NCBI GenBank assembly: GCA_963813065.1
Contig: CAWEXP010000009.1
Span: 1,931 to 65,930 of the forward strand
From: Candidatus Kaiserbacteria bacterium
GTDB lineage: Bacteria; Patescibacteriota; Minisyncoccia; Phycocordibacterales; Phycocordibacteraceae
Direction of reading: 5' to 3'
Length of the DNA stretch: 64,000 nucleotides
In this document: piece by piece, positions 1 to 64,000 of the stretch
Numbering within the stretch: position 1 is the first letter of the stretch
How the letters are laid out: each line of letters begins with the position of its first letter
Made by a program: the position numbers and the translations under genes
Notes under the pieces: model-generated
What the model was told of the DNA's origin: nothing
The model's input: the letters and a program-made list of their open reading frames with translations, nothing else
The model's database searches: none

Positions 1-210
1 GCCGGTCTTGGTGCGGCCGCGGCCGGGATCGAGCACGGGTAACGTGGTCTCGTCGGCGAACAGTTTTGGCCGCTCCTTGAGCTTGTCGAGCAGGCGTTGG
101 GTTTCCTCCCGGCGTGGACCGTCTGGTTTTGAGGACCTGATGCTCGGATAGATCGGGCATGAATGGCGCAATGATCGTGTCCATGTCAAATACAAGCGGA
201 CACTATCTGG

Positions 211-435
211 ATGTCGGGCGGCAAGGAGGATGATGGAGCGGCGCCCGGGCGCAGGCGTCGATCCTGGACCCTGGACGCGAAGCGTCGGATCGTTGACGAG
301 AGTTTGGTGGAAGGCGCATCGATCGCTGAGGTGGCTCGTCGGCACGAGCTCAACGCCAACCTGCTGTTCGCATGGCGGCGGAAAATGGGCTTTGTGGAGC
401 CGATCCGGAATAGCCGGCGCCGATCTTGCCAGTGA
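211..435 (+). CDS. tnpA: IS66 family accessory protein TnpA (orfA)
   Basis: 74 aa ...SWTLDAKRRIVDESLVEGASIAEVARRHELNANLLFAWRRK..., a typical IS66 OrfA HTH. Confidence 0.6.
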   Translation: MSGGKEDDGAAPGRRRRSWTLDAKRRIVDESLVEGASIAEVARRHELNANLLFAWRRKMGFVEPIRNSRRRSCQ

Positions 436-583
436 CCCTCATCGCCTATGGAGGCGTCAGAAGAATCCGGATCCAGGTCGGGCGGCCAGATTGAGATCGT
501 GCTCGCGAGGGTGATCGGATCATGGTGTGGTCGGACGTTGAGACAGCGGCGTTGTCGCGAGTTTTGAAGGCGCTGTCACGGCG

Positions 584-932
584 ATGATCCCAATTCCGAG
601 CGGCGTTAGGGTATGGATTGCGACTGGTCATACCGACATGCGGCGCGGCATGCAGGGTCTGGCGCTTCAGGTTCAGGAGAGTTCTAAACCGCGATCCCCA
701 TGCCGGCGATCTTTATATCTTCCGAGGTCGTCGCGGCGATCTCGCCAAGATCCTCTGGCACGACGGGATCGGGCTGTCGCTATACGCCAAACGACTGGAC
801 CGCGGAAAGTTCATCTGGCCGTCGGCATCAGGCGCCGCGGTGTCGATCTCGGCGGCGCAGATGGCGTACATGCTCGAAGGGATCGATTGGCGAAATCCGC
901 AACTGACGTGGCGGCCCAAGAGCGCGGGTTGA
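584..932 (+). pseudogene. tnpB: IS66 family TnpB (orfB), frameshifted
   Basis: The N-terminal part MIPIPSGVRVWIATGHTDMRRGMQGLALQVQE reads in the 584 frame. The remainder (...LYIFRGRRGDLAKILWHDGIGLSLYAKRLDRGKF...) reads in the 618 frame. A 1-nt frame change lies near 680-700. Confidence 0.55.
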
Positions 933-1002
933 TGAGCGCGGGCCGAACCGCAAAAATATTGGAGACAGTGCGCATTTTAGGACGCGCCAAATCGCGCGAT
1001 TT

Positions 1003-2473
1003 GTGATTCACTTCGACGCATGGATGCCGCTCGCGCCGTTCTTGCCGCAAGAAAACGCCGCCCTGAAAGCGGCGTTGACCGTTGCGCAGAACAAGGGCCT
1101 AAAGTCGGCGGAGCTGGCGGTCGCGCGCGCGAAGGCGTCAGAAGACATGGCGCTGATCGCGCAGCAGGAGCTTCGGATTGCGAAACTGGAGCGCCAGGTC
1201 TATGGGCAGCGCTCGGAACGCTCGGCGCGCCTGATCGATCAACTGGCGCTCAGCTTCGAAGATCTGGAAGCCAGCGCCACGGAAGACGAGCTGGCGGCAG
1301 AAAAGGCCGTCGCCAGCACGACCACGGTGGCCGGATTTACGCGCAAGCGTCCCGAGCGCAATACATTCCCCGACCATCTTCCCCGCGAGCGCGTGGTGAT
1401 CGATCCGCCGACGGCGTGTGCGTGCTGTGGCGGCAATCGTCTGCGCAAACTTGGCGAGGACGTGACGTGCACGCTGGAATCCATCCCCCGTCAGTGGAAG
1501 GTGGTCGAGACGGTTCGGGAGAAGTTCACCTGTCGGGATTGCGAGAAGATCTCGCAAGCACCGGCACCGTTCCATGTCATCGCGCGGGGCTGGGCGGGGG
1601 CAAGCCTGCTGGCGATGATTGTGTTCGAGAAATTTGGTCAGCACCAGCCTTTGAACCGTCAGGCCGAGCGTTATGCGCTGGAAGGCGTGCCAATCGCGCT
1701 GTCGACCATGGCCGACGCGGTGGGCTCGGTCTGTACGGCGCTCGATCCGCTCCTTCGCCTTGTGGAAACTCATGTGATGGCGGCCGAGCGCCTACATGGT
1801 GACGATACGACCGTGCCGGTTTTGGCTGAGGGCAAGACCGATACTGGGCGATGCTGGATCTATGTTCGAGACGACCAGCCCTTTGGCGGCGTCGGGCCGC
1901 CTGCGGCGATGTTCTACTACTCACGCGATCGCCGGGGCGAGCATCCGCAGGCGCATCTGGCCGGATATGCCGGCATCCTGCAGGCGGACGCCTATGACGG
2001 CTACAACAAGCTCTATCTGGCGGACCGCCGGCCCGGCCCGATCCGGGAGGCGGCGTGTTGGGTGCATGCGCGGCGACCATTCTTCGCCATGGCGGATCTT
2101 GAGGAGAACGCTCGCCGCAAAGCCGCAGGCAAGAAGGAAATCCCTCTATCGCCGATCGCGATCGAGGTCGTGCGCCGCATCGACGCGCTGTTCGAGATCG
2201 AGCGGTCCATCAACGGCAAGAGCGCCGAGGAGCGTATAGCGGTCCGACAAAACTTGAGCCGGCCGCTGGTTGATGATCTTCGGGTCTATATGCGTGAGCA
2301 GGCCGCCGGGCTCTCGCGCGGGCATGACCTGGTCAAGGCCATCAATTACATGCTCAAGCGTTGGCCGGCCTTCACCTTGTTCCTTGAAGATGGCCGCGTT
2401 TGTCTCTCAAACAACGCCGCCGAGCGAGGTCTGCGCGGCATCGCACTTGGGAAGAAAATCATGGCTGTTCTAA
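1003..2473 (+). pseudogene. tnpC: IS66 family transposase TnpC, 3' end disrupted
   Basis: Coiled-coil N-terminus, a CxxC...C zinc motif and a DDE core are typical of IS66 transposase. The conserved tail GRKSWLF-stop is found only in the +1 frame at 2452-2473. The in-frame continuation to 2760 is not transposase-like. Confidence 0.6.
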
Positions 2474-2740
2474 GTCTTCGTCAACGGGATTGTAGTCGTC
2501 TGGTCGAAGGAGTTTTACGACACCTTCACCGACAGCGATGCCCTTGGCGGGCCGATACACCTCGGTGCCTTCGCCGACAAGCTGCACGTACACCACTCGG
2601 ATCTTTTGCTGCGAAGTCTGTCATCGCGCGCTCCAACGGCAGGTCAAAGCATATCCCAGTCGCACTTCAGATTCACGATCACGCCGTCTCTCCATCGCAC
2701 GAATGCGACGCTGTCTTGCCAGCCACGTCATGCGGCGGGC

Positions 2741-2800
2741 AGGCCCGATCCCAAACCTAACCCCGATCCCAAACCCAAACCTAACCCACTCCTACCCGCG
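2741..2800 (+). repeat. short tandem repeat (CCCGATCCCAAACC(C/T)AA units; encodes PNPDPKPKPNP)
   Basis: Direct visual repeat at ccgatcccaaacctaaccccgatcccaaacccaaacctaaccc. Confidence 0.4.
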
Positions 2801-3445
2801 ATTGCCAATCACCGCCCACAGCCAAATCCACGGCAACAGCACGACGACGCGCCACTCGCGCGTGATCGCGTACATCGCACGGAAATCAGAAACACATAGC
2901 TTAGAAGAACAAGATGCGCGCTCTTGTCGACCATGATCTTCGCGCCGCCCCAGACCGCGAAGCCGACCGAGGCGAGTCCGAGAGACAATTGCAAGATTCG
3001 CCACGGGCGCGCGAGATACAGAGAGAGCATCGCCGTCGGCAAGAGCACCAACAAGAAGCCAATCACTCCGAGCACCAAGCGCTCCAACCCGATGAAGCCG
3101 GTGGCGCTTTGTTTGCAAGACCGGGAGTCGACGAATGGGCGGCTTCTTTTTTTGGCTCACAGGTTATTCGTTACGGGCAGGCGTATCGGCGGGGGATTCG
3201 AACGTGGGGGCAATGTTGAAACCGTTTGGGGATCGAGCGCTCCAAGCAGCGAGTGCGCGAGAGCCGATGTCACGCGAACAGGTACAATTTGGCCGAGATC
3301 AACGCGCGATAATCGCGCTCCAAAGGGGACATCAATATGCACGATCTCGTTTCGCTCGCTGCGGCCCATCACGCGGCTTGGGGTTCGCGATAGACGCACG
3401 CCGCCTGGGCGTGATTCGCCTTCGATCAACACATGCGCGCTACTG

Positions 3446-3724
3446 TCAACGAGCGACTGCAGATGCGCCCTCTGTTGTTTGTCGGAATGCTTCAAAAGGC
3501 TGTGCGAGCCGCGATTCTTTGATTTGTTCGGGCACGTTATCGGGCAGGTTCTGGGCGGGGGTTTGCGGGCGAACCGAGTACTTGAACCCAAAGAGCGCGC
3601 TGAATCCCGCTTCGGCGACCAACGAGAGTGTCTGCGCGAAGTCGTCGTCGGTCTCTCCCGAAAAGCCGACGATCACGTCGGTCGAAATCGTGATGTCAGG
3701 GCACGCCGTCTTGAGCGCGCGCAC
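3446..3724 (-). pseudogene. internal fragment of MiaB/RimO-like radical-SAM methylthiotransferase
   Basis: The 92-aa stretch ...TDVIVGFSGETDDDFAQTLSLVAEAGFSALFGFKYSVRPQTPA... matches the C-terminal half of MiaB-family enzymes. There is no N-terminal radical-SAM region. Confidence 0.5.
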
Positions 3725-3754
3725 TCCGTTTAAAATTGTTCGCGCGTGTAGCGA

Positions 3755-4150
3755 CGGATCATGCGACGTAAAATGGCGTTCGAACCCGATTGCACCGGCA
3801 GCTCAGAAATCGCCTTCAAGATCGCGGCATCAATGGCTTTCCAGGCGGCGGCCGAGCGCGCGAAGCCCGTTATCCTCGAGCCGATTATGAAGGTCGAGGT
3901 CGTCGCGCCGGACCAGTTCATGGGCGACATCACCGGCAACATCTCGGGCAAGCGCGGCGCCATCGAGAGCATCGAAGAGCGGGGCATGAACAAGGCGATT
4001 CACGCCAAGGTGCCACTCTCTGAAATGTTCGGCTACACCACCACGCTCCGTTCGATGACCGAGGGCCGCGGCTCGATGACGATGGAATTCGACCACTACG
4101 AGACTGTGCCAAACAATGTGGCGGCGGACATCATTGCTTCGCGCAAATAA
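3755..4150 (+). pseudogene. fusA: 3'-terminal fragment of elongation factor G (fusA), last ~130 aa only
   Basis: ...SSEIAFKIAASMAFQAAAERAKPVILEPIMKVEVVAPDQFMGDITGNISGKRG...VPLSEMFGYTTTLRSMTEGRGS... is the EF-G domain IV/V C-terminus. A stop lies immediately upstream at 3749. The miaB fragment abuts on the opposite strand. Confidence 0.65.
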
Positions 4151-4235
4151 CTCATAAAAAATCGAACGCACGCGCGCTTGCCGGGGGCAAGCGCGCGTGC
4201 TAGTTTCCAGAGCGGAACATCAGTGGAGAAGGTCA

Positions 4236-4720
4236 ATGAATAAAGCCGAGCCGATTGCCGCTCTTGCGAAAAAGTTCTTACAAGACAAAAGAGGAGAACC
4301 CTGTTTGCCGATGAAGGTAGTCGGGGATTCAGATTCGAAATGCCCCTTGCAGGAAAGCGTCGCGATTGTTGGTTCAACTACGATGGCTTCCAGCTTGTCC
4401 AGTTCAGCGCCGTTATCGGATCGGCACTGGTGAATCAAGCCGACTTCAACTTTAGAGAAGCTCTCGCCACTGCGGGCGAACGAGATCCTTTCTTCGGAAC
4501 ATTGGTGCTCATCAATGGCAATTTAACCCACGTCTTGAGCTACAAGTTTTCGCATCGCCATGAACATATCGACGAAGTGCTCAAAGCACTCCTCGATCAA
4601 GGAGCGTTCGAAGATCTCTATCGCCTCGACCTCATTCATCAACTATCGTTCAGGGGCGATGAACCATCGTACATTGTCCAGATGGATTTCCGTTTTGGAT
4701 ATCCTCAAGGGCATGCATGA
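4236..4720 (+). CDS. hypothetical protein, probable frameshift near 4380
   Basis: A GGAGAAGG Shine-Dalgarno precedes the ATG at 4236. The frame 4236-4433 and the frame 4340-4720 look like one gene split by a 1-nt indel. GC is lower than in neighbours. A terminator follows. Confidence 0.3.
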
Positions 4721-4729
4721 CCCTTTACT

Positions 4730-4761
4730 CTGCCGCCGGCGCAATGCCGGCGGTTTTTTTA
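4730..4761 (+). terminator. intrinsic terminator (GCCGCCGGCGCAATGCCGGCGG + T7)
   Basis: GC-rich hairpin followed by a T-run. Confidence 0.6.
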
Positions 4762-4783
4762 TTGCAGTTGTCCCCGCGGGGTA

Positions 4784-4812
4784 TTGCATGCGCACAACTT
4801 ATTCGCTATAGT
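4784..4812 (+). promoter_or_regulatory. candidate sigma70 promoter for tuf (TTGCAT-17-TATAGT)
   Basis: -35 and -10 hexamers with a 17-nt spacer, ~70 nt upstream of the tuf ATG. Confidence 0.45.
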
Positions 4813-4884
4813 GCCCCTAACGCATTATCGCGTGGCTCGACTCGCGTCGGGATTTATTCGTGTCTTTATCCTAAATTATTCACC

Positions 4885-6084
<1,200 letters not shown>

Positions 6085-6095
6085 GTCTCAACACA

Positions 6096-6133
6096 CAAAA
6101 TGCAAGACGCGCGCCCCGTTGCGGGGCGCGCGT
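6096..6133 (+). terminator. intrinsic terminator after tuf
   Basis: aagacgcgcgccccgttgcggggcgcgcgtctt followed by a T-run. Confidence 0.7.
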
Positions 6134-6177
6134 CTTGCATTTTTTAGCCCCCTAGTGCATACTCGTGGATACGTTCT

Positions 6178-6573
6178 ATGACAGCGGCACTTACAGAAAA
6201 ACCGAAGGCGAAGCGCGTGGCGAAACCACGCGTGGCTAAGGTTGCTACTGCCGCCGCTCTCCCCGAGGAGCACAAGCTCCGCATCCGCGTTCGCGCCTAC
6301 GAACACAAGATTCTCGACGTCTCGGTCAAGCAGATTATGGATACCGCCGCTCGCTTCGACGCGAAAGTCGTTGGCCCGGTGCCACTCCCGACCGAGATCA
6401 AGCGCTGGACCGTCAATCGCTCCACTTTCGTCCACAAGGACGCGCGCGAGCAGTTCGAGATGCGCATCCACAAGCGCCTTATCGATATTTTGAATCCCTC
6501 GCCGAAAGTTATCGAGGCACTCACTAATTTGAATCTTCCTTCCGGCGTCACGATTGATGTGAAGATGGTTTAA
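6178..6573 (+). CDS. rpsJ: 30S ribosomal protein S10 with ~29-aa basic N-terminal extension
   Basis: ...LRIRVRAYEHKILDVSVKQIMDTAARFDAKVVGPVPLPTEIKRWTVNRSTFVHKDAREQFEMRIHKRLIDI... Confidence 0.9.
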   Translation: MTAALTEKPKAKRVAKPRVAKVATAAALPEEHKLRIRVRAYEHKILDVSVKQIMDTAARFDAKVVGPVPLPTEIKRWTVNRSTFVHKDAREQFEMRIHKRLIDILNPSPKVIEALTNLNLPSGVTIDVKMV

Positions 6574-6593
6574 CCTGAGCGCAGTCGAAGGTT

Positions 6594-6622
6594 CGACAAA
6601 CCGCCCGCAAGGGCGGCTTTGC
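6594..6622 (+). terminator. intrinsic terminator directly after rpsJ
   Basis: aaaccgcccgcaagggcggctttgctattt. Confidence 0.55.
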
Positions 6623-6669
6623 TATTTCCGAAATAGAGCGTACTGTCTCGGCAGGGAAGAGAGGCACAT

Positions 6670-6921
6670 ATGTTCAAACAGCTACAGGCACTATGCCAGT
6701 ACATGGTACGTCGGTGGCGCGAAATGCGTCTCAGACAGCTCGAGAAACGCTTCCAACAGCTGGAGTGGGATTATAACCACTGGAGCTGGATGCGAGACGG
6801 ATCCGGCGCACTCATTGATTGTTGCGACGAGCGTCGAGAGGTTTACAGAAGGCGTGTTCGACTCAGCGACCTTCTCGGTCTGCCGGCACCCCAGCCGATC
6901 GATAATCCATGGGCATTTTAA
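6670..6921 (+). CDS. hypothetical small protein (Trp/Arg-rich), lower GC
   Basis: 83-aa ORF between rpsJ and rplC, followed by the hairpin aaccgggccctcgtggcccggtttt. Confidence 0.3.
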   Translation: MFKQLQALCQYMVRRWREMRLRQLEKRFQQLEWDYNHWSWMRDGSGALIDCCDERREVYRRRVRLSDLLGLPAPQPIDNPWAF

Positions 6922-6976
6922 ACAACCGGGCCCTCGTGGCCCGGTTTTCCATGCTCCCATGATATAATCACCCGCA

Positions 6977-7291
6977 ATGAAGAAGGTGAAACACGCGAAA
7001 AAATACGAGCCAACACTCACCGACGTGCTCGAGGCGGTGCAGGTTGGCTTTGGGAAACATGATGAACGATTTGATTCGATGGATAGACGATTCGATACTA
7101 TAGAACAACGGCTCGATAATCACGACAGATTGCTCAAGTCTCTCCACGGGGGCCAGGAAAATCTGAAAGAGCAGGTGCAGGATATCAACCATCGCCTAAT
7201 CAAGACCCAAAACCGCGTCGAAGATATTGCCGACATTCTCGAGGTTGACCACGAGCGCCGCATCACGCGGCTCGAGAAGGCCCGCGCTTGA
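6977..7291 (+). CDS. hypothetical coiled-coil protein (paralog of 12049..12426)
   Basis: 104 aa MKKV...EPTLTDVLEAV...FD.MDRRFDTIEQRLDNHDR...HERRITRLEK. It shares N-terminal and heptad-like motifs with the ORF at 12049. GC is ~49%. Confidence 0.5.
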   Translation: MKKVKHAKKYEPTLTDVLEAVQVGFGKHDERFDSMDRRFDTIEQRLDNHDRLLKSLHGGQENLKEQVQDINHRLIKTQNRVEDIADILEVDHERRITRLEKARA

Positions 7292-7439
7292 TTTCTGCTC
7301 CGTTTGCATCTTTTAAGGCCATCGTGTAGAGTGCCCTCATCGCTACGAACCCCATGAGACAGCGAAGCTGGCTTTTACGGGGGTCCTATGGCAGAGGGTT
7401 TTTCTAACCCCGCGCCATTTGGCGCGATTTGCTTAAAAA

Positions 7440-8054
7440 ATGAAATTCATCTTGGCTCGGAAGGCGAACATGACCCGTATCTACGGGGAGGATGGTCGTG
7501 CGCTCGCAGGCACCATCCTCGTCGCCGCGCCGCTGACCGTGACGCAGGTCAAGTCGGTCGAGGGCAAGGACGGCTATGCCGCGCTCCAGGTTGGCGAGGG
7601 GACTCGTAAGACCAAGAACATCGGCAAGGCGGTCTTGGGCCACACCAAGGGCAGAGGCTATGCGGCGATTCGCGAGTTCCGCTCTGATGCCTCCGCAGAG
7701 GTTGGGAGCGAGATCAGGGTCGACGCCTTTGCGGTCGGCGATGTGGTCGAGATTTCCGGCTTGTCCAAGGGCAAGGGCTTCGCGGGCGTGGTCAAGCGCC
7801 ACGGCTTCCACGGCGGTCCGCGTAGCCACGGCCAGAAGCACTCCGAGCGCGAGCCAGGTTCGATTGGTGGCTCGAGCGGTCGCGCCGGTGGTCGCGTCGC
7901 GAAGGGTATGCGCATGGCCGGCCGCCTTGGTTCTGATCGCGTCACCGTCAAAAATCTGAAAGTGCTTGCGGTCGATGCAAGCACGAACGAGATCGTCATC
8001 TCCGGCGCGGTGCCGGGCAAGCGCGGCACGCTCCTCGAGATTGTCTCAAAATAA
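7440..8054 (+). CDS. rplC: 50S ribosomal protein L3
   Basis: 204 aa, typical L3 (…GKGFAGVVKRHGF.GGP.SHG…). Confidence 0.9.
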   Translation: MKFILARKANMTRIYGEDGRALAGTILVAAPLTVTQVKSVEGKDGYAALQVGEGTRKTKNIGKAVLGHTKGRGYAAIREFRSDASAEVGSEIRVDAFAVGDVVEISGLSKGKGFAGVVKRHGFHGGPRSHGQKHSEREPGSIGGSSGRAGGRVAKGMRMAGRLGSDRVTVKNLKVLAVDASTNEIVISGAVPGKRGTLLEIVSK

Positions 8055-8064
8055 TTTTCATACT

Positions 8065-8829
8065 ATGGCCAATGCAAAGAAAAAATTGAATAAGAAGCTC
8101 CGCAGTCACGGGAAGCCGAAGTCCGTCGTGACGCCAGGCAAGGAAAAGGCCGCCGTTGCGGGCCCGATTGAACTCGCCGTCTACTCGATGGCAGGGAAGA
8201 AGATTTCGACCATGACTCTTCCCGAGAACCTTTTCGGTGCCAAGTGGCGCCCGGATCTCGTGCACCAAGTGACGACCGCGATGCAGGCCAACTTGCGCCA
8301 GAACCGCGCTCACACCAAGGATCGCGCCGAGGTGTCTGGCGGCGGCAAGAAGCCCTGGAAGCAGAAGGGTACCGGCCAGGCACGTCATGGTTCCTCGCGT
8401 AGCCCAATCTGGCGCCACGGCGGTGTCACTTTCGGTCCGCGCTCGGAGCGTGACTACAGCGAGAAGATTAATAAGAAGATGCGCAACCAGGCGCTCATCT
8501 CGGTACTCTCGCAGAAAGCGAAAGATGGTGAGTTGATTCTTATCGACTCCTTCTCCTTCGAGGCACCGAAGACGGCCCTCGCCATCAAGGCGCTTGGTGC
8601 CATCGCGAAGGCGACCTCGCCCTCCTTGGCGACCAAGCGCGTCAACGCGGCCCTCATCGCCCTCGCCTCGCACTCGGCGAACACCATCAAGTCGTTCCAG
8701 AATATCGGGAGCGTCGCGACCGAGGAGGCACGCAACTTGAATCCGGTCGAGATTCTTTCGCACCGCTATCTCATCATCGAGAACCCGGAAGTCTCGTTCG
8801 CGACACTCTCCGCTCGCCTTAAGAAATAA
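8065..8829 (+). CDS. rplD: 50S ribosomal protein L4 with lysine-rich N-terminal extension
   Basis: MANAKKKLNKK...GGGKKPWKQKGTGQARHGS...; ATG at 8065. Confidence 0.9.
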   Translation: MANAKKKLNKKLRSHGKPKSVVTPGKEKAAVAGPIELAVYSMAGKKISTMTLPENLFGAKWRPDLVHQVTTAMQANLRQNRAHTKDRAEVSGGGKKPWKQKGTGQARHGSSRSPIWRHGGVTFGPRSERDYSEKINKKMRNQALISVLSQKAKDGELILIDSFSFEAPKTALAIKALGAIAKATSPSLATKRVNAALIALASHSANTIKSFQNIGSVATEEARNLNPVEILSHRYLIIENPEVSFATLSARLKK

Positions 8830-8831
8830 GT

Positions 8832-9203
8832 ATGGCTATTTTCTCAACCAAAAAAGAGAGCAAGAAAAAGGAAGCGGCCAAGAAGCCGATTAAGAACGCG
8901 CTCGCGAACAAGCACGCGGCCGGTATCGCGCACGAGGTGATCCAGGCGCCGTGGTTCTCGGAGAAGGCGATTCTCGGCACCGAGAAGGGCGTCTACGTCT
9001 TCGCGATTCCGCGCACGGCGACCAAGGCTGATGTCGCGGGCGCCATCAAGGAGCTCTATAAGGTCTCGCCGCGCAAGATTAACATCGTGAACCTCCCCGG
9101 CGCCCGCGTTTCTCAGCGCCGCCGCGCGGGCCACGCGACGCGCGCACGCCGCCGCAAGGCCTATGTCTACCTGAACTCGGGCGACACCATCAATCTCGCC
9201 TAA
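8832..9203 (+). CDS. rplW: 50S ribosomal protein L23
   Basis: 123 aa, uL23 fold with a basic C-terminal tail. Confidence 0.85.
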   Translation: MAIFSTKKESKKKEAAKKPIKNALANKHAAGIAHEVIQAPWFSEKAILGTEKGVYVFAIPRTATKADVAGAIKELYKVSPRKINIVNLPGARVSQRRRAGHATRARRRKAYVYLNSGDTINLA

Positions 9204-9212
9204 TATTTACTT

Positions 9213-10064
9213 ATGAAATCTTATCGCCCCACCACCAAGAGTCGCCGTAGCATGACCACGCTTCCGTACCGAGAGCTCCTCTCGGGCGATGCGCCGCACA
9301 AGCCTCTCATGAAAGTGCAGAAGCGCGAGGGCGGACGCAACAACTTCGGTCGCATCACGACGCGTCACCAGGGCGGCGGGCACAAGCGCCGCTTCCGCGA
9401 CGTTGATTTCTCGTACGATAAGAAAAATATTCCGGCCAAGATCGAGACGATCGAATACGATCCGTTCCGTTCCGCCTTCATCGCACTGGCGCTCTACGCC
9501 GATGGCTCGCGCCGTTATCACCTCGTGCCCAAGGGGATGCAGGTGGGTGATCGCTTCACGGTTGGCGAGGACGCGCCGATTATTTCGGGCAATCGCGTTC
9601 CGCTCGGCAAGATCCCGGTCGGTACGTTCATCTACAACATCGAGCTCCGCCCCGGCGCGGGCGCCATCCTCGTCCGTTCGGCCGGCAATTTCGCTGAAGT
9701 GGTCGCGCACGATGCGGGCTACGCGCAGGTCAAGCTCCCCTCGACCGAGATTCGCCGCGTCAGCGACCTCTGCTGGGCTTCGATTGGTGCGGTTGGCAAT
9801 GAGGAATACAATCTCGTCGTCATCGGCAAGGCTGGTCGCTCGCGTTGGCTCGGCATCCGCCCGACGGTGCGCGGTACCGCGATGAACCCTGTCGACCATC
9901 CGCACGGCGGCGGCGAAGGACGCCAGGGTCGCGGCCTCAAGCGCGCCAAGAGCATGTGGGGCAAGCCGACGGGCAAGGGGCAGAAGACCCGCACACCGAA
10001 GAAGTACAGCAACGTCTTCATCGTCTCGCGCCGCAAGGTTGGGAAACGAAACAAGAAAGCGTAA
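9213..10064 (+). CDS. rplB: 50S ribosomal protein L2
   Basis: 283 aa, ...GRNNFGRITTRHQGGGHKRRFR...MNPVDHPHGGGEGR... Confidence 0.95.
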   Translation: MKSYRPTTKSRRSMTTLPYRELLSGDAPHKPLMKVQKREGGRNNFGRITTRHQGGGHKRRFRDVDFSYDKKNIPAKIETIEYDPFRSAFIALALYADGSRRYHLVPKGMQVGDRFTVGEDAPIISGNRVPLGKIPVGTFIYNIELRPGAGAILVRSAGNFAEVVAHDAGYAQVKLPSTEIRRVSDLCWASIGAVGNEEYNLVVIGKAGRSRWLGIRPTVRGTAMNPVDHPHGGGEGRQGRGLKRAKSMWGKPTGKGQKTRTPKKYSNVFIVSRRKVGKRNKKA

Positions 10065-10069
10065 TTTCA

Positions 10070-10110
10070 CAAGAAAACCCCCGCGCGCCGTCTCGGCGCG
10101 CGGGGGTTTT
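10070..10110 (+). terminator. intrinsic terminator after rplB (interrupts the S10 operon)
   Basis: aaaacccccgcgcgccgtctcggcgcgcgggggtttt. Confidence 0.7.
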
Positions 10111-10171
10111 CGTTGCAGTTCTTGCATTCTTGCGTTAGGCTCTCGCAAGATGAAGCCATAAGGAGGCCGCA

Positions 10172-10729
10172 ATGAGTGACCATAAAGAGCCTGTAAACCC
10201 AAACTTGGTGCAGGTAGAATTCATTCTTGTTGACATACCTGCCAAGACAGGAATCGAGTCCGATATCCAAACGCTTGCACTCGAGCTGGCCGGCAGGTTG
10301 CCGAAGCTCGTGGTGCGGTTCTTCGATGAGCGGGGACTGGTGACGAAGCTGGTGCAAGACTATGAAGCTACGCAGTCAGCCTACGGAGTGACCATAATCG
10401 AACTGGGGAAGATGAGTTTTGGTGGTCGATTTGCAGTCTCTGAGCAACGCGATGTCGCTCGTCTTTCGCGGAAAATGGACGCACTACGAGGCCAAGCGCG
10501 CTCACTCACAGTCGGCATGTTGAGTAGTGTCACGAAAGGGTCTCGCAGAATCGCCATCGAAGATTCGCCCGATCGACCTTTGCGCATGGCAGTCGAGGCC
10601 GAGTTCGACCACCTGGTCACCACGGCCAAGAAGGCAAAAGATGTGTTCATTTTCGTCTTCAAACCGAACGATCTTCTTTCCGAGAAGAACGAAGCTGTTG
10701 TCAGTATGGTATTTAAGCTCCAGCTGTAG
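10172..10729 (+). CDS. hypothetical protein (island gene, lower GC)
   Basis: An AGGAGG Shine-Dalgarno lies 6 nt upstream. 185 aa. The gene ends in TAG followed by the hairpin CCCCGCTCTGGCGGGGATTTTATTT. Confidence 0.5.
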   Translation: MSDHKEPVNPNLVQVEFILVDIPAKTGIESDIQTLALELAGRLPKLVVRFFDERGLVTKLVQDYEATQSAYGVTIIELGKMSFGGRFAVSEQRDVARLSRKMDALRGQARSLTVGMLSSVTKGSRRIAIEDSPDRPLRMAVEAEFDHLVTTAKKAKDVFIFVFKPNDLLSEKNEAVVSMVFKLQL

Positions 10730-10815
10730 CCCTCTCCCCGCTCTGGCGGGGATTTTATTTGCCTGTAACATGTCCTTGTGGTATAAGATGGCCAGAGCAA
10801 CCGAAGGAGAAACCA

Positions 10816-11199
10816 GTGATTATTCTTGAAAAGATGTCTCGCAAAATCTCGTTCTCTGCGGGCAATCATTTCCGTCGCGCCAATTTTATCGAAGAAATTG
10901 GCGATAGCTCAATGGTGGTGTGCGTTTGGTCGCAGTGTTCATTATGGGATACAGGCGTCTTCCGTGTCAGGCATGTGCCTGTCGTCGACACGGGCGTTGA
11001 AGTGTTCCAGCGTGGTCAGCCGATTCTCGACATCACCCAACAAATCAAGGGATATGCTCCCGCGAGCCTCATCACACCTCTTGAGCACCTCACTACCAAT
11101 GTTTCCTTGTGGAAACTGAAAGTGAGTCTTGAATCATCGGTCCTCGATGCGGTTGGCAAGGTATCGTTCCCAGACTTTCTTAACATCGAGTTCGAATAA
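10816..11199 (+). CDS. hypothetical protein (island gene)
   Basis: A GTG start with a perfect AAGGAG Shine-Dalgarno 7 nt upstream. The ORF track's upstream TTG at 10759 is the less likely start. Terminator CCCCGCGCAATGCGGGGATTTTTATT follows. Confidence 0.4.
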   Translation: MIILEKMSRKISFSAGNHFRRANFIEEIGDSSMVVCVWSQCSLWDTGVFRVRHVPVVDTGVEVFQRGQPILDITQQIKGYAPASLITPLEHLTTNVSLWKLKVSLESSVLDAVGKVSFPDFLNIEFE

Positions 11200-11228
11200 C
11201 GTGCCTGCCCCGCGCAATGCGGGGATTT

Positions 11229-11996
11229 TTATTGTTGATACTGCGGTTGAAGAATGGTGCGAATCTGCGAGACCGGGATGCGGAGCGTCTGCGGGCCCGA
11301 GGAGTACGGCGCGACCTGGTAGGGAGCGAAGAGGATAATGAAATCCTTGTTGTCGAAGAAGAAATTCTGGAAATTAGCGGCTTCGGGCGTCGTGCCGGGG
11401 TTGATGAAGGTCGGGTCAGCGCTATCGCCGATGATGGCGGGGAGCATCTGCCGCGCGAGGGTCGAGAGTGTGCCCAGATAATCGGAACCGCTCAAGAAAA
11501 TATCGCTCAAGGCGAGTGCTTGTCCGGTCGAGGTGTCGAAGGTGAGGGTCGAGAAGCTCGTGTTGGGGTGCGCGCCGAGCGTATCTTCGTAGGTGGTGAA
11601 GATGTAGGAAACCGTGCGGGGCGAAGAAGCGATGAGGTAGGTAATCTGGAGCGATTCTTTGCTTCCTTTATCGAATCCCATCATCGAAATGTCGCGCAGT
11701 GAGAGATGGTCGAAGTTGCCCTGCGTCTTGAAGTCGCTAATAATCCCGCTGACGAGCGATTGGATCTTCGCAATGGCGGCGCGGTCGGCCGCGGCACCCG
11801 CAGTTTCAGCGAGCGGGGTCGAGGTCGGATAGTTGGCGGCAATGTCGTAGTACGGCGCGTGCTCGGTGTCGCCGCCCTCTGGAAGCGTGAGAACGACGGG
11901 CGCCGAGACTGGCGTCGGCTTCACTGCCGCGTAGAACACAATCCCCACCACAATCACGACCAGCACCGCGCCACCGATAATCAGTTCTTTTTTCAT
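11229..11996 (-). CDS. membrane-anchored DUF3298/DUF4163-like (RsiV/PdaC-type) protein
   Basis: An N-terminal TM helix, then ...YYDIAANYP...ITYLIASSPRTVSYIFTTYEDTLGAHPNTSFSTLTFD... Confidence 0.5.
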   Translation of the reverse strand: MKKELIIGGAVLVVIVVGIVFYAAVKPTPVSAPVVLTLPEGGDTEHAPYYDIAANYPTSTPLAETAGAAADRAAIAKIQSLVSGIISDFKTQGNFDHLSLRDISMMGFDKGSKESLQITYLIASSPRTVSYIFTTYEDTLGAHPNTSFSTLTFDTSTGQALALSDIFLSGSDYLGTLSTLARQMLPAIIGDSADPTFINPGTTPEAANFQNFFFDNKDFIILFAPYQVAPYSSGPQTLRIPVSQIRTILQPQYQQ

Positions 11997-12048
11997 GTGA
12001 ACAGTCTAGCAAATCGGGCGAATATGGGCGCGTGATAGAATAACGAGC

Positions 12049-12426
12049 ATGAAGAAGGTCACAAAATCGATCGCGATTAAGGAGCCCACCCTTACGGAGG
12101 TTCTCGCTGTTATGAATGAGCGTTTCGACGTGGCTGAATCTCGTATGGAAAATAGATTTGGTGACATTGAAATCCGCATCGACAAACGTTTCAATTCTTT
12201 GAATGAGCGCTCGAACGGAATCGACGCGCGACTTGGTGTTATTGAAAGGCGGGCTGGTAAAATTGAGAACACTCTCGGCGATATACAAGATGATTTGACT
12301 TCCGCACTTGCCGCCACCGATAACGATGGTTCTGCGATTTTGAATCACGAACACCGCATCGCGCACCTAGAGAAATTGAGCAATATTAAAATCGTTCCAC
12401 CCCGGCATCTCGTCGGTCTTGAATAG
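12049..12426 (+). CDS. hypothetical coiled-coil protein (paralog of 6977..7291)
   Basis: MKKV...KEPTLTEVLAVMNERFD...RFGDIEIRIDKRFNSL...HEHRIAHLEK. A bidirectional terminator with a GATTAC loop follows. Confidence 0.5.
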   Translation: MKKVTKSIAIKEPTLTEVLAVMNERFDVAESRMENRFGDIEIRIDKRFNSLNERSNGIDARLGVIERRAGKIENTLGDIQDDLTSALAATDNDGSAILNHEHRIAHLEKLSNIKIVPPRHLVGLE

Positions 12427-12458
12427 AAAAACCCCGCCGATTACGGCGGGGTATCGTC

Positions 12459-12776
12459 TTACTCTTCGTTTGGGTTATAACTGAGTAAACGACCTCTTCT
12501 GGTTTGCGTGTTGTAAGTGCCTTTCAGGTATAAGTATTCACGATTTTTATACCGCTCAAGGGACGGTGCATTGACCAGATGGCCGTTACATACGATTTCC
12601 CACGGCTCGCCCTCACCAGAGCCTCGCTTAACTATGTCGATGGTTAGACTGTAGACATATTCTCCATCTCCGCCGTGGAAATGGAATTTCTGGGGAACGC
12701 CCTGAGCGAGTCCTGGAATTAACAACCCCCATTGCGAAGGACCGTTCACAACGAGATAATTCACTCCATGGGCCAT
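12459..12776 (-). CDS. hypothetical protein
   Basis: 105-aa ORF convergent with the 12049 ORF. Confidence 0.35.
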   Translation of the reverse strand: MAHGVNYLVVNGPSQWGLLIPGLAQGVPQKFHFHGGDGEYVYSLTIDIVKRGSGEGEPWEIVCNGHLVNAPSLERYKNREYLYLKGTYNTQTRRGRLLSYNPNEE

Positions 12777-12860
12777 CCGACCCTCCTTTGATACATGATC
12801 TCCTCATCGGTGCGGAAATCGAACACCCTGACTCCTCGCGGAGCGACCTACCCATACAGA

Positions 12861-13923
12861 CGCGCATTCTCATATGAATCCGAACACTCGCGGTATTGTG
12901 CGTGCATGAAAAAAGAAACGTTGGAAGCAGCTGAGCACGAGCGAGCGGTCTGAGATTTCAATACTGAAGCGCAAGAAGTATTCGCTCCGTGCGATTGCTC
13001 GAGCTCTTGGCCGCAGTGTTTCCAGCATCTCGGAAGAGTTGAAGAGGAATCGAGTGCGAGGTTTGTATGATGTACAGAAGGCTGCACACAAGGCGTATGC
13101 ACGAAGAAAGTACGCGAAGTATCAAGGCATGAAGATCGTCGGGCATGCGGGTCTGCGTTCACTCGTGGAAGAGCTGTTGTATGACGACCAATCGCCCGAG
13201 AACATCGCCGGAAGAGTCCGGAAGTATGCCAAGCGTCTGCCGACCATCTCGAAAGACGGCGTGTACCGATTCATCAAAAGCGTGTATGGCCGGAGAATTG
13301 AGTCGCATCGGAACGCGCGAAAGCAGAAACGAAGAAAGTATCACCCGAGAGTCGCGGCTCTTTCAGAGCGAACCTTCATCGACAAACGGCCCAGGCATAT
13401 CAACGCTCGTTCGAGGAGCGGAGATGTCGAGGCTGACTTCATTGTCTCGGGCAAGACTGGCAGAGGCATCCTGCTCGTGGTGGTCGACCGGAAGCTCCGC
13501 GTCACGTTCATCGAACGCATTCTCGATGTGTCAGTGGCGAACGTGCACCGGGCATTCCTCCGCATTCAACAGAGATTCCCCGAGCTCCGCACCATCACCA
13601 CTGACAACGATATTTTGTTCCAGATCATCAGGCACTCGCCACTCTTCTGGGGGTGCGCATCTATTTCTGTCGGCCGTATCACTCCTGGGAGAAAGGAACG
13701 GTTGAGAATACAAACGGCGTCATACGCAAAGACATACCGAAAGGCGCAAACATTTCTCGCTATTCAAAGGCATTTATACAAAAGCTCGAGGACAAGCTGA
13801 ACCGGAGGATACTGAAATGCCTCCAATACAAAACTCCGGCGGAAGCATTAGCTGCGGTACGGAAACGAAAAAAGCGCCGAGGCGCATGAAATTCGAGTGT
13901 TCGGATTGAGCCCGTCGAGCGGG
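12861..13923 (+). mobile_element. IS30-family insertion sequence, copy 1 (1063 bp; 3-bp TSD AGA)
   Basis: Ends CGCGCATTCTCATATGAATCCGAACACTCG ... CGAGTGTTCGGATTGAGCCCGTCGAGCGGG share the inverted core AATCCGAACACTCG. The flanks are acAGA|IS|AGAta. The copy is identical to 40332-41395 except for a 1-bp deletion. Confidence 0.85.
12906..13889 (+). pseudogene. IS30 family transposase, copy 1 (extra 1-bp deletion at ~13618 splits the DDE domain)
   Basis: The HTH region ...KKKRWKQLSTSERSEISILKRKKYSLRAIARALGRSVSSISEELKRN... lies in the +1 frame relative to the ATG at 12906. The DDE region ...TTDNDILF follows. This copy reads ttccagatc where copy 2 reads ttccgagatc. Confidence 0.8.
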
Positions 13924-14016
13924 AGATAGGAATTGATTTCAATATACACCCTTATGCAAATCTGTCAAAGTTTTAAAATGGGCTAGGGATTCTCGGGCAA
14001 TTTGGATTTGCCCGAG

Positions 14017-14045
14017 TTGACGGCTGGGAGAGACTCGTGTATCTT
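14017..14045 (+). promoter_or_regulatory. candidate promoter (TTGACG-17-TATCTT) re-initiating transcription of rpsS and downstream genes after the IS30/island insertion
   Basis: -35/-10-like hexamers with 17-nt spacing, 36 nt upstream of rpsS. Confidence 0.35.
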
Positions 14046-14049
14046 GCCT

Positions 14050-14078
14050 CTATCCCGTTCGGCGGGATATTTATTTCA
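14050..14078 (+). promoter_or_regulatory. terminator-like hairpin in the rpsS leader (possible attenuator)
   Basis: CCCGTTCGGCGGGATATTTATTT lies between the candidate promoter and the rpsS ATG. It is the same motif family as the hairpins at 10733 and 11204. Confidence 0.35.
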
Positions 14079-14080
14079 CT

Positions 14081-14485
14081 ATGGCACGATCACTCAAGAA
14101 GGGACCCTACGTGGACGTCAAACTCCTCAAAAAGGTCCAAAAAGCTCAGTCCCGCACCGCGGGGGTGATTAAGACGTGGGCGCGCGGAAGCCGAATCAGC
14201 CCGGAAATGGTTGGTTTCACCTTCGGCGTCCACAACGGCAAGAGCCACATTGAGGTCCTCGTCTCTGAGGAGATGGTGGGGCATCGGCTCGGTGAATTCT
14301 CGCCGACCAAGAAGTTCATCCGCCACGGTGGCAAGATGCAGAAGGAGCTCGAACAGAAGCGCCAGGAGTCGGAGGTCGCCGCCGCCAAGGCCGCCTCTGC
14401 CGCTCCGCCGCTAAGAAATAATTTGTATGAAAGCGACTCTCGAAAGCCACAATCAGTCCCCGCGCAAGGTCCGCCTCGTGGCTGA
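14081..14485 (+). CDS. rpsS: 30S ribosomal protein S19; 3' boundary uncertain (reads 59 nt into rplV)
   Basis: [19 protein letters not shown]...[45 protein letters not shown]... The ORF runs ~40 aa past the usual S19 end to a TGA at 14483. Confidence 0.7.
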
Positions 14486-14744
14486 CCTCGTGAAAGGGAA
14501 GAAGGTCCCGGCGGCGCTCTCGGCGCTCGCGTTCCTCCCCAAGCGCGCGAGCGAGCCAGTCGCCAAGCTCATCAAGAGCGCGGCCGCTAATGCCAAGGAC
14601 AAGGGCGAGAACCCGAAGAGCTCACGATAGGTCAATCACCCGTCGAGAGCGCGGAAATGTCGAAGCGTTTCATGCCGCCACGCCTTCGGCCGCGCCTCGG
14701 CGATTCGCCACAAGAAGAGCCGCATTAAGGTCGTCCTCGCGTAA
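14427..14744 (+). pseudogene. rplV: 50S ribosomal protein L22 with an in-frame TAG at 14628-14630
   Basis: [27 protein letters not shown]...[55 protein letters not shown]. Homology to L22 continues in the same frame across the stop. Confidence 0.7.
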
Positions 14745-14749
14745 CTTCT

Positions 14750-15439
14750 ATGACTCACACCGTACATCCCTATGCGCACCGCCTCGGCATCATCCGCGAC
14801 TGGAAGAGCCGTTGGTTCGCCGCCGACAAGAAGAGCTACCGCGAGAATATCAAGGTAGACGCCGCACTCCGCGCCTTCCTCGAGAAGAAGCTCCACGGTA
14901 CCTACACCTCGGGTATCGACATCGAGCGCTCGGCGACCGAGCTCCGCGTGATCCTGGCCACCGCCCGCCCCGGCTCGTGATTGGTCGCTCGGGCGAGAAC
15001 GCCGCCGAGCTCCGCGCCGAGATCACTAAGGTCGCCCGCAAGGTGGCGCCTCTTGATCGCCGCACGGTGAAGTTCGATATCGTCGAAGTGCGCCAGCCGG
15101 AGACAGACGCGGCGGTCGTCGCGGCGATGGTCGCCGAAGGCCTTGAGAAGCGTATGCCCTTCCGCCGCGTGCTCAAGCAGACGGTCGAGAAAGTGAAGGC
15201 CGTCCGCGAGGTCGAGGGCGTGCGCATCACGATCAGTGGCCGCCTCGGCGGCGCCGAGATGTCGCGCAAAGAGGAAATCAAGCGCGGACGCATCCCGCTC
15301 CAGACCTTCCGTGCGGACATCGACTGGCCTATGGCAAAGCTCCAGCTCCGTACGCGTCATCGACATCAAGGTTTGGATTTACCGCGGCAATATCTTCGCC
15401 GAGAAGAAGGCGGCAAGCCCGAGCCTCTCGCGGGCCTAA
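14750..15439 (+). pseudogene. rpsC: 30S ribosomal protein S3 with at least two frameshifts
   Basis: The N-terminus MTHTVHPYAHRLGIIRDWKSRWFA...ILATARPG ends at 14980. The next segment LVIGRSGENAAELRAEITK...GRLGGAEMSRKEEIKRGRIPLQTFRADID reads in another frame; a 1-nt deletion occurs at ggc(c)tcgtg. The C-terminus VIDIKVWIYRGNIF is in a third frame. Confidence 0.75.
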
Positions 15440-15448
15440 TACATTGCT

Positions 15449-15861
15449 ATGCTTTTCCCTAAAAAGTAAAACACCGCAAGTGGCAGACTCAGCGCAAGAG
15501 CGCTAGCGTCTCGCGCGCCCGGACACGCGCGGTACCTCAGTCTCTTCGGCTCCTTCGGACTCAAGGCGCTCACTTCGGCGCGTGTCACGAGCAACCAGAT
15601 TAAGCGGCGCGCAAAGTGCTCACCCGCGCAGTGGCCAAGAGCGGCAAGCTCTGATCGCATCTTCCCGATCGCCCCGTCACGGCGAAGCCGGCGGAGGTGG
15701 GCATGGGTTCGGGCAAGGGCGACCCGAAGCTCTACGTCTGAGGTGCGCCAGGTCGCGTACTCTTTGAGATTGACGGTGTCAGCGAGGCGGTGGCCCGCGC
15801 ACACCTCATCCAGGCAGGGTCGAAAGTGCCCGTGAAGACGAGCATCGTCGTGCGCCGTTAA
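15449..15861 (+). pseudogene. rplP: 50S ribosomal protein L16 with at least 2-3 frameshifts and two in-frame TGA codons
   Basis: MLFPKK then a stop. VKHRK... is in another frame and ...LSLFGSFGLKALTSARVTSNQI in a third. The segment [63 protein letters not shown]...VKTSIVVRR follows. The first TGA aligns with the conserved Trp of uL16. Confidence 0.7.
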
Positions 15862-15893
15862 TTGCAGTATTTCAATATATATGGCAAAGAGAG

Positions 15894-16085
15894 ATGACAT
15901 GCATAAGAAGACAGATCAGGAACATGCGCGCACTCCTCGCGAGCGAGCGGGTGAATCTGCACAAACTCCGCTTCGAGGCGGCGGGTGCGCGCCCCAAGGA
16001 TTCGAGCGCGCCGCGCGTGGCACGGAAGCAGATCGCACGTATACTGACCGAACAGCGTTCGCGCGTCATCAAGGCCACAAAATAA
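15894..16085 (+). CDS. rpmC: 50S ribosomal protein L29
   Basis: ...NLHKLRFEAAGARPKDSSAPRVARKQIARILT... has the uL29 LRFQ...G...VRR.IAR..T pattern. AAGAGAG lies upstream of the ATG. Confidence 0.55.
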   Translation: MTCIRRQIRNMRALLASERVNLHKLRFEAAGARPKDSSAPRVARKQIARILTEQRSRVIKATK

Positions 16086-16087
16086 AT

Positions 16088-16351
16088 ATGGAAAACAAAA
16101 CCCCTCGTCCCCAATCGTTCACTGGCACCGTCGTCAAGACGGCGATGAAGGTACGGCCACCGTGCGCGTCGACCGCTCGTGAAGCATGCGAAGTACAAGA
16201 AGTATTTCGTTCGCTCCAAGAAGTACTCGTGCACGATGCGGGCAACACGGCGGCGGTGGGCGACAAGGTCACTATCGTTGCGACGCGCCCCATTTCGAAG
16301 TTGAAGCGCTTCGCGATTGCTTCAACGACGCTCAGCACCGGCAAAAAATAA
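16088..16351 (+). pseudogene. rpsQ: 30S ribosomal protein S17 with three 1-nt deletions
   Basis: Homologous segments in three frames: MENKTPRPQSFTGTVVKTAMK, GTATVRVDRS, VKHAKYKKYFVRSKKYS, and VHDAGNTAAVGDKVTIVATRPISKLKRF. Every shift goes in the same -1 direction. Confidence 0.65.
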
Positions 16352-16352
16352 T

Positions 16353-16730
16353 ATGTTGCAACCTCAATCAATCGTCATGGTGGCAGATAACTCCGGAGGG
16401 CAGATTGCCCGCATCTTCAAGGTGCCCGGAGGTTCTAAGCGCCGCTATGCTGCCATCGGCGATATCGTCGTCGTTTCGATCCAGACCGCTCAGCCGCGCA
16501 AGGCGGTGAAAAAGAAAGAGATTTACAAGGCGGTGGTCGTCCGTCAGGTCAAGCCGTTTGCCCGCAAAGACGGTTCCTACATTCGCTTCGACGAGAACGC
16601 CGTGGTGCTGATCGAGAAGCAGGGCAAGGAGATGGGCCCCAAGGGTAACCGCGTCTTCGGTCCCGTACCGCGCGAGCTCACCGACCGCGGCTGGCACAAC
16701 ATCGCCTCGATTGCTCCGGAAGTCGTCTAA
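16353..16730 (+). CDS. rplN: 50S ribosomal protein L14
   Basis: MLQPQSIVMVADNSGG...GPVPREL...; intact. Confidence 0.9.
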   Translation: MLQPQSIVMVADNSGGQIARIFKVPGGSKRRYAAIGDIVVVSIQTAQPRKAVKKKEIYKAVVVRQVKPFARKDGSYIRFDENAVVLIEKQGKEMGPKGNRVFGPVPRELTDRGWHNIASIAPEVV

Positions 16731-16740
16731 TATTTTTAGT

Positions 16741-16965
16741 ATGAAACTCCACGTTAAAAAAGGCGACACGGTGAAGATTCTTTCCGGCAAGGACAAGGGC
16801 AAGAAAGGTCTCGTTATGCGCGCTCTGCCTAAGGAAGGGAAGGTTGTTGTCGAGGGCATTGCACTCGTCAAGCGCCATCTGCGCAAGCAGGGCGGCCAAT
16901 CGGGACACATCGTCGAGCGACCCGCCGCTATCGACGCTTCGAATGTCGCAAAGATCGAGAAATAA
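16741..16965 (+). CDS. rplX: 50S ribosomal protein L24
   Basis: MKLHVKKGDTVKILSGKDKGKKG...VEGIALVKRH... Confidence 0.9.
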   Translation: MKLHVKKGDTVKILSGKDKGKKGLVMRALPKEGKVVVEGIALVKRHLRKQGGQSGHIVERPAAIDASNVAKIEK

Positions 16966-16968
16966 TTT

Positions 16969-17541
16969 ATGAACATCACCAAACAACGCCAGCAAACCGC
17001 CTACGATGCGCTCCGCGCAGACTTCGGCTACACCTCGCCGATGCAGTCGCCGCGCGTGTTGAAGGCCATTGTCTCCACCGGCGTCGGTAAGAAGCGCGAT
17101 AAGAAGCAGATCGAGCTCATCAGCGAGCGCCTTGCCCGCATCACGGGACAGAAGGCGGCACCGCGCTCGGCCAAGCTCTCCATTGCATCCTTCAAGGTCC
17201 GCCAGGGCGATACGGTTGGCCTCCAGGTCACGCTCCATGGCGCACGCATGTTCGACTTCCTCGACAAGCTCATCCACATCGCGCTCCCGCGCACGCGCGA
17301 CTTCCGCGGTATTGCGGCCTCGGCCATCGACGACATGGGCAATATTACGATTGGCATCAAGGAGAACACCATCTTCCCGGAGACCTCCGATGAAGACCTT
17401 AAAGATGTCTTCGGTCTCGCCATCACCATCGTCACCACGGCCAAGTCGAAGAACGAGGCCGATGCCTTCCTCCGCCACCTCGGCGTCCCGCTCCGCCCGC
17501 TCGAAGAGCCCAAGGTGAAAGTACGAGCGAAGAAAAAATAA
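16969..17541 (+). CDS. rplE: 50S ribosomal protein L5
   Basis: 190 aa uL5; intact. Confidence 0.9.
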   Translation: MNITKQRQQTAYDALRADFGYTSPMQSPRVLKAIVSTGVGKKRDKKQIELISERLARITGQKAAPRSAKLSIASFKVRQGDTVGLQVTLHGARMFDFLDKLIHIALPRTRDFRGIAASAIDDMGNITIGIKENTIFPETSDEDLKDVFGLAITIVTTAKSKNEADAFLRHLGVPLRPLEEPKVKVRAKKK

Positions 17542-17760
17542 TCTCGTTTTACAAAAATTGAAATGGCCCGTGCGAGCGCGGGTCATTTCGTTTGCATTGT
17601 AGTACACGACGTTCTCACGGAGGCGCGCTATGCACAGGCATCCACTAAATACTGCTATAGCAGAAAATAAAGGATAGTGCGTAAAAGGATGGGAAGTTGC
17701 GTTTCTGCCAAGTTCGGGGTATGGTCGCGGCAGACGAAACGCTTACGAGAGGTGAATTCG

Positions 17761-17922
17761 ATGAGCATCTTTTCTATTTTAGGAATTGCGGCCTTGGTAA
17801 TAGGTCTACTCACACATCAAACTCCAAGTACTCGTGCCATCATTCTTTCCGCGTGTCTCGTCTTCTTCGGTATTGGATTCTTCTGGCCATCATTCTTGAT
17901 GGTGCCACCATACTGGAATTAA
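17761..17922 (+). CDS. small hydrophobic protein (2 TM) inserted between rplE and rpsN
   Basis: A GAGGTG Shine-Dalgarno precedes MSIFSILGIAALVIGLLTHQTPSTRAIILSACLVFFGIGFFWPSFLMVPPYWN. It is flanked by hairpins at 17563-17590 and 17931-17957. Confidence 0.3.
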   Translation: MSIFSILGIAALVIGLLTHQTPSTRAIILSACLVFFGIGFFWPSFLMVPPYWN

Positions 17923-18034
17923 GGACATCAAACCCCGCTTCGGTGGGGTCTTTTTATAGGCAGGGGAGCGACGTTTGACGCCGGAAACCCTTGGTGATAC
18001 AGTGCTCGCACGCTCCTCGGAGCTTTTATTTTGT

Positions 18035-18304
18035 ATGGCAAAGAAATCCCAGATTGCACGGCAGGCAAAACGCGAGAAGCTCGTGGCGAAATTCGCTACT
18101 AAGCGCGCGGCTCTTAAGTCTGCCGGTGACTGGGATGGCCTGCAGGCGCTCCCGAAGAACTCTTCGCCGGTGCGGTTGAAGAATCGTTGCTCCGCGACCG
18201 GTCGTAGCCGCGGGTATATGCGCGCCTTTGGGCTCTCGCGCATCGAGTTCCGCGAGCTCGCACGCGCGGGCAAGATTCCGGGCGTGAAGAAGGCTTCTTG
18301 GTAA
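18035..18304 (+). CDS. rpsN: 30S ribosomal protein S14 (long form)
   Basis: [20 protein letters not shown]...[39 protein letters not shown]. Confidence 0.85.
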
Positions 18305-18318
18305 TTTTCGATACTGCT

Positions 18319-18723
18319 ATGACCACCGACAAAGTTGGCGATTTCATCATCCGTTTGCAGAATGCGAGCATGATTGGCCGCGCTACGACGAGCGCACCGT
18401 ATTCCAAGCACCTCGAATCCATCGCGCGCAAGCTGAAGGCGCTCGGCTTTGTGAGCGAGGTTGCGGTCGATGCTAAAGATGAAGCGGGCGTGAAGAAGAA
18501 TCTCATCGTCACCCTCGCGTACGATGCGCGCGGCAAGGCGAAGATTCACGGTGTGAAGCGCATCTCTAAGCCGGGTCGCCGCCTCTATGTCGGTCACACT
18601 GACGCCCACTCGGTCGAGGGTGGCACGGGCGCACGCATCATCTCGACGCCTTCCGGTATCTACTCGGATCGCGACGCGCGCTCCAAGCGTGTCGGTGGCG
18701 AGAACATGTTCGAAATTTGGTAA
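18319..18723 (+). CDS. rpsH: 30S ribosomal protein S8
   Basis: MTTDKVGDFIIRLQNASMIG...; the ORF-track start at 18298 is an extension. Confidence 0.9.
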   Translation: MTTDKVGDFIIRLQNASMIGRATTSAPYSKHLESIARKLKALGFVSEVAVDAKDEAGVKKNLIVTLAYDARGKAKIHGVKRISKPGRRLYVGHTDAHSVEGGTGARIISTPSGIYSDRDARSKRVGGENMFEIW

Positions 18724-18725
18724 CT

Positions 18726-19256
18726 ATGAGCCGCCTCGCTAAAAAACCGATTGCCGTAGGGAAAGCCCAAGTCTCCTTCTCGGGCGACACCTTGACCATC
18801 AAGGGTGCGAAGGCGACGCTGAACAAGCGCGTGCATCCGGCTATCGGCATCGAGGTCACGCCAGAAGGCGTCGTCATTTCTGCGAAGAATACGTCCCGCC
18901 TCGCCAAGGCTCTGACCGGCACCTTCGCCTCGCACGTCCGCAACATGCTCAAGGGCGTCGACACGCCGTTCGTCACCAAGCTCATTCTCGAAGGCGTCGG
19001 CTACAAGGTCGAGGTAAAAGGGAAGGAGCTCGTCTTCCAGGTCGGTAAGTCGCATGCAGTCAAGCTTGCCATTCCTGAGGAGGTCTCTGCGACCGCCGAG
19101 AAGAATCTCATCACCCTCACGGGCGCGGACAAAGAGGTCGTCGGCCAGTTCGCCGCGAACATCCGCCGCGTGAAGCCGCCGGAGCCGTATCTCGGCAAGG
19201 GCATTCGCTACGAGGGCGAAGTCATCCGCCGCAAGCAGGGCAAGAAGGCCGTCTAA
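18726..19256 (+). CDS. rplF: 50S ribosomal protein L6
   Basis: MSRLAKKPIAVGKAQVSFSGDTLTIKG... Confidence 0.9.
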   Translation: MSRLAKKPIAVGKAQVSFSGDTLTIKGAKATLNKRVHPAIGIEVTPEGVVISAKNTSRLAKALTGTFASHVRNMLKGVDTPFVTKLILEGVGYKVEVKGKELVFQVGKSHAVKLAIPEEVSATAEKNLITLTGADKEVVGQFAANIRRVKPPEPYLGKGIRYEGEVIRRKQGKKAV

Positions 19257-19265
19257 TATATTTTT

Positions 19266-19616
19266 ATGAATCGCGCATCCACCACCAAAGAAGGACTCCG
19301 CCAGCGCCGCCACGCGCGCGTTCGCGCACGCATCTCGGGCACGGCGACGCGCCCGCGCCTCGCGGTCTTCAAGAGCAATCGTTTCGTCTCGGTACAGCTC
19401 ATCGACGACGTTGCGGGGAAGACCCTCGCGGCCGCGCATGGTCGCGCGACCAAGGGCTCTCAGCTCGTGCAGGCCAAGGCGGTCGGTGCAGAAATTGCCG
19501 GAGCGGCGAAGAAGCTCGGCGTCACGACGGTCGTCTTCGATCGTGGTGGTTATCAATATGCCGCGCTTATCAAGGCGCTCGCCGATGAGGCGCGCGCGGG
19601 CGGTCTCGCTTTTTAA
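19266..19616 (+). CDS. rplR: 50S ribosomal protein L18
   Basis: ...RPRLAVFKSNRFVSVQLIDDVAGKTLAAA...VVFDRGGYQYAALIKALADEARAGGLAF. Confidence 0.9.
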   Translation: MNRASTTKEGLRQRRHARVRARISGTATRPRLAVFKSNRFVSVQLIDDVAGKTLAAAHGRATKGSQLVQAKAVGAEIAGAAKKLGVTTVVFDRGGYQYAALIKALADEARAGGLAF

Positions 19617-19621
19617 ATAGT

Positions 19622-20230
19622 ATGGAACCTACAAAAGACACACCGGAAATCATCGCGACGCCCGCTGTCGCTGAAGCTATGGCGGGCAAGCCGGCGGCGC
19701 GCCCGACCTTCAATCGTAATGCGCGCGGTTCGATTCGCGGACGATCACCGCACGGCCGCGGCTCCGCGGGCGGCCGTGCTCCCCGCGAGCGCAGTGAGTT
19801 CGACCAGGTGACTATCGACGCCCGCCGCGTGGCGCGCGTGATGGCCGGCGGTCGCCGTTTCAATTTCTCTATTGCGGTCGTTATCGGCGACAAGAAGGGT
19901 CGTGTGGGCGTCGGACTCGGCAAGGCCGCTGACACCGCACTCGCCATCGAGAAGGCAACCCGCGACGCGAAGAAGAATCTCATCACGGTCGCGCGCACCA
20001 AGAATAATTCCATCCCGCATGCGGTTGGCGCCAAGTATGCATCCTCGACCGTTGAGATTCGCCCCAGCCCGGGTCGCGGTCTCGTCGCGGGCTCGGCGAT
20101 GCGCACCGTGCTCGACGCGGCCGGCATCACCGATGTCGTGACCAAGATCAGCACGCGTTCGAAAAATAAGCTCACCATCGCGCGTGCCACCGTCGCCGCG
20201 CTCACGACGCCTCCGCTCCTAATTCCACTT
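19622..20230 (+). CDS. rpsE: 30S ribosomal protein S5; 3' end uncertain
   Basis: ...RVMAGGRRFNFSIAVVIGDKKGRVGVGLGKAADTALAIEKATRDAKKN...KLTIARATVAAL... The reading frame has no stop until 20419, inside rplO, so a terminal indel is likely. No L30 gene lies between rpsE and rplO. Confidence 0.75.
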
Positions 20231-20232
20231 TT

Positions 20233-20700
20233 ATGCAACTCAACTCTCTCGCCCCCCGCACCAAGAACTACAAGAGCACGGCCGTCGGCCGTGGCGGCAA
20301 GCGTGGCAAGACCTCGGGTCACGGTGGCAAGGGCCAGACCGCTCGCGCCGGCCACAAAATTCGCCCCGAGATGCGCGACATCATCAAGAAGCTCCCGAAG
20401 CGCCGCGGCTATGGCGTGAATCGTTCGCGCACCGTGCGTATCGATCGCGTCCACTACACCGTCGTCAATCTCGCCGACATCGAGAAGGCCTTCGACGCGG
20501 GCAGTTTCATCACTCCCGGCTCGCTGAGGGACAAGGGCCTCATTCGCGGCCGCACACCCTCGGTGAAGATCCTCGGCACGGGCGCGGTCTCGAAGGCATT
20601 CGTCGTCCGCAACTGCGCGCTCTCCGCCTCGGCGCGTTCTGCAATTCTCTCAGCAGGCGGCACCATTCATGGTGAGCAGAGTCGAACCATCAATGATTAA
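20233..20700 (+). CDS. rplO: 50S ribosomal protein L15
   Basis: MQLNSLAPRTKNYKSTAVGRGGKRGKTSGHGGKGQTARAG... Confidence 0.85.
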   Translation: MQLNSLAPRTKNYKSTAVGRGGKRGKTSGHGGKGQTARAGHKIRPEMRDIIKKLPKRRGYGVNRSRTVRIDRVHYTVVNLADIEKAFDAGSFITPGSLRDKGLIRGRTPSVKILGTGAVSKAFVVRNCALSASARSAILSAGGTIHGEQSRTIND

Positions 20701-21967
20701 CCAATTCATACATAAAGCACAGATCGCGTTCTCCGACGCGGAGATCCGCGCGCGTATCCTCTTCGTGCTCGGCGCGCTCGCCGTCTTCCGCTTCCTCGCG
20801 GCGGTGCCGATCCCGGGCGTCGACAAGAGTGCACTCGCCGCGTTCTTTGCGAGCAACCAATTCTTCGGCCTTTTGAATATTTTCTCGGGTGGCGGACTCT
20901 CGCGTCTCTCGATCGTGATCCTCGGTGTCGGGCCCTACATCACTGCATCTATCATCATGCAACTCGCGACCATCATCTTCCCTGGAGTGAAGAATGCGTA
21001 CTTCGAAGAGGGTGAGGCGGGTCGCGCCAAGTTTATTGGGTGGAGTCGCATGCTCACCATCCCCATCGCTATCCTGCAGGGCATCGCCTTCCTCGTCCTC
21101 CTCGAGAGCCAGGGCGTCATCGCGCACCTCGGTACCATCGCGCTCATCGCGAATATTGTGCTCGTGGCCGCGGGCTCTATGCTTCTCATGTGGGTTGGCG
21201 AGCTCGTGACCGAGTTTGGCATCGGCAACGGCGTCTCGCTCCTCATCTTCGCGGGCATCATGTCGGGCGTCCCGACCGCCATCTCGCAGACGCTCTTTGC
21301 CGCGTCAGCCGCGAACATTCCTGCGTACCTCGCCTTCCTCGTCCTCGCCTTTGCGATGGTCTATGCGGTGGTGGTGGTCTCAGATGCCGAACGCTCGATC
21401 CCCATCGCCTACGCGCGTGCGGTGCGCGGCTCGGCGATGAGTCAGGGTGCGGCAACCTATCTCCCGATTCGCCTCTTGCAGGCCGGTGTGATTCCTATCA
21501 TCTTCGCACTCTCGCTCCTCCTCTTGCCGCAGATGGGACTCACGGTGCTCTCGAGCTTGCACCTCTCCTTCGCCGCTTCGGCATCGCTCTGGTACACCGC
21601 CTTCCTCTCTGACCCGTGGAAATATGGGGCGGCCTACTTCGTGCTCGTCGTTCTCTTTACCTACTTCTATACCGCGGTCACCTTCGAGCCCTCGCGCGTC
21701 GCCGAGAATCTCCAGAAGACCGGCGCCTTCGTCCCCGGCGTGCGCCCGGGCAAAGAGACCGAGAGCTATATCGCGGGCGTGGTGAATCGTGTCACGCTCC
21801 CCGGCGCGCTCTTCCTCGGCCTCCTCGCGGTCGCACCATCAATCATCCAAGGATTGACGGGCATCACGACGCTCATCCTCGGCGGCACCGCGCTCCTCAT
21901 CGCGGTGCAGGTCGTCCTCGACCTCGCGCGCAAAATCGACGCGCAAGTTTCCCTCCGCGAGTACTAA
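20693..21967 (+). CDS. secY: preprotein translocase subunit SecY
   Basis: 10-TM protein with typical SecY segments; start at MINQFIHKAQ. Confidence 0.9.
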   Translation: MINQFIHKAQIAFSDAEIRARILFVLGALAVFRFLAAVPIPGVDKSALAAFFASNQFFGLLNIFSGGGLSRLSIVILGVGPYITASIIMQLATIIFPGVKNAYFEEGEAGRAKFIGWSRMLTIPIAILQGIAFLVLLESQGVIAHLGTIALIANIVLVAAGSMLLMWVGELVTEFGIGNGVSLLIFAGIMSGVPTAISQTLFAASAANIPAYLAFLVLAFAMVYAVVVVSDAERSIPIAYARAVRGSAMSQGAATYLPIRLLQAGVIPIIFALSLLLLPQMGLTVLSSLHLSFAASASLWYTAFLSDPWKYGAAYFVLVVLFTYFYTAVTFEPSRVAENLQKTGAFVPGVRPGKETESYIAGVVNRVTLPGALFLGLLAVAPSIIQGLTGITTLILGGTALLIAVQVVLDLARKIDAQVSLREY

Positions 21968-21983
21968 TTTCAGCAGTGCCAAA

Positions 21984-22016
21984 CAAGCCCGCGCCGATTA
22001 CGGCGCGGGCTTGTTT
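21984..22016 (+). terminator. intrinsic terminator after secY (GCGCCGATTACGGCGC stem-loop)
   Basis: aagcccgcgccgattacggcgcgggcttgttttt. Confidence 0.7.
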
Positions 22017-22077
22017 TTATTCTGCATATGTTGTACTCTATTCCCCAGAGCAATCTCGCTCATTGAAGGAGTGCGCG

Positions 22078-22899
22078 ATGCGCAGAGGCTATAACGACGT
22101 TGGCATCCTGTCCGACGACCATGGCCAAGTAATTGGCATTTGTTTTGGATGGGATCATACCGCCGAGCATGAGTGGGGTATCCGAGGAATCCTATCTGCC
22201 TTCGGGATTCCTGGAATGCCAGAACGGCGACCAGGAAATACTGTCGGTGATCTCATTGGCGCCGATACTCGTGCCGTAACGAAAGTCCCCGCTGAACTGA
22301 AATTGTTTGGGTTCAAGAAGGCGGCGTATCTTGTCTATAGTTCGGCGTTTGCGTGGCGAGATCCACCACCGGCGACCGAGAAAGAACTCGATCAACTTCT
22401 CGATCTAAGTTCTGTCGATGACGACAAAGAGATCGTAGCTAGTTGGAGCGGCGAAGATTTCGGCATCCGAATCAAGAACGGGTCTTCCAAGAAGGGGCTT
22501 ATCGTTCTTAGGCAAATCAATACGGCACTTCAGATCAAAGACGCTCTCATTTGTCTTGCGGGCCCTGGTGGCCCGTTCCGTAATCGCGGATTGCACATCC
22601 TCATCCATTCGCGGCTTCCTCAAGAAATGTTTACGCTTATGCATGACGCAGATGCAAGTTATCTGGATCTTACAGAAGCGGCCGTAAAAACCGGCATTCG
22701 TGCACGAGTCGACGCGGCGAAGAAAGGATATTTTGCCCTCTCTCCACGCTGGGTCGATGAGGAAGAAAAACCAAAGACGAAACACCCCGTTATTTTTTGG
22801 TTGAATCCCGAACAACAACATAGTAACAATTATGGGTGGTTCACGGTCGAAGAACTCGATCAATGGATTGCTGGTAAAGGACCGATACCGAAGAATTAA
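22078..22899 (+). CDS. hypothetical 273-aa protein inserted between secY and adk; lower GC (~50%)
   Basis: AAGGAG Shine-Dalgarno and its own terminator (22903-22930). No recognisable family. A clear compositional contrast with flanking genes. Confidence 0.5.
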   Translation: MRRGYNDVGILSDDHGQVIGICFGWDHTAEHEWGIRGILSAFGIPGMPERRPGNTVGDLIGADTRAVTKVPAELKLFGFKKAAYLVYSSAFAWRDPPPATEKELDQLLDLSSVDDDKEIVASWSGEDFGIRIKNGSSKKGLIVLRQINTALQIKDALICLAGPGGPFRNRGLHILIHSRLPQEMFTLMHDADASYLDLTEAAVKTGIRARVDAAKKGYFALSPRWVDEEEKPKTKHPVIFWLNPEQQHSNNYGWFTVEELDQWIAGKGPIPKN

Positions 22900-22962
22900 T
22901 ACAGTGCGCCGGCTATATCGCCGGCGCTTTTTCTATATGCCCCGCAGTGATACACTCGACAG

Positions 22963-23532
22963 ATGCAAGACACGCGCACCATATTCTTCGTCGGCAAGCC
23001 CGGATGCGGGAAGGGGACCCAGGCCGACCTCTTGAGCAAAGAGACCGGCTGGCCGGTCTTCGCCTCCGGCAAGCTCTTCCGCAACTTGGCCAAGGAAGAA
23101 ACGCCCCTTGGTCGCCGACTGCAGGAAGAAGTGAATGTACACGGACTACTCGGTCCCCACTGGCTCGCGATGTATCTCTACCTGAATTCTCTTTTTTCTA
23201 TCGCGCCAGGGCAAAGTGCCGTCTTTGATGGATTTAATAGGAAAATTCCTGAAGCGGAGCTCATCGTGGATTCTCTACGCTGGTTCAAGCGCGGCTTTAC
23301 CGTCATCAATATTGCGGTTTCAGATGAGGAAGTAAGAAAACGTATCGAATTACGTAAAGCAACCTCAGGGCGACTCGATGATATGAGTGTGGACGAACGA
23401 CTCGAGGAGTACGAGAAGTTCACTGAGCCAGCTATCGAAGTCTTCCGTAAGTCTGGTGCTTTGATCGAGATTAACGGCGAACAGACGCCGGAGAAAATCG
23501 CAGAGGATATTCGCGCGGCGCTCCAGGTATGA
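22963..23532 (+). CDS. adk: adenylate kinase (short form)
   Basis: GKPGCGKGTQ P-loop; 189 aa. Confidence 0.9.
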   Translation: MQDTRTIFFVGKPGCGKGTQADLLSKETGWPVFASGKLFRNLAKEETPLGRRLQEEVNVHGLLGPHWLAMYLYLNSLFSIAPGQSAVFDGFNRKIPEAELIVDSLRWFKRGFTVINIAVSDEEVRKRIELRKATSGRLDDMSVDERLEEYEKFTEPAIEVFRKSGALIEINGEQTPEKIAEDIRAALQV

Positions 23533-24296
23533 CCATCAGGAATCCAGAGCAGCGCGCGGCGCTCGTCGAGGGCGGCCGCCGACTCGGCGCTCTGCTCCAG
23601 GCTCTGCGAGAGAGGGTGGCGCCGGGCGTGACCGCCGAAGAGCTCGACGCCTTCGCCGAGGCGACGATTCGCGCAGGCGGCGACCTGCCCGCCTTCAAGG
23701 GCTACACGCCCGAGGGCGCGCGTCGGGCATATCCCGCGACGCTCTGTGTCTCGATTAACGACGAGGTCGTGCACGGCATCCCGAACGAAGAAAAAAAGAT
23801 TTTGAAACAAGGCGACATTGTCTCGCTCGACCTCGGGCTCACTCACGAGGGCATCATCGTCGATGCGGCAATCACCGTGCCGGTGGGGGCGGTGAGCGAG
23901 GAGAATATGAAGCTGATTCGCGCCTGCGACGAAGCCCTCCTTGCAGGTATCGCGGCCGCCCGAGTCGGCGGCCGCGTGGGCGACATCAGCAACGCGATTG
24001 AGAAGAGTTTTAAAAACACGAAGTTTTCCATCGTGAAGGATCTCGGCGGCCACGCCGTAGGCGATAGAGTCCACGAGGAGCCCTTTATCGCCAACTATGG
24101 CCACGCGGGCACGGGCGAGGAGCTCGTCGAGGGCATGGTACTCGCTCTCGAACCCATCGCCTCACTGGGCAAGGGCGCCATCATCCTCGCGCCCGATGGC
24201 TACACCTACCGCACCCGTGACGGCTCTCGCGCCGCGCATTCCGAGCACACCATTTTGATCGAGAAGGGCGGGGCACTCGTGGTGACTAAGGTATAA
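23529..24296 (+). CDS. map: type I methionine aminopeptidase
   Basis: ...VVHGIPNEE...DIVSLDLGLTHEGIIVDAAITVPVG...HAVGDRVHEEP...LALEPIA...; overlaps adk by 4 nt. Confidence 0.9.
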   Translation: MTIRNPEQRAALVEGGRRLGALLQALRERVAPGVTAEELDAFAEATIRAGGDLPAFKGYTPEGARRAYPATLCVSINDEVVHGIPNEEKKILKQGDIVSLDLGLTHEGIIVDAAITVPVGAVSEENMKLIRACDEALLAGIAAARVGGRVGDISNAIEKSFKNTKFSIVKDLGGHAVGDRVHEEPFIANYGHAGTGEELVEGMVLALEPIASLGKGAIILAPDGYTYRTRDGSRAAHSEHTILIEKGGALVVTKV

Positions 24297-24303
24297 TTTC
24301 GTT

Positions 24304-24882
24304 ATGAAACGCGTCATCCTCGTGCACGGATGGGGCGATTCACCGAAGAAGCACTGGATTCCGTGGCTTTCGAAAGAACTTGAGTCCAATGGCTTTGAGG
24401 TGATCGCACCGCAATTGCCGAACACGGAAGAGCCACACATAGAGGCCTGGGTTCCCGCGCTCGCGGCCGCGGTCGGTACGGCAGACGCGGACACGTACTT
24501 CGTCGGGCACTCGATGGGCTGCCAAACTATCGCACGCTACCTTGCGGGACTACCCGAGGGAGCAAAAGTCGGCGGGGTGGTGTATATCGCGGGCTTCTTC
24601 AAGCGCCTCACCAATCTCGAAGGCCCACCTGAGGAGGCACTCTGGGAATCGTGGCGAGCGACACCGATTGATTTCGAGAAGGTGCAGGCGCGTGCGCCGA
24701 AAAGCGTCGCAATTTTCTCTGACAACGATCCATTTGTGCCACTTGATAACCAAGACGATTTCCGCGATAAACTCGGTTCGAAAATCATTATTAAACACGA
24801 GCAAGGCCACTTCACCGAAAGTGTCAGATGTCTTGAACTCTCCGACGCCTTGGAGGCAATACTGAAACTTGCGTCCGCCTGA
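24304..24882 (+). CDS. alpha/beta hydrolase (YdeN/RBBP9-like serine hydrolase)
   Basis: ILVHGWGDSPKKHW...VGHSMGCQTIARYL... nucleophile elbow GHSMG. Confidence 0.65.
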   Translation: MKRVILVHGWGDSPKKHWIPWLSKELESNGFEVIAPQLPNTEEPHIEAWVPALAAAVGTADADTYFVGHSMGCQTIARYLAGLPEGAKVGGVVYIAGFFKRLTNLEGPPEEALWESWRATPIDFEKVQARAPKSVAIFSDNDPFVPLDNQDDFRDKLGSKIIIKHEQGHFTESVRCLELSDALEAILKLASA

Positions 24883-24948
24883 ATCGCGGCTATACTGCTC
24901 GCATACCTGCCGCAGGCTCCGCCAGCTGGCGGATTAATTTTTACCCTT

Positions 24949-25425
24949 ATGGCACATCCCAAAGAAGAGAAGACCCTTATCATCCTGAAGCCGGACGCGG
25001 TGCATCGCGGCCTCATGGGCGAAGTGATTAGCCGTTTCGAGAAGAAGGGGCTCAAGATTGTCGGCATGAAGATGATGCAACTTAAGGATGCGATTCTGGA
25101 CGCACACTATGCACACATCAAGGACAAGCCATTTTTTGCGGGCATTAAGGCGTATATGACTTCGGCGCCGGTTGTCGTTATGGCGCTCTCGGGCATCGGT
25201 GCCGTCGCGGCGACGCGGCTCATCGTCGGCCCGACCAAGGGCTACGAGGCATCTGCAGGCACCATCCGCGGTGACTTCTCGCTCTCGACACAATCCAACC
25301 TCGTCCACGCCTCCGACTCGGTCGAGAACGCGGCCATCGAAGTGGCACGTTTCTTCAAAGACGAAGAAATTCTTGACTACACGCGCAACGATTTCAATTA
25401 CATCAACGCCGAGGAAGTGTTCTAA
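24949..25425 (+). CDS. ndk: nucleoside diphosphate kinase
   Basis: ...TLIILKPDAVHRGLMGEVISRFEKKGLKIVGMKMM...NLVHASDS... Confidence 0.9.
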   Translation: MAHPKEEKTLIILKPDAVHRGLMGEVISRFEKKGLKIVGMKMMQLKDAILDAHYAHIKDKPFFAGIKAYMTSAPVVVMALSGIGAVAATRLIVGPTKGYEASAGTIRGDFSLSTQSNLVHASDSVENAAIEVARFFKDEEILDYTRNDFNYINAEEVF

Positions 25426-25593
25426 TGTTTTCTATCCACAGACCGCTCCGGGCGAGGAGGTATAATTGCTCTCGGAGTCGTTCCTTATAGAAGCAACTGC
25501 TTATATCTAGGGAGCTCTATATTCGCTTGTCCCTTGGGCCAAGCATGCGAGCACCCACTTTACATTTCCAGTTGCACCTTGGAACGACTCCAC

Positions 25594-25628
25594 GAAAAAT
25601 CCGCTCCTTAGAGGAGCGGATTTTTCGT
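25594..25628. terminator. bidirectional intrinsic terminator (perfect palindrome AAAAATCCGCTCC..GGAGCGGATTTTT)
   Basis: A symmetric hairpin with A/T runs on both sides. Confidence 0.65.
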
Positions 25629-25642
25629 GTCATACTGTCTCC

Positions 25643-27110
25643 ATGCGTTTAACTATGTGCGGCGGGGCAGGGACGGTCACCGGCTCGAATTTTTTGGTGA
25701 GTGAAGGCACCGCGAAGATGCTGGTCGATTGCGGCATCGAGCAAGGAGCCGATTTTTCTGTCGAAGAAATGTATGGGCCGTTCCCCTACGATCCGCGAGA
25801 CATTTCTGCGCTGGTCGTCACGCACGCGCATCTCGACCATGTCGGCCGGATACCGAAGTTGGTCAAAGAAGGTTTCAATAAAAAGATTTATTCCACGCCG
25901 CCGACCAAGGATTCTCGCCGAGCTCATCATGCGTGACTCGGCGGGCATCCTCGCCGACGAAGCGCGTCGGCTCGGTCGCCAGCCGCTCTACCAGGATTCA
26001 GACGTTGATGCGGCCCTGCGGCTCTGGGAGCCGCTTGAGTATCATGTCGAGCACGAAGTCGCCCCAGGTCTCTCAATCTACTTGCGCAATACCGGCCACA
26101 TCCTCGGCTCCGCGAGTGTGCGAATTAATTCGAGCGACCCGTCCGGTGGCCGGGCAGGCGGCACTGTGCTCGTGTTGACGGGCGACATTGGCAATTCGCC
26201 CTCGCCCCTCTTGCCCGATTGGGAGCCGGTTCCCGACGCCGATGCGCTCCTGATGGAGAGCACGTACGGCAATCGTTCGCACCCGCCACATGCAGAGCGC
26301 GTCGCTCAGCTCCACGATGTCTTAGAGAAGGCGATAGCAAAAAAGGGCGCAATTTTGATTCCTGCTTTCTCGCTCGAACGCACCCAGCTCATGCTCTACG
26401 AGCTCTCGAACTTCTTTGCCGATGGTTCTTTGCCCAAGGTCCCGGTCTTCCTCGATTCTCCGCTTGCGATTAGCGTCACCGAGATTTATGAGAAATATGG
26501 TCCGACGTATTTCAAAAAGGAGACCGAAGATGAGATGAAACGCGAGGGGAGCATTTTTAATTTCCCATTCCTCAAGAAAACAAAATCGCGGCAAGAATCA
26601 GAGGCGATTGCAGAAACGCCGAACCCGAAAATTATCATCGCGGGCGCGGGCATGAGTCATGGTGGCCGCATCGGTGCACACGAGATCAAGTATCTCCCCG
26701 ACCCGACGACGACGCTCGTTATCGTTGGGTACCAGGCGCCCGGCTCACCCGGCCGGCTCATCCAAGAAGGTGTTTCGAGTGTGCGCATCAACGGTCAACA
26801 GGTCGCGGCTAAGGCGCACGTCGAGAGCCTCGAGGGCTGGTCTGCGCACGCCGACCAAGATGAGCTCTTGAAGTTCGCTACAGCCGCACTTGCGCAAAAA
26901 AAGCCGAAGGCAATTTTTTGTGCGCTCGGCGAGCCCGCGGCCGAACGTTTCCTCGCCCAGCGCATCCACGACTATGCCAGCGGCAATGCCATCGTCCCCC
27001 TTGCGGGGCAGACGTGGGAGGTCAGCACAACGAAGCGTCAAGAAAATTTAAAAAGATTCAATATCAAAAAGATTGCGAAGATACCAAGCGCGATGCCGAG
27101 CCATTGTTGA
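25643..27110 (+). CDS. MBL-fold beta-CASP family hydrolase (RNA-processing nuclease-like); carries a 1-nt insertion near 25905
   Basis: HAHLDHVGRIP, ...KIYSTPPTKD | LAELIMRDSAG...; gat(t)ctcgcc restores the frame. beta-CASP motifs are downstream. Confidence 0.65.
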
Positions 27111-27376
27111 AGGAGGATTGGCTCTTTGAATACAATCGCGCCAATACTGACATTAAGGATGATAGTGAGAATGAGTACCACCGCCGAGGTTATGGCGAGG
27201 CCACCGGTCCGGATGACGAGCATGAAGCTCACCATCGTGAAAAGGTTGATGCCGAGCCCGATGTAGAACCAGTTGATCAGCCCACTCACGCCCCAGAGCT
27301 CCGCACACACGTCGCCGAGGGTGGAGAAGGTGAGGTTCGCTACCACGAACCCCACCAGCGCCCAATTTATTTTCAT
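27038..27376 (-). CDS. small 4-TM DMT/SMR-like transporter
   Basis: 112 aa, four hydrophobic helices. Confidence 0.5.
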   Translation of the reverse strand: MKINWALVGFVVANLTFSTLGDVCAELWGVSGLINWFYIGLGINLFTMVSFMLVIRTGGLAITSAVVLILTIILNVSIGAIVFKEPILLQQWLGIALGIFAIFLILNLFKFS

Positions 27377-27414
27377 ACTGGCAGTATAGCAAGCATTTAG
27401 GCTATACTTTAGGC

Positions 27415-27876
27415 ATGGGACATGAAGACCCGATTGAGTTCCGTGAGATATCGACAGGCGACGAGGCCACCTGCACAGAGATTGCGGGCCTCATTACGAA
27501 GTATTCGTGGTTCGCGGGGTATCCCGTCGACCCGTACAACGAGGTCAAAGAAGCCGAATATATCATCGGTGCATACGCGGGCGAGCGACTCGTCGGTTTC
27601 GCGACGGTCACTCGCAACGCGAGCCCAGACCAGGAGGGCAATGGCGAACTCTGGTTTGCTGATACGGTTGTCCTGCTCGAGTTCCGCCGCCGCGGCGTCC
27701 TCAAAGAGGTTTATCAACGGGCGATGACTTATCTGCTCGCGCAACCGGGCCGCATCTTCTCATGCACCGAGACCGCGGTTATGAGCGATTTCCTTATCGC
27801 CCGCGGTTGGAAAAAGGTTCGCGATACCAAGGACGAGTCGGGAGGAGAGTGCGAGGTGTACGAATTTCCTCGATGA
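27415..27876 (+). CDS. GNAT family N-acetyltransferase
   Basis: ...LVGFATVTRN...LEFRRRGVLKEVYQRA... acetyl-CoA binding motif. Confidence 0.65.
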   Translation: MGHEDPIEFREISTGDEATCTEIAGLITKYSWFAGYPVDPYNEVKEAEYIIGAYAGERLVGFATVTRNASPDQEGNGELWFADTVVLLEFRRRGVLKEVYQRAMTYLLAQPGRIFSCTETAVMSDFLIARGWKKVRDTKDESGGECEVYEFPR

Positions 27877-29069
27877 GCGCAATGAACTCGAGCGTTCGCC
27901 GTCTCCTCCTCTCGAATTCTTTTGAGATTATCGCTGGGCCCATCGGCAGTATCGGCAATCTCTTTCTCACTGCCTTCGTGTGGCGCGCGAGCGACTCCTT
28001 ACTCGCTGTTGCGTTATACTCGATCGGCAGTTTTGTGTGTCTGCCTATCGCGTTCTGGATTGATGGTCATCTTTTGAGGGTCTGGAACATCCGTCACATC
28101 TTCTGGCTCGGGGCGGCCTGTGCGGGTTTTGCCATGGCCGGAGTTATCTTTCTGGTGCTCAGTCCGGTCTGGTTCTTTGTATACGGCTGTCTCTACGGAC
28201 TCGGCTGGGGTATGTACTGGTCGAATCGTAATTATCTTGAGCTCCAAGAAACGGACGATGGCATACGCAACTACTACTTCGGCATTCTCTATACGCTCCA
28301 ACAACTAGCAGGAGTCGTGACTCCGTTTCTTGCCGGATGGTTTATCGTTCTTTCCGTGCAGTTCGGTCTGCTCTCATCCATTCATGCGTACTGGATACTC
28401 TTCCTCTTGGCGTTTGTGCTCATGCTGGCATCCGCTTTTGTCATCGCTGGCGGTGATTTTAAAACGGTCCCGCCCGCCCCAATTACCCGATTCACTCGCG
28501 GGAGTTGGTTCAACGAGCGGCGTCTCCTCAACATGGGAGGCGGTGCCGTCGACGGCGTCGGATTTCTCTCGGCGCTCATCATCTTGGTATTTCTTGGCAA
28601 CGAGGGCACGCTCGGCACTATTGTCGCCGTGGTCTCGATCGCAACCGCTTGCTCAATGTATGCATACGGAAGATTCGGCAATGGGCGCCATCGCTACGCG
28701 ACCATGATGGTGTGTGCCGCCATTTTCCTCGCCTGTGCGCTGACACTCGCGTTCGGCCCGCGCCCGCTCGGCGCCATTCTCTACACGCTCGTTGCCAGCA
28801 CAGCGACCAATTTTTATTTCCTCGTCTCGGCGCCGATCCTCCTGAATCTCTGCGATCGGGAAATGGCAGGGGATGCTCGCCAGCGCTACTCCCTCATTCT
28901 CGATAGCGAAGCATTCTTGAATTTTGGAAGAATTGTGTCGGTGCTGGTGGTGATAGGACTCGCCATTCTGGTGTCACCCACTGCAGGACTTATTGGTGGG
29001 GCCGTCTTCGGCGGAACGGCACTGCTTCTTGCGGTTGTGTGGGTGTCTGTGCGACGGCGAAGTGTATGA
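27873..29069 (+). CDS. MFS transporter
   Basis: 12 predicted TM segments; ATG at 27873 overlapping the GNAT stop. Confidence 0.65.
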   Translation: MSAMNSSVRRLLLSNSFEIIAGPIGSIGNLFLTAFVWRASDSLLAVALYSIGSFVCLPIAFWIDGHLLRVWNIRHIFWLGAACAGFAMAGVIFLVLSPVWFFVYGCLYGLGWGMYWSNRNYLELQETDDGIRNYYFGILYTLQQLAGVVTPFLAGWFIVLSVQFGLLSSIHAYWILFLLAFVLMLASAFVIAGGDFKTVPPAPITRFTRGSWFNERRLLNMGGGAVDGVGFLSALIILVFLGNEGTLGTIVAVVSIATACSMYAYGRFGNGRHRYATMMVCAAIFLACALTLAFGPRPLGAILYTLVASTATNFYFLVSAPILLNLCDREMAGDARQRYSLILDSEAFLNFGRIVSVLVVIGLAILVSPTAGLIGGAVFGGTALLLAVVWVSVRRRSV

Positions 29070-29419
29070 ATGCAACCGAACTCGAAAAAATAAAAAGTTT
29101 GTATGCGCAGACCGAGTACTGGCACGGTACGGGCCGCTACTGCTACGCCGAGGATGGTAGCGTCGTCGATATTTTGAAAGGCATTATCAAAGATGGTGGA
29201 CTTGTCCCGCACGAGGACGATTGGGATAGAAAAAGAGGGAAGATTCAATCTATATCAATGGCTCCAGCTCGCATGTATGCACGCCTCTACGCCTGCATGT
29301 ATATGCCAAATGGTGAGCGAATCGAAAATGAGTTCGGCTCACGTAATCTATGGGGCTACTACTTCTTCGGCACCGCAAAGGCTGTCGCGCTCATCGAGTA
29401 CCGGGAGCGCGAGGAGTAG
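29066..29419 (+). CDS. hypothetical protein
   Basis: ORF MNATELEKIKSLYAQTEYWHGTGRY... It overlaps an alternative minus-strand ORF, so coding strand is uncertain. Confidence 0.25.
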   Translation: MNATELEKIKSLYAQTEYWHGTGRYCYAEDGSVVDILKGIIKDGGLVPHEDDWDRKRGKIQSISMAPARMYARLYACMYMPNGERIENEFGSRNLWGYYFFGTAKAVALIEYREREE

Positions 29420-29660
29420 GGTGATGTCAAAGGTGGAGGTGAGGAGTCCGGCACTCGCGAAGGTGCCGGTGAGGCTCATGATGAGCACGGGTATCAGCGC
29501 TTCGCCGAAACCCCATCCCACCCAGCGGATGGTACGCATCCAGGCAATAAGACGTACCCCAGAAGGTAAAGAACGATCGCGACGCATGGTGAACAGTATA
29601 CCTTGCACCGCCATGCATTTCGGAGTAGGGTTTTGCAGGACGTAATCAAAGGAGCGCCTC

Positions 29661-30137
29661 ATGAGTCAAGAAGGGCCGATAGTAACTTTATATCTGGTCA
29701 ATCCCGTACCGATCAATCCGACGGTTACGAGCCAATCGGGCGACCGCATCGAACATCCGCTCTCATCGCTCGGCACGGCCGCAATGGATGACATTGCGCG
29801 ACGCATGCGTTTCGACGAGATCAAACCAGGATCAGTGACGCACGCGCCCAGCGTCGCCGCCACGCAAGCCGCTGTGCTTCTCTCTGCCGCGTTTGCAGTT
29901 CCCGCAGAAGAAACGGACGAGTTGTCGCCGCAGAAGGCGAACGAGACCGCCGATATTTTTTCTGCTCGGGTGCGAGGATTTCTCACGCAGTTTGTCGAAG
30001 AGCATCCGAGTGGCGAATTTGTACTTGTGGTCACGCGCGAGGTAATCGCGAAACTACATTCGATGTGGTATCCCGCATGCGCAAAGTTAATCCCGCTCTG
30101 GTTCGACAATGAACACGTGTTCGCGCTCTATGGATAA
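29661..30137 (+). CDS. hypothetical protein
   Basis: 158-aa ORF followed by a bidirectional terminator at 30145-30180. Confidence 0.3.
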   Translation: MSQEGPIVTLYLVNPVPINPTVTSQSGDRIEHPLSSLGTAAMDDIARRMRFDEIKPGSVTHAPSVAATQAAVLLSAAFAVPAEETDELSPQKANETADIFSARVRGFLTQFVEEHPSGEFVLVVTREVIAKLHSMWYPACAKLIPLWFDNEHVFALYG

Positions 30138-30195
30138 CATAAAAAAGCCCCGCCGCGGTTACGCGGCGGGATTTCTTTTTCCTCGCTCGAATTTT

Positions 30196-30543
30196 TTACG
30201 CGACCTTCTTTGCGATGCGCGTGAAGATCTCGGGATGCTCAGTGGCAAATTGCGCGAGCACCTTGCGGTCGAGGGCGAAACCGTTTTTCTTCAACTTCGC
30301 GATGAAGGTGGAGTACGACTGGTGGCCCTCAGCGCGTACCGCCGCGTTGAGACGGACAATCCAGAGCTGGCGGAAGTCGGTCTTCTTATTCTTGCGATGG
30401 TCAAACGCGTAGTGGCCAGCGTGGAGGAGTGCCTCGTGCGCGTAGCGCTCCTTCTTGGAGCGGAGACCGCGATAGCCCTTCGCTCGCGCGAGCGTATTTT
30501 TGCGGCGCTTCTGCGCCATCAGCCCTCCTTTAACTCGTGCCAT
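30196..30543 (-). CDS. rplT: 50S ribosomal protein L20
   Basis: MARVKGGLMAQKRRKNTLARAKGYRG... Confidence 0.9.
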   Translation of the reverse strand: MARVKGGLMAQKRRKNTLARAKGYRGLRSKKERYAHEALLHAGHYAFDHRKNKKTDFRQLWIVRLNAAVRAEGHQSYSTFIAKLKKNGFALDRKVLAQFATEHPEIFTRIAKKVA

Positions 30544-30566
30544 ATCAGATTAATTACAAAAATAAA

Positions 30567-30758
30567 TTACGCACCGGTGCCGGGGAGGAAGCGATTCCTG
30601 TTGCGTGCGGTCATGTGGAGCGTGACCGAGCGGCGCTTCTGGCTCCTCTTCGAGCCGCTCTGCTTCGCGTTGAAGTGGAGCTGGCCCGGCTTGCGCACCA
30701 TCAGCTTCCCATTGCGGGTAACGCGGATTCTCTTGGAATACGATTTGTTGGTTTTCAT
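30567..30758 (-). CDS. rpmI: 50S ribosomal protein L35
   Basis: MKTNKSYSKRIRVTRNGKLMVRKPGQLHFNAKQSGSKRSQKRR... Confidence 0.85.
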   Translation of the reverse strand: MKTNKSYSKRIRVTRNGKLMVRKPGQLHFNAKQSGSKRSQKRRSVTLHMTARNRNRFLPGTGA

Positions 30759-31357
30759 TTTGTTGGTTCGATTTTTTGCGGTGTCTCGCCTTTGGCGGAC
30801 TCCTTTTCGCGGCGGGCTTGGGTGACGGCATCGCGCTCAATGACACCCGCGTAGCCCTTGGGGCTCTTGGCGACCGGCTCCGCCATCTTATAGGCGTAGG
30901 GGATACGGAGCAAGAACTTCTCGAGGCGTCCCTTGAGGAACTCCTCGCTCATGCCCTTGTAGCGCCCCTTCAGGAAGAGTTCGGCGCGAACGCGATGCCC
31001 CTCGGCGAGCCATTCGGCCGCTTTCTTGGCCTTCAACGCCATGTCGTTGTCGCCGGTGCCGACCTTGATCTGCACCTCCTTGGTCTCGGAGATCTTGACC
31101 TTGGACTTGGCGACTTTCTCCTTCTTACTCCGCTCGTACTCGAATTTACCATAATCCGTGATCTTCGCAACCGGCGGGACGGCCGAGGGCGAGATCTCGA
31201 TAAGGTCGAGGCCGGCCGCCTTGGCCGCCGCGAGCGCCTCGGCGACCGAGAGCACACCCAGGTTCTCGCCAGCCGCACCAATCACGCGCAGTTCCTGCGC
31301 GCGAATCTCGTTATTAATGCGAAGCCGTTCGGTACTCAAGCTCCGGTAATGTAGCAC
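30755..31357 (-). CDS. infC: translation initiation factor IF-3 (non-ATG start likely)
   Basis: ...RINNEIRAQELRVIGAAGENLGVLSVAEALAAAKAAGLDLIEISP...KITDYGKFEYE...; start codon uncertain (GTG at 31357 or upstream). Confidence 0.8.
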   Translation of the reverse strand: MLHYRSLSTERLRINNEIRAQELRVIGAAGENLGVLSVAEALAAAKAAGLDLIEISPSAVPPVAKITDYGKFEYERSKKEKVAKSKVKISETKEVQIKVGTGDNDMALKAKKAAEWLAEGHRVRAELFLKGRYKGMSEEFLKGRLEKFLLRIPYAYKMAEPVAKSPKGYAGVIERDAVTQARREKESAKGETPQKIEPTK

Positions 31358-31412
31358 GAATCTGCGGTGTATGCTAGGTTTCCGGCAGGAAACCCGCACC
31401 TTGGAGAAACGA

Positions 31413-32186
31413 ATGGACGCGCATCCATATATCGGCCTTACCGGCTCCACGACCGACGACCACGTCTTCGCGGCGCTCGACGCCTTTCCGCCGAATCACC
31501 CGACACACTTGCTCATGCTCGGCTTCTTGCTGAGCAACAAGTCGGTGCGGGGCATACCGCTCAACCATCCTTGGGATAAGCGCACGCCCAAGCTCGACGA
31601 GCTCGGCGATTTACTCCGCCATGACACGCGTGTCATCAACATGGTGCACTATGCCCGCGGGAACGCGAGCGACGAAGAAGCATTCGCTGATTTGAAGTTG
31701 ATTATGCAGGAATGCGGACTCTGTCTCGACGGATTCCAGCTCAATGGGCCTCTTCCGAGCCCGTCACTGCTCCGTCGTTGTCGCGATTCATTTCCGCGTG
31801 CACCGCGCTTCGTCTTGCAGATCAATCGTAAGACACTCGACGACGCGGGCGGCACCATCGAAGCGGTGCTGGAAGAGCTCGAAGTGTACGAAGGCCTCGC
31901 GCACTATGTCCTCTTCGATATGAGCGGTGGGTTGGGGAGACTGCTCGACGTTGATCAGACGCTCAAGTTCCTTTCAGCATATCGCCAGAGTGGCCTCACC
32001 ATGCGTCCGGTCGTCGCCGGCGGCATCGGGCCTAAAACGCTTGATCTCCTTGTGCCGATTATCGCCGCATTCCCCGGCGTCTCGACCGACATGGAAGGTG
32101 CGTGCATGGGTAAGAACGGCGCGCTCTCGACGCGCAGGACCCGCACGGCCGTTGGTGACCTGAGCACGCTCTTCGCAAAAAAATAA
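31413..32186 (+). CDS. TIM-barrel protein, distant phosphoribosylanthranilate isomerase (TrpF)-like
   Basis: The C-terminal ...PVVAGGIGPKTLDLLVPIIAAFPGVSTDMEGAC... resembles the TrpF C-terminus. Weak call. Confidence 0.3.
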   Translation: MDAHPYIGLTGSTTDDHVFAALDAFPPNHPTHLLMLGFLLSNKSVRGIPLNHPWDKRTPKLDELGDLLRHDTRVINMVHYARGNASDEEAFADLKLIMQECGLCLDGFQLNGPLPSPSLLRRCRDSFPRAPRFVLQINRKTLDDAGGTIEAVLEELEVYEGLAHYVLFDMSGGLGRLLDVDQTLKFLSAYRQSGLTMRPVVAGGIGPKTLDLLVPIIAAFPGVSTDMEGACMGKNGALSTRRTRTAVGDLSTLFAKK

Positions 32187-32234
32187 ACCACACGCCCCCC
32201 ACTCGGGGGCGTTTTTATTAGGTATACTGGGGGC

Positions 32235-32726
32235 ATGCCTGAGCCGATGGAAATCGAGCGCAAGTATCTCGTACGCCCGCCCATTCCGCTCCAGAAGTTA
32301 GGAACTCATCGAGTGATTGATATCGAACAATTTTATCTCGCCTCGAACAAGCCGGAAGGGAAGCTCCGCTATCGCAAGTGCGTGGAGCGGGGCGGCGCCA
32401 CTTTTTTCAGTACGCTCAAACGGCCGGGACCGAATGCGCGAACACGCTTCGAGAGTGAGTCGCCCATCACCGCGGAAGAATACGCGCTCGGTACGCAGAC
32501 CATGGTTCCCGGTTCGCATCGGGTGCACAAACAGCGAATCGTTTTCACCTATGACGGCCAAGAATTTGAGCTCGACCAGTTCACCGAGCCGGCGCTCGAC
32601 TACCAGATACTCGAAATCGAACTCGACTCTGCAGACGAGGAGGTGCGGCTCCCGCCATTTCTCACCATTGTGCGCGAAGTGACGAGCGAAAAAGAATTTA
32701 GCAATTACAAACTTGCATTCCGCTAG
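32235..32726 (+). CDS. CYTH-domain protein (triphosphate tunnel metalloenzyme)
   Basis: N-terminal EIERKYLV motif (ExExK). Confidence 0.65.
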   Translation: MPEPMEIERKYLVRPPIPLQKLGTHRVIDIEQFYLASNKPEGKLRYRKCVERGGATFFSTLKRPGPNARTRFESESPITAEEYALGTQTMVPGSHRVHKQRIVFTYDGQEFELDQFTEPALDYQILEIELDSADEEVRLPPFLTIVREVTSEKEFSNYKLAFR

Positions 32727-33637
32727 TGCAGTTGGCTTGGCTCGGTCAATTTTATTTCCGCATTTCCCTGATAGGAAGAAATCATGCCAGTGACGGTGAT
32801 CGTTTTCCCGGCAAAGCGCGAGAGGTCGCCGAAACTTTTCACATTGTCGGCGAAGATGACGCCGGAGAAGGGGCACGTCTTATAACTTTTGCAGAAATCG
32901 AGAAAGACGGTGCCCGAGGAGCTCGTGTAGGCGTCGATGAGGACCCCGCGCACGGCGGCGTACTCGCCGACATGCGCGCTCGCCTGGGTGTAGTCGTAGG
33001 TGCCTTGTAAAACATTCGCGGCGGCGCCCTGCGCCGCCGCGGTAGTGCCTTTGTATGCAGAGAATAATTTTTGCAATATGCCCTCGTAGGTTGCGACCAT
33101 TGCGGGGTCAGTCCCGATCTCGAGGAGCTCATCATTCTCGGTCGTCGCCGAGCCAGTCCAGTTGTAGCTCCCGATCGCGTAGGCCGAGTCGGTGACAATC
33201 GCTTTAATATGCATGATGCCATTGGCGTCGGCGTGCTTCTCCGTTTCTACCGGGATACCGGCCGCAAGGAGTTCTTTCATAATCGGTTGGTCGTAGCTGT
33301 TGGCGCTTTCTCCGGCATCGACGAGTCCGCGCACCTCGACGCCGCGCGCTTTTGCCGTCACGAGTGCATCAGCGATATCTTTGAGCGTGAATTCGTAGAT
33401 CGCGAAATAAATGTGCGTCTTCGCTCCCGTGATGAGCGCGATGATTTCTTTATCATTCTGTTTTTGATCCAAACTATAGAGCACGCGCGTCGTGCCCGCG
33501 GCGGGCGCGGCGACATTTGCAGGAGGAATATTCGGCGCGGCGGGAGCCACACTGCTCTTGCCGAGTATGAATCCGGCGCTTCCCGCCGCCACTGCGAGCA
33601 CCAGCGCGGCCATTCCCCGTTTGAGTTGCGAGCTCAT
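32723..33637 (-). CDS. PLD-family (HKD) nuclease-like protein with N-terminal signal/anchor
   Basis: Signal/TM MAALVLAVAAGSAGFILG. The single HKD motif HIKAIVTDSAYAIGSYNWT is Nuc-like. A C-terminal extra domain is present. Confidence 0.65.
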   Translation of the reverse strand: MSSQLKRGMAALVLAVAAGSAGFILGKSSVAPAAPNIPPANVAAPAAGTTRVLYSLDQKQNDKEIIALITGAKTHIYFAIYEFTLKDIADALVTAKARGVEVRGLVDAGESANSYDQPIMKELLAAGIPVETEKHADANGIMHIKAIVTDSAYAIGSYNWTGSATTENDELLEIGTDPAMVATYEGILQKLFSAYKGTTAAAQGAAANVLQGTYDYTQASAHVGEYAAVRGVLIDAYTSSSGTVFLDFCKSYKTCPFSGVIFADNVKSFGDLSRFAGKTITVTGMISSYQGNAEIKLTEPSQLH

Positions 33638-33728
33638 TACTAAATAGTATACGGCATAAAATTAAAATAATTGACGACGAACTGCTTCGACGGTAGTCTG
33701 CCCGCAGATAGCCAGCGAGGAGAAACGC

Positions 33729-34139
33729 ATGGACCGAAAGATAACTGAAGTTTGTGAACAGTTGTTTCAACGGGCACTGAAAGAAGGCGTGTGGACCGCG
33801 AACGCCGATAACAGCGATAACGGTAATGGTCCGTATATTGGTGGTTGGCAGAAATATTTCACGTATGCCACACTCCAACAAAACGAGATCACCATCAAGG
33901 CAACGCGCACCAACTGGAGAACCTTCAATCTGAGCATCGACCGCGAAGGAACCAACTACCATATTGAAGTGTTCCAAGGTACGGAATGTATCTTCGCCGC
34001 TAAGCGCAAAGGATTCATGCGCACAAAAAGCTTTACCGGCTCCTCTGAACGCTTCGCGAGCCGGAGCGTCATACCCGAGACGGCTTGGCAGGTGACTGAG
34101 GGAACGCTTCCCGAACCACTACTCGTCGCATCCGTTTGA
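33729..34139 (+). CDS. hypothetical protein, tandem paralog A
   Basis: 136 aa, ~60% identical to the next gene. It has its own promoter-like region and a terminator (34150-34180). Confidence 0.5.
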   Translation: MDRKITEVCEQLFQRALKEGVWTANADNSDNGNGPYIGGWQKYFTYATLQQNEITIKATRTNWRTFNLSIDREGTNYHIEVFQGTECIFAAKRKGFMRTKSFTGSSERFASRSVIPETAWQVTEGTLPEPLLVASV

Positions 34140-34250
34140 TTCGACCCAACCCCGCCAATGGCGGGGTTTTCTTTGCCAGTGTGAAATACATTTGACAATG
34201 AACTGCCCGAAGCGTAGCCTGCGCACAGGTAACCAATCTGGGAGAAACTG

Positions 34251-34664
34251 ATGGACAACAAGATCGTTGACGCCTGTGAGCAACTGTATCAGCGAGCAAT
34301 GAAAGAAGGAGTGCGGACCACAAGCTCTGATGGCGACCGTGAAAGCGACGGTTCGTATGTGAGGGGTTGGCAGAAATATTTTACGTATGCCACGCTCCAG
34401 CAGGACGACAACGTCATCAAGGCCACACACGCCGATTGGAAGACATTTAACCTAAATTCTGATCGTGAAGGAACTAGCTTCCGTATCGAAGTTTCCAAGG
34501 GTACGGAAGTTGTCTTCGCTGCCGAGCGTGAAGGATTCTTACGGACAAACAATTTCTCAGGTTCCGACGAGCGGTTTGCGGGTCGAAGTGTAACGCCCGA
34601 GACGGCTTGGAAAGTAGTGCAAGGAACATTTCCTGAGCAATTGCTTATTGCGCCACCAGCCTGA
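34251..34664 (+). CDS. hypothetical protein, tandem paralog B
   Basis: 137 aa. The upstream 60 nt are conserved with paralog A. Terminator 34670-34700. Confidence 0.5.
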   Translation: MDNKIVDACEQLYQRAMKEGVRTTSSDGDRESDGSYVRGWQKYFTYATLQQDDNVIKATHADWKTFNLNSDREGTSFRIEVSKGTEVVFAAEREGFLRTNNFSGSDERFAGRSVTPETAWKVVQGTFPEQLLIAPPA

Positions 34665-34718
34665 TTCATTACGTCACCCCGCTCACAAAGCGGGGTTTTT
34701 GTTTGCTATGCTAGTGGC

Positions 34719-35441
34719 ATGGCACTCGTATTCGATATTGAAACGGTAGGGGAAGAATGGGATGCGCTCGACGAGCCCACGCAAGGCGCGCTCACGCGGT
34801 GGATTAAACGCGAAAGCAAGACGGAGGAGGAATATACAGTCGCGCTCGCCGACATGCAACTCGGGCTCGGCCTCTCGCCCTTGACCGGGAGCATCGTCGC
34901 GATTGGCGTCTACGACACGGAGAAGAAAAAGGGCGCCGTGTACTTTTCTGCGCCCGACAAGAAAATAAAAGAGAGCGAGATTGAATATCCCGAGCAGGGC
35001 AGGGCAGTCATCAAATATAAAGCGATGGAAGAAAAGGAGATGCTCGAAAACTTTTGGCAGGGTGCGAAAGGCTACGAAGAATTCGTCACCTACAATGGTC
35101 GCGGTTTCGATGCGCCCTTCCTCGCCATCCGCTCGATTGCGCATCACGTGAAGCCGACGCGCGATCTCCTCGCCGGTCGCTACCTCTACCAGCAGAGAGG
35201 CTGTCTGCACATCGACCTCCAGGACCAGCTCACCTTCTACGGCGCGTGGAATAAAAAGCCCTCGCTCCACCTCTTCTGCCGCGCCTTCGGCATACCGAGC
35301 CCCAAGGCCTCGGGCACCACGGGCGACGACGTCGCGCTCCTCTACCAGGAGAAAAAATATCTCGAGATTGCGACCTATAACGCCGGTGACCTTTTCGCCA
35401 CCGCGGCGCTTTACGAGCGATGGAAGGAGAGTGTACGGTAG
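34719..35441 (+). CDS. predicted 3'-5' exonuclease of the PolB-exonuclease-like (RNase H-fold) family
   Basis: Exo I motif FDIET. ...YNGRGFDAPFL... and ...YNAGDLFATAALYERW... match Exo II/III. Confidence 0.6.
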   Translation: MALVFDIETVGEEWDALDEPTQGALTRWIKRESKTEEEYTVALADMQLGLGLSPLTGSIVAIGVYDTEKKKGAVYFSAPDKKIKESEIEYPEQGRAVIKYKAMEEKEMLENFWQGAKGYEEFVTYNGRGFDAPFLAIRSIAHHVKPTRDLLAGRYLYQQRGCLHIDLQDQLTFYGAWNKKPSLHLFCRAFGIPSPKASGTTGDDVALLYQEKKYLEIATYNAGDLFATAALYERWKESVR

Positions 35442-35516
35442 TCTCGCCCCGGGGAATCCTTTTTCGGGGGTTATCCCCACCAGCGCAATTTTCTAGAAGC
35501 GGTAGAGTAGTGGGAT

Positions 35517-36050
35517 ATGAAAATACTTGCCATTTCGGGGAGCTTGAGAAAGGACTCGTTTAATAGCGCATTGGTGCGGGCATTGGCGCAATTGGCGCCC
35601 GCGGGCGTGGAGGTTGAGCAGGCAGAGATTGGCAATTTGCCACTCTACAATACCGATCTCGAGGCTGCATTCCCGGCCGAGGCGACGGCGCTGAAGCAGA
35701 AGATAGAATCTGCCGACCGAATCATTTTTGTGACACCGGAGTATAACCGCTCGATTTCTGGAGTGTTGAAGAACGCCATCGACTGGGCGAGCCGCCCGTG
35801 GGGCAAAAATTCTTTTGCCGGCAAGGTGGCACTCATCGCAGGTGTCTCGGTAGGGAAGACGGGCACTGCGCTCGCGCAGGCGCACTTGAAGGACATTTTG
35901 CTCTATCTCGATATGAAAGTGTTGGGGCAACCCGAGCTCTATCTCGGCCCTGCCTCGGCAATCTTCGATGAGCACGGCATGATTAAAGAAGAGTCGACGA
36001 AGGAGTTGCTGAGTAAAGCTATCGCGACGCTGGTCGCTCACGCGGCATAG
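35517..36050 (+). CDS. NAD(P)H-dependent FMN reductase
   Basis: MKILAISGSLRKDSFNSAL...FVTPEYNRSISGVLKNAIDWASRP... Confidence 0.8.
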   Translation: MKILAISGSLRKDSFNSALVRALAQLAPAGVEVEQAEIGNLPLYNTDLEAAFPAEATALKQKIESADRIIFVTPEYNRSISGVLKNAIDWASRPWGKNSFAGKVALIAGVSVGKTGTALAQAHLKDILLYLDMKVLGQPELYLGPASAIFDEHGMIKEESTKELLSKAIATLVAHAA

Positions 36051-36157
36051 TTCCTGCGAACGGTACGCAATTTCTTTGCTAAGAAATTGCTCAGTCCTCA
36101 CGCCGTCGCGTTGCGGAGCCCGTTCTCGGAACTATGCCGTGTTCGCGAGTTACACTG
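36042..36157 (+). ncRNA. copy 1 of a ~115-nt structured repeat (candidate small RNA / 3'-UTR element); overlaps the fre stop codon
   Basis: ~80% identical to 46714-46828. Two hairpins, GCAATTTCTT-TGCT-AAGAAATTGC and ACGC-CGTC-GCGT, are maintained in the other copy by compensatory substitutions. Confidence 0.5.
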
Positions 36158-36180
36158 CGCGATTATGATAAGGTGTAACT

Positions 36181-36648
36181 ATGAATCGCGAACGGGATCT
36201 GCTCTGGTTTTTTGATCTCGCGCTCGTGTTGAAGATCGTCAACGGCGCGCTCGAGATGCTCGGCGCGTTCTTGATACTCGTCGTGCCGCCCATGTTTATT
36301 GTGCGGATTATCGAGATTGCGACCGCTGGTGAACTGGCGAACGATCCTGATGACTTCGTCGCGACGCACCTGCGCTCTGCGGCACAGACGTTCGCTGTCC
36401 ATACGCATTTCCTCATCGCGATTTATCTCATTCTCCACGGCGCCATCAAGATAGCGCTCGTGCTCGGCATCTTCGCGAAGAAACGCATCGCGTATCCGCT
36501 CTTCATGCTGGCGCTCGGCATCTTTGGCAGTTACGAGGCATATCTGGGGATAACGCGGCATGAGAATTTGCTTGGGGTGCTCGCCGTTTTCGACTGCATG
36601 TTGCTGGTCCTCACGCTCTACGAGTATCGTCGCCGTCTGGTATACTAA
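36181..36648 (+). CDS. DUF2127-like integral membrane protein
   Basis: 4-5 hydrophobic helices. The antisense ORF 36163-36687 is rejected. Confidence 0.45.
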   Translation: MNRERDLLWFFDLALVLKIVNGALEMLGAFLILVVPPMFIVRIIEIATAGELANDPDDFVATHLRSAAQTFAVHTHFLIAIYLILHGAIKIALVLGIFAKKRIAYPLFMLALGIFGSYEAYLGITRHENLLGVLAVFDCMLLVLTLYEYRRRLVY

Positions 36649-36674
36649 ACATATTATCCGTAGCATATGTTGAT

Positions 36675-36953
36675 ATGAGAAACGCATGGTTGTGGGTGCT
36701 CGCGGTGCTGGTTCTGCTCGCGCTCGCCGGAGGGTATTGGTATATGCAGATGAGTCAGGGCGCAGGAGCGAACACCGAGCCAGCTACGGCTGTGTCGACC
36801 ACGACACCTGATCAGAGCGCGGCAACGAACGTGACTCCCGCCGCCGCACTTTCGGCGCGTGACAATTCAGATGCGTCGCTCAACACGGACCTAGGCGACA
36901 TTAACAGCCAGATGACCGGTCTCGCCTCTGACTCGCAGGCGGCCGCGCAATAA
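36675..36953 (+). CDS. small exported/anchored protein
   Basis: N-terminal TM/signal, then a low-complexity Ala/Thr/Ser-rich region. Confidence 0.3.
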   Translation: MRNAWLWVLAVLVLLALAGGYWYMQMSQGAGANTEPATAVSTTTPDQSAATNVTPAAALSARDNSDASLNTDLGDINSQMTGLASDSQAAAQ

Positions 36954-36957
36954 TCCT

Positions 36958-37777
36958 ATGAAGCACTTCAATTCTTCGCTCATCGCGAGCATCGTCGCTG
37001 GGCTCGTACTCGCAACGCCTGTCTTTGCGCAGTCGGTCACGGCGACCGCCTCGGTTACCAGTGGCACGATGATGCCCGTCGGTGTCAGCGCACGCGCCGC
37101 GCGTCTCGCCTCCACCACGGCCGCGCGCGCGGTCCTCGCAGAGAGCGCGCTCGCGAAGGCAATCGCAAATGCGAACCAGCAAATCGAGATGCGTGTTGCG
37201 AGCCTCAATCAGCTCGGCACGCGTATCCAAGCGATGGCGCACCTTACCGCCGACGAGAAAACGTCTATCGCTGGCATTATCTCGGGCGACCTCTCCTCGC
37301 TTGGTGATCTGCAAGCCAAGATCGATAGCGACGCGACTTCGAGCGTGAAGGCCGACATTCAATCGATTACCAAGGGCGAGCGCATCTATATGCTCGTCGA
37401 ACCACAGACCAACATTCTCGCGGCCGCCGATCGCGCCGCGTCGATTGGCGACATGCTGACTGCGCTCGCAGGGAAAATCGAGACGCGTTTGAGCGCGACA
37501 CCGAATGCGACGGCATCCTCGCTTCTCGCCGACCTCCAGGCGAAGGTCGCAGATGCCCAGACACAGGCCTCCGCCGCAATCTCTGAGACCTCGACGCCTC
37601 CAGCCGGACAACGGCAATACGACCATCGCCGCGAGCAACACTTCTGCGTTGAAGGATGCGCGGAGCAAAATTAAAACCGCACAAGCCGACTTACAGGCCG
37701 CCGACAAAGATGCGAGCGGCGTCGTGAAGGCGCTCAAGGGTTCTGCCAGTGCCAGTGCAACCACGACCGTACAATAA
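36958..37777 (+). CDS. secreted Ala/Thr-rich protein, frameshift near 37605
   Basis: Signal peptide MKHFNSSLIASIVAGLVLATPVFA. The C-terminus continues in another frame (…QPDNGNTTIAASNTSALKDARSKIKTAQADLQ…). Confidence 0.4.
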
Positions 37778-37831
37778 TTACCAAACAAAAACACCGCGCG
37801 GCCGGAGGCCGCGCGGTGTTTTTCGTGCTCG

Positions 37832-38131
37832 TTATTTCGTGCTCGGTGCACCTGCCGCTGTGTTCGTTACGGTCGGCGGAATCATCTGGGTGCGCATGAC
37901 GCCGGTGTCGCCGGAATACATGACACCGCCGCCCCACCCCTGACTTTGCATCATGCGATAGCCCTCGTGCATACCGCCGCCGATGGTCGCGCGGATTTCG
38001 CCGAACTCGAAGCCGCACCAGAAGATGAAGAGCGCGATGACCACGGCAGTCAGGCCGCGTATCGCGCGGTGGTGATGCCACTGGCACTTCCCGTCGCACT
38101 TCATTCCATTCTCACCGTTGTTCATGTCCAT
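37832..38131 (-). CDS. small Cys/His-containing membrane protein divergent from the sigma factor
   Basis: 99 aa with CDGKCQWHHH and a TM helix. A terminator lies at 37790-37830. Confidence 0.3.
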   Translation of the reverse strand: MDMNNGENGMKCDGKCQWHHHRAIRGLTAVVIALFIFWCGFEFGEIRATIGGGMHEGYRMMQSQGWGGGVMYSGDTGVMRTQMIPPTVTNTAAGAPSTK

Positions 38132-38231
38132 AGGAGTTCAAAAAGGATTAAGGCGAGCTGGCTCGCTTACTCAATACTACCCCATAGACGAATGTTTGTT
38201 TCAAGGATTGCGTAGTAAGATAGGCGGACCT

Positions 38232-38801
38232 ATGCCAGGGGAATTCACCGACGAGCAAATAGTCCGCCGTACGCTCGCCAACAAGGACGAGTTTGCGCTT
38301 CTTATCGAGCGATACGAGGCCAAGTTGAATCGCTATCTCCAGCGCCTCGGCCTCGCTCTGCCCGAGGATAGGGAAGATGTCTTGCAGAACGCGTTCATCA
38401 AGGCCTACAAAAATCTGAACAGCTTCGACCCCGATCTCTCGTTCTCGTCGTGGATCTATCGTATCGCGCACAACGAGGCGATGAGCTTCTTCCGCTCGCG
38501 ACAGGCGCGGCCGCAAGTCACCCTCTCTGAGGATTCGGAAAGTCTGCTTACGGAGCTTCGCGACGATTCAGCGGATACGGCGGCACTCTCGGAGCTCCGG
38601 CTCTCGAGCGCCGAGCTCGCGAAAGCCTTTGCGACGCTTGAACCGAAGTATCGCGATGTGCTGACTCTCCGCTTCTTCGAGGAACGCTCCTACACTGACA
38701 TGTCTGATATCCTACAAGTGCCGGTGGGGACCGTTTCAACCATGATTCATCGGGCCAAGAAAGCGCTCCGCTCTGCACTGCCAAAACATTTCATGCCATG
38801 A
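38232..38801 (+). CDS. ECF-type RNA polymerase sigma factor
   Basis: Regions 2 and 4: ...LQNAFIKAYKNLNSFDP...SSWIYRIAHNEAMSFFR... and ...VLTLRFFEERSYTDMSDILQVPVGTVSTMIHRAKKAL... Confidence 0.8.
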   Translation: MPGEFTDEQIVRRTLANKDEFALLIERYEAKLNRYLQRLGLALPEDREDVLQNAFIKAYKNLNSFDPDLSFSSWIYRIAHNEAMSFFRSRQARPQVTLSEDSESLLTELRDDSADTAALSELRLSSAELAKAFATLEPKYRDVLTLRFFEERSYTDMSDILQVPVGTVSTMIHRAKKALRSALPKHFMP

Positions 38802-39652
38802 CCGACCATTTTCACGAACAGAACATAATTCCCGACCCGCTCGCGCGGCGCGTGCTTGACCGTATCGACGCCGAGAAGGTCGCGCCGCGTCCGCGGTGGG
38901 AATTCGTCGGCGAGAATTATTTGTTCTGGAGCCTCGGCGCGCTCGCGGTGGTGCTCGGCGCATTCGCGTTCTCGGCCGCGCTCTTCGAGGTAACGAACGC
39001 GAGTTGGACATTGTATGCGGCGACGCACTCCAGCTTCATCGCCTTTTTTCTCTCGGTTGCGCCATTCCTCTGGGCCCTCGTGCTCGTGGTCTTCATCGGC
39101 ATCGGCTACGCGAACATTCGCCACACGAAGCGCGGCTATCGTTACTCGCTCGCCGTCATTGCGCTCGGCGCGGTGCTTACCTCGATAACACTCGGCACGG
39201 CGCTCTATGCGAGCGGGTGGGGTGGGGCAGTTGAGGAATCAATCGGCGACCACCCGCCCTTCTATCGACCGATTATGGTTGCAGAGCGCAATTGGTGGGA
39301 GGCGCCGGCACAAGGCGTTCTCGCGGGCGAGGTGCTCTCGGTGGCGAGCGATACTTCCTCGTTCGTGGTGAAAGATTTTTCCGGCACCATTCGCATTATT
39401 GACGCCGACGACCTGCGTGCACCTGACCTGCGGGAGCTTATCGTCGGCGCAACGGTGAGGATTATTGGTGCACCAGCGTCCGCGACGAGCACCGAGCACC
39501 TGTTCCACGCCTGTTTCGTCTTCCCCTGGAATGCGGACCAAGAAGTGGTCGTCCCACCTCCGGCGGGCGAAAGAAGTCCTGCTCCGGAGCGTAGTGATGA
39601 GTGTAAGGGCATCCGCCCTTACGGAGCGCTCCATGCGCTTCATGGAGAATAG
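38798..39652 (+). CDS. putative membrane anti-sigma factor
   Basis: Overlaps the sigma stop (ATGA). Has TM helices and a C-terminal extracytoplasmic domain. Confidence 0.5.
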   Translation: MTDHFHEQNIIPDPLARRVLDRIDAEKVAPRPRWEFVGENYLFWSLGALAVVLGAFAFSAALFEVTNASWTLYAATHSSFIAFFLSVAPFLWALVLVVFIGIGYANIRHTKRGYRYSLAVIALGAVLTSITLGTALYASGWGGAVEESIGDHPPFYRPIMVAERNWWEAPAQGVLAGEVLSVASDTSSFVVKDFSGTIRIIDADDLRAPDLRELIVGATVRIIGAPASATSTEHLFHACFVFPWNADQEVVVPPPAGERSPAPERSDECKGIRPYGALHALHGE

Positions 39653-39729
39653 TTAGGTTTTTACCTTGCTAGGGGCGATGCGCCGTTGCGAGCCGGTGCG
39701 TCGCCCTCTCCGTACCTGCTTTCTTTGCT

Positions 39730-40086
39730 ATGCTTAAATCTATGGTAAAAACGATATCACTCATCTTTGGCGTCATCCTGGCACTCCTCGGACTCCTGGG
39801 GTTCGTCAGTAACCCGCTCATTGGGGTGAACGCCATCTTTGCCACTGATGCGGTGCACAACGGTATCTATCTCCTCGTCGGCCTCGCGCTCCTCGGCGCC
39901 GGACGCTGGGCCAGCCCACGCGCTACGAGCCTCTGGCTCAAGAGCATCGGCATTTTTATATTTCTGCTGGGATTTATTTCGACGAACACCAACGCCGGCT
40001 GGCTCAATATTGCGCTCGGATTTGGCATCTTCTCGGCAAGCTATTGGCGGACTGATTCGGTACCCGTCAACGCGCGTGTGTCTTGA
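39730..40086 (+). CDS. small 4-TM membrane protein (DUF4383-like)
   Basis: 118 aa, hydrophobic. Confidence 0.4.
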   Translation: MLKSMVKTISLIFGVILALLGLLGFVSNPLIGVNAIFATDAVHNGIYLLVGLALLGAGRWASPRATSLWLKSIGIFIFLLGFISTNTNAGWLNIALGFGIFSASYWRTDSVPVNARVS

Positions 40087-40331
40087 GTAGTGCCGCGAAT
40101 TGTTCCTGCACTTTCTGTAATTTCGGCGCAATGATCACCTGGCAGTAGCCCTGGTTCTGGTTTTTCTCGTAGAAGTCGCGGTGGTATGCCTCGGCGGGGT
40201 AGAACTTCGTGAGTGGTGCAACCTCAGTAGCGATGGGCGCGCCCGTTTTCGCCGAAGCGTTGAGGCCGGCAATGAAATTCTCTGCAGAGTGTTTCTGCGC
40301 CTCAGAGGTATAGAGAATCAGCGAGCGATAC
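40082..40331 (-). pseudogene. msrA: msrA 3' half (split by IS30 copy 2)
   Basis: ...YRSLILYTSEAQKHSAENFIAGLNASAKTGAPIATEVAPLTKFYPAEAYHRDFYEKNQNQGYC... resumes directly after the IS end. Confidence 0.8.
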
Positions 40332-41395
40332 CCCGCTCGACGGGCTCAATCCGAACACTCGAATTTCATGCGCCTCGGCGCTTTTTTCGTTTCCGTACCG
40401 CAGCTAATGCTTCCGCCGGAGTTTTGTATTGGAGGCATTTCAGTATCCTCCGGTTCAGCTTGTCCTCGAGCTTTTGTATAAATGCCTTTGAATAGCGAGA
40501 AATGTTTGCGCCTTTCGGTATGTCTTTGCGTATGACGCCGTTTGTATTCTCAACCGTTCCTTTCTCCCAGGAGTGATACGGCCGACAGAAATAGATGCGC
40601 ACCCCCAGAAGAGTGGCGAGTGCCTGATGATCTCGGAACAAAATATCGTTGTCAGTGGTGATGGTGCGGAGCTCGGGGAATCTCTGTTGAATGCGGAGGA
40701 ATGCCCGGTGCACGTTCGCCACTGACACATCGAGAATGCGTTCGATGAACGTGACGCGGAGCTTCCGGTCGACCACCACGAGCAGGATGCCTCTGCCAGT
40801 CTTGCCCGAGACAATGAAGTCAGCCTCGACATCTCCGCTCCTCGAACGAGCGTTGATATGCCTGGGCCGTTTGTCGATGAAGGTTCGCTCTGAAAGAGCC
40901 GCGACTCTCGGGTGATACTTTCTTCGTTTCTGCTTTCGCGCGTTCCGATGCGACTCAATTCTCCGGCCATACACGCTTTTGATGAATCGGTACACGCCGT
41001 CTTTCGAGATGGTCGGCAGACGCTTGGCATACTTCCGGACTCTTCCGGCGATGTTCTCGGGCGATTGGTCGTCATACAACAGCTCTTCCACGAGTGAACG
41101 CAGACCCGCATGCCCGACGATCTTCATGCCTTGATACTTCGCGTACTTTCTTCGTGCATACGCCTTGTGTGCAGCCTTCTGTACATCATACAAACCTCGC
41201 ACTCGATTCCTCTTCAACTCTTCCGAGATGCTGGAAACACTGCGGCCAAGAGCTCGAGCAATCGCACGGAGCGAATACTTCTTGCGCTTCAGTATTGAAA
41301 TCTCAGACCGCTCGCTCGTGCTCAGCTGCTTCCAACGTTTCTTTTTTCATGCACGCACAATACCGCGAGTGTTCGGATTCATATGAGAATGCGCG
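40332..41395 (-). mobile_element. IS30-family insertion sequence, copy 2 (1064 bp; 3-bp TSD GTA), inserted in msrA
   Basis: Identical to copy 1 apart from one base. The flanks ...gagGTA|IS|GTAtcgc reconstruct the msrA codons G-T-E-Y-R-S. Confidence 0.9.
40366..41349 (-). CDS. IS30 family transposase, copy 2 (HTH in +1 frame after an A6 tract; 283-aa DDE ORF intact)
   Basis: The ORF 40366-41217 is intact, including ...TTDNDILFRDHQALATLLGVRIYFCRPYHSWEKGTVENTNGVIRKD... The N-terminal HTH lies upstream in the +1 frame relative to the ATG at 41349. Confidence 0.8.
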
Positions 41396-41679
41396 TACTC
41401 GGTACCCGTGTCGGGGCCCTGGCGATTGACCTGCGTCGCATCATGCGACCCGAAGAAGACCGTGAGCAGATTGGTATAGCTAATCTGGTTGGGGTCGAAC
41501 TCAACTTTGATGACCTCGGCGTGGCCCGTGCGGCCGCTCGCGACCCGTTCGTACGTCGGCGCTTCACTCGTACCGCCCGCGTATCCCGGCTCAACGCTCT
41601 CGATACCTCGCAACATTTTAAAAACAGCTTCTGTGCACCAGAAGCACCCACTCCCGAAAACGGCTGTTTCTGTGTTCAT
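41396..41679 (-). pseudogene. msrA: msrA 5' half (fused to the IS30 terminus)
   Basis: MNTETAVFGSGCFWCTEAVF...GHAEVIKVEFDP...NRQGPDTGTEY, then IS-derived AHSHMNPNTRGIVRA-stop. Confidence 0.8.
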
Positions 41680-41728
41680 GCACGTATCGTAGCAAATAAA
41701 AAACGGGCCCCGTGGGGCCCGTCGAAGG

Positions 41729-42487
41729 TTATGTGTGGTGAGCATCTGGTAGAGATTGCATAAGATCAGCGAAGGAACCGCCATCTTCTTCATCATTCCA
41801 GTCGAGGAGTGCGGCGGCCGTGAGTTGCATGGCCGTGTCGCTCCCGCCGCGCCGGAAGAGCCACTTCACCGCGTCGGACATCTCAATGCCACTGTCATGG
41901 AAAAGGCATCCGATGCCCTGAAAGAAATGACGATCCAGATAGTCGTCCAGGAGTGGACCACCAACAACCGTTTCGATCTTGTCGAACACGCGTCCTTCGG
42001 CATCGTCTCCGAAGCCAGAGGTGAGTGCATGCCGCACTAATTCGTGGCGCATCTCGAGCGAGGATTTTTCTTCGGCAAAGTCGAGTGCGAATTCAAGCGC
42101 GTCACGCCAGTCCCGCATCAATGCTTCATCGAACGCAACGGCATAAATAATCGCGTCGGCATCGAGTTCGGAGAGATACGACGCGAGCTCGAACGCTTTT
42201 GCATCGTCGCCGCCATCGCCGAACACCTCGTAGAATGCCCGTGCGGCTTCCGAGAGTTTGTCCGGGTTGAAGTCATCGCGCGACCAGTCGCCGACTTCCA
42301 TGACCAGCTCTGTGATGCGCTCCTCGAGCATGGCGAAGTGCGCCTGCATTTCGTCGAAATACGCGGTGTCGCTTTTCGAGAGAGGGCCGGCGATTCGTTC
42401 GAGTCGCTGGCGCTGTACCTCAGTCAGGTGATACCGCTGTTTTGCTTCGGCGAGCACGACGGCGTCGAACATGTTTCTATCGAACAT
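41729..42487 (-). CDS. hypothetical acidic protein
   Basis: 252-aa ORF. A terminator lies at 41700-41725 on this strand. Confidence 0.4.
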   Translation of the reverse strand: MFDRNMFDAVVLAEAKQRYHLTEVQRQRLERIAGPLSKSDTAYFDEMQAHFAMLEERITELVMEVGDWSRDDFNPDKLSEAARAFYEVFGDGGDDAKAFELASYLSELDADAIIYAVAFDEALMRDWRDALEFALDFAEEKSSLEMRHELVRHALTSGFGDDAEGRVFDKIETVVGGPLLDDYLDRHFFQGIGCLFHDSGIEMSDAVKWLFRRGGSDTAMQLTAAALLDWNDEEDGGSFADLMQSLPDAHHT

Positions 42488-42565
42488 CGGGGTCTCCTTT
42501 GGAACCGTTCGTTCTGGGCAGGACTATAGCTCAATACCAGCCGACTGTCATGCTAGACTGGTGGC

Positions 42566-42856
42566 ATGTTTGGCGATCGGCCCCGCGTCACCCCTACCGA
42601 ATGGAAGGAGTACGTCCGACCACATTTGAGCAATCAGGGACTTACCGACCACCAGCTCGACCGGCTCGAGAGTCTGTTCGAGCAGAGTTTCCAGGCCAAT
42701 CCCTCAATTCCCGACTGGAAGCCGGGCATCGACCAGGCCGCGCTGGATCAAACCATGCAGTATCTTCGCGCACACAAGGAGGAATCGCTGTTTGACGATC
42801 ATCAGCTCGACCTCGTGCAGGCTGAGCTCTTGAAGTACATCAGTATTGCGACGTAG
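42566..42856 (+). CDS. hypothetical protein
   Basis: 96-aa ORF. Confidence 0.3.
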   Translation: MFGDRPRVTPTEWKEYVRPHLSNQGLTDHQLDRLESLFEQSFQANPSIPDWKPGIDQAALDQTMQYLRAHKEESLFDDHQLDLVQAELLKYISIAT

Positions 42857-43228
42857 TTATTTCTTCTCTTCTTTTTCGAAGTCGAGACAGACCGAATTGA
42901 TGCAGTAACGTTTGCCGCCCTTCTCGCGCGGACCGTCATCGAAGACATGGCCCAGGTGCCCACCACAATTCTTGCAGTAGACTTCGGTGCGCATGCCGTC
43001 GTGGTCGAGGCGCGTGCCGACGTGCGCGGCGACCGCCGGGTCAGTGAATGAAGGCCAGCCCGTGCCAGAATCGAATTTTGCTGAAGAATCGAAAAGTACC
43101 GTACCGCATTGCTTACAGCGATACACGCCCGCCTCATGATTGTCGAGGTATGCGCCCGAGAAGGGCGCCTCCGTCCCGCCCTCGACCAGCACTGCGCGCT
43201 CTTCTGGGGTGAGTTCTTTCATGTCCAA
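42857..43228 (-). CDS. msrB: peptide-methionine (R)-S-oxide reductase MsrB
   Basis: CxxC...CxxC zinc site and the RYCINS active site. Confidence 0.85.
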   Translation of the reverse strand: MDMKELTPEERAVLVEGGTEAPFSGAYLDNHEAGVYRCKQCGTVLFDSSAKFDSGTGWPSFTDPAVAAHVGTRLDHDGMRTEVYCKNCGGHLGHVFDDGPREKGGKRYCINSVCLDFEKEEKK

Positions 43229-43273
43229 ATTATATCATTTGCGCCTTAAGCGCTCGGCGGGTAGGATAGAGGT

Positions 43274-43708
43274 ATGAAACGAATTGGTGTGGTGCTGATA
43301 CTCGTGTGCGCATTCCTCGGGCTCGCCGATTCTGTCTATCTCACCCAGAACGAAGTCGCGGGGACGCCGCTGCTCTGCAATATCCAACATCTCACCGGCT
43401 GTAACATCGTCGCGCAGAGTGCCTATTCTTATATGTTCGGCGTTCCGACCGCCGAGTACGGACTTATCTTCTACGGTCTGCTCTTCGTGCTCGCGGCCGT
43501 GGAGTTGGCCGTCTTCAACTGGCTCTTGCGTCGTGTTCTGCAGGTGATGGCGATTGGCGGCGTCACCTTCTCGCTCTACAGCGTTCTCCTGCAATTTTTC
43601 GTCATTCACGCACTCTGTATCTACTGCCTCGCCTCGGCCGTACTCGCGCTTCTCGTTTTCATTTTCGCCTGCTTCATCGAGCCGCTCCCTCCGCCACAGC
43701 GAACCTAG
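43274..43708 (+). CDS. vitamin K epoxide reductase (VKOR) family protein
   Basis: 4 TM with a CIYC active-site motif. Confidence 0.6.
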   Translation: MKRIGVVLILVCAFLGLADSVYLTQNEVAGTPLLCNIQHLTGCNIVAQSAYSYMFGVPTAEYGLIFYGLLFVLAAVELAVFNWLLRRVLQVMAIGGVTFSLYSVLLQFFVIHALCIYCLASAVLALLVFIFACFIEPLPPPQRT

Positions 43709-43710
43709 CC

Positions 43711-44880
43711 ATGCGCCTTTCATTACTCATCCTACTCGCCGCGCTTGCACTGCCGGGGAGCGCTTTTGCGGCGACTGCGCACGAGGCGACCTTCCTCGCG
43801 GGGCGTTCGCTCTTCATCGCGAGCTCGTCGCCCGCAAATGAATACCTTGCAGGCGCGACCATCACCGTCACGGGAGCAACCAAGGGTGATCTCACTGCGC
43901 TCGGTGGCACCAACACCATCGCCGCGCCGGTCGGTGGTGACCTGCTCGTGCTCGGCGGCTCCGCAACACTCCGTTCAACAGTCGCGGGTGATGTGCGCGC
44001 AATTGCGGGTACATTCTCTGCCGAGCAATCAATCGCGGGCGACCTGGTGGTGCTCGCGGGTTCGGTGCAGGCGGCGGGGCACGTTGGCGGGAGTATCTTC
44101 ATCGCCGGCTCAACCGTGTCGCTCACGGGCGGCGCAGGAGGGCCAGTGACCATTTACGGCAATACCGTCACGCTCGGTGGAACTTTTGCTGGTGATGTCA
44201 CCATCGTTTCGAGTGGTGCAGTCTCGCTCGAGTCCGGCACGCACATCAAGGGCAATTTCTCGTACTCAGCATCAGAGGCGGCGCAGGTGCCTGCTGATGC
44301 GACGATTAGTGGAACGATTACCTACCAGGGCTCCTCGAATCTCCCGACTTCGAGCGAGGCCCATGCGCTGGCGCTCGCGAGTGTCGGCGTTTTCCTCCTC
44401 ACCCGCATCATCGCGTCGCTCATTCTCGCGGGTCTCTTGGCCGGCCTCTTCCCGCGACTCGCGATTGACCTCACGCGCCGCGCCGCGCGGGGCAGTGCGC
44501 GTTCGATTCTCCTCACCACGCTCCTCGGCTTTGCCGTACTCGTCGCAACACCCGCGCTGATCCTCCTGTTCTCGATCAGTTTCGTCGGATTCGGCGTCGC
44601 ACTTCTCGTGCTCATTGTCTACGCACTCCTCGTTCTTTTGGCACTAGTCTACGCCGGCATACTGATTGGTGCGCTCGGTGCGTGGCGCTTCGCACGTCGC
44701 GAGACGGTCATCTGGCGTGACGGTGTCCTCGGGATGCTCGTGCTTTCGCTCCTCCTCCTCATCCCCATTCTGGGTGTTGTCCTCCTCGCATTCCTCGCAA
44801 CCTTCGCGGCCGGGGCACTCGTCCTACAATTTTTCCACGTCGCTTTTCCCCAAGAACCAGAAACGGCCGAATTGCTATAA
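43711..44880 (+). CDS. secreted repetitive (bactofilin-like GD-repeat) protein with C-terminal multi-TM domain
   Basis: Signal peptide, then repeated ...GGD..V.G... units, then hydrophobic C-terminal helices. Confidence 0.4.
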   Translation: MRLSLLILLAALALPGSAFAATAHEATFLAGRSLFIASSSPANEYLAGATITVTGATKGDLTALGGTNTIAAPVGGDLLVLGGSATLRSTVAGDVRAIAGTFSAEQSIAGDLVVLAGSVQAAGHVGGSIFIAGSTVSLTGGAGGPVTIYGNTVTLGGTFAGDVTIVSSGAVSLESGTHIKGNFSYSASEAAQVPADATISGTITYQGSSNLPTSSEAHALALASVGVFLLTRIIASLILAGLLAGLFPRLAIDLTRRAARGSARSILLTTLLGFAVLVATPALILLFSISFVGFGVALLVLIVYALLVLLALVYAGILIGALGAWRFARRETVIWRDGVLGMLVLSLLLLIPILGVVLLAFLATFAAGALVLQFFHVAFPQEPETAELL

Positions 44881-44887
44881 TTCCACT

Positions 44888-45358
44888 ATGACTATTCCAT
44901 CCGTTGGTACCGCCGCTCCTGCGTTTACGCTCCCTGACCAGGATGGCAAAGAGCACACGCTTGCCGATTATCGGGGAAAATGGGTTTTGCTCTATTTCTA
45001 CCCCAAGGACGATACTCCTGGTTGCACCATAGAAGCCTGCACCATCCGTGATCAGTTCAAAGATTTCAAAACGATTGGCGCGGTCGTGCTCGGCGTCTCG
45101 ACTGACTCGGTCGCGAGCCACAAGAAGTTCGCGAGCGCCTACGAGCTCCCCTTCACTCTCCTCGCAGACGTACACAAAGAAGTCGTGGGGAAGTACGGCG
45201 TCTTCGGCGAGAAGAAGTTTATGGGCCGCACCTACATGGGCACCGCACGCACGTCATTTCTGATTGATCCCAAAGGCACCGTCGCAAAAGTGTACGAGCA
45301 CGTGAAGCCGGAGAAACACGCCGCCGAGGTCATTGCGGATTTGAAAGCATTGTCATGA
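44888..45358 (+). CDS. bcp: thiol peroxidase / peroxiredoxin Bcp
   Basis: ...VLLYFYPKDDTPGCTIEAC... Confidence 0.8.
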   Translation: MTIPSVGTAAPAFTLPDQDGKEHTLADYRGKWVLLYFYPKDDTPGCTIEACTIRDQFKDFKTIGAVVLGVSTDSVASHKKFASAYELPFTLLADVHKEVVGKYGVFGEKKFMGRTYMGTARTSFLIDPKGTVAKVYEHVKPEKHAAEVIADLKALS

Positions 45359-46020
45359 CGCTATCGCTCGCAGAGCGGAAAGCACGCCCTACTTCGCTAA
45401 AGCTACGTAGGGCAAGGGCGAAGAAAATTGTCGCATACCTGAAGAAGACGTACCCGGTGCCCAAGAGCGAATTGCGGTACTCGACGCCCCTGCAATTCCT
45501 CGTGGCGGTGATGCTCTCGGCGCAATGTACCGACAAGACGGTGAATCGCGTCACGGAAAAACTCTGGAAGAAATACAAAACGGCGAAAGACTTTGCAAAG
45601 GCCAAGCCCGCTGTTTTCCAGAAAGAAATTTCGAGTATCACTTTTTTCCGCAACAAGACGAAAGCGATTATCAGTACCGCCAAAATCATTCAAAATGATT
45701 TTGGCGGTACGGTTCCACATACTGAAGCCGAGCTCGTCACTCTGCCTGGTGTCGGCTACAAGACCGCGCACGTCGTGCTCGGCGAGCTCTATGGCATCTG
45801 GGAGGGCATCGCGACCGACACGCACGTCAAGCGATTCGCGAAACGTTTTGACCTAACCGACAACGACGACCTTAAAAAGATTTCCAAAGACTTGGAGGTG
45901 CTTATACCGAAAAAAGACTGGAAATACGTCAACAACGGCCTTGTCCTCTACGGCCGCTACGTCTGTCCGGCCCGCCCGCATGATTGCTCTAGGCATCCGC
46001 TGACGCTGGCGGTACGATAG
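45355..46020 (+). CDS. nth: endonuclease III (HhH-GPD, 4Fe-4S)
   Basis: ...LVAVMLSAQCTDKTVN...LPGVGYKTAHVVL...DTHVKR...C.ARPHDC... It contains a 28-bp repeat at 45387-45414 in its N-terminal tail. Confidence 0.8.
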   Translation: MTLSLAERKARPTSLKLRRARAKKIVAYLKKTYPVPKSELRYSTPLQFLVAVMLSAQCTDKTVNRVTEKLWKKYKTAKDFAKAKPAVFQKEISSITFFRNKTKAIISTAKIIQNDFGGTVPHTEAELVTLPGVGYKTAHVVLGELYGIWEGIATDTHVKRFAKRFDLTDNDDLKKISKDLEVLIPKKDWKYVNNGLVLYGRYVCPARPHDCSRHPLTLAVR

Positions 46021-46024
46021 CGGC

Positions 46025-46709
46025 ATGCAAAAGGTCGCCGTATTCGACATCGACGGAACCGTCTTCCGCTCCTCGCTTCTGATTGAACTGGTCGAGCGGC
46101 TGGTGAAAGAAGGTGTGTTCCCACCCGAGACGCGTGCCGCGTATGAGGTCGAGCGCGTGCGTTGGCTCGACCGGAAGGGCGACTACCCGAGCTATATCAA
46201 TAAGGTCGTACAAGTTTTTGCAAAACAACTGAAAGGCGTGCCCTACGAGACGGTCGCGGACATTGCGGGCGAGGTGATTGAAGAGCAGAAGGACCGCGTC
46301 TATCGCTACACCCGCGACCTGATTCGCGAAGTGAAAAAGAAAAAATATTTCCTGCTCGCCATCTCGCACTCGCCCAAGTTTATTGCCGATGGCTTCTGTC
46401 ACGAGCAAGGGTTCGACAAGGTCTACGGCACCTTCTACTCGACCGGCCCCTCGGGCAACTTCACCGGCCTGATGGAGGATGAAGCGTTAATAAAAAATAA
46501 AGCGGCGGTACTCACGCGCGCGGTGCGGAAGGAGAGCCTGACACTCGAAGGCTCGATTGGCGTTGGTGACACCGAGAGCGACATCGGTATGCTCGATCTC
46601 GTCGAGCGTCCGATTTGTTTCAATCCGAATCAAGAACTCTACACGCATGCGAAGTCGTCGCGGATGGGAAGTGGTGGTGGAACGAAAAGATGTTATCTAC
46701 CAAATCTGA
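46025..46709 (+). CDS. HAD-superfamily phosphatase, frameshift near 46660
   Basis: FDIDGTVF DxDxT motif. The C-terminus continues in another frame (...RRGWEVVVERKDVIYQI-stop at 46707-46709). Confidence 0.55.
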
Positions 46710-47685
46710 GAAGCTGCGGCATATTTCTCGAAGGGTACGCGATTTTTCTGCTGAAAAATCGCTCAGTCCTCGTGCCAGTCGCACTGCGGAGCCCCTTCTC
46801 GCAACATGCCGCACCTTCTCGAACACTGTCTGGAGATTTTGGCGCGCACAGGGCCGTCATGATTTGCCGTGGAGGAAGACCAAAGACCCGTACCGAATTC
46901 TGGTGTCAGAAGTGATGCTCCAACAGACCCAAGTCGAGCGCGTGGTGCCGTTTTATCACCATTTCATAAAACAGTTCCCGACGGCGAAAAAGTTGGCGCG
47001 AGCACCGCTCGCAGATGTGTTGAAAAGTTGGCAAGGGCTCGGTTACAATCGTCGCGCGAAGATGTTGCACGAGGCGGCGCAAGAATTATCGAGGTTAAAC
47101 CTCGATATAACAAGGTCGAACCTTGTTGCGACGCTGGAAAAATTGCCTGGGGTAGGGCCGTACACGGCGCGCGCGGTGGCGGCGTTTGCCTACAATCAGG
47201 ACGTCGTTTTTGTTGAGACGAATATCCGGACGGCGATTTTGCACCATTTTTTTCCACGCGAGGCAGAAATGTCCCCGGCTCAGGGTGCTCCGGCCGCTAG
47301 GCCAATTCAACCCTTCGCCAAGGACATTTTTGCCTCGCGCGTTGACGACGCGCAGATTTCAACAGTCCTCGAAAAACTTTTGCCGAAAGGGAAGTCGCGC
47401 GAATGGTACAGCGCGCTGATGGACTATGGTGCACATTTAAAAAAGTCCGGTATACAAGTAAATGCAAAAAGTTCGCATTATATAAAACAATCGCGGTTTT
47501 CTGGCTCGAAGAGGGAAGCGCGTGGCGCGATCTTGAAGGAGCTGGCGCATGGCTCGCGGAGTGAGTCGCGCGTACTCGGGCTTCTCGGCCCCGACCGCGT
47601 CCCGCAGATGAGAGAAGCGCTCGCGGCGCTCCTCGCCGAGCAGTTGGTACAAAAAAACGGCAAGGTCTTCACCTTGCCGCGTTGA
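46690..47685 (+). CDS. A/G-specific adenine glycosylase-like (MutY / HhH-GPD) protein; start uncertain
   Basis: ...LPWRKTKDPYRILVSEVMLQQTQVERVVPFYHHFIKQFPT...LGYNRRAKMLHEAAQ...LPGVGPYTARAV... The ORF as read spans the repeat element. The true start may be downstream of it. Confidence 0.6.
   Translation: MLSTKSEKLRHISRRVRDFSAEKSLSPRASRTAEPLLATCRTFSNTVWRFWRAQGRHDLPWRKTKDPYRILVSEVMLQQTQVERVVPFYHHFIKQFPTAKKLARAPLADVLKSWQGLGYNRRAKMLHEAAQELSRLNLDITRSNLVATLEKLPGVGPYTARAVAAFAYNQDVVFVETNIRTAILHHFFPREAEMSPAQGAPAARPIQPFAKDIFASRVDDAQISTVLEKLLPKGKSREWYSALMDYGAHLKKSGIQVNAKSSHYIKQSRFSGSKREARGAILKELAHGSRSESRVLGLLGPDRVPQMREALAALLAEQLVQKNGKVFTLPR
46714..46828 (+). ncRNA. copy 2 of the ~115-nt structured repeat, 3' of the HAD gene
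   Basis: GCGATTTTTC-TGCT-GAAAAATCGC and GTGC-CAGTC-GCAC hairpins, with covarying pairs relative to copy 1. Confidence 0.5.
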
Positions 47686-47982
47686 CCGCTTTTGCGCGCA
47701 GTCCTTTCGTCCGATGCATACGGATGAATGCGCGCGATTTGAACGGTGCTGGTTTCGAGCCGTGTCCGCCACAGTCGGTACGTTTCTTGAACCATGTTTT
47801 GACTGGTGTGCCAGGAACGGGCCGAAGCAAGGTTCCCGATCCAGTACAACGCTTGCAGATTGCCATCGTTCCCTCACGAATTTTTACCTCGCCTTCTCTT
47901 ATTAGATTACCATTTTATACATAAATCACAACCCCCGCGGCTCTGCCACGGGGGTTGTGTTCGATTTTTAATTTCTTTTCAT

Positions 47983-49956
47983 CTACATCCCGATCAAGAC
48001 GGGGATTACCATCGGCGCTTTGTTGGTGCGCTGGAAGAGGAATCCGGCGACGACATCGGTGAGATTATTTTTCACGTAGTCGAGGTCGATCGGATTCATG
48101 TTGTGCGTCGAATCCTCGATCGTTTTCTTGATCAGCACGCGCGCCTCGTTGAGGAGCATCTGTGATTCACGCAGATAGATGAATCCGCGGCTGATAATGT
48201 CCGGCGACTTGCGGAGCTTGCCGGTCTTAAGGTTGACCGAGGCGATGATGACGAACATGCCATCCTTGGCGAGCGCTTGGCGGTCGCGGATGACCACCTC
48301 CTGCAGGCCGCCGATGGTGAAGCCGTCGACGACGAGCGGAGAATTCGGCACGCGCTGTTTGTGGACGTGCAGTTTCTCGCCCGCTTCGATGTCGACCACG
48401 GTGCCGTTGTCGCCCATGATGATCGTGTCCTTCGGGCGGCCCGATTGCTCGACTGCCTTCGCGTGGCAGGCGGTCATGGAGCGGAAGCCGTAGCTCGGCA
48501 TGAAGTATTTCGCGTTCACCTGCTTGTTGAACCAGACGAGTTCGCCCGTGTTGGCGTGTCCGGTCGAGTGGACGTCGCTCGAGCGGTAGTGGATGAGCGT
48601 GACATTCTGGCGGTAGAGATTGTCCTTCAATTTCTGGACGTTCAGCTCGTTGCCCGGAATCACCGACGAGGAGAGCACCACCGTATCACGCTCGCCGAGC
48701 GTGATGAACTTGTGCTGTTTCGTTGCGATGCGCATCAGCGCGGCGAATTCCTCACCCTGTGCGCCGGTGGAGATGATGACAATCTTGTCCGGTGAATAAT
48801 CACTCATCGCCTGCGCGGGGATGATGGTGCCTTTCTCGATTTTCAAGAGGCCCGTCTTCTCGGCAATTTCGATGTTGGTGCGGATCGAGCGGCCCTCGGT
48901 GACGACTTTCTTGCCGTACTTCTCGGCGCTCTGGATGATGTGCACCATGCGCTCGAACTGCGAGGCGAAGGTGCCGATAATCAGGCGGCCTTTCACCGTC
49001 TTGATAATCTCTTCGAGCGTTTCATGGACACGGCGCTCGGGAATCGAGAAGCCGTCTTTGTCTGCGTTGGTCGAGTCGGCAACGAAGAACAGATTTTTGT
49101 CCTTGCCGAGCTCGCCCCAGACCTTTTGCTCCTTCTCGCTCGCGATGCCGTTGTCGTGATCGAGCTTGAGGTCGCCGGTGATGACGACATTGCCCTGTGG
49201 TGTCTCGACCGAGATACCCATCGAGTCGGGAATCGAGTGCGTGACCGGGAAGAACTTCACTTTCGTGTGACCGATGGTCACCGACTGGCCGACTTCGACG
49301 ACTTTAATATCGAGCGGAGGCAGGTCGGGATATTCCTCCTGGCGGCGCTGGATCATCAGGCTCGTCAGATTCTGTGTGTAGATCGGCGGATTGCCGAAAC
49401 GCGGGAGCAGGAAGGGGATACCGCCGATGTGGTCGAGGTGGCCGTGCGTGATAATCACCGCGCGGACGCGCTCTTTATTTTTCTCGAGATAGGCGGTGTT
49501 GGGGAGAATGTAGTCAACGCCTGCGGTCGAGCCGTCTTCAGAGACGAACTGGAAGCCGGCGTCGAAGACGAGAATATCGCCATTCGCCTCGACGGCGAGC
49601 ATGTTGCGGCCGACCTCTTCGATGCCGCCGAGCGGAATGATGCGGACGGTCTCCGGTGCGGGGAGCTCGGGATAGTAGTCGGCGGACGGTACGTCGCGGC
49701 GCGGATTGGCACCCGGGCGGCGCAAGATGCGCTGGATGCGACGCGTGGCGCCACCGGGGCGACCGGCACCGCGGTCACTCCGCGGGCCGCGCGGTGCTCC
49801 ACTGCCGTGGTGTGGCGGTCGCGTGCCGCGATGCGGCGGACGTGCGCCAAAGCCCTGCCTATCGGCAGACAGGGGACGCCGATCCTCGCGCGGAGGATAC
49901 GGTCGTGAACTGGGGGCGGGGCTTGGGGCCGGCGCCGGTGCTGATGCGTGATTCAT
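47983..49956 (-). CDS. rnj: ribonuclease J with ~100-aa Arg/Gly/Pro-rich N-terminal extension
   Basis: ...IPLGGIEEVGRNMLAVE...ITHGHLDHIGGIP... MBL/beta-CASP/C-terminal domains are present. ATG at 49956 (MNHASAPAPAPSPAPSS...RPPHRGTRPPHHGSGAPRGPRSDRGAGRPGG...). Confidence 0.85.
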   Translation of the reverse strand: MNHASAPAPAPSPAPSSRPYPPREDRRPLSADRQGFGARPPHRGTRPPHHGSGAPRGPRSDRGAGRPGGATRRIQRILRRPGANPRRDVPSADYYPELPAPETVRIIPLGGIEEVGRNMLAVEANGDILVFDAGFQFVSEDGSTAGVDYILPNTAYLEKNKERVRAVIITHGHLDHIGGIPFLLPRFGNPPIYTQNLTSLMIQRRQEEYPDLPPLDIKVVEVGQSVTIGHTKVKFFPVTHSIPDSMGISVETPQGNVVITGDLKLDHDNGIASEKEQKVWGELGKDKNLFFVADSTNADKDGFSIPERRVHETLEEIIKTVKGRLIIGTFASQFERMVHIIQSAEKYGKKVVTEGRSIRTNIEIAEKTGLLKIEKGTIIPAQAMSDYSPDKIVIISTGAQGEEFAALMRIATKQHKFITLGERDTVVLSSSVIPGNELNVQKLKDNLYRQNVTLIHYRSSDVHSTGHANTGELVWFNKQVNAKYFMPSYGFRSMTACHAKAVEQSGRPKDTIIMGDNGTVVDIEAGEKLHVHKQRVPNSPLVVDGFTIGGLQEVVIRDRQALAKDGMFVIIASVNLKTGKLRKSPDIISRGFIYLRESQMLLNEARVLIKKTIEDSTHNMNPIDLDYVKNNLTDVVAGFLFQRTNKAPMVIPVLIGM

Positions 49957-50020
49957 ATATCGATTGGTTAGTTTCGGGCTTATAAATTGATAAAATAATT
50001 TGAAACCCGTACGTAAATAG

Positions 50021-51751
50021 TTATCGGTTCTTACTTTCAAAAATAGGCCAGACGCGATCGGTGACCAAGTACCAATCTGCAACGGTCGCGAAACGGTCGG
50101 CAGGCGTCGTGATCTGCGGAAGCTCGACCCCGCCGAGATTCTTCGGCACTGCGTAGACGAAGTCCGGTGCGTGCGTGAAGGCGGCGGGGTAGTCGGCCGA
50201 GACGGCGTCCTCAATCTTCTGCAGAGTCTCGACACGTTGAGTGGGATCAATTGCGCCCCGCGCCGCTTCGAGGAGGGTGTCGACATTTTTGTTGGCGTAG
50301 AGCGCGATGTTGAGGCCCGGGTCATTTCGCTCTTGCGAATCCCAGAAGGCGTAGAGGTCCTGATCGCGACCGATCACTTCGCCGAAGAGGAGTGCATCAT
50401 ACTTACGCGGTCGAATGACGTTCTGATTCAGGTCGCCGGGCTCGTAGAGCTCAATGTCGGTCGGGATGCCGAGCTGTTCCCAGTCGTGTTTAACCGCGCT
50501 CGCGACCGCCTTCAACTCGGGCACGTTCGACGTCTTAATCGTGATGTTCGTGAGCGATTGTTTCGCGGATGCATTTTTCCAGACATGTGCGTCGCCGTCG
50601 TAGCTCCAGCCCGCCGCTTCAAGGATGCCTGCGGCCGTCGCGGTCGGATTGGCGAGGGTGGGAATGGGTGTCTGCGCGACGCCACCGCCCGGAGGAATAG
50701 GCCCGATGATGGGCGTCGCGTAGCCGCCGAGCGCATTCTGGACGATGTGATCGCGGTCGATTGCGAGCGAGAGTGCCTTGCGCACCGGGAGCGAAGCAAA
50801 GACTTGGTCCTGGTTCGGATTGAAGAAGACGCCGAAGACGCGTGCGTAGGGCGCCGTGAGCACGTTTGAGGCTGGTGTGCCGTAGGCGCTCTCGATGGTG
50901 CCGTTCGTGAGCGCCTGGGCGAGGTCGTCATTGCCGGTGTAGAAGAGGAACTCCATCCCGTCGAGGTACGGACGTCCGAGCACGTAGCGATTATTCTCAG
51001 CAAGCGAGACACTCTGGATGAGGCCCGATGCATCAAGCGACACGCTCCGCACCGTGAAGGGCCCAGCGCCCACCGGACTCGTCTCGAGGGTCGAGAAAGG
51101 GAACTCCTCGTCGGAGACATTCTTCCAGAGGTGCGCCGGCAAGATGCCGAGCGTGGTCACTTCGAGGAAGGGCGCATACGCCTTGGGCAGAGTGAATTGC
51201 ACCGTCTGTGCATTGAGCGCCGTCGCCACCACACCCGACCAGTCCGCATACTCCGGGCTCTTCAACGCCGGATCTTCGGCTTTGTCGACGGTGAAGACGA
51301 CATCGTCGGCGGTCACGGGCGTTCCATCCGAGAACAGCACATCTTTTTTTAAGGTAAACGTATAGGTTTTCCCATCCGGCGAGAGTACGTAGTGGTCGGC
51401 AAGTATCGGTACGAGCGATCCGTCACTGGAGATCCCCATGAGTCCCGCGTAGGCGAGTGCGGAGAGGTCACGATCAGAATCAGAGATGGCAAGGAGCGGG
51501 TTGATGAAGCGTGGCGAACCAATCTCGCCCTCAACCAACGTACCGCCGTAGCTGGGGACGGTGACGAGGAGCGAATCCTCAAGTGCGTAGAGGCCCAAGA
51601 GGGCGGAGAAGCCGACGAGCACCGCAAGCACCCAGAAGATGACGCGGTCACCTGGCGAGAGCGCGGCGATGCGCTCCTCAAGCCGTACGAGTGCGCGAAT
51701 CGAGCGCGTCTCCTTGAGCCGCTCCAGCAAACGCGTAAATCGGTCGTTCAT
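50021..51751 (-). CDS. ABC transporter substrate-binding protein, family 5 (peptide/nickel)
   Basis: 576 aa with an N-terminal anchor and a SBP_bac_5-like core. Confidence 0.75.
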   Translation of the reverse strand: MNDRFTRLLERLKETRSIRALVRLEERIAALSPGDRVIFWVLAVLVGFSALLGLYALEDSLLVTVPSYGGTLVEGEIGSPRFINPLLAISDSDRDLSALAYAGLMGISSDGSLVPILADHYVLSPDGKTYTFTLKKDVLFSDGTPVTADDVVFTVDKAEDPALKSPEYADWSGVVATALNAQTVQFTLPKAYAPFLEVTTLGILPAHLWKNVSDEEFPFSTLETSPVGAGPFTVRSVSLDASGLIQSVSLAENNRYVLGRPYLDGMEFLFYTGNDDLAQALTNGTIESAYGTPASNVLTAPYARVFGVFFNPNQDQVFASLPVRKALSLAIDRDHIVQNALGGYATPIIGPIPPGGGVAQTPIPTLANPTATAAGILEAAGWSYDGDAHVWKNASAKQSLTNITIKTSNVPELKAVASAVKHDWEQLGIPTDIELYEPGDLNQNVIRPRKYDALLFGEVIGRDQDLYAFWDSQERNDPGLNIALYANKNVDTLLEAARGAIDPTQRVETLQKIEDAVSADYPAAFTHAPDFVYAVPKNLGGVELPQITTPADRFATVADWYLVTDRVWPIFESKNR

Positions 51752-51987
51752 TATCCTTGCAGAAGGAAGTTCGCGACTGCGGCAAGCACGAGGAGAACGG
51801 CAATTGCGATCGTCGCGTTGAAAAGAAATTTCTCGGCGCCTCTGCGCTTGTAAAAGGTCGACGCGAAATTATCGCCTCCGAATGCTCCCCCCAGTGTCGC
51901 GCCGCGCTGTTGGAGCGCGATGCCGGCAATGAGCAGGAGAGAGAGGATGATGATCGCGTACGGCAGTGCCGGTACGAGTGCCTCCAT
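51751..51987 (-). CDS. secG: preprotein translocase subunit SecG
   Basis: MEALVPALPYAIIILSLLLIAGIALQQRGATLGGAFGG... two TM helices with a Gly-rich loop. Confidence 0.55.
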   Translation of the reverse strand: MEALVPALPYAIIILSLLLIAGIALQQRGATLGGAFGGDNFASTFYKRRGAEKFLFNATIAIAVLLVLAAVANFLLQG

Positions 51988-52076
51988 CTGTAATGGCAAG
52001 ACTACCACGGTCGAATAATCTCTGCAAACCGAGGCGGGGATAAAATAAAAACCGGCGCGGAGACCGCGCCGGCTGA

Positions 52077-52334
52077 CTAATTTGGAGCAACTGCTCGATA
52101 TGCACCGATGAGGCACCCGACGACCATGCCGAAGATTGCGAGTAGGACGTACTCACGGCCGACGCTGTGCACGACGGCCAGCAGGACGGCGAAGATGATG
52201 ATCATGCTGAGCGCCAACCCACGGAGGATTTTCGCGATATCTGCCGCGACAATCCACTGACCGAGATAGAACGTTGCAAAGCCAGCGATAAGCGCGGCGA
52301 TGACCAATACCGAAACTACGTATCCAATGACCAT
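52077..52334 (-). CDS. small membrane protein
   Basis: 85 aa, two hydrophobic helices. Confidence 0.3.
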   Translation of the reverse strand: MVIGYVVSVLVIAALIAGFATFYLGQWIVAADIAKILRGLALSMIIIFAVLLAVVHSVGREYVLLAIFGMVVGCLIGAYRAVAPN

Positions 52335-52469
52335 GACTTTCCCTTTCCAGAACGCCGAATTAAACTTACCATAAGTATTTCAGACTGTCAAACCTCGTGA
52401 GCTTGCCTCGGTTCAATAATTTCCTTATACTCAATCCACCCGTTCGATTATTCATTTATATAAAGCAAT

Positions 52470-52772
52470 ATGGCAAAGAAGATTCCTATTACGCCCTTGG
52501 GCGACCGGATTGTGGTCCAGCCTGCGGAAAAAGAAGGCGAGAAGAAGCTCGCTTCGGGTATCATCATTCCCGACACGGCGAATAAGGAGAAGCCTGCGAA
52601 AGGTACGGTAGTCGCCGTTGGCGCGGGGAAATATGAAGACGGCAAGCGTGTGCCCATGACCGTGAAAGTGGGTGACCAGGTGTTGTTCTCCAAATATGGA
52701 TTCGACGAGGTGAAGGTCGGTGGCGAGGAATATTACATTCTCTCGGAGTCGAGCGTATTGGCGGTTATTTAA
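52470..52772 (+). CDS. groES: co-chaperonin GroES
   Basis: [37 protein letters not shown]... Confidence 0.95.
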
Positions 52773-52777
52773 TCTAG

Positions 52778-54418
<1,641 letters not shown>

Positions 54419-54649
54419 TTGTTTTACAGAAAAAAGACGCTCTTGTGCAAGGGGCGTCTTTTTCTTTCTGTGCGTGCTAGATTTCTCCTTGGAACGCCCC
54501 GGGAGGTTCCCATGCGCCTCGTTCGAAACTACATTCTGTATTCAGCTTGGATTGTGCTTGGTCTCGTCTTTCTCCTCGTCGCCTTTCTGCCGGCCATGTA
54601 TATCCTATTCATGCTGTAGTCCTAACCGCCGCGAGTACGCGGCGGTTTT

Positions 54650-55402
54650 TTATTCCACCGTTTCGTTGAAGGAGACTACCTCCCAGCCACGTTTTTTATT
54701 CCAGAAATGCCACGGATGATATTCGACAATCGAGATGCCGCCATTGTCGGAGGTATTGAAAAACGAGAGCTTCACATAGTCTGCAGAGTGGAGCGCGCGA
54801 CGGTACTGCATATACGCGAGCAACATTTTAAGAAACGCATGATGCGTCACGACGCACGTGTGGCGCGTGCCGTTGTGCGCAAGATAGCGGAGGCATTTCT
54901 GTGCGCGGCGCGCGAGGTCAAGGAAATTTTCTTCGTCGCGGTGGCGGTAGTCGTCGGCATGATACGCGAGATCCATCTCGTCGATGATGTGCATCACCTC
55001 AGGATCATGCGTTGATTTCCCCAGCACATCGCTCGGATTCCGGCGTTCGGCGAGGAGTGGGGAATAACGAATCGACGCATGTACATGCGTGCGGATAATC
55101 TCGGCGGTTTCTCGTGCGCGCTCGTAGGGGCTCGCGAGGATGCGCTCAATACCGAAGGGCGCGAGTGCGGTACCGACGCGCTCCGCCTGCTCTTTTCCTT
55201 TTTCGCTCAGGCCGCCCTCCGGCCCTTGTTTGCGGTGCGCCACATTCAGCAAGGTCTCGCCGTGGCGGACGAGGTAGAAACGCTTCGGGCGCATGCGGAG
55301 CACGATGAGCCATACGACCAGTATCGCGAGGATGGCGAGGCCGACCTCGCGCGTGAAGAAAGGCGCGAGTGCATAGCGGATGAGTTCAGGAGTCGTGGGC
55401 AT
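54650..55402 (-). CDS. membrane-anchored histidine phosphatase (phosphoglycerate mutase family)
   Basis: N-terminal TM, then FYLVRHGETLLN (RHG motif). Confidence 0.65.
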   Translation of the reverse strand: MPTTPELIRYALAPFFTREVGLAILAILVVWLIVLRMRPKRFYLVRHGETLLNVAHRKQGPEGGLSEKGKEQAERVGTALAPFGIERILASPYERARETAEIIRTHVHASIRYSPLLAERRNPSDVLGKSTHDPEVMHIIDEMDLAYHADDYRHRDEENFLDLARRAQKCLRYLAHNGTRHTCVVTHHAFLKMLLAYMQYRRALHSADYVKLSFFNTSDNGGISIVEYHPWHFWNKKRGWEVVSFNETVE

Positions 55403-55427
55403 GGAGCGGATATAGTATACTCGCCCT

Positions 55428-56936
55428 ATGATGTCGCTGAAACATTTTGCGCGTGCGTATTGGAAATATATTCTGCTTGCGGTGGTGGTTGTGGGTGTTG
55501 GCGGGTATTTCTTTTTTGGTTCTAGCCAATCACTCGGGGCGACGATGACCATTGCACCCGCAGACTTCCCGACGCAGGTCGCCGTCTCGGGGACCGTTAA
55601 GGCCGCCGAGAATGTGGCACTCGGCTTCGCGGCGAGTGGACGCGTCTCGGGCGTGTATGCGGCCGTGGGTGCGCATGTTTCTGCCGGCGATCTCCTTGCG
55701 ACGGTCGAGAATGGCGATATCGCGGCCGGTGTCGCGGGTAAGCAGGCGGCCGTTGCAGAAGCGCAAGCCAATCTCGACTCGCTCCTTGCCGGGACGCGCC
55801 CCGAGCAACTCGCCGTCGCTTCGACCTCGGTCGCGAGCGCACAGTCCGCATTAGTAAATGCGCTCCAGAGTGCCTACACCGCGAGCGATGCCGCCGTGCA
55901 CAACACCGTCGATGCTTTTTTCACCAACCCACGCGTCGCTCCGAAGCTCGCGTTTACGGTTTCTAATGCAACGTTGAAAACAACCGTCGAGAACGATCGC
56001 TCTACAGTCGAGACCGTGCTCTCGAACTGGGCGCTCGCGAACGCAAATCTCTCGAATGCGAATGTCGATGCGTCTGCACCGACCGGGCAGACCGCGCTCA
56101 CCCAAGTGATCGCACTTCTCGCCGATGCCAACAGTGCATTGAATCAGGCGGTGCCCGACCAGACCACGTCGTCGGCAACCCTCGCGGGCTATGCCACGGC
56201 GCTCGCCACGGCACGTGCCAATGTGAATGGCGCCGCGAGTACGGTGACCGCCGATCAGTCGGCGCTCGCCAGCGCAGAAAAGAATTTTGCACTGCTCCAG
56301 GCCGGCGCGACCGCGAATGATATCGCCGCCGCGCGTGCCGCGGTGGCCGCCGCCGAAGCAGATGTGGCGAATACCCAAGCCGCACTCGCCAAGACCCAGG
56401 TTCGCGCGCCCTTCTCGGGCACGGTGACGCAGATGGATGCGAAGGTGGGCGAAGTTATCTCACCCTCCGATTCGCAAATCTCTCTCCAGAGCGATGGCGT
56501 CTTCGAGATCGAGACGTATGTGCCCGAAGTTTCAATCGCTGGTGTTCTCCCGGGTGATTCTGCGAGCACAACGCTCGATGCGTATGGCACCAGCGTCATC
56601 TTCCCAACGAAGGTCGTCTCGGTCGATCCTGCCGAGACGGTGAAAGATGGTGTGCCGACCTACAAGACAACACTCACCTTCCTCTCTGCTGATCCGCGTA
56701 TCCGGAGCGGCATGACAGCCAACGTGGCTATCACCACCAGCACGCTCCGTGATGCTATTGTCATCCCCGCGGCCGCCGTCGGTATGAAAAATGGTCAACC
56801 CTATGTCTCGATACTCGCGGGAGGGAAGGTGATGGCGCGAACGGTCTCGACCGGCGTTTCTCCCTCCCTCGGCGAGACCGAGATTACGAATGGCCTCTCG
56901 GCAGGCGACGTCATTCTGCTCGCGCCGACTCCCTAA
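55428..56936 (+). CDS. efflux transporter periplasmic adaptor subunit (HlyD/MacA-like)
   Basis: N-terminal TM, a long Ala-rich coiled coil, and a C-terminal beta-barrel/MPD. Confidence 0.75.
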   Translation: MMSLKHFARAYWKYILLAVVVVGVGGYFFFGSSQSLGATMTIAPADFPTQVAVSGTVKAAENVALGFAASGRVSGVYAAVGAHVSAGDLLATVENGDIAAGVAGKQAAVAEAQANLDSLLAGTRPEQLAVASTSVASAQSALVNALQSAYTASDAAVHNTVDAFFTNPRVAPKLAFTVSNATLKTTVENDRSTVETVLSNWALANANLSNANVDASAPTGQTALTQVIALLADANSALNQAVPDQTTSSATLAGYATALATARANVNGAASTVTADQSALASAEKNFALLQAGATANDIAAARAAVAAAEADVANTQAALAKTQVRAPFSGTVTQMDAKVGEVISPSDSQISLQSDGVFEIETYVPEVSIAGVLPGDSASTTLDAYGTSVIFPTKVVSVDPAETVKDGVPTYKTTLTFLSADPRIRSGMTANVAITTSTLRDAIVIPAAAVGMKNGQPYVSILAGGKVMARTVSTGVSPSLGETEITNGLSAGDVILLAPTP

Positions 56937-56939
56937 CGC

Positions 56940-58199
56940 ATGTTCTCGGAGCTGAATCTACGCGTCGGATTCTATCTCGCTCTACGACAGATTCGTCGCG
57001 CGAGCGTCTGGACGACCGCACTCATCGTCTTCGTGATGCTCCTCACGTTTCTTAATCTCGTGGTAGTCACCGGACTCTTGGTCGGCATCGTTGTCGGCAT
57101 CTCGGATCAGTATCGCGATCAGGAAACGGGCGACGTCGTCGTCTCGGCACTCGATACCAAGGATTACATCCAGAACAGCCCGCAAGTCATCGCGTTTATT
57201 CGCTCACTCCCGGGCGTCGAGAAATATAGTGCGCGTTATATCGCGGGCGGCACCCTCGAGGCTAATTATCTGACGCGCACGGATATGAACGAGAAACCGA
57301 ATCAGACCGGCGCGACCATCGACGGCATTGATCCGGTGGCCGAGAATCAATTCTCGAATCTCGCCAGCTTCGTGAAAGAGGGGAGCTATCTCGCGCCCGG
57401 CGACTATGATGAAGTCCTGCTCGGGAGCCAACTCATCGATCGCTACTCCTTCGGCAAAGAGCCCGGGCTGACCCCGCTTGAAAATGTCTATCCGGGCACG
57501 AAGATTCGGCTGACGATTAATGGTTCGACGCGCGAGGTGACCGTGAAGGGCATCATCAGTGTGCCGGCGAACTCACCACTTGCGGCGCGCGCTTTCATGC
57601 CCGCGGCCGAAGTGCGCTCGCTCATGGGCCGTACCGACTACGATGTGAACGAGATTGGCATCTTGCTCACGCCGGGCACCGACCCCGCAGGCTTCCGCGA
57701 TTTGCTCGTGAAGAGTGGCATTGGTGCTGACGCGCTGGTGCAGACCTTCGCCGAGGCGACACCAAACGGCGTGGTCGATATCGAGAACACCTTCGGCGAG
57801 ATCGGCAATGCCATCGGCTCGGTCGGCCTCATCGTCGCCTCAATCACGATTTTCATCGTCATCTTCATCAACGCGATTACGCGCCGCAAGTTTATCGGCA
57901 TCTTGCAGGGCATCGGTATCTCGGGCGAGGCCATCGAGATCGCCTATGTCTTCCAATCACTCTTCTATGCGGCGCTCGGCTCGGGCGTTGGGCTTTTGAT
58001 TCTGTATGGATTCCTTGTGCCCTATATTGGCGCGCACCCGATTGTCTTGCCGATCAGTAACGCCATCATTGTCGCACCGGTGGCGGACACGGCGGTGCGG
58101 GTGCTCCTGCTCGTTATCGCCACCGTCATCGCCGGGTACCTGCCTGCGCGGATGATTGTGCGCAAGAATACGCTCGACTCAATTCTCGGTCGTTCCTAA
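56940..58199 (+). CDS. ABC transporter permease (FtsX/MacB-like)
   Basis: 419 aa with a large periplasmic loop and 4 TM. Confidence 0.75.
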   Translation: MFSELNLRVGFYLALRQIRRASVWTTALIVFVMLLTFLNLVVVTGLLVGIVVGISDQYRDQETGDVVVSALDTKDYIQNSPQVIAFIRSLPGVEKYSARYIAGGTLEANYLTRTDMNEKPNQTGATIDGIDPVAENQFSNLASFVKEGSYLAPGDYDEVLLGSQLIDRYSFGKEPGLTPLENVYPGTKIRLTINGSTREVTVKGIISVPANSPLAARAFMPAAEVRSLMGRTDYDVNEIGILLTPGTDPAGFRDLLVKSGIGADALVQTFAEATPNGVVDIENTFGEIGNAIGSVGLIVASITIFIVIFINAITRRKFIGILQGIGISGEAIEIAYVFQSLFYAALGSGVGLLILYGFLVPYIGAHPIVLPISNAIIVAPVADTAVRVLLLVIATVIAGYLPARMIVRKNTLDSILGRS

Positions 58200-58203
58200 T
58201 CCC

Positions 58204-58878
58204 ATGATTGATGTAAAAAATTTGGTAAAGACGTTCAAGGATGGTCCGCGCGAGACGCGCGTGCTGAAGGGCATCAATTTCAAAGTCGAGGATGGCGAGT
58301 TCGTCGCCATCATGGGCCGTTCGGGCGCGGGCAAGAGCACCTTTATGTACCAAATGTCGCTTCTCGACGAGCCGACCAGCGGCGAAATTCATATCAATGG
58401 TATCGAGGCGCACACCATGACGAGTCGCGAGAAAATGCATCTCCGCCTCACCGAGTTCGGCTACGTCTTCCAGGATTATGCGCTCCTGCCCGAGTTGACC
58501 GCGCTCGAGAACGTCGTCGTGCCACTTCTCATGCAAGGACTCTCGGTGAGCCACGCCGAGGCGGAGGCGGGGAAGGCGCTCGGCCGCGTCGGACTCGAGG
58601 GTCGCCTCGACAATCTCCCGAGCCAGCTCTCGGGCGGCGAACAACAGCGCGTCTCGATTGCGCGCGCCGTTGCCCACAACCCCTCGGTCCTTTTCGCCGA
58701 CGAACCGACCGCAAACCTCGATCGCGAATCCTCGGGCACCGTCATGCAACTTTTCAAAAATCTCCACGACGCGGGGCAGACCATCATCATGGTAACGCAC
58801 GAAGAAGAGTACGCGCGCCTCGCGAGTCGGCTGGTCAAGCTCGACGACGGCAATATCGTTTCAGAAGAGAAGTTATAA
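58204..58878 (+). CDS. ABC transporter ATP-binding protein (MacB/LolD-like)
   Basis: Walker A GRSGAGKST, signature LSGGEQQR, Walker B LFADEPT. Confidence 0.85.
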   Translation: MIDVKNLVKTFKDGPRETRVLKGINFKVEDGEFVAIMGRSGAGKSTFMYQMSLLDEPTSGEIHINGIEAHTMTSREKMHLRLTEFGYVFQDYALLPELTALENVVVPLLMQGLSVSHAEAEAGKALGRVGLEGRLDNLPSQLSGGEQQRVSIARAVAHNPSVLFADEPTANLDRESSGTVMQLFKNLHDAGQTIIMVTHEEEYARLASRLVKLDDGNIVSEEKL

Positions 58879-58885
58879 TAGAGCG

Positions 58886-59059
58886 ATGAGTAGCAAAGCG
58901 TGGGTCTGGGGCGGAGCGGCAATCGGCTCGACCGTCGGGAGTATCCTGCCGTACTTCTGGAACGGCGACTGGTTCTCCTATTCACTCTGGGGCACCATCG
59001 GCGCCATAGTCGGGATTTGGTGTGGCTTCAAACTCGCGAAGGCGACCGGAGCATTCTGA
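58886..59059 (+). CDS. 57-aa glycine-zipper small membrane protein
   Basis: MSSKAWVWGGAAIGSTVGSILPYFWNGDWFSYSLWGTIGAIVGIWCGFKLAKATGAF. Below the ORF-track cut-off. A terminator at 59080-59110 follows. Confidence 0.3.
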   Translation: MSSKAWVWGGAAIGSTVGSILPYFWNGDWFSYSLWGTIGAIVGIWCGFKLAKATGAF

Positions 59060-59117
59060 CTGAATACAAAACACCCGCGGCGGTACTCCGCCGCGGGTGT
59101 TTTTTGATTGAATCTAA

Positions 59118-59507
59118 TTACCCGATGAATCCGCTGTAGGCGAGGTAGGCACCGACCACGAACACGATGATGCCGATCAGCGACCAGAGCTTCTCGATCA
59201 TCTCGGCTCGGTAGAGGCCGCGCAGTCCGGCCGGAGGGACGAGGAGGAAGGCCGCACCTTTCACCACCATCGCCCAACCGATGAGGGTGACCACGAAGGC
59301 GAGCACACCGGCGTTCCAAATATTGTGGGTCAGCACGACGACGAGACCGAGGAAGAGCGTCACGAACCCGGTCATCATCAGGGTGCCACGATGTTCGAGC
59401 AGGTCGTGCGTGGCCTGCTTCATCATGTTTCGGTTAATCAGCATCGCGAGGCCGAGGGCACCATAGAGAAAGCCGAAGATTTCTGCGTAGAAATAAGTAA
59501 GTGGCAT
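59118..59507 (-). CDS. integral membrane protein
   Basis: 4 TM; start probably MPLTYFYAEIF. Confidence 0.35.
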   Translation of the reverse strand: MPLTYFYAEIFGFLYGALGLAMLINRNMMKQATHDLLEHRGTLMMTGFVTLFLGLVVVLTHNIWNAGVLAFVVTLIGWAMVVKGAAFLLVPPAGLRGLYRAEMIEKLWSLIGIIVFVVGAYLAYSGFIG

Positions 59508-59578
59508 AGGGGGGAATAGGTGTATAAGCGAACCCAGATAGTATAGAACAAAAAACTTTGATACAGTGCCTTGGCACT

Positions 59579-59667
59579 GGAGGGGTCGCATAGAGGCCTA
59601 GTGCGGCGGGTTGCTAACTCGCTATACGGGTTAAACCGTATCGAGGGTTCGAATCCCTCCCCCTCCG
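59579..59667 (+). tRNA. tRNA-Ser (anticodon GCU), CCA not encoded
   Basis: Acceptor GGAGGGG/CCCCTCC. Anticodon loop TTGCTAA. Long variable arm TATACGGGTTAAACCGTATC. T-arm GAGGG-TTCGAAT-CCCTC. Confidence 0.85.
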
Positions 59668-59736
59668 CCCGTACTTGCTTTTATCTATATACTGTGGTAT
59701 CGTCTCCTTCAGGAAAGTTTCAGAGGAGAAAAAGTC

Positions 59737-60325
59737 ATGTGCACGGTCGTAGGAAAAGATGCCGCCATCGCGGTCTCGATTGACGATTTGCAAACGTTCG
59801 GTTGTCCGTACTGCGGCTACCGTTCGGGCTATACGCCAATTTCTGGCTATGGCACAGCGGTGTGGGTGTGCGGAGAATGCGGAAAGACCTCGTGTGTGCT
59901 CGCAAAGGGTCTCGAAGTCTCCCGCATCAGCTTCGGCAGTCCGCCAGTCTACCCGAAACTCGTCGAACATCCGCGCAAAGGAATCCCCGCGCACGGCGCA
60001 CTCGACACGAGGCCCGAGCATGGAGAATTTTTCCGTCCACGAGAGATTGGGAGCGGCGTTACGCCTGGCTGTTTCGTTTGTGGCGGCCCTGAGCGCTTGT
60101 ACACCGATATGGCCGGGTTCGTGCAGTGCAAGGACGCGGGCGAACGCGTGGTCAAGCTCTTTGAGCACGGCGCGTGGCTCGACTATCGCGAGTACGAGCC
60201 CGACCGCGTGCAGGTCAAGATTGGCGCATGCGATACGCACGTGCCGAATCTCAAGCGTCTTGTACGAGCTCGTGCGGGACGCCGTCATCACGCCAGAACT
60301 CATCAAAGAAGCTCAAGAAACATAA
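59737..60325 (+). CDS. multi-CxxC zinc-ribbon protein; frameshift near 60250
   Basis: CPYCGY...CGECGKTSC...CFVCGG... The last ~25 aa (…LYELVRDAVITPELIKEAQET-stop at 60325) are in another frame. Terminator at 60335. Confidence 0.4.
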
Positions 60326-60382
60326 GAGTAACGCGCCCGGATTCGTCCGGGCGCTTTTTATATCCGGTGCTATAGTTCCCGC

Positions 60383-61468
60383 ATGGACATCGCTCACTCG
60401 CTCTACAAAGCCGCCAAGCCGCTTATTTATATGACCGATCCGGAGATGGCGCACGAGGCGATGCTCTTCGCCGGCGAGCTCTCGGGCTCGACACTACTTA
60501 CGCGCGCAGTCATCGCGAGCATGTATCGCTATCGCGGAGAGGATATTTCGAAAGTAGTCGATGGAGTGAAATACGAGACGCCCGTGCTCCTCTCCGCTGG
60601 GTTCGACCCGAACGGCCGCCTCACGCGCGTAATGCGCGATATGTCCTTCGGTGGCGAAGAGATCGGCTCGACAACGGCGTATCCCTGCATTGGGAACCCC
60701 AAGCCGCGCATGACGCGCTTGCCCAAGAACGAGAGCATCATCGTCTACAAGGGCCTGCGCAATCACGGCGTCGACACGCTGATTAAGAAATTACAGAGGA
60801 CGAAGAGCGCGCCGGGCTACGTGCTCGGCATCTCGATTGCACTCACCAATTATCGCAAGGAGAGTTGTGCGACGATCGAGGGCGCGATCGAGGATTACGT
60901 CATCTCATTTAAAAAATTGAACGAGGCAAAAGTGGGCGATTACTACACGCTCAATATTTCTTGCCCCAACACCAACGGCGGCGTCGAGGAGATGTTGCAA
61001 GAGCCGGAGAATTTCGAAAAACTGCTCGTCGCGATTAAAAAAATCCCGAGCACCCAGCCGCTCTATATCAAGATGCCGATTAACCTAACGATGGACCACT
61101 TCGATGCGCTTCTCGACGTCGCGGATAAAAATGGTGTCGACGGCGTCATCTGCGGCAACCTTAATAAAAACTGGGACGAACTCGACGATCGGAGCGAAGC
61201 GCCCAAAGCGTGGCGTGGCGGCCTCTCGGGCAAGCCCTGCTGGGCGCGCTCGACCGCACTCGTGCGTCACACGCGCGAGAAATATGGAAAGCGGTTTACG
61301 ATTATCGGCACGGGCGGCATCCTCTCGCCCGAGGACGCGATGGAAAAATTCCGCGCGGGCGCCGACCTCGTGCAGATGATTTCCGGCATGATTTTCGATT
61401 CGCCTTCAATCATGAAGCACATCTGCGAACGGTACGCAAAAGAGCGTCCAGGTTATACTCACCCGTAA
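60383..61468 (+). CDS. pyrD: dihydroorotate dehydrogenase (quinone; class 2)
   Basis: 361 aa with ...GFDPNG...NISCPNT...IIGTGGI... Confidence 0.85.
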   Translation: MDIAHSLYKAAKPLIYMTDPEMAHEAMLFAGELSGSTLLTRAVIASMYRYRGEDISKVVDGVKYETPVLLSAGFDPNGRLTRVMRDMSFGGEEIGSTTAYPCIGNPKPRMTRLPKNESIIVYKGLRNHGVDTLIKKLQRTKSAPGYVLGISIALTNYRKESCATIEGAIEDYVISFKKLNEAKVGDYYTLNISCPNTNGGVEEMLQEPENFEKLLVAIKKIPSTQPLYIKMPINLTMDHFDALLDVADKNGVDGVICGNLNKNWDELDDRSEAPKAWRGGLSGKPCWARSTALVRHTREKYGKRFTIIGTGGILSPEDAMEKFRAGADLVQMISGMIFDSPSIMKHICERYAKERPGYTHP

Positions 61469-61471
61469 CGT

Positions 61472-61822
61472 ATGAATCCCGAAGCCCATAAAATTATTCC
61501 CGAGACCGTCGCAGATGCGGCAGTGCTCTATGAGGGCAAAGTATTTCAGGGAACTACACACGGGCACGCCCTCGGCAAATTGCTTGAATATCTAAAAGGT
61601 GCGGATCCAGATTTATATACCAAGGTTGGTGGAGAGGAGTATGGGCTCGTCGAGGAGCTCGAACACCGTTCGCCGGGTACTTATGACTTCGAAGGATTTG
61701 TTACTAGTACCGGTCGATACATCAATCGAACCGAGGCAAATACCATCGCCGAAAGGAATGGTCAGCGCATCGGCTGGAAGCCTCCCGGTAGTGATTTGTA
61801 TTCGGAAGAACTAAGAGGCTAG
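61472..61822 (+). CDS. hypothetical protein
   Basis: 116-aa ORF translationally coupled to pyrD. Confidence 0.35.
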   Translation: MNPEAHKIIPETVADAAVLYEGKVFQGTTHGHALGKLLEYLKGADPDLYTKVGGEEYGLVEELEHRSPGTYDFEGFVTSTGRYINRTEANTIAERNGQRIGWKPPGSDLYSEELRG

Positions 61823-61862
61823 ATTTTTATATAAAAAAGGACACCCGAGGGTGTCCGTGTCG

Positions 61863-62366
61863 TTAGTGTTTGTTGTCGGCGATAATTTGCGACGCCGCTT
61901 TGAGAATCGCGGTGGTCGAGGAATAGTCCACGACATCGCGAATGATTTTTGTGCCCCTTCGCGCATGTTCTCGCCCGACGATGGTGTGTTCAAGATTGCG
62001 GAACTCGTCATTCTTGAAGATCCAGTCTGGCTCGGTGAGTTTCGCCACGAGGCCGAAGTCCTCAACGCTGTTGATGATGCATGAGAATGTTACCTGCTTG
62101 AGCGCGTCGACGATCGCGACACGACGCGAGTCGTAGATTACGGGGCGTCCCTCGCCCTTATGCGCACGCACCAGCTCGTCCGAGTCGACGCCGACGATGA
62201 GCACGTCGCACCACCGCTGACATTTGATGAGATAGTCGAGATGCAGGCAGTGGAATAGGTCGAAGGAGCCGGAGGTGAGACCGATAGTCTGATTTTTCTC
62301 TTGAGTTTGCTTGAGATAGGACTGAACCACCTCGACCGAAGTCGATTCTTTCAGATCAAAGAGCAT
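61863..62366 (-). CDS. cytidylyltransferase-like nucleotidyltransferase (HxGH family)
   Basis: TSGSFDLFHCLHLDYL (HxGH-type motif) ... ISST-like region. Confidence 0.6.
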   Translation of the reverse strand: MLFDLKESTSVEVVQSYLKQTQEKNQTIGLTSGSFDLFHCLHLDYLIKCQRWCDVLIVGVDSDELVRAHKGEGRPVIYDSRRVAIVDALKQVTFSCIINSVEDFGLVAKLTEPDWIFKNDEFRNLEHTIVGREHARRGTKIIRDVVDYSSTTAILKAASQIIADNKH

Positions 62367-62404
62367 TATCGTTTCCTCCAGAAACCGCCAGAGTTATACC
62401 ATGC

Positions 62405-63067
62405 TTAGTGCGCCCAGGCAATTGCGAGGACATTTTGTGCTCCCGCAGATTTGAGCGCAGAACACGCCGAGGCGAGTGTCGCGCCGGTGGTAACGACGTC
62501 GTCGCAGACAATGTAGGTATGCTCGGCCCCACTTCGCTCTTCGAGCCTTGTCGGGCATTGGAAGGCGCCGCGCATGTTGCTCAAGCGTTCTCGGCGGGGG
62601 AGCGAGACTTGGGATGTGGTTTCTCTTGTGCGCACTAACAAATTGGGGCTCGTGATTATTTTAACGTCTGTTGTCCCTACTTCGCTAAAGCTACGTAGGG
62701 CACGGCGCGTCACTTCTTCGACCTGATTGAATCCGCGCTCACGTCGCCGCTCTTTCCCTAGTGGCACCGGCACGAGTACGATGTTGGGTTTCGTAAACCC
62801 TACATTCTCGCTTACGAGCTCATGCAGATATTCGGCGAGTGCCGAAGCGAGAAGCATAAATGCTTTCTCGTTGCCGTGATATTTTGCCTCGTGGATTGCC
62901 GCGCGGACGGAATCGTCGGGGAAGGGTAGGAGTGCGGTTACGATGAGGCCGCCCCCGCCGACGATTTCCGGCGCGAGGAGTGCGAGGAAGTCGTCGGGCG
63001 AGCAATCGCGCACTCTTTTTTCATCGGCGCGGGTGGGGAAAAGCAGTTCGAACAGGCGAGCGAGCAT
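62405..63067 (-). CDS. comF: ComF-family phosphoribosyltransferase-like competence protein
   Basis: ...RGFNQVEE... and the PRTase motif YIVCDDVVTTGATL. It contains the 28-bp repeat at 62675-62702. Confidence 0.75.
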   Translation of the reverse strand: MLARLFELLFPTRADEKRVRDCSPDDFLALLAPEIVGGGGLIVTALLPFPDDSVRAAIHEAKYHGNEKAFMLLASALAEYLHELVSENVGFTKPNIVLVPVPLGKERRRERGFNQVEEVTRRALRSFSEVGTTDVKIITSPNLLVRTRETTSQVSLPRRERLSNMRGAFQCPTRLEERSGAEHTYIVCDDVVTTGATLASACSALKSAGAQNVLAIAWAH

Positions 63068-63086
63068 TGGACGTAGTATACTGTCG

Positions 63087-64000
63087 GCATGTCACTGTTC
63101 GGAAATCTCTTCGGTGCAAAAAAGGGCGGCAGTGTACTCGGCGTGGACATCGGCTCCTCGTCCTTGAAGGTCGTGCAATTGAAAAAGCAGGGTGGCAAAG
63201 CGGTGCTCGAGACCTATGGCGAACTCTCGCTCGGTCCCTACGGCGGCGGCAAGGTGGGGCAGGCGACGAATCTTGCACCCGAGCAGATTGCCGAGACCTT
63301 GAAGGATCTCTTGCGCGAAGCGAAGGTGACGACCGCCAACTGCGGCGTCTCGATTCCGTATGCGCGCTCGCTCCTCACGCTTGTTGATCTCCCGCGCCGC
63401 AAGGATCCGGCGGAGCAGAAGACGATCATCGAGCTCGAAGCGCGTAAATTTATTCCCGTGCCAATCGAGGAAGTCCAGCTCGACTGGTTCCTGGTGCCTG
63501 ATGCGGCGCCGGGCAAGCAGGATCCGCAGGATACTGAGAAAGTGAAAGTGCTGATTGTCGCGGTCCACAACGACGAACTCAAGCTCCTCGAGAGCGTCAT
63601 GAAAAATGCGAATCTTGCCGCCAGTTTTTATGAAATCGAAATTTTCAGCACCATCCGCGCGGTGATCGACGAGCCCGTGAAGCCGGTGATGGTGCTCGAC
63701 ATTGGTGCGGCCTCGACCAAGGCGTACATCGTCGAACGCGGCGTCGTCGCGCTCTCGCACGCCATCGCGGTCGGGAGTCAGGACATCACGCGCGCCATCG
63801 CCGCCTCAGGCAACCTCACGCTCGAACGCGCCGAAGCACTGAAGAAGGAAGAAGGCTTGGGCGAAGACGGTGAGCGTTCGGCGCTCGAGCAGGTCTTCAA
63901 TCGCATCTTCACCGAGGCGCGGCGCGTGGTGACCGAGTTCGAGACTGCCAATAACAAATCGATTACCTCGATTGTGCTCACTGGCGGTGGCGGGGTGACG
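63087..64000 (+). CDS. pilM: type IV pilus assembly protein PilM (3' partial, runs off window)
   Basis: MSLFGN...GVDIGSSSLKVVQL...VLDIGAASTKAYIVERG... actin-like ATPase. Confidence 0.75.

Follow-up and report, generated by a model that had tools for sequence, protein, structure and literature searches.

Foreign DNA blunt-joined into fusA upstream of tuf in a Candidatus Kaiserbacteria contig looks most like an assembly error

At the left end of a 64,000-nucleotide stretch of Candidatus Kaiserbacteria DNA (hereafter, the window), tuf is preceded by the 3' end of fusA and, beyond it, by sequence of other origins. fusA is an essential gene. The locus may have been rearranged in a living cell or may have come together only when DNA was sequenced and assembled. 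An earlier sequence-only reading offered both options: a scar of IS-mediated deletion or a chimeric join. The elements it reported are all present within 1-4160, with Pfam and homology matches far beyond chance, and their coordinates, along with those of features that it did not describe, are collected in Table 1. The arrangement of foreign DNA blunt-joined into fusA looks most like an assembly error, not biology.

Table 1. Features of the left end of the window, with both junctions and the first complete native gene
Positions	Strand	Feature	Basis or remark
1-108	-	Second IS66-family tnpC fragment, around the DDE region, reading ...LFADETTLPVLDPGRGRTKTG	megablast, translation, tblastn
109-2471	+	IS66 element, left ~80%	Pfam and plasmid nucleotide matches
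2471|2472		Junction 1: IS66 tnpC interior / 3' part of minus-strand small ORF	Both coding sequences cut
2472-2596	-	Small ORF, reading VVYVQLVGEGTEVYRPAKGIAVGEGVVKLLRPDDYNPVDEDL..., C-terminus cut by junction 1	ORF list, translation
2792-3087	-	ORF for a small predicted membrane protein, downstream of the MiaB piece	Six-frame translation
3157-3801	-	MiaB/RimO-family radical-SAM methylthiotransferase, C-terminal half	Translation, homology matches
3801|3802		Junction 2: MiaB gene interior (-) / fusA interior (+, codon ~600)	Blunt
3802-4150	+	Native Kaiserbacteria fusA 3' end: EF-G residues ~600-715 and stop	Homology, Pfam EFG_C
4168-4200		G+C-rich hairpin, 15-bp stem, just after the fusA stop	Terminator-like, T tail on the minus-strand side
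4732-4754	+	Terminator-like hairpin, T7 tail, 130 bp upstream of tuf	
4885-6084	+	tuf, intact, 399 aa, first complete native gene	Pfam, relatives' Tuf

The native side of the locus begins with the fusA remnant. Specifically, the EF-G sequence comprises 116 codons (3800/3802-4147, with the stop at 4148-4150) equivalent to residues 600-715 of a 715-aa relative. This piece covers the end of domain IV and domain V; Pfam detects EFG_C (8e-31) and the last 22 positions of EFG_IV. It falls well short of a complete EF-G, which has a GTPase domain and domains II-V in ~700 aa. The remnant had been put at the last ~130 codons of the gene, a count that is too high: the ORF that opens at 3761 starts with 13 codons of MiaB antisense sequence. 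The fragment is 85% identical in amino acids to residues 600-715 of a Kaiserbacteria EF-G and 85-88% identical to the proteins of Kaiserbacteria and Patescibacteria MAGs. Searches turned up no contig of the same population that would show the locus uninterrupted, the best matches standing at 88% for the EF-G fragment and 94% for Tuf. Alignment to the closest relative gives 91% amino acid and 86.8% nucleotide identity with no gaps. Its dN/dS resembles that of tuf (0.086 versus 0.083), and its codon usage is native (fit 0.334, versus a native mean of 0.258). Free of gaps and stops, the fragment shows neither decay nor relaxed selection and belonged to a functional gene up to the moment of joining.

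The remainder of the str operon is missing from the window. tblastn detected no rpsL, no rpsG (S12, S7), and no further fusA anywhere in the 64 kb, in keeping with the earlier statement that a full str operon does not lie upstream of tuf. A full-length fusA ORF (715-809 aa) that includes the matched segment is present at all of the 17 closest loci examined, and the nearest relative, GCA_936414265.1, carries rpsL-rpsG-fusA-orf-tuf. Tuf itself is 90% identical in amino acids to a Kaiserbacteria Tuf and 94% identical to that of the closest relative. It is followed by rpsJ, rplC, rplD, rplW, rplB, and the rest of the S10 operon, and from 3802 onward amino acid identities to Candidatus Kaiserbacteria run from 85 to 94%. 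The earlier impression that the window otherwise looks unlike a proteobacterium was right. Given the terminator-like hairpin that precedes tuf, tuf and the S10 operon are probably transcribed from a promoter of their own.

To the left, the largest component is an IS66-family element. The gene order, tnpA-tnpB-tnpC, is that of the family and is colinear with annotated IS66 copies, and Pfam identifies HTH_Tnp_1 (4e-13), TnpB_IS66 (2e-24), and DDE_Tnp_IS66 (1.1e-80), together with the LZ_Tnp_IS66 and zf-IS66 domains. No gene has an intact reading frame: tnpA (211-584) is frameshifted, tnpB (584-932) has a 1-nt insertion near 686-690, and tnpC (1003-2471) has a 1-nt insertion near 2446. These frame changes may be consensus errors. 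The tail of tnpC is indeed out of frame, as previously noticed, for two reasons: the insertion near 2446 shifts the frame, and at 2471 the IS66 sequence stops.

The affinities of the element are alphaproteobacterial. Positions 694-2471 are 88.6% identical in nucleotides to plasmid pHY1 of Methylovirgula sp. HY1 (Beijerinckiaceae), and 109-2471 are 78% identical to a Methylocystis rosea plasmid. TnpC is 92.6% identical in amino acids to the 550-aa Methylovirgula copy, and the top metagenome match, also of 550 aa, reaches 94%; the other named TnpC relatives come from Rhodoblastus and an Acidobacteriota MAG. The plasmid and TnpC matches uphold the description of this IS66 as proteobacterial in type. 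The proposed hallmark of contamination or recent transfer, identity above 95% to a proteobacterial donor, did not appear, the pHY1 match being the best in the plasmid collection.

The IS66 is incomplete. All of the plasmid matches end at 2471, ~200 bp short of the end of tnpC, so that the element lacks the last ~64-70 tnpC codons, its small fourth ORF, and its right inverted repeat. A search of 1-4200 for an inverted copy of the left end found none, and what is present is not a complete IS66 with terminal inverted repeats and a target-site duplication. The window IS66 cannot be an active element. It sits inside, or abuts, another tnpC piece at the very start of the window: by megablast, bases 2-70 match IS66 family transposase genes on the opposite strand, and by tblastn, the minus-strand translation of the piece matches residues 263-282 of the window's own TnpC. 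This second IS66 piece is absent from the earlier description, as are the two small minus-strand ORFs that lie between IS66 and the MiaB fragment. Neither ORF matched a Pfam family. The one next to junction 1 reads its last three codons and stop within IS66 sequence, and the other is split over two frames by one apparent 1-nt frameshift near 2895-2900.

The MiaB/RimO sequence has different affinities again. It extends from the LPVQSGS motif through the TRAM domain, for which the Pfam match is weak, to a stop at 3157. The N-terminal half is absent, including the UPF0004 domain and the cluster-binding part (CxxxCxxC), which a full methylthiotransferase possesses. Thus, it is a gene fragment, not a gene. 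Homology matches reach E-values of 6.6e-61; the best, at 61% amino acid identity, are to unnamed JGI metagenome fragments, and the only named relatives are from Polyangia (Polyangiaceae, Labilithrix, Minicystis) at ~50-53%. Two 1-nt frameshifts interrupt it, one near 3733, where the frame requires T5 but the sequence has T4, and one near 3468, where it requires A2 but the sequence has A3.

Where these segments meet, nothing marks a site of biological recombination. At junction 1, the alignment to the Methylovirgula IS66 ends ...TGGCTGTTCT (2471), after which the reference differs. At junction 2, blastn homology to at least 25 relatives, whose loci were each taken with up to 10 kb of upstream flank, begins at 3802/3803. 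This result, together with base-level comparison, moves the MiaB/EF-G boundary from the ~3725-3760 first proposed to 3801|3802. There, MiaB is cut at LPVQSGS and EF-G at approximately residue 600, and comparison with EF-G relatives and MiaB homologs revealed no microhomology. Neither join carries an adapter remnant, and the fusA junction lacks an integrase, an att-like repeat, and a target duplication. An IS end, an att repeat, duplicated target sequence, or a repeat common to both sides could have explained the join, but none lies there. Because both junctions lie within coding sequences and away from IS ends, neither was made by IS66 transposition or by IS-mediated deletion; the window IS66 did not create either junction.

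Composition and consensus quality also change across the locus. The IS segment is a tetranucleotide outlier (z = 5), and codon-usage fit is poor in the foreign parts (0.063 for tnpC; -0.06, 0.075, and -0.15 for the MiaB parts). Segment 2 (2472-3801) is not a clear composition outlier (z = 1.5). Positions 1-3801 contain six to seven frameshifts. Where resolvable, these add or remove a single nucleotide (±1 nt) in a short run of bases; nonsense substitutions and multi-base deletions were not seen there. Frameshift-type errors are dense up to 3801 and absent from 3802 to ~14.6 kb. The assembly does contain indel errors, since the native, essential L22 and S3 genes accumulate five indels within 750 bp, again ±1 nt where resolvable. 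As the left-end frameshifts are of the same kind as those in L22 and S3, they are most likely consensus or sequencing errors, not pseudogene decay, and the view that they record degradation of the IS loses ground. That the left-end frameshifts stop at the junction fits lower read support left of 3802.

Taken together, the left 3.8 kb are probably a chimeric join in a noisy, presumably long-read, metagenome assembly. The DNA on either side of the join differs in taxonomic origin, and the first 3.8 kb pass through three affinities: alphaproteobacterial-type IS66, Polyangia-like MiaB, and then Kaiserbacteria. Of the two options first put forward, the chimeric join is the better supported, by taxonomic discordance, blunt in-gene joins, truncation of an essential gene that is full-length in all close relatives examined, a selected fusA fragment, and the indel errors of the consensus; it stands as a conclusion drawn from sequence. 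Chimeric long reads that stitch together different genomes, yielding chimeric assemblies, are a recognized source of error (10.1101/2025.09.05.674543, section 4.8, Supplementary Figure 7). The notion is that the left 3.8 kb would derive from other members of the community, likely one of soil or peat: an alphaproteobacterial-type, IS66-rich piece and a piece of a Polyangia-like genome, two pieces that may have adjoined each other in a single donor beforehand. During library preparation or assembly, they would have been joined end to end to a Kaiserbacteria fragment whose break fell by chance at fusA codon ~600. The likeliest route would be extension or bridging of the contig by the assembler with a chimeric long read. 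If so, the join arose in vitro or in silico, not in a cell, the data were probably long reads, and in the real genome rpsL-rpsG-fusA would lie directly upstream of 3802.

Some observations count against a chimera. With two joins within 1.3 kb, the chimera must have had three parts, unless one donor already carried segments 1 and 2 side by side. The composition of segment 2 and the lack of adapter remnants at the joins point the same way. Pseudogene decay limited to inserted junk would likewise produce frameshifts that end at the junction.

A real insertion is an unlikely alternative. It supposes that at least 3.8 kb of foreign DNA entered just upstream of tuf by illegitimate recombination and that the last 348 bp of fusA were duplicated, with an intact rpsL-rpsG-fusA further left, beyond the window. 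The 116-codon piece would then be a 3' fragment that had been copied or moved, and the foreign genes would be inert cargo. There is room for the intact genes: the deposited contig is 82,148 bp long, and up to 18 kb outside the window could hold fusA, which itself speaks against the chimera. Nor need an insertion upstream of tuf be lethal, since terminator-like hairpins appear to insulate tuf from upstream transcription. The fusA-tuf spacer is highly variable among relatives (0.4 to 5.9 kb). Again counter to a chimera, one relative, L009, has a genuine direct repeat of the fusA 3' end (101 bp, 98% identity) on either side of a 3.2-kb insert that separates fusA from tuf; in this clade, partial copies of the fusA 3' end thus do arise naturally ahead of tuf. 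However, what was inserted in L009 is a paralogous gene of native appearance, suggesting tandem duplication, not a cross-phylum mosaic of truncated genes. A truncated Polyangia-like MiaB and a nested truncated IS66 are improbable cargo for a streamlined genome of ~1 Mb. The fusA junction bears none of the marks of integration listed above, and the frameshifts, unaccompanied by nonsense substitutions or multi-base deletions, look like the sequencing errors of L22 and S3 and not like decay. We regard it as quite unlikely, specifically, that a Kaiserbacteria (CPR) cell integrated soil-bacterial DNA between fusA and tuf by illegitimate recombination, duplicating the fusA 3' end.

Two further explanations carry far less weight. 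IS elements cause adjacent deletions, and the IS66 lies 1.3 kb from the fusA breakpoint; an IS66-mediated deletion or rearrangement in the Kaiserbacteria chromosome could in principle have removed rpsL, rpsG, and most of fusA. Such a deletion leaves an IS terminus at the breakpoint, whereas here the MiaB fragment occupies that position, the right end of the IS is missing, and all three tnp genes carry frameshifts. Moreover, a cell that lost fusA, rpsL, and rpsG could survive only with further copies elsewhere, of which the window has none, and every relative examined keeps full-length fusA beside tuf. The scar of IS-mediated deletion proposed by the sequence-only reading is, on this evidence, extremely improbable. 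The other explanation, very improbable, is that the assembly captured a single sampling of a real but unrepresentative molecule: rare, rearranged or damaged DNA, either from a dead-end variant or from extracellular pieces that became joined in the environment. Blunt joins, an undecayed EF-G fragment, and low consensus quality left of the join fit it equally well, but by sequence alone it is indistinguishable from a library chimera, and it has no positive evidence in its favor.

The distinction between artifact and biology has practical consequences. If the join is an artifact, the Kaiserbacteria bin should be cleared of the first ~3.8 kb of the window, and possibly of more of the 82-kb record; the IS66 and MiaB fragment are neither CPR genes nor evidence of horizontal transfer into CPR bacteria; and it would be wrong to read the apparent absence of rpsL, rpsG, and fusA as a loss of these genes. 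In addition, consensus frameshift errors, including those in L22 and S3, will break gene calls. If the join were real, it would be an unusual cross-phylum integration beside an essential operon of a streamlined genome, and direct evidence that an ultra-small bacterium captured DNA across phyla in its core translation operon.

Several known systems resemble the locus in part. With the canonical str operon, as in GCA_936414265.1, it shares the order fusA 3' end, spacer, tuf, rpsJ, rplC, and beyond; it differs in that foreign sequence replaces rpsL, rpsG, and fusA codons 1-~599. The IS66 shares the three-gene order and characteristic Pfam domains with the Methylovirgula pHY1 and Methylocystis rosea copies, whereas it is incomplete, has three or four frameshifts, and abuts another IS66 fragment. 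As in L009, a piece of the upstream gene's 3' end stands ahead of the next gene and unrelated DNA lies to its left, but here the fragment is 348 rather than 101 bp and its neighbor is a truncated gene of another phylum. A 3' gene fragment also lies beside an insertion in the case of E. coli prophages integrated in icd, which bring along a substitute 3' end. In contrast to L009 and the icd prophages, the window shows no integrase, no repeat, and no second copy. Inter-genome chimeric contigs, an error class known from assemblers of long-read metagenomes (10.1101/2025.09.05.674543), usually have one join, rather than two joins 1.3 kb apart; in common with them, the locus has unrelated taxa, blunt in-gene joins without a mobile-element end or repeat, a truncated essential gene, and poor consensus on the foreign side.

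The left end of the window is most likely a chimeric join made in library preparation or assembly, a reading we hold with reasonable confidence, and the feature as a whole is most probably not biological. Two junctions delimit it: junction 1, between positions 2471 and 2472, and junction 2, between positions 3801 and 3802. The junctions separate an IS66 block (block 1, 1-2471), a stretch of minus-strand features (block 2, 2472-3801), and Candidatus Kaiserbacteria sequence, which runs from 3802 onward (block 3). The inventory of the left 4.2 kb made from the sequence alone, which listed an IS66 remnant, a miaB fragment, and a fusA 3' fragment, is borne out by the ORF list, six-frame translations, and a Pfam scan, with small coordinate corrections.

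Features of the left end and the frameshifted native genes (window coordinates)
Feature	Position	Strand	Basis or remark
Piece of a different IS66-family tnpC	1-108	minus	sequence matches
IS66, tnpA-tnpB-tnpC order	109-2471	plus	colinear with annotated IS66 copies
Small ORF, C-terminus cut by junction 1	block 2	minus	no Pfam match
Small membrane-protein ORF	block 2	minus	six-frame translation
MiaB/RimO-family methylthiotransferase, C-terminal half	LPVQSGS motif to stop at 3157	minus	translation and homologues
EF-G fragment (native fusA 3' end)	3802-4150	plus	upstream of tuf
rplV (L22) and rpsC (S3), broken by five indels	14427-15420		frame comparison

Block 3 opens inside fusA. EF-G residues 600-715 of 715 are present, with 85% identity to a Kaiserbacteria MAG, followed in order by a variable spacer, tuf, rpsJ, rplC, and the rest of the operon. 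Against the nearest relative, 115 codons align with no gap and no stop; dN is 0.052, dS is 0.61, and dN/dS is 0.086, with tuf at 0.083. Codon usage of the fragment scores 0.334 per codon, the native leave-one-out mean being 0.258 ± 0.10. The dN/dS ratio and the native-like codon usage thus indicate that the EF-G fragment worked in a functional gene until the join. The 64 kb window holds no second fusA, rpsL, or rpsG. In relatives, a full-length fusA ORF (715-809 aa) that includes the matched segment is present at all 17 of the closest loci examined. The nearest relative found, a contig of GCA_936414265.1 (Tuf 94%), shows the gene order rpsL, rpsG, fusA (715 aa), small ORF, tuf, rpsJ, and its DNA homology starts at window position 3803, codon 601 of its fusA. 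The best identity to the EF-G fragment is 86% in the genome scan and 88% in the metagenome scan, and no contig from the same population occurs in the searched collections, where the best Tuf match is that 94%.

The junctions themselves are abrupt. In blastn comparisons of the window with more than 80 related loci, for each of which as much as 10 kb of upstream sequence was included, every alignment started at 3802/3803. Base-level comparison places junction 2 at the same point: the MiaB-derived codons CTG CCG GTG CAA (minus strand) stop at 3801, EF-G-derived bases begin at 3802, and no microhomology exists between the two. Junction 1 falls within tnpC. Neither junction coincides with an IS terminus, and neither shows a target duplication or an att-like repeat. 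Thus, transposition and IS-mediated adjacent deletion are not the cause, and the scar of an IS-mediated rearrangement, one of two options offered by the sequence-only reading, gives way to the other, a chimeric join. An integrative element targeting the fusA 3' end was also considered and rejected, there being no integrase or att-like repeat here. A search for repeats linking the left end to other parts of the window, which might have caused a graph mis-join, found none. No ONT, SMRTbell, or Illumina adapter remnants lie near the junctions, and the only adapter matches are chance 11-mers elsewhere.

Blocks 1 and 2 resemble DNA from other phyla. Over 694-2471 the IS66 sequence shares 88.6% nucleotide identity with plasmid pHY1 of Methylovirgula sp. 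HY1, and over 109-2471 it shares 78% with a plasmid of Methylocystis rosea; all IS66 alignments end at 2471, about 200 bp short of the end of tnpC. TnpC shares 92.6% identity with a 550-aa Methylovirgula protein and as much as 94% with proteins of the same length on short metagenome contigs, with Rhodoblastus and an Acidobacteriota MAG among its named relatives. Block 2 holds three minus-strand features. The top matches of its MiaB fragment, at 61% aa identity, lie on short unnamed JGI contigs, and its named relatives are exclusively Polyangia (Polyangiaceae, Labilithrix, Minicystis), at about 50-53% aa identity. The search for a MiaB donor found no source closer than 61% aa identity, and the Minicystis locus has no downstream genes in common with block 2. 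Codon-usage fit is poor relative to native genes both for tnpC (0.063) and tnpB (0.029) and for the MiaB parts (-0.06, 0.075, and -0.15). In tetranucleotide distance, the IS block is an outlier (z = 5) and the 1.3 kb block 2 is not (z = 1.5), so this measure is not decisive for block 2. The non-coding gap that separates the two small minus-strand ORFs of block 2 contains an imperfect C/A-rich tandem repeat, CCGATCCCAAACC(CAAACC)TAACC, in two copies (2745-2790).

Positions 1-3801 contain six to seven frameshifts: tnpA has one or two, MiaB has two, and tnpB, tnpC (at about 2446), and the membrane-protein ORF have one each. Wherever homologues allow a frameshift to be pinned down, it is the gain or loss of one base in a short base run, and no nonsense substitutions were seen in the same interval. 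The IS frameshifts had been taken as degradation, and pseudogenisation was considered as their cause; both ideas fail because the same kind of indels occurs in native genes. Specifically, the essential genes for L22 and S3 require two and three frame changes, respectively, within about 750 bp (14.6-15.4 kb), and those resolvable at base level are ±1 nt. The consensus therefore has patches of indel error, which suggests that the data were long reads, unevenly polished or supported, and the left-end frameshifts are not evidence of decay. The other conserved genes checked are intact: tuf, S10, L3, L4, L23, L2, S19, L16 to L6, SecY, Adk, Map, NDK, IF3, L35, L20, and GroEL. A frameshift in infC, suspected from a partial Pfam match, was discarded when the gene proved intact. 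Frameshifts are dense across 1-3801 and absent from 3802 to 14.6 kb, as expected of a drop in read support at a join, a pattern that decay limited to inserted junk could mimic. The homopolymer-length spectrum was uninformative as a sequencing-platform signature.

The native part has features of its own. Within the fusA-tuf spacer (4150-4885), terminator-like hairpins at 4168-4200 and 4732-4754 flank an ORF without a Pfam match (4340-4720). The rpsJ-rplC spacer (6574-7439; 870 bp, lower G+C of about 52%) ranges in relatives from absent to about 4.8 kb (loci L001, L007, and L010); here it carries two small ORFs (6670-6921 and 6977-7291) with only weak, sub-threshold Pfam matches to coiled-coil families. 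A 4 kb insertion occupies the rplB-rpsS gap of the S10 operon (10065-14080) and contains a minus-strand DUF3298 gene (11229-11996) plus several ORFs without a Pfam match. In L165, the closest relative, the corresponding site holds a shorter insertion of 1.9 kb with the same DUF3298 gene, and the interruption is thus ancestral in the clade. S10 (a 131-aa ORF, 6178-6573, possibly with an N-terminal extension), L4 (254 aa, 8065-8829, with a lysine-rich N-terminus), and S19 (134 aa, 14081-14485, with a C-terminal extension) appear longer than is usual for these ribosomal proteins. A 283-aa minus-strand ORF (40366-41217) has a match to the rve integrase core below the Pfam cut-off (E 2.5e-6) and may be the remains of a transposase or integrase. 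At 46025-46915, a HAD hydrolase ORF runs into an HhH-GPD glycosylase ORF (46615-47685) that is read in another frame; the two share 300 nt, and a second HhH-GPD gene (45355-46020) lies alongside. The overlap could reflect over-long ORF calls or another frameshift. Finally, an Rfam scan of the window returned a single tRNA-Ser, at 59.6 kb, and nothing else.

If the arrangement were real, the 3' end of fusA would have been duplicated with the insertion, and an intact copy of the gene would lie further left. We regard this as unlikely. The deposited contig, at 82,148 bp, does extend 18 kb beyond the window, and in Kaiserbacteria relatives (including L004, L009, and L003) the length of the fusA-tuf spacer lies anywhere between 0.4 and 5.9 kb. 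Moreover, in L009, a related Patescibacteria MAG, 101 bp of the fusA 3' end occur twice as a direct repeat with 98% identity (10237-10337 and 13460-13560), on either side of a 3.2 kb insertion with an 827-aa ORF; a 450-aa ORF and then tuf follow. However, L009 is the only one of 161 related loci with a second fusA 3' copy, and its arrangement looks like a tandem duplication, its insertion being a native-looking paralogous gene, whereas the neighboring DNA in the window is pieced together from truncated genes of other phyla, without integrase or repeat.

Under the chimeric join that we favor, segments from other community members would have been joined to the end of a Kaiserbacteria fragment whose break lay within fusA, and the resulting chimera would have passed through the assembler into the contig. 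If a single donor had already carried blocks 1 and 2 side by side, with a truncated IS66 next to a small ORF, one artificial join at junction 2 would be enough. Methylovirgula, Methylocystis, Rhodoblastus, and Polyangia-like relatives would be in keeping with a community from soil or peat. Users of this assembly should trim or verify the contig end and treat frameshifts with caution, given the errors described here. The proposed join belongs to a documented error class, in which chimeric long reads stitch together different genomes and give chimeric assemblies (10.1101/2025.09.05.674543).

Follow-up and report, generated by a model that had tools for sequence, protein, structure and literature searches.

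A probable inter-operon spacer with two small accessory genes and a candidate rplC leader RNA in the S10 cluster of a Candidatus Kaiserbacteria genome

Results

Organization of the rpsJ–rplC interval

The window, that is, the whole stretch of 64,000 nucleotides analysed here, carries the S10 cluster in the gene order rpsJ, rplC, rplD, rplW, rplB, rpsS onward that is also found in the E. coli S10 operon, and 866 bp lie between rpsJ and rplC (Table 1). The rpsJ gene is followed by a hairpin, an 83-aa ORF (ORF83) with a terminator, a 104-aa coiled-coil ORF (ORF104) and rplC; this succession had been proposed from a sequence-only reading of the stretch and was confirmed by coordinates, folding and Pfam matches. 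The interval departs from the classical co-transcribed S10 arrangement, as two predicted hairpin terminators lie between rpsJ and rplC together with a promoter-like element that is conserved. Promoters, leaderless starts and termination are throughout read from sequence and conservation.

Table 1. Positions of the features of the rpsJ–rplC interval and of the ORF125 locus in the window.
Feature	Position	Strand	Basis
tuf/rpsJ intergenic hairpin, 22 bp perfect	6097..6142	.	-43.4 kcal/mol, z -8.9
rpsJ promoter-like element, TTGCAT (6135-6140), 17-nt spacer, TG-CATACT (6158-6163)	6135..6163	+	sequence reading
rpsJ (ribosomal protein S10), 131 aa	6178..6573	+	Pfam PF00338 Ribosomal_S10, E 1e-33
Terminator-like hairpin 3' of rpsJ, CCGCCC-GCAA-GGGCGG (6601-6616), then CTTTGCTATTT	6601..6627	+	sequence and folding
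Weak ORF83 promoter-like element, TTGCTA-16-TACTGT, and GA-rich Shine-Dalgarno-like stretch (6655-6664)	6619..6664	+	inferred from sequence
ORF83, orphan small protein, predicted alpha-helical hairpin	6670..6921	+	one homolog; dN/dS; AF2
Intrinsic-terminator-like hairpin 3' of ORF83, AACCGGGCC-CTCGT-GGCCCGGTT and T run	6924..6950	+	-17.3 kcal/mol, z -3.4
ORF104 extended -10 box TGATATAAT, ending 8 nt 5' of the ATG	6960..6968	+	sequence; family-wide pattern
ORF104, predicted single-helix coiled-coil protein, clade-restricted family	6977..7291	+	homolog clusters; family HMM; AF2
rplC promoter-like element, TTGCAT (7304-7309)-17-TAGAGT (7327-7332)	7304..7332	+	conservation
rplC leader, 5' domain: GCUACG, hairpin, then CCUAUGGC	7342..7392	+	covariation, MFE fold
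rplC leader, 3' part: small hairpin (7396-7410); CGCGCC-ATTT-GGCGCG (7411-7426); ATTTGCTT	7396..7434	+	sequence and folding
rplC (ribosomal protein L3), heads the rplC-rplD-rplW-rplB unit (to 10064)	7440..8054	+	Pfam Ribosomal_L3
ORF125 extended -10 box TGATAGAAT, 7 nt 5' of the ATG	12033..12041	+	sequence
ORF125, ORF104 paralog in the rplB–rpsS spacer (gene 12049-12426)	12033..12426	+	BLASTP; family HMM
ORF125 terminator	12431..12452	.	sequence and folding

The hairpin between tuf and rpsJ is terminator-like in both orientations, and its 3' arm runs into the -35 box of rpsJ, whose promoter-like arrangement is found likewise in L002, the nearest relative (95% amino acid identity in rpsJ). The hairpin 3' of rpsJ begins 28 nt after the stop codon and has the make-up of an intrinsic terminator of the weaker type, with a 6-bp stem and an interrupted U tract, so that termination here is predicted. 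Its sequence (CCGCCCGCAAGGGCGG) is present as a single copy within the window and is not a genome-wide repeat; the 16-mer recurs 3' of rpsJ in L003 and around the coiled-coil gene in L006 and L118. Positions 6442-7714, a stretch of 1273 bp that reaches from the last part of rpsJ into rplC, recur base for base in a Logan contig (L001) from a separate assembly. Outside the interval the assembly is imperfect, with rpsC, rplV and rplP frameshifted and fusA truncated beside an IS66 element. IS30 and IS66 copies occur elsewhere in the window, and its spacer ORFs of 185, 146 and 105 aa are orphans in blastp against all fetched loci.

Both small ORFs had been described as about 50% GC against about 62% for the ribosomal genes. 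They are indeed lower in GC (54.4% for ORF83 and 51.4% for ORF104, compared with 56.3% for rpsJ, 63.6% for rplC and 62.2% for tuf), but they are not outliers, as the ORF background of the window (56.7±3.8%) places them in the low-normal range.

ORF83

A single homolog of ORF83 was found among 5.8 billion clusters, at the equivalent site in L002. Between ORF83 and this sole homolog, the one comparison from which selection was estimated, dN/dS is 0.09 and the indels are in-frame, and ORF83 is therefore a genuine gene under purifying selection. The exact protein is recorded only from the Logan assembly, the NCBI/ENA records holding ORF104 without ORF83. AlphaFold2 (AF2) models the protein as two helices (residues 2-39 and 45-69, pLDDT 84.6), and the model gave nothing below E 0.4 in Foldseek searches of PDB and BFVD; the sequence had zero matches in Pfam, PHROG, PADLOC and NCBIfam. 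The hairpin behind the gene, a GC-rich 9-bp stem (6924-6946) followed by TTTT, has the features of an intrinsic terminator, is conserved in L002 and is predicted to terminate transcription. The counterpart of the weak ORF83 promoter-like element in L002 reads TTGCTT-16-TATAAG.

ORF104, ORF125 and their coiled-coil family

ORF104 has homologs in 24 clusters, with 72 representatives at E<=1e-10, and on this homology it is a genuine gene. The proposal that it has a paralog at 12049 held: ORF125 matches ORF104 in BLASTP (E 5e-9, 34% identity) and the family HMM at E 1e-28. Members of the family share the N-terminal motif EPTLxDVLEAVQxGF and the C-terminal motif DHERRIxxLEKA, with a variable number of heptads in the protein. 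Structure prediction had been suggested for both small proteins; where ORF83 came out as a helical hairpin, ORF104 was modelled by AF2 as a single continuous helix over residues 14-103 (pLDDT 87). The helix of about 90 residues presumably forms coiled-coil oligomers.

An extended -10 box lies 6-8 nt 5' of the ATG at nine of the 11 look-up loci, and within the annotated N-terminal extension at the other two. The same architecture is present at 18/25 metagenome loci of the coiled-coil family versus 7/362 control ORFs. Since the box sits so close to the start codon, its position suggests that the mRNAs of the ORF104 family are leaderless, and ORF104 itself, whose start is predicted from sequence, combines a -10 box near the start codon with the lack of a Shine-Dalgarno sequence. 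Both ORFs had been credited with terminators of their own; this applies to ORF83 (hairpin at 6924-6950) but not to ORF104, as 7292-7334 is without significant structure.

Most genes of the family are located in the rplB–rpsS or the rpsJ–rplC spacer. ORF104 homologs are found directly 3' of rpsJ in L003 and L006, and the rplB–rpsS loci comprise the window, L007, L009, L010, L094-L097, L099, L101, L109, L111, L112 and L116. Distant members adjoin GroEL, RNR, ScpA and TPR genes, and methyltransferase or NTPase genes are neighbors of others. None of 80 loci of GTDB species representatives carries the family, including some with 70-74% rplC identity.

Searches of Pfam, PHROGs, PADLOC and NCBIfam with ORF104 and ORF125 returned sub-threshold generic coiled-coil matches only. 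A PDB profile search likewise gave generic coiled coils (spike HR1, sigma-1, GCN4 fusions), among them a Giovannonibacteria coiled coil (7o97, E 0.0045) that was deemed generic. No Pfam match to SlyX was obtained at E<=0.1, and the match to YibL (NCBIfam NF008244) reached 16.4 bits (E 0.0099) against a cut-off of 110 bits. A phage origin of ORF83 and the coiled-coil family was dropped, as 2.9 million viral contigs yielded one weak match to the family and none to ORF83. A type II toxin-antitoxin pair of ORF83 and ORF104 was discarded too: no toxin or antitoxin domain was found in either by Pfam, PADLOC or NCBIfam, and because a strong terminator separates the two genes and each occurs alone in relatives, they do not form a two-gene module.

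Promoter-like element and candidate leader RNA of rplC

With ORFs in between, rplC had been expected to need read-through or a new promoter. A separate promoter-like element was found, so that rplC is predicted not to rely on read-through. The element is kept in the window, L002, L003, L007, L009, L010, L013, L015, L021, L036 and others, with the clade-wide pattern TTGCAT-17-T(G)TAGAGT; a simple promoter scan listed neither this element nor that of ORF104. A promoter-like element and a small leader belong to rpsS as well.

Between the rplC promoter-like element and rplC, 14 loci have a leader with the pattern GCUAnG-hairpin-CCnAUGGC, followed by a GC hairpin and its U tract. These gave 13 distinct sequences after masking of the hairpin tip and were scored over 10 pairs. 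In this alignment, which was motif-anchored by hand with the tip masked and is to that extent biased towards structure, 88.5% of the cells are paired, three pairs (14 cells) are compensatory, and none of 500 shuffles reached the score, compared with 25-50% pairing in slid controls. The motif-anchored alignment was used instead of MAFFT/RNAalifold on the full leaders, which misplaced the variable hairpin tips. MFE folding returned the same structure. The 3' part contains a terminator-like hairpin and ends 5 nt 5' of the rplC ATG, making it a candidate attenuator; by inspection, a GC-rich hairpin and then a U-rich tract are present in about 12 of the 14 leaders, with differing stem sequences. 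Rfam searches gave no known r-protein leader, L4-Archaeoglobi included, either for the entire window with the gathering threshold or for 6050-7500 (Rfam 15) at E<=5. As a conserved 5' UTR structure with covariation, the element 5' of rplC can be counted as a new candidate among r-protein leaders.

The rpsJ–rplC spacer across relatives

The distance between rpsJ and rplC ranges from 162 to 3401 bp (median 846) in the leader-bearing genomes, and a gap is present in all 13 that could be measured. On this comparison the break between rpsJ and rplC is a lineage feature and not a recent event. The idea of a recent low-GC insertion that split a co-transcribed rpsJ–rplC pair is contradicted by the same gaps and by the weak GC deviation. 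Junctions within the rplC-rplB unit, unlike that between rpsJ and rplC, remain tight in the leader clade. The immediate upstream neighbor of rplC is ORF104 in the window, ORF83 in L002, a 922-aa ORF in L003, a 430-aa PG-binding ORF in L006, a PaaX-like gene in L007 and the rpsJ terminator alone in L015, where the 162-bp gap holds terminator, promoter and leader with zero genes between. The rplC promoter and leader are present whatever gene precedes.

L002 has ORF83 with its terminator, as well as promoter and leader of rplC, and is without the ORF104 segment of about 355 bp; the breaks in the alignment lie precisely in the stretch from the ORF83 terminator to the -35 box of rplC. For ORF104, the notion of an insertion thus stands in the sense of presence and absence between close relatives, and fails as a recent break of the operon. 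It had further been argued that relatives carrying the same two genes at the same place with similar GC would mark an ancestral feature of the lineage. Other genomes do share the site, and each of the genes taken singly, but no second organism with both ORF83 and ORF104 was found, a GTDB scan with rplC included. Within 6500-7500, the ORF104 segment has no terminal inverted repeats, target-site duplications or flanking repeats of an IS or MITE, and no recombinase is adjacent.

Discussion

We consider it probable that the rpsJ–rplC interval is an inter-operon spacer tolerating gene gain and loss, with rplC under its own promoter and leader and two accessory genes in between, as the sequence and its conservation among relatives indicate. 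In this Paceibacteria-type clade of the Candidate Phyla Radiation (CPR), the S10 cluster would be divided into the units tuf, rpsJ, rplC-rplD-rplW-rplB and rpsS onward. The rpsJ unit would stop at its hairpin, and rplC would be driven from its own conserved promoter-like element through a leader of about 100 nt whose last hairpin resembles an intrinsic terminator. The DNA from the rpsJ terminator to the rplC promoter would be open to gene gain and loss, and its cargo here would be two independent genes: ORF83, apparently an orphan helical hairpin protein under purifying selection, which the nearest relative also has and whose gene ends in a terminator of its own, and ORF104, apparently a module of about 355 bp that is gained or lost among close relatives and combines an extended -10 promoter with a leaderless ORF. 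As ORF104 is without a terminator, its transcripts should continue through promoter and leader of rplC and would stay under the control of the leader.

Most bacteria have the genes of the near-universal S10 operon in one r-protein operon, and in E. coli this operon is controlled by an L4-responsive leader/attenuator. The present locus shares with it a structured leader with a terminator-like hairpin just 5' of the cistron that opens an L4-encoding unit. If the S10 leader of E. coli is taken as the model, the rplC leader is most likely an autoregulatory attenuator sensing an r-protein of its unit, with L4 as the prime candidate. In contrast to E. coli, however, the leader precedes rplC instead of rpsJ, which stands apart as a unit that has a terminator of its own; the two leaders have no sequence or Rfam similarity, and the r-protein ligand is putative here. 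A candidate r-protein leader in Archaeoglobi (L4-Archaeoglobi) likewise lies directly 5' of rplC-rplD-rplW-rplB, and analogy has led to L4 being put forward as its ligand (Eckert & Weinberg 2020, PMC7247131). That leader is archaeal and a different motif, whereas the motif described here is confined to the Paceibacteria-type (Parcubacteria) clade. Literature searches turned up neither a split S10 operon nor an rplC leader described for CPR bacteria.

ORF83 and ORF104 are probably patchy accessory genes and not ribosomal components, and our best guess is that their products are dispensable, non-enzymatic structural or adaptor proteins. SlyX (COG2900) and ZapB are small bacterial coiled-coil proteins whose role is unknown or scaffolding. 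Like these, the ORF104 family consists of cytoplasmic proteins of about 70-130 aa with one long predicted helix, and one member carries the JGI label 'uncharacterized coiled-coil protein SlyX', but the N- and C-terminal motifs, the variable heptads and the predicted leaderless promoter architecture set the family apart. Chromosomal accessory-gene hotspots between conserved core genes are a general concept. The spacer resembles them in its conserved flanks (the rpsJ terminator and the rplC promoter/leader), in a content that varies among relatives, and in the toxin-antitoxin-like genes and IS elements of the sister spacer; it differs in lying inside what is usually one r-protein operon and in having no integrase or tRNA associated.

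About 15 distinct family loci and both window copies lie inside the r-protein cluster, which could mean a translation-linked role. It may accordingly be asked whether the ORF104/ORF125 family is a lineage-specific ribosome or translation factor co-regulated with ribosome synthesis, of which ORF83 may be another. Reduced and atypical ribosomes are known from CPR bacteria (PMC9297842), the two window copies occupy the two spacers of the S10 cluster, and most loci of determinable context are in the rplB–rpsS spacer or follow rpsJ (window, L003 and L006). We nevertheless regard such a function as unlikely, given that the family is patchy (0/80 GTDB representative loci, and ORF104 is missing in L002), that other members stand beside GroEL, RNR, ScpA, TPR, methyltransferase or NTPase genes, and that each gene has its own predicted promoter instead of being embedded in an r-protein transcript. 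The only 'ribosome-associated' match, YibL, falls far short of its cut-off (16 against 110 bits), and vertical inheritance of one ancestral insertion can explain the common rplB–rpsS position. We are similarly doubtful of the fuller proposal, in which ORF104/ORF125 would be a Paceibacteria-specific translation or ribosome factor retained in the split S10 spacers and the leader an L4-type attenuator unique to CPR bacteria. If it were true, roles such as assembly, hibernation or tethering would come into view, and leaderless mRNA would couple synthesis of the factor to ribosome status.

The presence/absence polymorphism among close relatives could also be read as the mark of mobility, with ORF104, with or without ORF83, as a cargo or boundary gene of a mobile element or of a defence/toxin-antitoxin island that targets terminator-proximal sites 3' of highly expressed genes. 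Type-A family members do precede unrelated cargo (a 922-aa ORF, a PG-binding protein, an NTPase_I-T/DUF6884 protein and a methyltransferase), HigB/HigA-like and HicB-like genes adjoin family members, IS30 and IS66 elements are present within the window, and one palindromic hairpin stands on both sides of the gene in L006 and L118. Yet the ORF104 segment is flanked neither by a recombinase nor by terminal inverted or direct repeats, the PADLOC and PHROG matches amount to generic coiled-coil noise, and the viral contigs were almost empty of the family and devoid of ORF83. As the strong terminator between the two ORFs and their separate occurrence in relatives also speak against an island module, we judge this explanation improbable. 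That the interval is an assembly artefact or non-coding noise, as the frameshifted rpsC, rplV and rplP and the truncated fusA next to IS66 might suggest of local errors, can be given almost no credence, because the independent Logan contig is identical across it and other metagenomes hold same-site homologs of both ORFs, which show purifying selection or conservation throughout the family.

The inter-operon spacer with accessory genes is accordingly the explanation that we favor. CPR bacteria are uncultured, and to our knowledge their gene regulation is almost unknown and no regulatory elements have been mapped in this lineage. No major paradigm is altered by the present analysis, which flags ORF83 as an unannotated gene and adds concrete predicted elements: a promoter consensus, leaderless starts and an attenuator. 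The spacers of the S10 cluster would be landing sites for small self-promoted genes, including a coiled-coil family with a uniform, predicted leaderless promoter design. The comparison suggests that a whole clade has taken the near-universal S10 operon apart into separately promoted units. In one of these units, a leader RNA that covaries, has an attenuator-like hairpin and had not been described before is a candidate for r-protein feedback control in CPR bacteria.

Organization of the S10 region

The ORF listing and Pfam scans of the window, on which the gene layout is based, together with hairpin folding, bore out the coordinates and features of the sequence-only reading, which had taken ORF83 (83 aa) and the coiled-coil ORF104 (104 aa) for a low-GC insertion that parted rpsJ from rplC. 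Positions 6442-7714 are identical in a separately assembled Logan contig (L001), ruling out an assembly artefact in the rpsJ-rplC interval. The two ORFs are indeed lower in GC (54.4% and 51.4%) than the neighbouring ribosomal protein genes and tuf (56-64%), but since the ORF background of the window is 56.7±3.8%, both are low-normal and not foreign-looking.

Features of the S10 region in window coordinates
Feature	Position	Strand	Remark
tuf	4888-6084		
22-bp perfect GC-rich palindrome	6097-6142		between tuf and rpsJ; -43 kcal/mol, z -8.9
rpsJ promoter-like element	6135-6163		TTGCAT-17-TGCATACT
rpsJ	6178-6573		
Hairpin with T-rich tail	6601-6616		3' of rpsJ; CCGCCC-GCAA-GGGCGG
ORF83	6670-6921		
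9-bp GC hairpin and T run	6924-6950		3' of ORF83; -17.3 kcal/mol, z -3.4
Extended -10 box	6960-6968		TGATATAAT; 8 nt before ORF104 ATG, without Shine-Dalgarno
ORF104	6977-7291		
rplC promoter-like element	7304-7332		TTGCAT, 17 nt, T(G)TAGAGT; about 10 nt before leader
rplC leader	7342-7392		GCUAnG, hairpin, CCnAUGGC
GC-rich hairpin and U-rich tract	7411-7434		ends a few nt before rplC ATG
rplC	7440-8054		
rplD	about 8065-8829		
rplW	8832-9203		
rplB	9213-10064		
Second interruption, ~4 kb	10065-14080		between rplB and rpsS
Orphan ORF, 185 aa	10172-10729		rplB-rpsS spacer
Orphan ORF, 146 aa	10759-11199		rplB-rpsS spacer
Membrane-anchored DUF3298 gene	11229-11996	minus	rplB-rpsS spacer
ORF125, coiled-coil paralog	12049-12426		rplB-rpsS spacer
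Orphan ORF, 105 aa	12459-12776	minus	rplB-rpsS spacer
IS30-family transposase, frameshifted	13039-13889		rplB-rpsS spacer
rpsS upstream box	13963-13972		TGTCAA(A/G)GTT; conserved region 13963-14080
rpsS promoter-like element	14017-14045		TTGACG-17-TATCTT
Small conserved hairpin	14052-14068		AUCCCG-UUCG-GCGGGAU, after promoter-like element
rpsS	from 14081		remaining S10/spc genes follow

In the nearest relative (L002; 95% and 87% aa identity for rpsJ and rplC), the order is rpsJ, a terminator, an ORF83 homolog, the same terminator as in the window, and rplC, with ORF104 absent. ORF104 is an indel between close relatives, and ORF83 is common to both genomes. Manual alignment with L002 delimits the ORF104 segment from about 6951, after the T run of the ORF83 terminator, to about 7303, before the rplC -35 box, and no inverted or direct repeats bounding it were found. 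Other relatives carry rpsJ, a hairpin, a coiled-coil gene (59% identity), a 922-aa ORF and rplC (L003, GCA_021835755.1), or the rpsJ end, a hairpin, a coiled-coil gene (62%), a hairpin, a 430-aa PG-binding ORF and, where the contig ends, the rplC leader motif (L006).

A GTDB scan anchored on rplC yielded 80 loci, in which gaps were measured by tblastn. Where the rplC leader (see below) is present, rpsJ and rplC are 162-3401 bp apart (median 846; 13 measurable of 14 loci), whereas in other Paceibacteria-type loci they are often still contiguous (median 74 bp). The cargo varies by genome (sugar transferase, PaaX-like gene, assorted orphan ORFs), and one locus (L015) holds nothing in its 162-bp gap. 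Between rplB and rpsS, gaps of at least 300 bp occur in 35 of 38 measurable Paceibacteria-type loci, compared with 2 of 32 outgroup loci (outgroup median 22 bp). The break is a lineage-wide reorganization of the S10 cluster, and a recent low-GC insertion as its cause is rejected.

Outside these spacers, essential ribosomal protein genes look frameshifted at 14433-15860: rpsC matches spread over three frames (14750-14974, 14968-15327, 15356-15409), for rplV only residues 4-103 match, with an overlap into the rpsS ORF, and rplP has two matches in different frames that overlap. Indel errors in the sequence or its assembly are the probable reason, rather than biology. Upstream of tuf lies an IS66-family element in the 584-4150 region (TnpB_IS66, 584-1006; DDE transposase, 1003-2760), followed by a fusA remnant (3800-4147) that codes for no more than the last ~116 residues of EF-G and could be either a disrupted or duplicated fusA or the product of a contig mis-joined at a repeat.

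Promoter-like elements and a candidate rplC leader

The 170 nt before rplC are conserved regardless of the upstream neighbour. The separate rplC promoter that had been suggested is backed by a conserved promoter-like element which, together with the leader, also precedes rplC in L002, L003, L006, L007, L009, L010, L013, L015, L021, L023, L031, L036, L046, and L111. Likewise, the rpsS upstream layout of box, promoter-like element and hairpin is repeated in L007, L009, L010, L013, L014, L015, and L021. Since rplC, rpsJ, and rpsS each have such an element of their own, the S10 cluster, judged by its sequence, is divided into separate units with both spacers as true inter-operon DNA.

RNAalifold on the raw MAFFT alignment recovered the outer helix and hairpin base of the leader with UA/AU swaps. 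Thirteen distinct sequences were then aligned on the motif, with N masking the variable hairpin tip. In this alignment 88.5% of cells were paired, against 25-50% with the partner slid; three pairs (14 cells) changed on both sides, and the covariation score was reached by 0 of 500 shuffles. The alignment having been fitted by hand, all these numbers lean towards structure. An unconstrained MFE fold of 7335-7442 reproduced all three hairpins (z -2.2). A loose regular expression for the motif matched 15 times within 90 nt before rplC, as well as at the L006 contig end; the remaining 2.9 Mb scanned gave 17 unrelated matches, several within the rplC coding region. Rfam 15 returned no match for the leader. 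The sequence after the stem, CGCGAUUUGCU, recurs within the attenuator loop of several relatives, a hint of alternative pairings. We regard the element as a candidate new ribosomal protein leader with an attenuator-like terminal hairpin. In E. coli, L4 triggers termination at the S10 leader hairpin, and by analogy with this paradigm the rplC leader is probably an autoregulatory attenuator. By position, its nearest counterpart in the literature is the L4-Archaeoglobi leader candidate, which precedes rplC-rplD-rplW-rplB (PMC7247131).

ORF83, ORF104, and their flanking hairpins

ORF83 is a gene. Its single homolog (P0026, in L002; 74% identity) differs by in-frame indels, and codon-level comparison gave a dN/dS of 0.09 (dS 1.56), close to the values of rpsJ (0.07) and rplC (0.12) between these two genomes. 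Library and fold searches returned no match for ORF83. The deposited genome record seems to lack an annotation of it, since the exact protein is known from the Logan assembly alone, while that of ORF104 is also found in NCBI and ENA. Structure prediction, as had been proposed for both proteins, gave a helical hairpin for ORF83 (AF2, pLDDT 84.6) and a single unbroken helix over residues 14-103 for ORF104 (AlphaFold2, pLDDT 87).

ORF104 is likewise a gene, with 24 homolog clusters in a set of 5.8 billion proteins, the named ones from Candidatus Parcubacteria or Paceibacterota, and 72 representatives at E<=1e-10 in an exhaustive search. Conserved in the family alignment are the N-terminal motif MKKxKKS..EPTLxDVLEAVQxGF and a core that ends in DHERRIxxLEKA; the number of xRFxxhD heptads varies. 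ORF125 is a true paralog, as had been claimed, and the 64 kb contain no further copy.

The family shares a promoter design in which TGnTAnnnT stops 6-8 nt short of the ATG. It is also found upstream of ORF125 and in 9 of 11 look-up loci, and the remaining two encode the box within an annotated N-terminal extension (AYDII = TATGATATAAT). Among metagenome loci, 18 of 25 carry it, compared with 7 of 362 control ORFs. Together these comparisons strongly support the view that the family is expressed independently and leaderless, from a predicted start site. Of the terminators assigned to both ORFs, that of ORF83 stands as a hairpin with a T run, but hairpin search and folding found nothing terminator-like 3' of ORF104 in the window, so that an ORF104 transcript would run on through the rplC promoter and leader.

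The palindrome between tuf and rpsJ is terminator-like on either strand, and its 3' arm holds the rpsJ -35 box TTGCAT. The 16-nt core of the hairpin after rpsJ, CCGCCCGCAAGGGCGG, occurs once in the window and is identical in L003 (5897-5912), L006 (204-219 and 602-617), and L118 (1205-1220). In relatives, ACACAC/GTGTGT arms lengthen it to a palindrome of ~34 nt, and type-A coiled-coil genes have it on one side or on both; it may mark a recombination or mobility site.

Distribution and meaning of the coiled-coil family

Family members lie in the rplB-rpsS spacer (ORF125, L007/L008/L094, L009, L010-L012, L095-L097, L099, L101, L109, L111, L112, L116), often adjoined by a membrane-anchored DUF3298 gene on the opposite strand, and in the rpsJ-rplC spacer (ORF104, L003-L005, L006). 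Elsewhere they follow a HicB-like (L118) or an aminotransferase-like gene (L121), or precede an NTPase_I-T/DUF6884 gene (L117) or a methyltransferase (L119/L120), and distant members adjoin GroEL, TPR, ScpA, RNR, and PLD genes. None was found in the 80 GTDB representative loci, including those whose rplC is 70-74% identical, and 2.9 million viral contigs gave one weak match only (L124 5001-5291, IMGVR_UViG_3300028610_001671; 29% identity, E 1e-5 relative to candidate stretches). On this survey, the family is clade-restricted, patchy and non-essential, without a constant functional neighbour.

A Gp49 (HigB-like) and HTH_31 (HigA-like) toxin-antitoxin pair lies just upstream of the coiled-coil gene in the rplB-rpsS spacer of L007 (4067-4702; L008, 597-1232), consistent with this spacer being an accessory-gene hotspot.

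The concentration of the family in S10 spacers is real; a translation-linked role for the coiled coil is improbable, and the simplest account of the concentration is inheritance of an old insertion in the rplB-rpsS spacer, with occasional relocation. We hold that ORF83, an orphan predicted helical hairpin, and ORF104, a predicted self-associating coiled coil, are dispensable accessory proteins in a permissive inter-operon spacer. The locus relates to two known kinds, ribosomal protein operon organization with its leaders and accessory-gene hotspots. Of the by-products, the candidate rplC leader/attenuator and the coiled-coil family's uniform, putatively leaderless promoter are the most useful.

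Follow-up and report, generated by a model that had tools for sequence, protein, structure and literature searches.

Anciently diverged coiled-coil paralogues as probable accessory tenants of two gaps in the S10 gene cluster of a Kaiserbacteria genome

Two small genes, here called CC_A and CC_B, lie within the S10 ribosomal-protein gene cluster of an uncultured Candidatus Kaiserbacteria bacterium. They are true paralogues that diverged anciently (subfamilies III and I), and their family is present at the same gaps in some relatives and absent from the closest ones. Among bacterial gene arrays the S10/spc cluster is the most conserved, and it has found wide use as a marker block for CPR phylogeny. 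On our best reading, the family is a recurrent, 'moron-like' accessory tenant of the S10 gaps, not an established mobile element or ribosomal component. The explanation as a whole, in which anciently diverged family members form self-sufficient units in recombination-prone flexible islets and serve an accessory role, is one that we hold with modest confidence, a little above even.

CC_A (positions 6977-7291, plus strand, 104 aa) belongs to subfamily III (KTQNRVEDIAD type) and CC_B (12049-12426, plus strand, 125 aa) to subfamily I (DIQDDLTSAL...NHEHRI.HLEKL..IK.VP.KHL type). A first-pass annotation of the window, the whole 64,000-nucleotide stretch analysed, had read both frames correctly and had rightly placed CC_A between rpsJ (6178-6573) and rplC (7440-8054) and CC_B between rplB (9213-10064) and rpsS (~14165). 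It had also called the two genes paralogous, and the pairwise alignment that it proposed bears this out, with 34% identity over 119 columns in BLASTP (E=5e-9). The Smith-Waterman score of the pair is 100, against 30.7±5.7 for 2000 shuffles (z=12), and lies above all heptad-block shuffles (maximum 86). An HMM of the family from which both proteins had been left out finds CC_A at E=1.6e-22 and CC_B at E=1.6e-38 (Z=1e6). The N-terminus MKKV..EPTLT[DE]VL and the C-end HE.RI..LEK, noticed in both proteins at the outset, are indeed common to them and recur family-wide as an EPTLxDV N-cap and an H-E-x-R-I-x-x-L-E C-end. The low GC content holds as well: GC and GC3 are 0.51 and 0.62 in CC_A and 0.47 and 0.50 in CC_B, while the ribosomal-protein genes have a GC3 of 0.70-0.85. 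The 64-kb window contains these two family copies only.

Each gene appears to carry its own promoter. An extended -10 box, TGATATAAT (6960-6968, plus strand), stands 8 nt before the ATG of CC_A, and another, TGATAGAAT (12033-12041, plus strand), 7 nt before that of CC_B. Of 25 family genes compared across different genomes, 24 have a TGnTAnnAT box 6-8 nt ahead of the ATG, and upstream of the 25 no conservation extends beyond -22. Elsewhere in the window the strict pattern is found only at msrA, msrB and bcp. Because the box lies so close to the ATG and neither CC_A nor CC_B has a Shine-Dalgarno sequence, we infer that their mRNAs are leaderless.

To judge from its predicted signals, the S10 cluster of this lineage is divided into separate units, rpsJ, rplC-rplB and rpsS onward, each with a predicted terminator and promoter. 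Terminators are predicted after rpsJ and after rplB, and the rplC and rpsS promoters are conserved. The putative rplC-rplB promoter (TTGCAT-N17-TAGAGT, 7304-7332, plus strand) is conserved in the relatives L041 and L042 and begins 12 nt past the CC_A stop codon. The rplB|rpsS gap is bounded on its right side by a promoter-like site of rpsS (TTGACG-17-TATCTT) together with a leader hairpin with a T-run (14017-14069, plus strand), and this block is found in 10 of the 10 relatives whose rpsS-upstream sequence was read. The description of the two genes as terminator-flanked holds only in part. Just ahead of the CC_A promoter, ORF83 has a terminator-like end formed by a hairpin and T-run (CCGGGCC/GGCCCGG plus TTTT, 6926-6948, plus strand); downstream of CC_A no such hairpin was seen before the rplC promoter. 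CC_B, in turn, has no such hairpin upstream; downstream, a G+C-rich hairpin (12431-12452) lies between CC_B and the convergent ORF105, with its T-run on the minus strand.

Both genes are contained in insertions relative to the closest relative, L041, as blastn alignments show and as the first-pass annotation had supposed. Insertion A (6574-7303, plus strand, ~730 nt) sits at the break rpsJ‖rplC and comprises the rpsJ terminator, ORF83, the hairpin, the CC_A promoter and CC_A; the alignment with L041 breaks off at 6572, at the 3' end of rpsJ, and resumes at window 7304-7353 with the sequence directly downstream of the L041 rpsJ stop. Insertion B (12009-13959, ~1.95 kb), at the break rplB‖rpsS, comprises CC_B, the minus-strand ORF105 and an IS30 copy. 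It is bounded by L041 6860-7593, matching window 11275-12008, and L041 7640-8165, matching 13960-14500; L041 has 47 nt at this site, between the start of a DUF3298 gene and the rpsS upstream region. With nothing inserted after L041 rpsJ and a rplB-rpsS gap that is empty and only ~180 nt long in L044 and L045, the family genes lie between genes that are adjacent in relatives and, according to the predicted boxes, directly behind promoters of their own, as in a moron-like unit.

The other tenants of these gaps in the window differ in their distribution. ORF83 (6670-6921, plus strand) accompanies CC_A in this genome only; it is also called as a gene in the independent Logan contig L001 and has neither a homologue in any other locus nor a family match. 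The rplB|rpsS gap spans 4 kb and holds ORF185, a DUF3298 gene, CC_B, ORF105 and the IS30 element. ORF185 (10172-10729, plus strand) appears by eye to be a relative of the 159-aa gene in the corresponding place of L041. The DUF3298 gene (11229-11996, minus strand; PF11738, 50.7 bits) encodes a membrane-anchored protein and recurs in this gap in L017, L019, L028, L031, L038, L041 and L042, with or without an adjoining family gene. ORF105 (12459-12776, minus strand) is unique to this genome and shows no family match. The IS30-family element (12877-13907, plus strand; NF033563, 88 and 68 bits) has perfect 14-nt terminal inverted repeats, and its transposase is split by a frameshift into 13039-13800 and 13653-13889.

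The neighbourhood survey that the first-pass annotation suggested finds the family in the same two gaps of other genomes. Its contexts are rplB|rpsS in ~11 distinct genomes, rpsJ|rplC in 2, scpA|scpB in 2 and other places in ~9, among them sites after groEL or an RNR gene and a site flanked by genes for a histidine kinase and an ABC transporter. Thus ~13 of ~25 distinct contexts lie inside the S10 cluster, in a sample that is not phylogenetically independent. That about half of the contexts fall in two gaps of one cluster is more than a neutral hotspot would plainly lead one to expect, and may point to a preferred site or to some functional connection with the cluster. All three diverged subfamilies are found in the rplB|rpsS gap. 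The hosts of L002 and L003, whose L2 proteins are 92% identical, carry different subfamilies there; therefore, the site has been filled more than once. In five of five relatives chosen by rplB alone, the cluster near rplB has no family gene. Across genomes, the variable tenants of the gaps are HigBA, PaaX-like genes, DUF3298, IS30, orphan ORFs and the CC family. Recombination scars are seen at neighbouring cargo: the rplB 3' end is repeated as a 97-nt copy beside HigBA in L003, where a PaaX-like gene also lies between 28-nt direct repeats, and in L012 edges of scpA and scpB are duplicated inside the gap. None was found at the family genes, and none within the window.

We propose that each gene is a minimal self-sufficient expression unit of ~350-420 bp, with a leaderless ORF immediately behind an extended -10 promoter that would need no -35 box. 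Where one transcription unit gives way to the next, at rpsJ‖rplC and rplB‖rpsS, the cluster has flexible islets with a changing set of accessory genes, probably exchanged by recombination that uses the strongly conserved genes on either side as anchors. An insertion between a terminator and the next promoter would be harmless. The family may recur because its unit would be expressed wherever it landed and would do no harm between a terminator and a promoter. On this view the breaks of the S10 cluster in the Kaiserbacteria-type lineage are islets with TA modules, IS elements and one recurrent, strongly conserved, unnamed family, which is relevant to the annotation and binning of these genomes and to how very small genomes house accessory genes, and which points to a family of at least ~160 sequence clusters. 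If the family did target such sites or act on the ribosome, the interest would be broader.

Known systems share parts of this arrangement. Phage morons are independent promoter-gene-terminator units lying between genes that are adjacent in related genomes, as in lambdoid phages. Like them, a CC gene is a single small gene with its own predicted promoter, lies between two conserved genes that directly or almost directly adjoin each other in relatives, deviates in base composition, and is present or absent among close relatives. Unlike morons, the CC genes reside in a bacterial chromosome, flanked by chromosomal ribosomal-protein genes, have no viral relatives in IMG/VR, and recur at the same site in many genomes; a hairpin follows the gene only in the case of CC_B, with its T-run on the opposite strand. 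Core genes flank integration hotspots or flexible islets, whose content is exchanged through homologous recombination in those flanks. The S10 gaps resemble them in their variable content between highly conserved flanks, in the TA modules and IS elements that share them, and in the L003 cargo flanked by a duplicated rplB 3' end, which fits Campbell-type integration. They differ in lying inside the most conserved gene cluster of bacteria and in the over-representation of one small protein family among the tenants.

The first-pass annotation had offered two readings of its own, a mobile or selfish cassette and a ribosome-associated accessory factor. Self-mobility of CC_A and CC_B finds no support in our data. 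No recombinase was found around the genes. Terminal inverted repeats, target duplications and attC-like repeats are lacking at both window genes and in the 16 gaps searched, the only inverted repeats near the CC genes being those of the neighbouring IS30, so that an IS element, MITE or integron cassette does not describe the family genes. The family protein is predicted as a bare helix with no nuclease or recombinase domain in Pfam, NCBIfam or the structural model. Near-identical copies in different contexts are missing, the window copies being only 34% identical, IMG/VR holds no copies, and purifying selection is strong. A minigene whose transfer depended on a recombinase acting in trans, or on homing-like targeting of breaks inside essential clusters, would explain why presence varies among close relatives, why three subfamilies occupy one site and one subfamily several sites, why the orientation is always that of the flanking housekeeping genes, and why the composition differs from the flanks. 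The predicted promoter also recalls free-standing homing genes such as seg and mob of T4-like phages, as do the wedging of small autonomous genes between conserved essential genes, the multiple diverged paralogues and the patchy distribution. Homing endonucleases, however, have a catalytic fold that the predicted single helix lacks, and no GIY-YIG, HNH, LAGLIDADG or similar match was found in Pfam or NCBIfam. With no repeats at the gene edges and upstream conservation that ends at -22, we consider such a process quite unlikely. A ribosome-associated factor, for instance a lineage-specific hibernation or assembly factor that binds or regulates the ribosome or the expression of its proteins and whose gene stays in the S10 cluster so as to be co-regulated with it, has a slightly smaller chance still. 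It would account for the share of contexts within the cluster, the Lys-rich N-terminal tail, the long-term hold in the rplB|rpsS gap of one clade under purifying selection, and CC_A ending without a terminator of its own just before the putative rplC promoter. Against it stand the members located outside the S10 cluster, at scpA|scpB, groEL and the RNR gene, the lack of a family gene in the cluster of all five relatives chosen by rplB alone, the acidic helix, and predicted promoters that would uncouple the genes from co-transcription; a match to YibL is noise.

Least probable in our judgement, and very doubtful, is an origin in defence, stress response or phages, with the protein as a small effector or immunity factor accumulating in flexible islets or as a moron captured from phages of CPR bacteria. 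The company of the family hints at this: the gaps also house HigBA and PaaX-like genes (PaaX_M; weak match to Cas2), the S10 cluster of both L002 and L003 has HEPN/MNT-type pairs beside it, and away from the cluster in L025 a family member has a PLD-domain gene as its neighbour. In the window, msrA, msrB and bcp display the strict promoter pattern too, and there are weak matches to small phage proteins of unknown function, phrog_5553, 5328, 5225 and 12015 (E 1e-5 to 1e-7). The PHROG matches, however, are within the range expected from coiled-coil bias, and relatives in IMG/VR viral contigs are absent. PADLOC-DB yields only coiled-coil-type matches to segments of large defence proteins (DruC, LmuB, JetC, ZorA; E>=3.7e-4). 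No conserved partner gene accompanies the family; neighbours differ in every context, which does not correspond to the two-gene arrangement of a type II toxin-antitoxin module. A more speculative thought, unlikely although slightly less so than the three just weighed, is that these genes are self-sufficient 'leaderless minigenes' of a kind not recognised before, which prefer breaks in essential, highly conserved CPR clusters (S10, scpAB) and either spread selfishly via conserved-flank recombination or encode a rod-shaped product with an effect on the adjacently encoded machinery (ribosome, condensin). For the family as an accessory tenant of the gaps, the reading that we prefer, we infer a non-ribosomal accessory role of the protein. 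The dN/dS of family genes, 0.03-0.2, indicates strong purifying selection, and within one host clade (L003, L011, L022, L028) the gene has been kept over dS>1 and looks stably inherited, which also fits a useful resident.

The family is uncurated, comprises at least ~160 clusters of 85-135-aa proteins and, as sampled here, derives mostly from Paceibacterota/Kaiserbacteria-type MAGs. Each protein is predicted to be one long heptad-repeat helix, acidic (median pI 5.4) and preceded by the Lys-rich tail; it presumably acts as a parallel homo-oligomeric rod. The model of CC_A has a basic 13-aa tail and then a single helix, 14-103 (pLDDT 90.9); that of CC_B has a helix 15-89, a short break, a helix 95-111 and a tail. 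No Pfam, NCBIfam or PADLOC model matches CC_A, CC_B or their family above its own cut-off. CC_A reaches 16.4 bits (E=0.0099) with the ribosome-associated protein YibL (NF008244), whose cut-off is 110, and 16.6 bits with the XhlA haemolysin (PF10779), whose cut-off is 34.7 and which matches 9 of 37 members weakly. Unlike XhlA, the family has no C-terminal membrane segment, the models and sequences showing a soluble helix with no hydrophobic tail. SlyX (PF04102) matches 2 of 37 members (best E-value 0.0043); one JGI record calls a family member 'SlyX', a name that this result does not back. The family shares its size, heptads and 'R.D..E.R.D' type repeats with DUF7310, XhlA, SlyX and HSBP1-like coiled coils, and differs from them in the EPTLxDV and HExRIxxLE motifs, which are not part of those models. 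With DUF7310 (PF23991), CC_A scores 17 bits and CC_B 19.1 bits against a gathering cut-off of 40, and sub-threshold matches at E<=0.01 occur in 14 of 37 members, the best at 1.7e-6.

The two coiled-coil minigenes of the window, A (CC_A, 6977-7291, 104 aa) and B (CC_B, 12049-12426, 125 aa), were described in the first-pass annotation as low-GC, terminator-flanked paralogues. Their relatedness holds: the proteins are 34% identical (E=5e-9), their Smith-Waterman score of 100 compares with 30.7±5.7 for shuffled sequences and also lies above all shuffles that preserve heptad blocks, and an HMM built from the other family members alone recovers A at 1.6e-22 and B at 1.6e-38. The low GC is likewise confirmed, GC and GC3 of both genes being below those of the r-protein genes, while the flanking by terminators was half borne out and half not. 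The 64 kb contain exactly two family copies; weak tblastn matches at 31458, 37135 and 63554 had no HMM support as further copies.

A search seeded with a profile of A and B brought up 63 proteins in a word-indexed collection. When 1.84 billion cluster representatives were searched exhaustively by HMM, 164 matched at E<=1e-10, the bulk of them 85-135 aa long and spanning the full profile. A handful of giant repeat proteins in this set were rejected as coiled-coil noise. Family members share a Lys-rich start, an EPTLxDV motif at the helix onset, R.D..E.R.D-type heptads that differ in number, and a D.Q/ADxL...A.DKDA segment, in which A has a 13-residue deletion. The H-E-x-R-I-x-x-L-E end is close to invariant, in part as a product of set filtering. 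No Pfam, NCBIfam or PADLOC model reached its cut-off for the family, and PHROGs likewise gave sub-threshold coiled-coil matches; the most frequent sub-threshold match was DUF7310. Three profiles and one single protein, searched against PDB sequences, matched generic dimeric or trimeric coiled coils (designed bundles, tropomyosin, reovirus sigma-1 and viral fusion HR1). The family profile also matches PDB 7o97 weakly (E=9e-4, profile positions 11-81), a solved 93-aa "hypothetical protein UY81_C0065G0003" of Candidatus Giovannonibacteria bacterium. Cluster look-ups gave no names for distant members, and neither the family nor insertions in S10 clusters of CPR turned up in the literature search. 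According to AlphaFold2, residues 14-103 of A form a single uninterrupted helix (pLDDT 91), and B has helices at 15-89 and 95-111, separated by a break at TDNDG and followed by a tail. The helix is acidic, with a family median pI of 5.4 and a net charge of about -6. The protein most likely forms a coiled-coil rod of parallel helices, with conserved His, Glu and Arg at one end. The dN/dS of homologue pairs is 0.03-0.2; therefore, family members are real proteins under selection. Distant family-like ORFs with a PTLTDI start and a DHERRITRLE end occur on four contigs of 65-68% GC that do not look like CPR (L036, L037, L039, L040), and the family may range beyond Paceibacterota.

The L2 homologues are named Candidatus Kaiserbacteria and Paceibacterota, which places the host among the CPR bacteria of this group. 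In the window, tuf (4885-6084) and rpsJ (6178-6573) are followed by ORF83 (6670-6921), A, the rplC, rplD, rplW and rplB genes (7440-10064), ORF185 (10172-10729), a minus-strand DUF3298 gene with a membrane-anchored product (11229-11996), B, ORF105 (12459-12776, minus strand) and an IS30-family element (12877-13907). The element has perfect 14-nt inverted repeats, lies ~110 nt 5' of the promoter-like site of rpsS and carries a frameshift-split transposase (13039-13800 and 13653-13889); rpsS and the remainder of the cluster lie 3' of it. Between 14427 and 15860, rpsC occupies three reading frames and rplP two, and the rplV ORF ends early. Since essential genes cannot be so broken, these are probably assembly indel errors, as with long reads, and not pseudogenes. 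Together with the transposase frameshift, they make local indel errors possible. The sequence of A is confirmed in an independent Logan contig, and most of B in an ENA contig (P0001). An Rfam search of the A/B region gave no match.

Insertions were defined by alignment of the window with L041, the contig of the closest relative found (L2 89% identical). The L041 sequence 3' of the rpsJ stop codon corresponds to window 7304-7353, and therefore 6574-7303, with ORF83 and A, is extra in the window. Positions 12009-13959 of the window have a counterpart of just 47 nt in L041, located between the start of DUF3298 and the block 5' of rpsS, so B, ORF105 and IS30 are also extra. The first conserved block past insertion A is a promoter-like TTGCAT-N17-TAGAGT 5' of rplC. 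In the conserved ~110-nt block 5' of rpsS, TGTCAAGGTTCTGGAA... is followed by a promoter-like TTGAC-N17-TATCTT and by a G+C hairpin with a T-run, just ~10-15 nt from the start codon. This upstream block is found at 14017-14069 and in L003, L011, L021, L022, L029, L030, L043, L044 and L045; the promoter-like site and the hairpin recur in each of the 10 relatives for which the sequence 5' of rpsS was read. The block has no Rfam match, and it could be an attenuator or an autoregulatory leader. Terminators lie 3' of rpsJ and of rplB. Together with the conserved predicted promoters, they divide the "S10 operon" of this lineage into at least three transcription units, and both insertions fall exactly at the breaks between units. 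A and B as necessary promoter donors to the downstream operon are rejected, because rplC and rpsS retain their own conserved promoters.

The S10 cluster is the commonest address of the family, among contexts that were gathered via the family itself and whose frequencies are therefore not independent samples. Family genes occupy the rplB-rpsS gap in L002/L005, L003/L004/L016, L011, L017, L021, L022/L023, L028, L029/L030, L031 and L038, and the rpsJ-rplC gap in L009/L010. Elsewhere they lie between scpA and scpB (L008, L012/L013), 3' of groEL (L020), 3' of an RNR gene (L033/L034), between histidine kinase and ABC transporter genes (L024), 3' of a TPR protein gene (L026/L027/L032), and adjoining a PLD-domain gene near infC-rpmI-rplT (L025). 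In these contexts they share the strand of their flanks. A neighbor-joining tree resolves three subfamilies, all with members in the rplB-rpsS gap (A belongs to III, B to I), and subfamily largely follows the host L2 tree. The hosts of L002 and L003 depart from this: at 92% L2 identity they carry subfamilies I and III, respectively, implying at least one replacement. None of five relatives picked by L2 similarity alone (84-89%), a small control set, has a family gene within 5 kb of rplB; their rplB-rpsS gap is empty and ~180 nt long in two, and holds DUF3298 and a 92-aa gene in two and a 70-aa gene in one. The family gene therefore occupies the gap sporadically and is not fixed in the operon.

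Of 25 family genes from different genomes, 24 carry an extended -10 box, TGnTAnnAT, whose end lies 6-8 nt 5' of the ATG. Upstream of these genes, neither a Shine-Dalgarno sequence nor a conserved -35 box is present, and conservation does not go past -22. Each family gene is predicted to be a transcription unit of its own, with a leaderless mRNA made from a -35-independent promoter. The strict box pattern occurs six times in the window, and in five cases it starts an ORF of 60 codons or more: A, B, msrA (41347-41679, minus), msrB (42857-43222, minus) and a Bcp-type peroxiredoxin gene (44888-45358, plus), the last three with the box 5-8 nt before the ATG. The architecture is therefore also used by other monocistronic genes, and leaderless expression appears to serve oxidative-stress genes in this genome.

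Other cargo of the gaps comprises IS30, membrane minigenes, HigB/HigA, PaaX-like genes, a sugar transferase and an orphan gene of 922 aa. A HigBA pair in L003 is bracketed by a 97-nt duplication (92% identical; 6863-6955 and 7896-7992) made up of the final 60 nt of rplB and the rplB terminator, with the coding part identical and the remainder diverged. This is the scar expected of single-crossover integration of DNA with rplB homology. A perfect 28-nt direct repeat around the PaaX-like gene in the rpsJ-rplC gap of L003 (2897-2924/4205-4232) also looks like an integration scar. In the scpA-scpB gap of L012, the 3' end of scpA and the region 5' of scpB each occur in duplicate, and the two flanking orphan genes (240 and 219 aa) have a 56-nt stretch in common, which suggests tandem duplication of the gap content (repeated stretches at 5095-5120/5924-5949, 5858-5890/7023-7055 and 5183-5238/6394-6449).

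The best-supported picture is that of a "moron-like" accessory minigene family. A compact promoter and a leaderless ORF would permit expression at any site, and minigenes would build up in harmless, recombination-prone breaks between conserved transcription units. The first-pass annotation had instead proposed a mobile or selfish cassette or a ribosome-associated factor; the paralogy and the insertions on which this was built stand, and mobility and a ribosome role have no positive support. Active self-mobility is improbable: no recombinase was found at family genes, no duplicated flank ends or repeats surround them in the window or in the other gaps searched, and no near-identical pair in different contexts was seen among the members compared by tree. 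Ribosome association and a defence role are judged about equally improbable. No family relatives were found in the viral contigs searched.

The rplB-rpsS gap has a second recurrent tenant, an opposite-strand DUF3298 gene (RsiV/Rv3036c-like, membrane-anchored), with or without a coiled-coil gene (L017, L019, L028, L031, L038, L041, L042 and the window). It was rejected as a functional partner, being present without a family gene in L041 and L042, while many family genes lack it. A gene with a PaaX_M domain and a weak Cas2 match is a third recurrent tenant among the cluster gaps, located in the rpsJ-rplC gap and again 3' of rplE in several relatives (L002 4108-4716; L003 3125-3625; L043 1863-2354 and 10107-10688; L029/L030). 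Near the window start, IS66-type genes (TnpB-like, 584-1006; transposase, 1003-2760) precede the C-terminal end of fusA alone (3761-4150); either the gene is disrupted or the contig start is chimeric. An orphan 126-aa ORF lies between fusA and tuf (4340-4720), a position held by other ORFs in L041, L042 and L045, and an orphan 81-aa membrane ORF (17677-17922) occupies the 540-nt rplE-rpsN gap.

Follow-up and report, generated by a model that had tools for sequence, protein, structure and literature searches.

The rplB–rpsS gap of a Candidatus Kaiserbacteria genome: a probable mosaic at a clade-wide insertion hotspot

The question raised by this locus is how a 4,016-bp gap filled with other genes came to separate the end of rplB (10064) from the start of rpsS (14081) in a stretch of 64,000 nucleotides of Candidatus Kaiserbacteria DNA (the window), and from which promoter the ribosomal-protein genes beyond the gap are read. 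The original prediction had described a lower-GC island, with an IS30 element, that broke a conserved junction and may have left the downstream half of the operon to a new promoter.

Gene content of the gap

Both borders resemble their counterparts in Kaiserbacteria-like relatives, the rplB product being 70-85% identical to L2 of these relatives and the rpsS product 83% identical to S19 of locus L170. Between them lie a co-directional pair of genes that have hardly any relatives (A185 and B127), an antisense DUF3298 gene, a coiled-coil gene (cc2), an antisense orphan (E105) and an IS30-family element (Table 1). The presence of lower-GC cargo was confirmed, with a GC content of 0.525 compared with 0.574 for the whole window; this is the lowest 4-kb stretch of the window, and only 0.3% of 4,016-nt sliding windows across it are equally low. 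At third codon positions (GC3), the DUF3298 gene is host-like (0.75; ribosomal-protein genes, 0.70-0.85), and lower values were obtained for A185 (0.60), B127 (0.56), cc2 (0.50), E105 (0.49) and the IS (0.52). No integrase, tRNA or flanking direct repeats were found at the island. All promoters, terminators and start sites given here are consensus or structure predictions.

Table 1. Features at the rplB–rpsS gap, with the second IS copy, in window coordinates
Feature	Position	Strand	Evidence or sequence
rplB (ribosomal protein L2), left border	9213..10064	+	TIGR01171, 371.7 bits
rplB intrinsic terminator, strong (predicted)	10074..10110	+	12-bp G+C stem, A and T runs either side; -43.2 kcal/mol
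A185, hypothetical protein	10172..10729	+	ORF; Shine-Dalgarno AAGGAGG 10160-10166, 5 nt before ATG
Terminator T1, 3' of A185 (predicted)	10735-10752 (10735..10760 with tail)	+	TCCCCGC-tctg-GCGGGGA then TTTTATTT
B127, no detectable relatives	10816..11199	+	GTG start; GAAGGAG 6 nt upstream
Terminator T2, 3' of B127 (predicted)	11208-11224 (11208..11233 with tail)	+	CCCCGCG-caa-TGCGGGG then ATTTTTATT
DUF3298-domain protein, membrane-anchored, RsiV-like ectodomain	11229..11996	-	Pfam PF11738, 3.7e-13
cc2, coiled-coil minigene	12034..12426 including -10; ORF 12049-12426	+	extended -10 TGATAGAAT
Bidirectional terminator common to cc2 and E105 (predicted)	12431..12452		CCCCGC/GCGGGG stem and T-run
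E105, no detectable relatives	12459..12776	-	AAGGAGGG upstream
IS30-family insertion sequence, copy 1 (1,064 bp)	12860..13923	+	NCBIfam transpos_IS30
Divergent promoter-like site, facing IS	13941..13968	-	TTGACA-16-TATATT; 11/12 consensus positions
rpsS promoter-like site	14017..14045	+	TTGACG-17-TATCTT; position conserved in L081, L082, L083
rpsS 5' leader	14051..14080	+	8-bp hairpin (14051-14069) and U-rich tract to ATG; -10.5 kcal/mol
Predicted rpsS transcript start	about 14052	+	
rpsS (ribosomal protein S19), right border	14081..14485	+	Pfam Ribosomal_S19, 3.8e-33
IS30-family insertion sequence, copy 2	40332-41396	-	identical to copy 1 save 1-nt gap

A185 gave no match in Pfam, NCBIfam, PADLOC or PHROGs, and a search of 5.8 billion proteins yielded a single distant homologue (31% identity); the same search returned nothing but themselves for B127 and E105. 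The AlphaFold model of E105 is all-beta and of low confidence (pLDDT 55). The extended -10 of cc2 lies only 7 nt ahead of its ATG, and a leaderless mRNA is therefore probable. The coiled-coil family to which cc2 belongs comprises about 160 cluster representatives, and a paralogue with 34% identity, cc1, is found elsewhere in the window (6977-7291).

The two IS copies carry different 2-bp target duplications, AG at 12858-12859 and 13924-13925 for copy 1 and GT for copy 2. The transposase of copy 2 gave a full-length match to the IS30 profile (185.6 bits, cutoff 80), and that of copy 1 is frameshifted near 13627 by a 1-nt deletion. Both agree with the IS30 family in their HTH and DDE transposase, their size (~1.06 kb), the 2-bp target duplications, inverted repeats near the ends and occurrence as two near-identical copies. 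They differ in that their perfect inverted repeats (14 nt in copy 1, at 12877-12890 and 13894-13907) are subterminal, set in by 16-17 nt, that an A6 run follows the ATG with the transposase frame +1 relative to it in both copies, and that copy 1 has the additional frameshift.

The boundary among relatives

Relatives were sampled as loci retrieved by L2 similarity, those with an L2 identity of at least 60% (n = 22) forming the clade set and 128 other bacteria the comparison set. The L2|S19 gap had a median of 741 nt in the clade and exceeded 500 nt in 16 of the 22 loci, against a median of 27.5 nt and a maximum of 146 nt in the other bacteria. The L3|L4, L4|L23, L23|L2, S19|L22, L22|S3 and S3|L16 junctions of the same clade loci never exceeded 250 nt. 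The idea of an island breaking a conserved junction was therefore not upheld, as the junction was already open in 19 of the 22 relatives. In the other three (L084, L085 and L091) rplB and rpsS are nearly adjacent, so that the boundary may have been opened on several occasions and not just once in an ancestor. The S10|L3 and L5|S14 junctions behave in the same way in this clade.

The cargo varies from one relative to another and is of the kinds usual for accessory or mobile DNA. Assignments by Pfam included MazE/MazF (L001), a PKD/CARDB protein with a Y1 transposase (L012), an N6 methylase fragment (L087), a DAG kinase (L008) and DUF5674 (L010); a coiled-coil ORF in L006 was identified by translation only. 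Uniform gene content across relatives, which would have spoken against the original prediction, was looked for, and the cargo was found to differ.

In the closest relative, L081, the site is empty (200 nt). The gap holds a truncated DUF3298 gene in L082; a 141-aa ORF, a coiled-coil gene and DUF3298 in L083; a coiled-coil gene, DUF3298 and an 826-aa secreted protein in L164; and a coiled-coil gene with DUF3298 in L170. The DUF3298 homologues of these four loci (41-57% identity) are all antisense, and the cc2 relatives of L164 and L170 (47-54% identity) lie directly 3' of rplB. A185, B127, E105 and the IS are specific to the genome of the window, so that the proposed single unit separates into genes that are old at the site (DUF3298 and coiled-coil) and others that are not. 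As the relative order of the coiled-coil and DUF3298 genes in the window differs from that in L083, L164 and L170, the status of cc2 as an old resident requires its rearrangement or re-acquisition; its low GC3 fits the latter.

Terminators and the rpsS leader

The strong terminator predicted at the end of rplB was borne out (-43 kcal/mol), and equivalents were present in 10 of 21 relatives examined. Three terminators within the island had also been proposed to share an unusual core, as if made from one template. Their positions stood, but the claim of a special common origin did not: GCGGGGATTTTTATT, with up to three mismatches, occurs 13 times in the window compared with 1.65 expected, and CCCCGC/GCGGGG stems followed by T-runs recur at 12431, 17932, 30149, 34148, 34676, 47927 and elsewhere, a style that is genome-wide. 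T1 has this generic form, and the third terminator-like sequence (14051) is the counterpart of the rpsS leader hairpin in relatives, one of which has no island.

A sigma-70-like promoter for rpsS itself was likewise supported, but its newness and that of the hairpin were not. The pattern TTGNNN-16..18-TANNNT was present within 120 nt of rpsS in 19/22 relatives (background, 7.9%), and most of the 13 relatives having a hairpin with a T-run carry it 4-9 nt past the -10 (background, 8.8%). The 130 nt upstream of rpsS (13950-14080) align with L083 and with L081. Because the latter has the same leader at an empty site, the promoter predates the island, and rpsS expression would be independent of the island. 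No Shine-Dalgarno sequence precedes rpsS in the window or in any of the 22 clade members (0/22), and the leader matched no Rfam family. The same leader design precedes rpsN (17976-18036).

The hairpin and U-tract resemble a terminator placed downstream of a promoter, a feature that the two-unit explanation favoured below leaves unaccounted for. Their layout is that of a transcriptional attenuator. As in other leaders of ribosomal-protein units, among them that of the E. coli S10 operon with its L4-mediated attenuation, they separate the promoter from the unit's first ribosomal-protein gene; unlike the S10 leader, that of rpsS is only ~30 nt long with the hairpin at its extreme 5' end, the first gene is rpsS and not rpsJ, and the stem sequence varies among relatives. 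The ompA 5' UTR of E. coli and the aprE leader of B. subtilis are 5'-terminal stem-loop mRNA stabilisers. The rpsS leader may be likened to these, its hairpin falling within a few nt of the predicted 5' end and an unstructured A/U-rich stretch then leading to the start codon; however, a Shine-Dalgarno sequence is present in them but absent from the leaders of rpsS and rpsN.

Layers of the mosaic and competing accounts

We consider it very probable that the gap is a mosaic grown at a clade-wide hotspot on a transcription-unit boundary, with the IS30 element as its latest arrival. The rplB|rpsS boundary would be a long-standing one between two transcription units rather than an intra-operon junction, rplB being closed by its terminator and rpsS opening a new unit from its own promoter. 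Insertions here would have no polar effect on ribosomal-protein synthesis, and the spacer would therefore tolerate them and collect lineage-specific accessory genes. The first layer would be a resident module of the antisense, membrane-anchored DUF3298 gene and the small coiled-coil gene, common to relatives at about 80% L2 identity, in which the module proteins are about 41-57% identical. The second would consist of the genome-specific, lower-GC3 genes, namely the antisense E105 together with A185 and B127, both of which have a Shine-Dalgarno sequence and a terminator to themselves. Simple transposition of the 1,064-bp IS, creating the AG duplication, would be the most recent. The divergent promoter-like site facing the IS falls within the stretch that is also conserved in L081 and L083 and, judged by its position, probably drove E105 before the IS arrived; as the IS landed about 11 nt downstream of its predicted start, E105 would have been cut off from this likely promoter and may now be silent.

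It is unlikely that selection instead holds the coiled-coil and DUF3298 genes at the ribosomal cluster through a functional tie, for instance as ribosome-associated or growth-rate-coupled genes. Four or more genomes do have the pair at precisely this site, cc1 occupies another gap of the cluster (S10|L3), and cc1 weakly matches a YibL-type ribosome-associated protein, below threshold (E 0.0099). However, the DUF3298 product is membrane-anchored and extracytoplasmic in type and its gene antisense, each gene has its own predicted promoter and terminator, both are absent from L081 and DUF3298 is truncated in L082. Furthermore, more distant relatives carry unrelated cargo, and one coiled-coil family member (P0009) adjoins scpA, not ribosomal genes.

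A degenerating cluster amid IS expansion, with real frameshifts from the 3' end of rpsS through rplV, rpsC and rplP to rpsQ and a functional copy elsewhere, would explain the cargo as tolerated because the cluster is no longer fully selected; this too we regard as improbable. The interval from about 14385 to 16230 contains at least 10 one-nt indels or in-frame stops, none at a homopolymer, IS copy 1 carries its own 1-nt deletion, and fusA is truncated to the C-terminal 116 residues of EF-G (3800-4147) beside an IS66 transposase. Yet the frame-corrected proteins are 62-83% identical to those of relatives with no excess of substitutions, L3, L4, L23, L2, L14, L5, S8, L6, L15 and SecY are intact, and the broken fragments appear only in the NCBI/ENA record and are missing from the assembly of the reads by Logan. 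Sequencing or polishing errors thus fit the indels better than decay. We also know of no duplicated 20-kb ribosomal cluster in a small CPR genome.

There is very little probability that a single, recently acquired island broke an intact junction and either carried in or generated the terminators, along with a new promoter for the downstream half of the operon. The record-low GC, the recently active IS and the scarcity or lack of relatives for three of the genes would suit such an event, but they are outweighed by the homologous promoter and leader block in L081, the open junction across most of the clade, the DUF3298 and/or coiled-coil genes at the same site in four relatives, the genome-wide terminator motif and the missing integrase, tRNA and direct repeats.

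Least probable of all is a contig misjoined at the repeated IS, which would have misplaced the cargo. In its favour, the element is an exact repeat of about 1 kb, present twice and too long to be spanned by short-read assemblers, the contig has many indels in genes nearby, and an independent Logan contig (run ERR11630400) ends 30 nt inside the IS; being identical (100%) to window positions 10391-12889, that Logan contig also speaks for the mosaic. Against a misjoin, swapped flanks would not yield matching duplications at each copy (AG/AG, GT/GT), four independent assemblies of relatives place DUF3298 and coiled-coil genes between rplB and rpsS, and the conserved rpsS upstream block lies directly right of the IS.

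The favoured mosaic resembles known genome organisation. In the translation-gene supercluster, too, accessory genes gather at transcription-unit boundaries, gene order within each unit is fixed and insertions differ by lineage. Here, however, two of the boundaries (rplB|rpsS and S10|L3) fall at places that E. coli and Bacillus have within one S10 operon and the third (L5|S14) at a place within their spc operon, and the clade is an uncultivated CPR lineage whose gaps hold toxin-antitoxin genes, IS elements and orphan genes; a literature search found no report of this particular rplB|rpsS break. Chromosomal hotspots of horizontal gene transfer are reportedly, after Oliveira and colleagues in 2017, core-gene intervals of variable content. 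The present gap is similar in that the same core-gene pair flanks unrelated accessory and mobile-element genes in each genome and a dedicated integrase is unnecessary, but it is flanked by ribosomal-protein genes that stand side by side almost universally, and the comparison spans genera of a clade, not strains of one species. The earlier reading of the island as a whole is thus partly supported: the island and its IS30 element are real, yet they are a local variant of known genome behaviour, because in this bacterium and most of its relatives the two genes have long been parted at this junction, where each genome gathers accessory genes of its own.

Layout and composition of the rplB-rpsS island

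Comparison of the L2 protein placed the source of the window among the bacteria of the Candidate Phyla Radiation (CPR), near Candidatus Kaiserbacteria, with identities of 70-71% to the best genome matches and 80-85% to a few metagenome contigs. The genes rplB and rpsS, which are normally adjacent, are separated in the window by 4,016 bp. The original prediction had described this island accurately in its gene content, low GC, terminators and the location of an IS30-family element, and the strong terminator in which rplB was said to end was supported by the predicted fold. The features of the island, together with those of neighboring parts of the window, are collected in the table.

Features of the rplB-rpsS island and of other loci in the window, in order of position
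Feature	Position	Strand	Remarks
Region of the IS66-family element and fusA	584-4150		TnpB 584-1006, transposase 1003-2760, then about 1 kb of unassigned sequence before the EF-G remnant
Hairpin CGCGCC-aaat-CGCGCG	983-998		just upstream of the IS66 transposase start
EF-G (fusA)	3800-4147		C-terminal 116 residues only; directly upstream of tuf
rpsJ-rplC junction	6574-7439		open, 866 nt
84-aa gene	6671-6922		no family match
cc1	6977-7291		in the rpsJ-rplC gap
rplC leader	7304-7440		structured
rplB	9213-10064		left border of the gap
rplB terminator	10074-10110		very strong; predicted fold -43 kcal/mol
A185	10172-10729	+	Shine-Dalgarno present
Terminator T1	10735-10752		3' of A185
B127	10816-11199	+	GTG start, Shine-Dalgarno present
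Terminator T2	11208-11224		3' of B127
DUF3298 protein gene	11229-11996	antisense	membrane-anchored; Pfam 3.7e-13
cc2	12049-12426	+	coiled-coil minigene
Bidirectional terminator	12431-12452
E105	12459-12776	antisense
IS30-family element, copy 1	12860-13923
Promoter-like TTGACA-16-TATATT	13968-13941	-	strong, divergent
Promoter-like TTGACG-17-TATCTT	14017-14045
Hairpin T3	14051-14069		ends 11 nt short of the rpsS ATG
rpsS	14081-14485		right border of the gap
rplE-rpsN junction	17542-18036		open, 493 nt
53-aa membrane ORF	17761-17922		in the rplE-rpsN gap
rpsN leader	17976-18036		TTGACG-17-TACAGT, hairpin, U-tract, ATG
IS30-family element, copy 2	41396-40332	opposite to copy 1
Copy 2 transposase	40369-41304	-

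With a GC content of 0.525, compared with 0.574 over the window as a whole, the island is the lowest 4-kb stretch (only 0.3% of 4-kb sliding windows are as low), and GC3 lies between 0.49 and 0.60 in four of its five genes, the DUF3298 gene being host-like at 0.75. Such atypical base composition is a property of classical integrase-mediated genomic islands, whose other hallmarks, however, are missing here. No integrase domain was found in any island ORF with Pfam and NCBIfam profile searches, no tRNA gene lies beside the island (the single tRNA gene of the window is at 59578), and a direct-repeat search for att-like sites around the island or its parts returned only 16-nt terminator arms in place of flanking repeats. 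Nothing pointed to att-like repeats, or to a template common to terminators T1 and T2 and to T3, the hairpin just upstream of rpsS. The single template originally suggested for all three is contradicted by counts of the shared core (CCCCGC stem, GCGGGG and a T-run), of which the window has 13 occurrences where 1.65 would be expected, some of them in terminators at a distance from the island, and by T3 itself being the conserved rpsS leader hairpin of relatives.

A search of 5.8 billion proteins returned one distant homologue of A185, in an uninformative context, and no homologues of B127 or E105; single-sequence AlphaFold models were too poor for use (pLDDT 39 for A185 and 55 for E105). Comparison of all cargo proteins with PADLOC and PHROGs gave at most weak coiled-coil noise and no defence or phage family; the island cannot be recognised as a defence island or as what is left of a prophage. 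The antisense gene at 11229-11996 encodes a DUF3298 domain (PF11738, residues 164-243, scoring 50.7 bits where the cutoff is 24.1), which is also a feature of the anti-sigma-V protein RsiV. Unlike RsiV, however, the island protein scored only 27 bits with the full-length model NF052658 (cutoff 250), and no sigma-factor gene corresponding to the sigV neighbor is present within the rplB-rpsS gap.

About 160 cluster representatives make up the family of small coiled-coil proteins of which the cc2 product is a member, and cc1 is a paralogue of cc2. Both genes are without a Shine-Dalgarno sequence, and in each an extended -10 element (TGATATAAT at 6960-6979 for cc1 and TGATAGAAT at 12034-12052 for cc2) ends 7-8 nt upstream of the ATG; this arrangement suggests that the two mRNAs may be leaderless. 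The coiled-coil gene of one relative, L164, has the same layout, with TACAAT followed by 7 nt and then ATG.

The rplB-rpsS junction and the rpsS leader in relatives

The distance between the L2 and S19 matches was measured in 150 loci, those with an L2 identity of at least 60% being taken as the Kaiserbacteria-like clade. The median gap in this clade (n = 22) was 741 nt, with a maximum of 4,048, as opposed to 27.5 nt and a maximum of 146 in the 128 loci from other bacteria, three other CPR genomes included. Gaps exceeding 500 nt, with differing Pfam content, were found in 16 of the 22 clade loci and in none of the 128 others, so the island could not be upheld as the fresh break of a conserved junction that it had been taken for. 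In those clade loci the L3/L4, L4/L23, L23/L2, S19/L22, L22/S3 and S3/L16 junctions all measured 250 nt or less. Two other junctions resemble L2/S19. Of 15 clade loci, 5 had an S10/L3 gap longer than 500 nt, and the L5/S14 gap had a median of 686 nt in the clade versus 51 in other bacteria.

A comparison of cargo with that of relatives had been proposed from the outset, and gene content was found to differ in nearly every clade genome. The rplB-rpsS gap holds MazE/MazF in one relative (L001), a 1,007-aa PKD/CARDB protein with a Y1 transposase in another (L012), and elsewhere a DNA methylase fragment (L087), a DAG kinase (L008) or DUF5674 (L010); a ParE toxin occupies the S10/L3 gap of L088. 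Unrelated accessory genes are thus found between the same flanking core genes in different genomes, as is characteristic of a core-interval hotspot.

Among the closest relatives, the spacer is empty and 200 nt long in L081 (L2 identity 85%) and contains a truncated DUF3298 gene only in L082 (82%). In L083 (80%) an ORF of 141 aa is present along with a coiled-coil gene and a DUF3298 gene, the latter antisense. A coiled-coil gene and an antisense DUF3298 gene are followed by a large secreted protein in L164 (80%) and stand directly before rpsS in L170. From the occurrence of DUF3298 genes at the same site in these relatives, the DUF3298 gene is judged to be an old resident of the rplB-rpsS site, and the coiled-coil gene is probably one as well. 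The order of cc2 and the DUF3298 gene differs from that in L083, L164 and L170, indicating that some rearrangement or re-acquisition occurred. A185, B127, E105 and the IS, in the GC3 range of 0.49-0.60, are specific to the window genome. The secreted protein of L164 (3152-5632, 826 aa) carries PG_binding_1 and Hint-type domains, and the contig stops before rpsS; the gene, whose product starts MSR, was considered as an intein-bearing rpsS, which was ruled out as its translation is that of a secreted PG-binding protein.

The original prediction had also suggested that the downstream half of the operon may be expressed from a new promoter upstream of rpsS. The block 13950-14080 aligns base for base, including the -35, the -10 and the hairpin, with L083 and with L081; as the site is empty in the latter, the promoter-like site and hairpin are older than the island and were not made by it. 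A TTGNNN-16..18-TANNNT site was found no more than 120 nt upstream of rpsS in 19 of the 22 clade members, against 7.9% of random windows, and a strong terminator directly 3' of rplB in 10 of 21 relatives examined. The promoter-like site is present even in three relatives in which rplB and rpsS are adjacent, with the -35 inside the 3' end of rplB (L084 and L085) or just past its stop codon (L091).

A short G+C hairpin with a T-run follows in 13 of the 19 promoter-bearing rpsS leaders (random background 8.8%), beginning in most of those 13 at 4-9 nt past the -10. At least eight different stem sequences, each self-complementary, occur between genomes. As in autoregulatory ribosomal-protein leader RNAs, the place of the structure ahead of the gene is conserved while its pairing is kept by different sequences, and the variability of the stems argues against a sequence-specific binder. 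No Shine-Dalgarno sequence precedes rpsS in any of the 22 clade members. Within the window, rpsN is preceded by a matching promoter-hairpin-U-tract-ATG design. The leader hairpins are weak (-7.5 to -13.5 kcal/mol predicted) and, on their predicted folds, are closer in appearance to mild attenuators or to stabilisers at the 5' terminus than to full terminators. In L082 (2530-2602), a 34-nt nested hairpin sits in the loop of the rpsS leader hairpin, with the outer stem and U-tract kept. An Rfam scan of 5500-18500 at E values up to 1 gave no ribosomal leader, its sole match being a chance rdlD hit on the rplB terminator.

The IS30-family element and downstream frameshifts

The island element (copy 1) is 1,064 bp in length, and a second copy elsewhere in the window (copy 2) has the same sequence apart from one 1-nt gap. 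The short target duplications of 2-3 bp expected of the IS30 family are present at both, as AG/AG at copy 1 (12858-12859 and 13924-13925) and GT/GT at copy 2. These matching 2-bp duplications indicate that both copies arose by simple transposition and argue against a wrong assembly join at the IS repeat. An independent Logan assembly from run ERR11630400 matched window positions 10391-12889 exactly and ended 30 nt inside the IS, as is expected at a repeat. A perfect 14-nt inverted repeat (12877-12890 and 13894-13907) lies 16-17 nt inside the ends of the two-copy alignment, of which the outermost bases match partly.

The copy 2 transposase matched NF033563 at 185.6 bits (cutoff 80) over profile positions 1-264 of 267, while the larger and smaller fragments of the copy 1 transposase scored 97.3 and 68.3 bits with the IS30 profile; an N-terminal helix-turn-helix (HTH) domain was recognised by Pfam HTH_38 (1.9e-10) in residues 1-33 of the 12952-13800 translation. 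A single intact transposase frame was found in neither copy. In both, an A6 run comes after the ATG (at 12906 in copy 1) and puts the HTH and DDE parts in the +1 frame relative to that ATG; in copy 1 a G is also missing near 13627, which leaves its transposase frameshifted. With one A less, 12906-12953 and 41350-41303 would open into an intact transposase ORF (MKKKRWKQLSTSERSEISILK...). Slippage, a defect or mutation common to both copies, or a sequencing error could each account for the A6/+1 arrangement.

The divergent promoter-like site lies inside the block conserved with relatives, and its equivalent in L083 points at the DUF3298 gene. The distance from the predicted start site of this promoter to the IS downstream of it is about 11 nt. 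Were the IS absent, transcription from the promoter would enter E105 after a leader of about 95 nt. Given the position of the element between promoter and gene, the insertion probably severed E105 from its promoter.

Between about 14385 and 16230, at least 10 one-nucleotide indels or in-frame stops affect the 3' end of rpsS, rplV, rpsC, rplP and rpsQ; the indels are mostly deletions and none is at a homopolymer. The genes on either side, from L3 to L2 and from L14 to SecY, are intact. These lesions could mark true pseudogenes in the gene unit that follows the island or be sequencing or polishing errors. The latter reading is favored, since the frame-corrected ribosomal proteins are 62-83% identical to those of relatives, which is a normal level. 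Exact look-ups of L2, A185, S19, L14 and L5 in a contig index, made to find an independent assembly of this region, gave no match, and S19 and L5, like the L22 and S3 fragments, were traced by cluster look-up to the NCBI/ENA record only.

Boundaries within the ribosomal gene cluster

Judged by the comparison with relatives, the window shows no fresh operon disruption. An operon boundary of long standing, found across the clade, serves as a hotspot that tolerates insertions, and the island is its local form. The E. coli-type S10 operon, in which rpsJ to rpsQ form one unit with an L4-responsive leader, is not what the window contains; predicted terminator and promoter pairs, with cargo, are present at both S10/L3 and L2/S19.

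Further observations were made at neighboring junctions. The rpsJ-rplC junction of the window holds the 84-aa gene and cc1; in four relatives (L010, L011, L012 and L088) this junction spans 0.9-1.5 kb. The rplC leader is longer than the others, with about 100 nt after TTGCAT-17-TAGAGT, and ends in the hairpin CGCGCC-attt-GGCGCG and an A/U-rich tract ahead of the ATG; a near-identical hairpin precedes the IS66 transposase, and fusA appears to be truncated next to that IS66 element. In the rplE-rpsN gap, the membrane ORF lies between two terminators, the second of which is followed by the rpsN leader.

A broader reading, which we offer as a doubtful one, would be that in this clade the universal S10-spc cluster now consists of several units under separate control (S10, L3-L2, S19 onward and S14 onward). 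At least the rpsS and rpsN units would open with a sigma-70 promoter, immediately followed by a hairpin at the 5' end, a U-tract and an AUG without Shine-Dalgarno sequence. This leader would be a regulatory element of a kind not described before, either an attenuator close to the promoter or a stabiliser coupled with SD-independent initiation. The boundaries would then serve as lasting safe harbours for accessory genes, including the recurrent coiled-coil and DUF3298 pair, beside ribosomal genes. The closest known parallel comes from Gammaproteobacteria and Bacilli, in which multigene insertions separate operons of the translation-gene supercluster (PMC6735719, PMC8046335); the Kaiserbacteria-like boundaries, in contrast, sit inside the canonical S10 and spc operons, for which no report was found in a literature search.

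For the window taken alone the result is ordinary, with one IS30 insertion and some accessory genes in a tolerant spacer. The rplB-rpsS junction belongs to the syntenic ribosomal-protein block widely used for placing uncultivated bacteria in trees, and it is usually regarded as invariant. This CPR clade has made it, together with S10/L3 and L5/S14, an open boundary for toxin-antitoxin genes, IS elements and genes without relatives, so that the architecture of ribosomal operons is less fixed than assumed and pipelines for binning and annotation should allow for cargo of kilobase size within the "ribosomal block". The hairpin-first rpsS and rpsN leaders, which carry no Shine-Dalgarno sequence, offer a concrete set for the study of translation initiation and ribosomal-protein regulation in the CPR.
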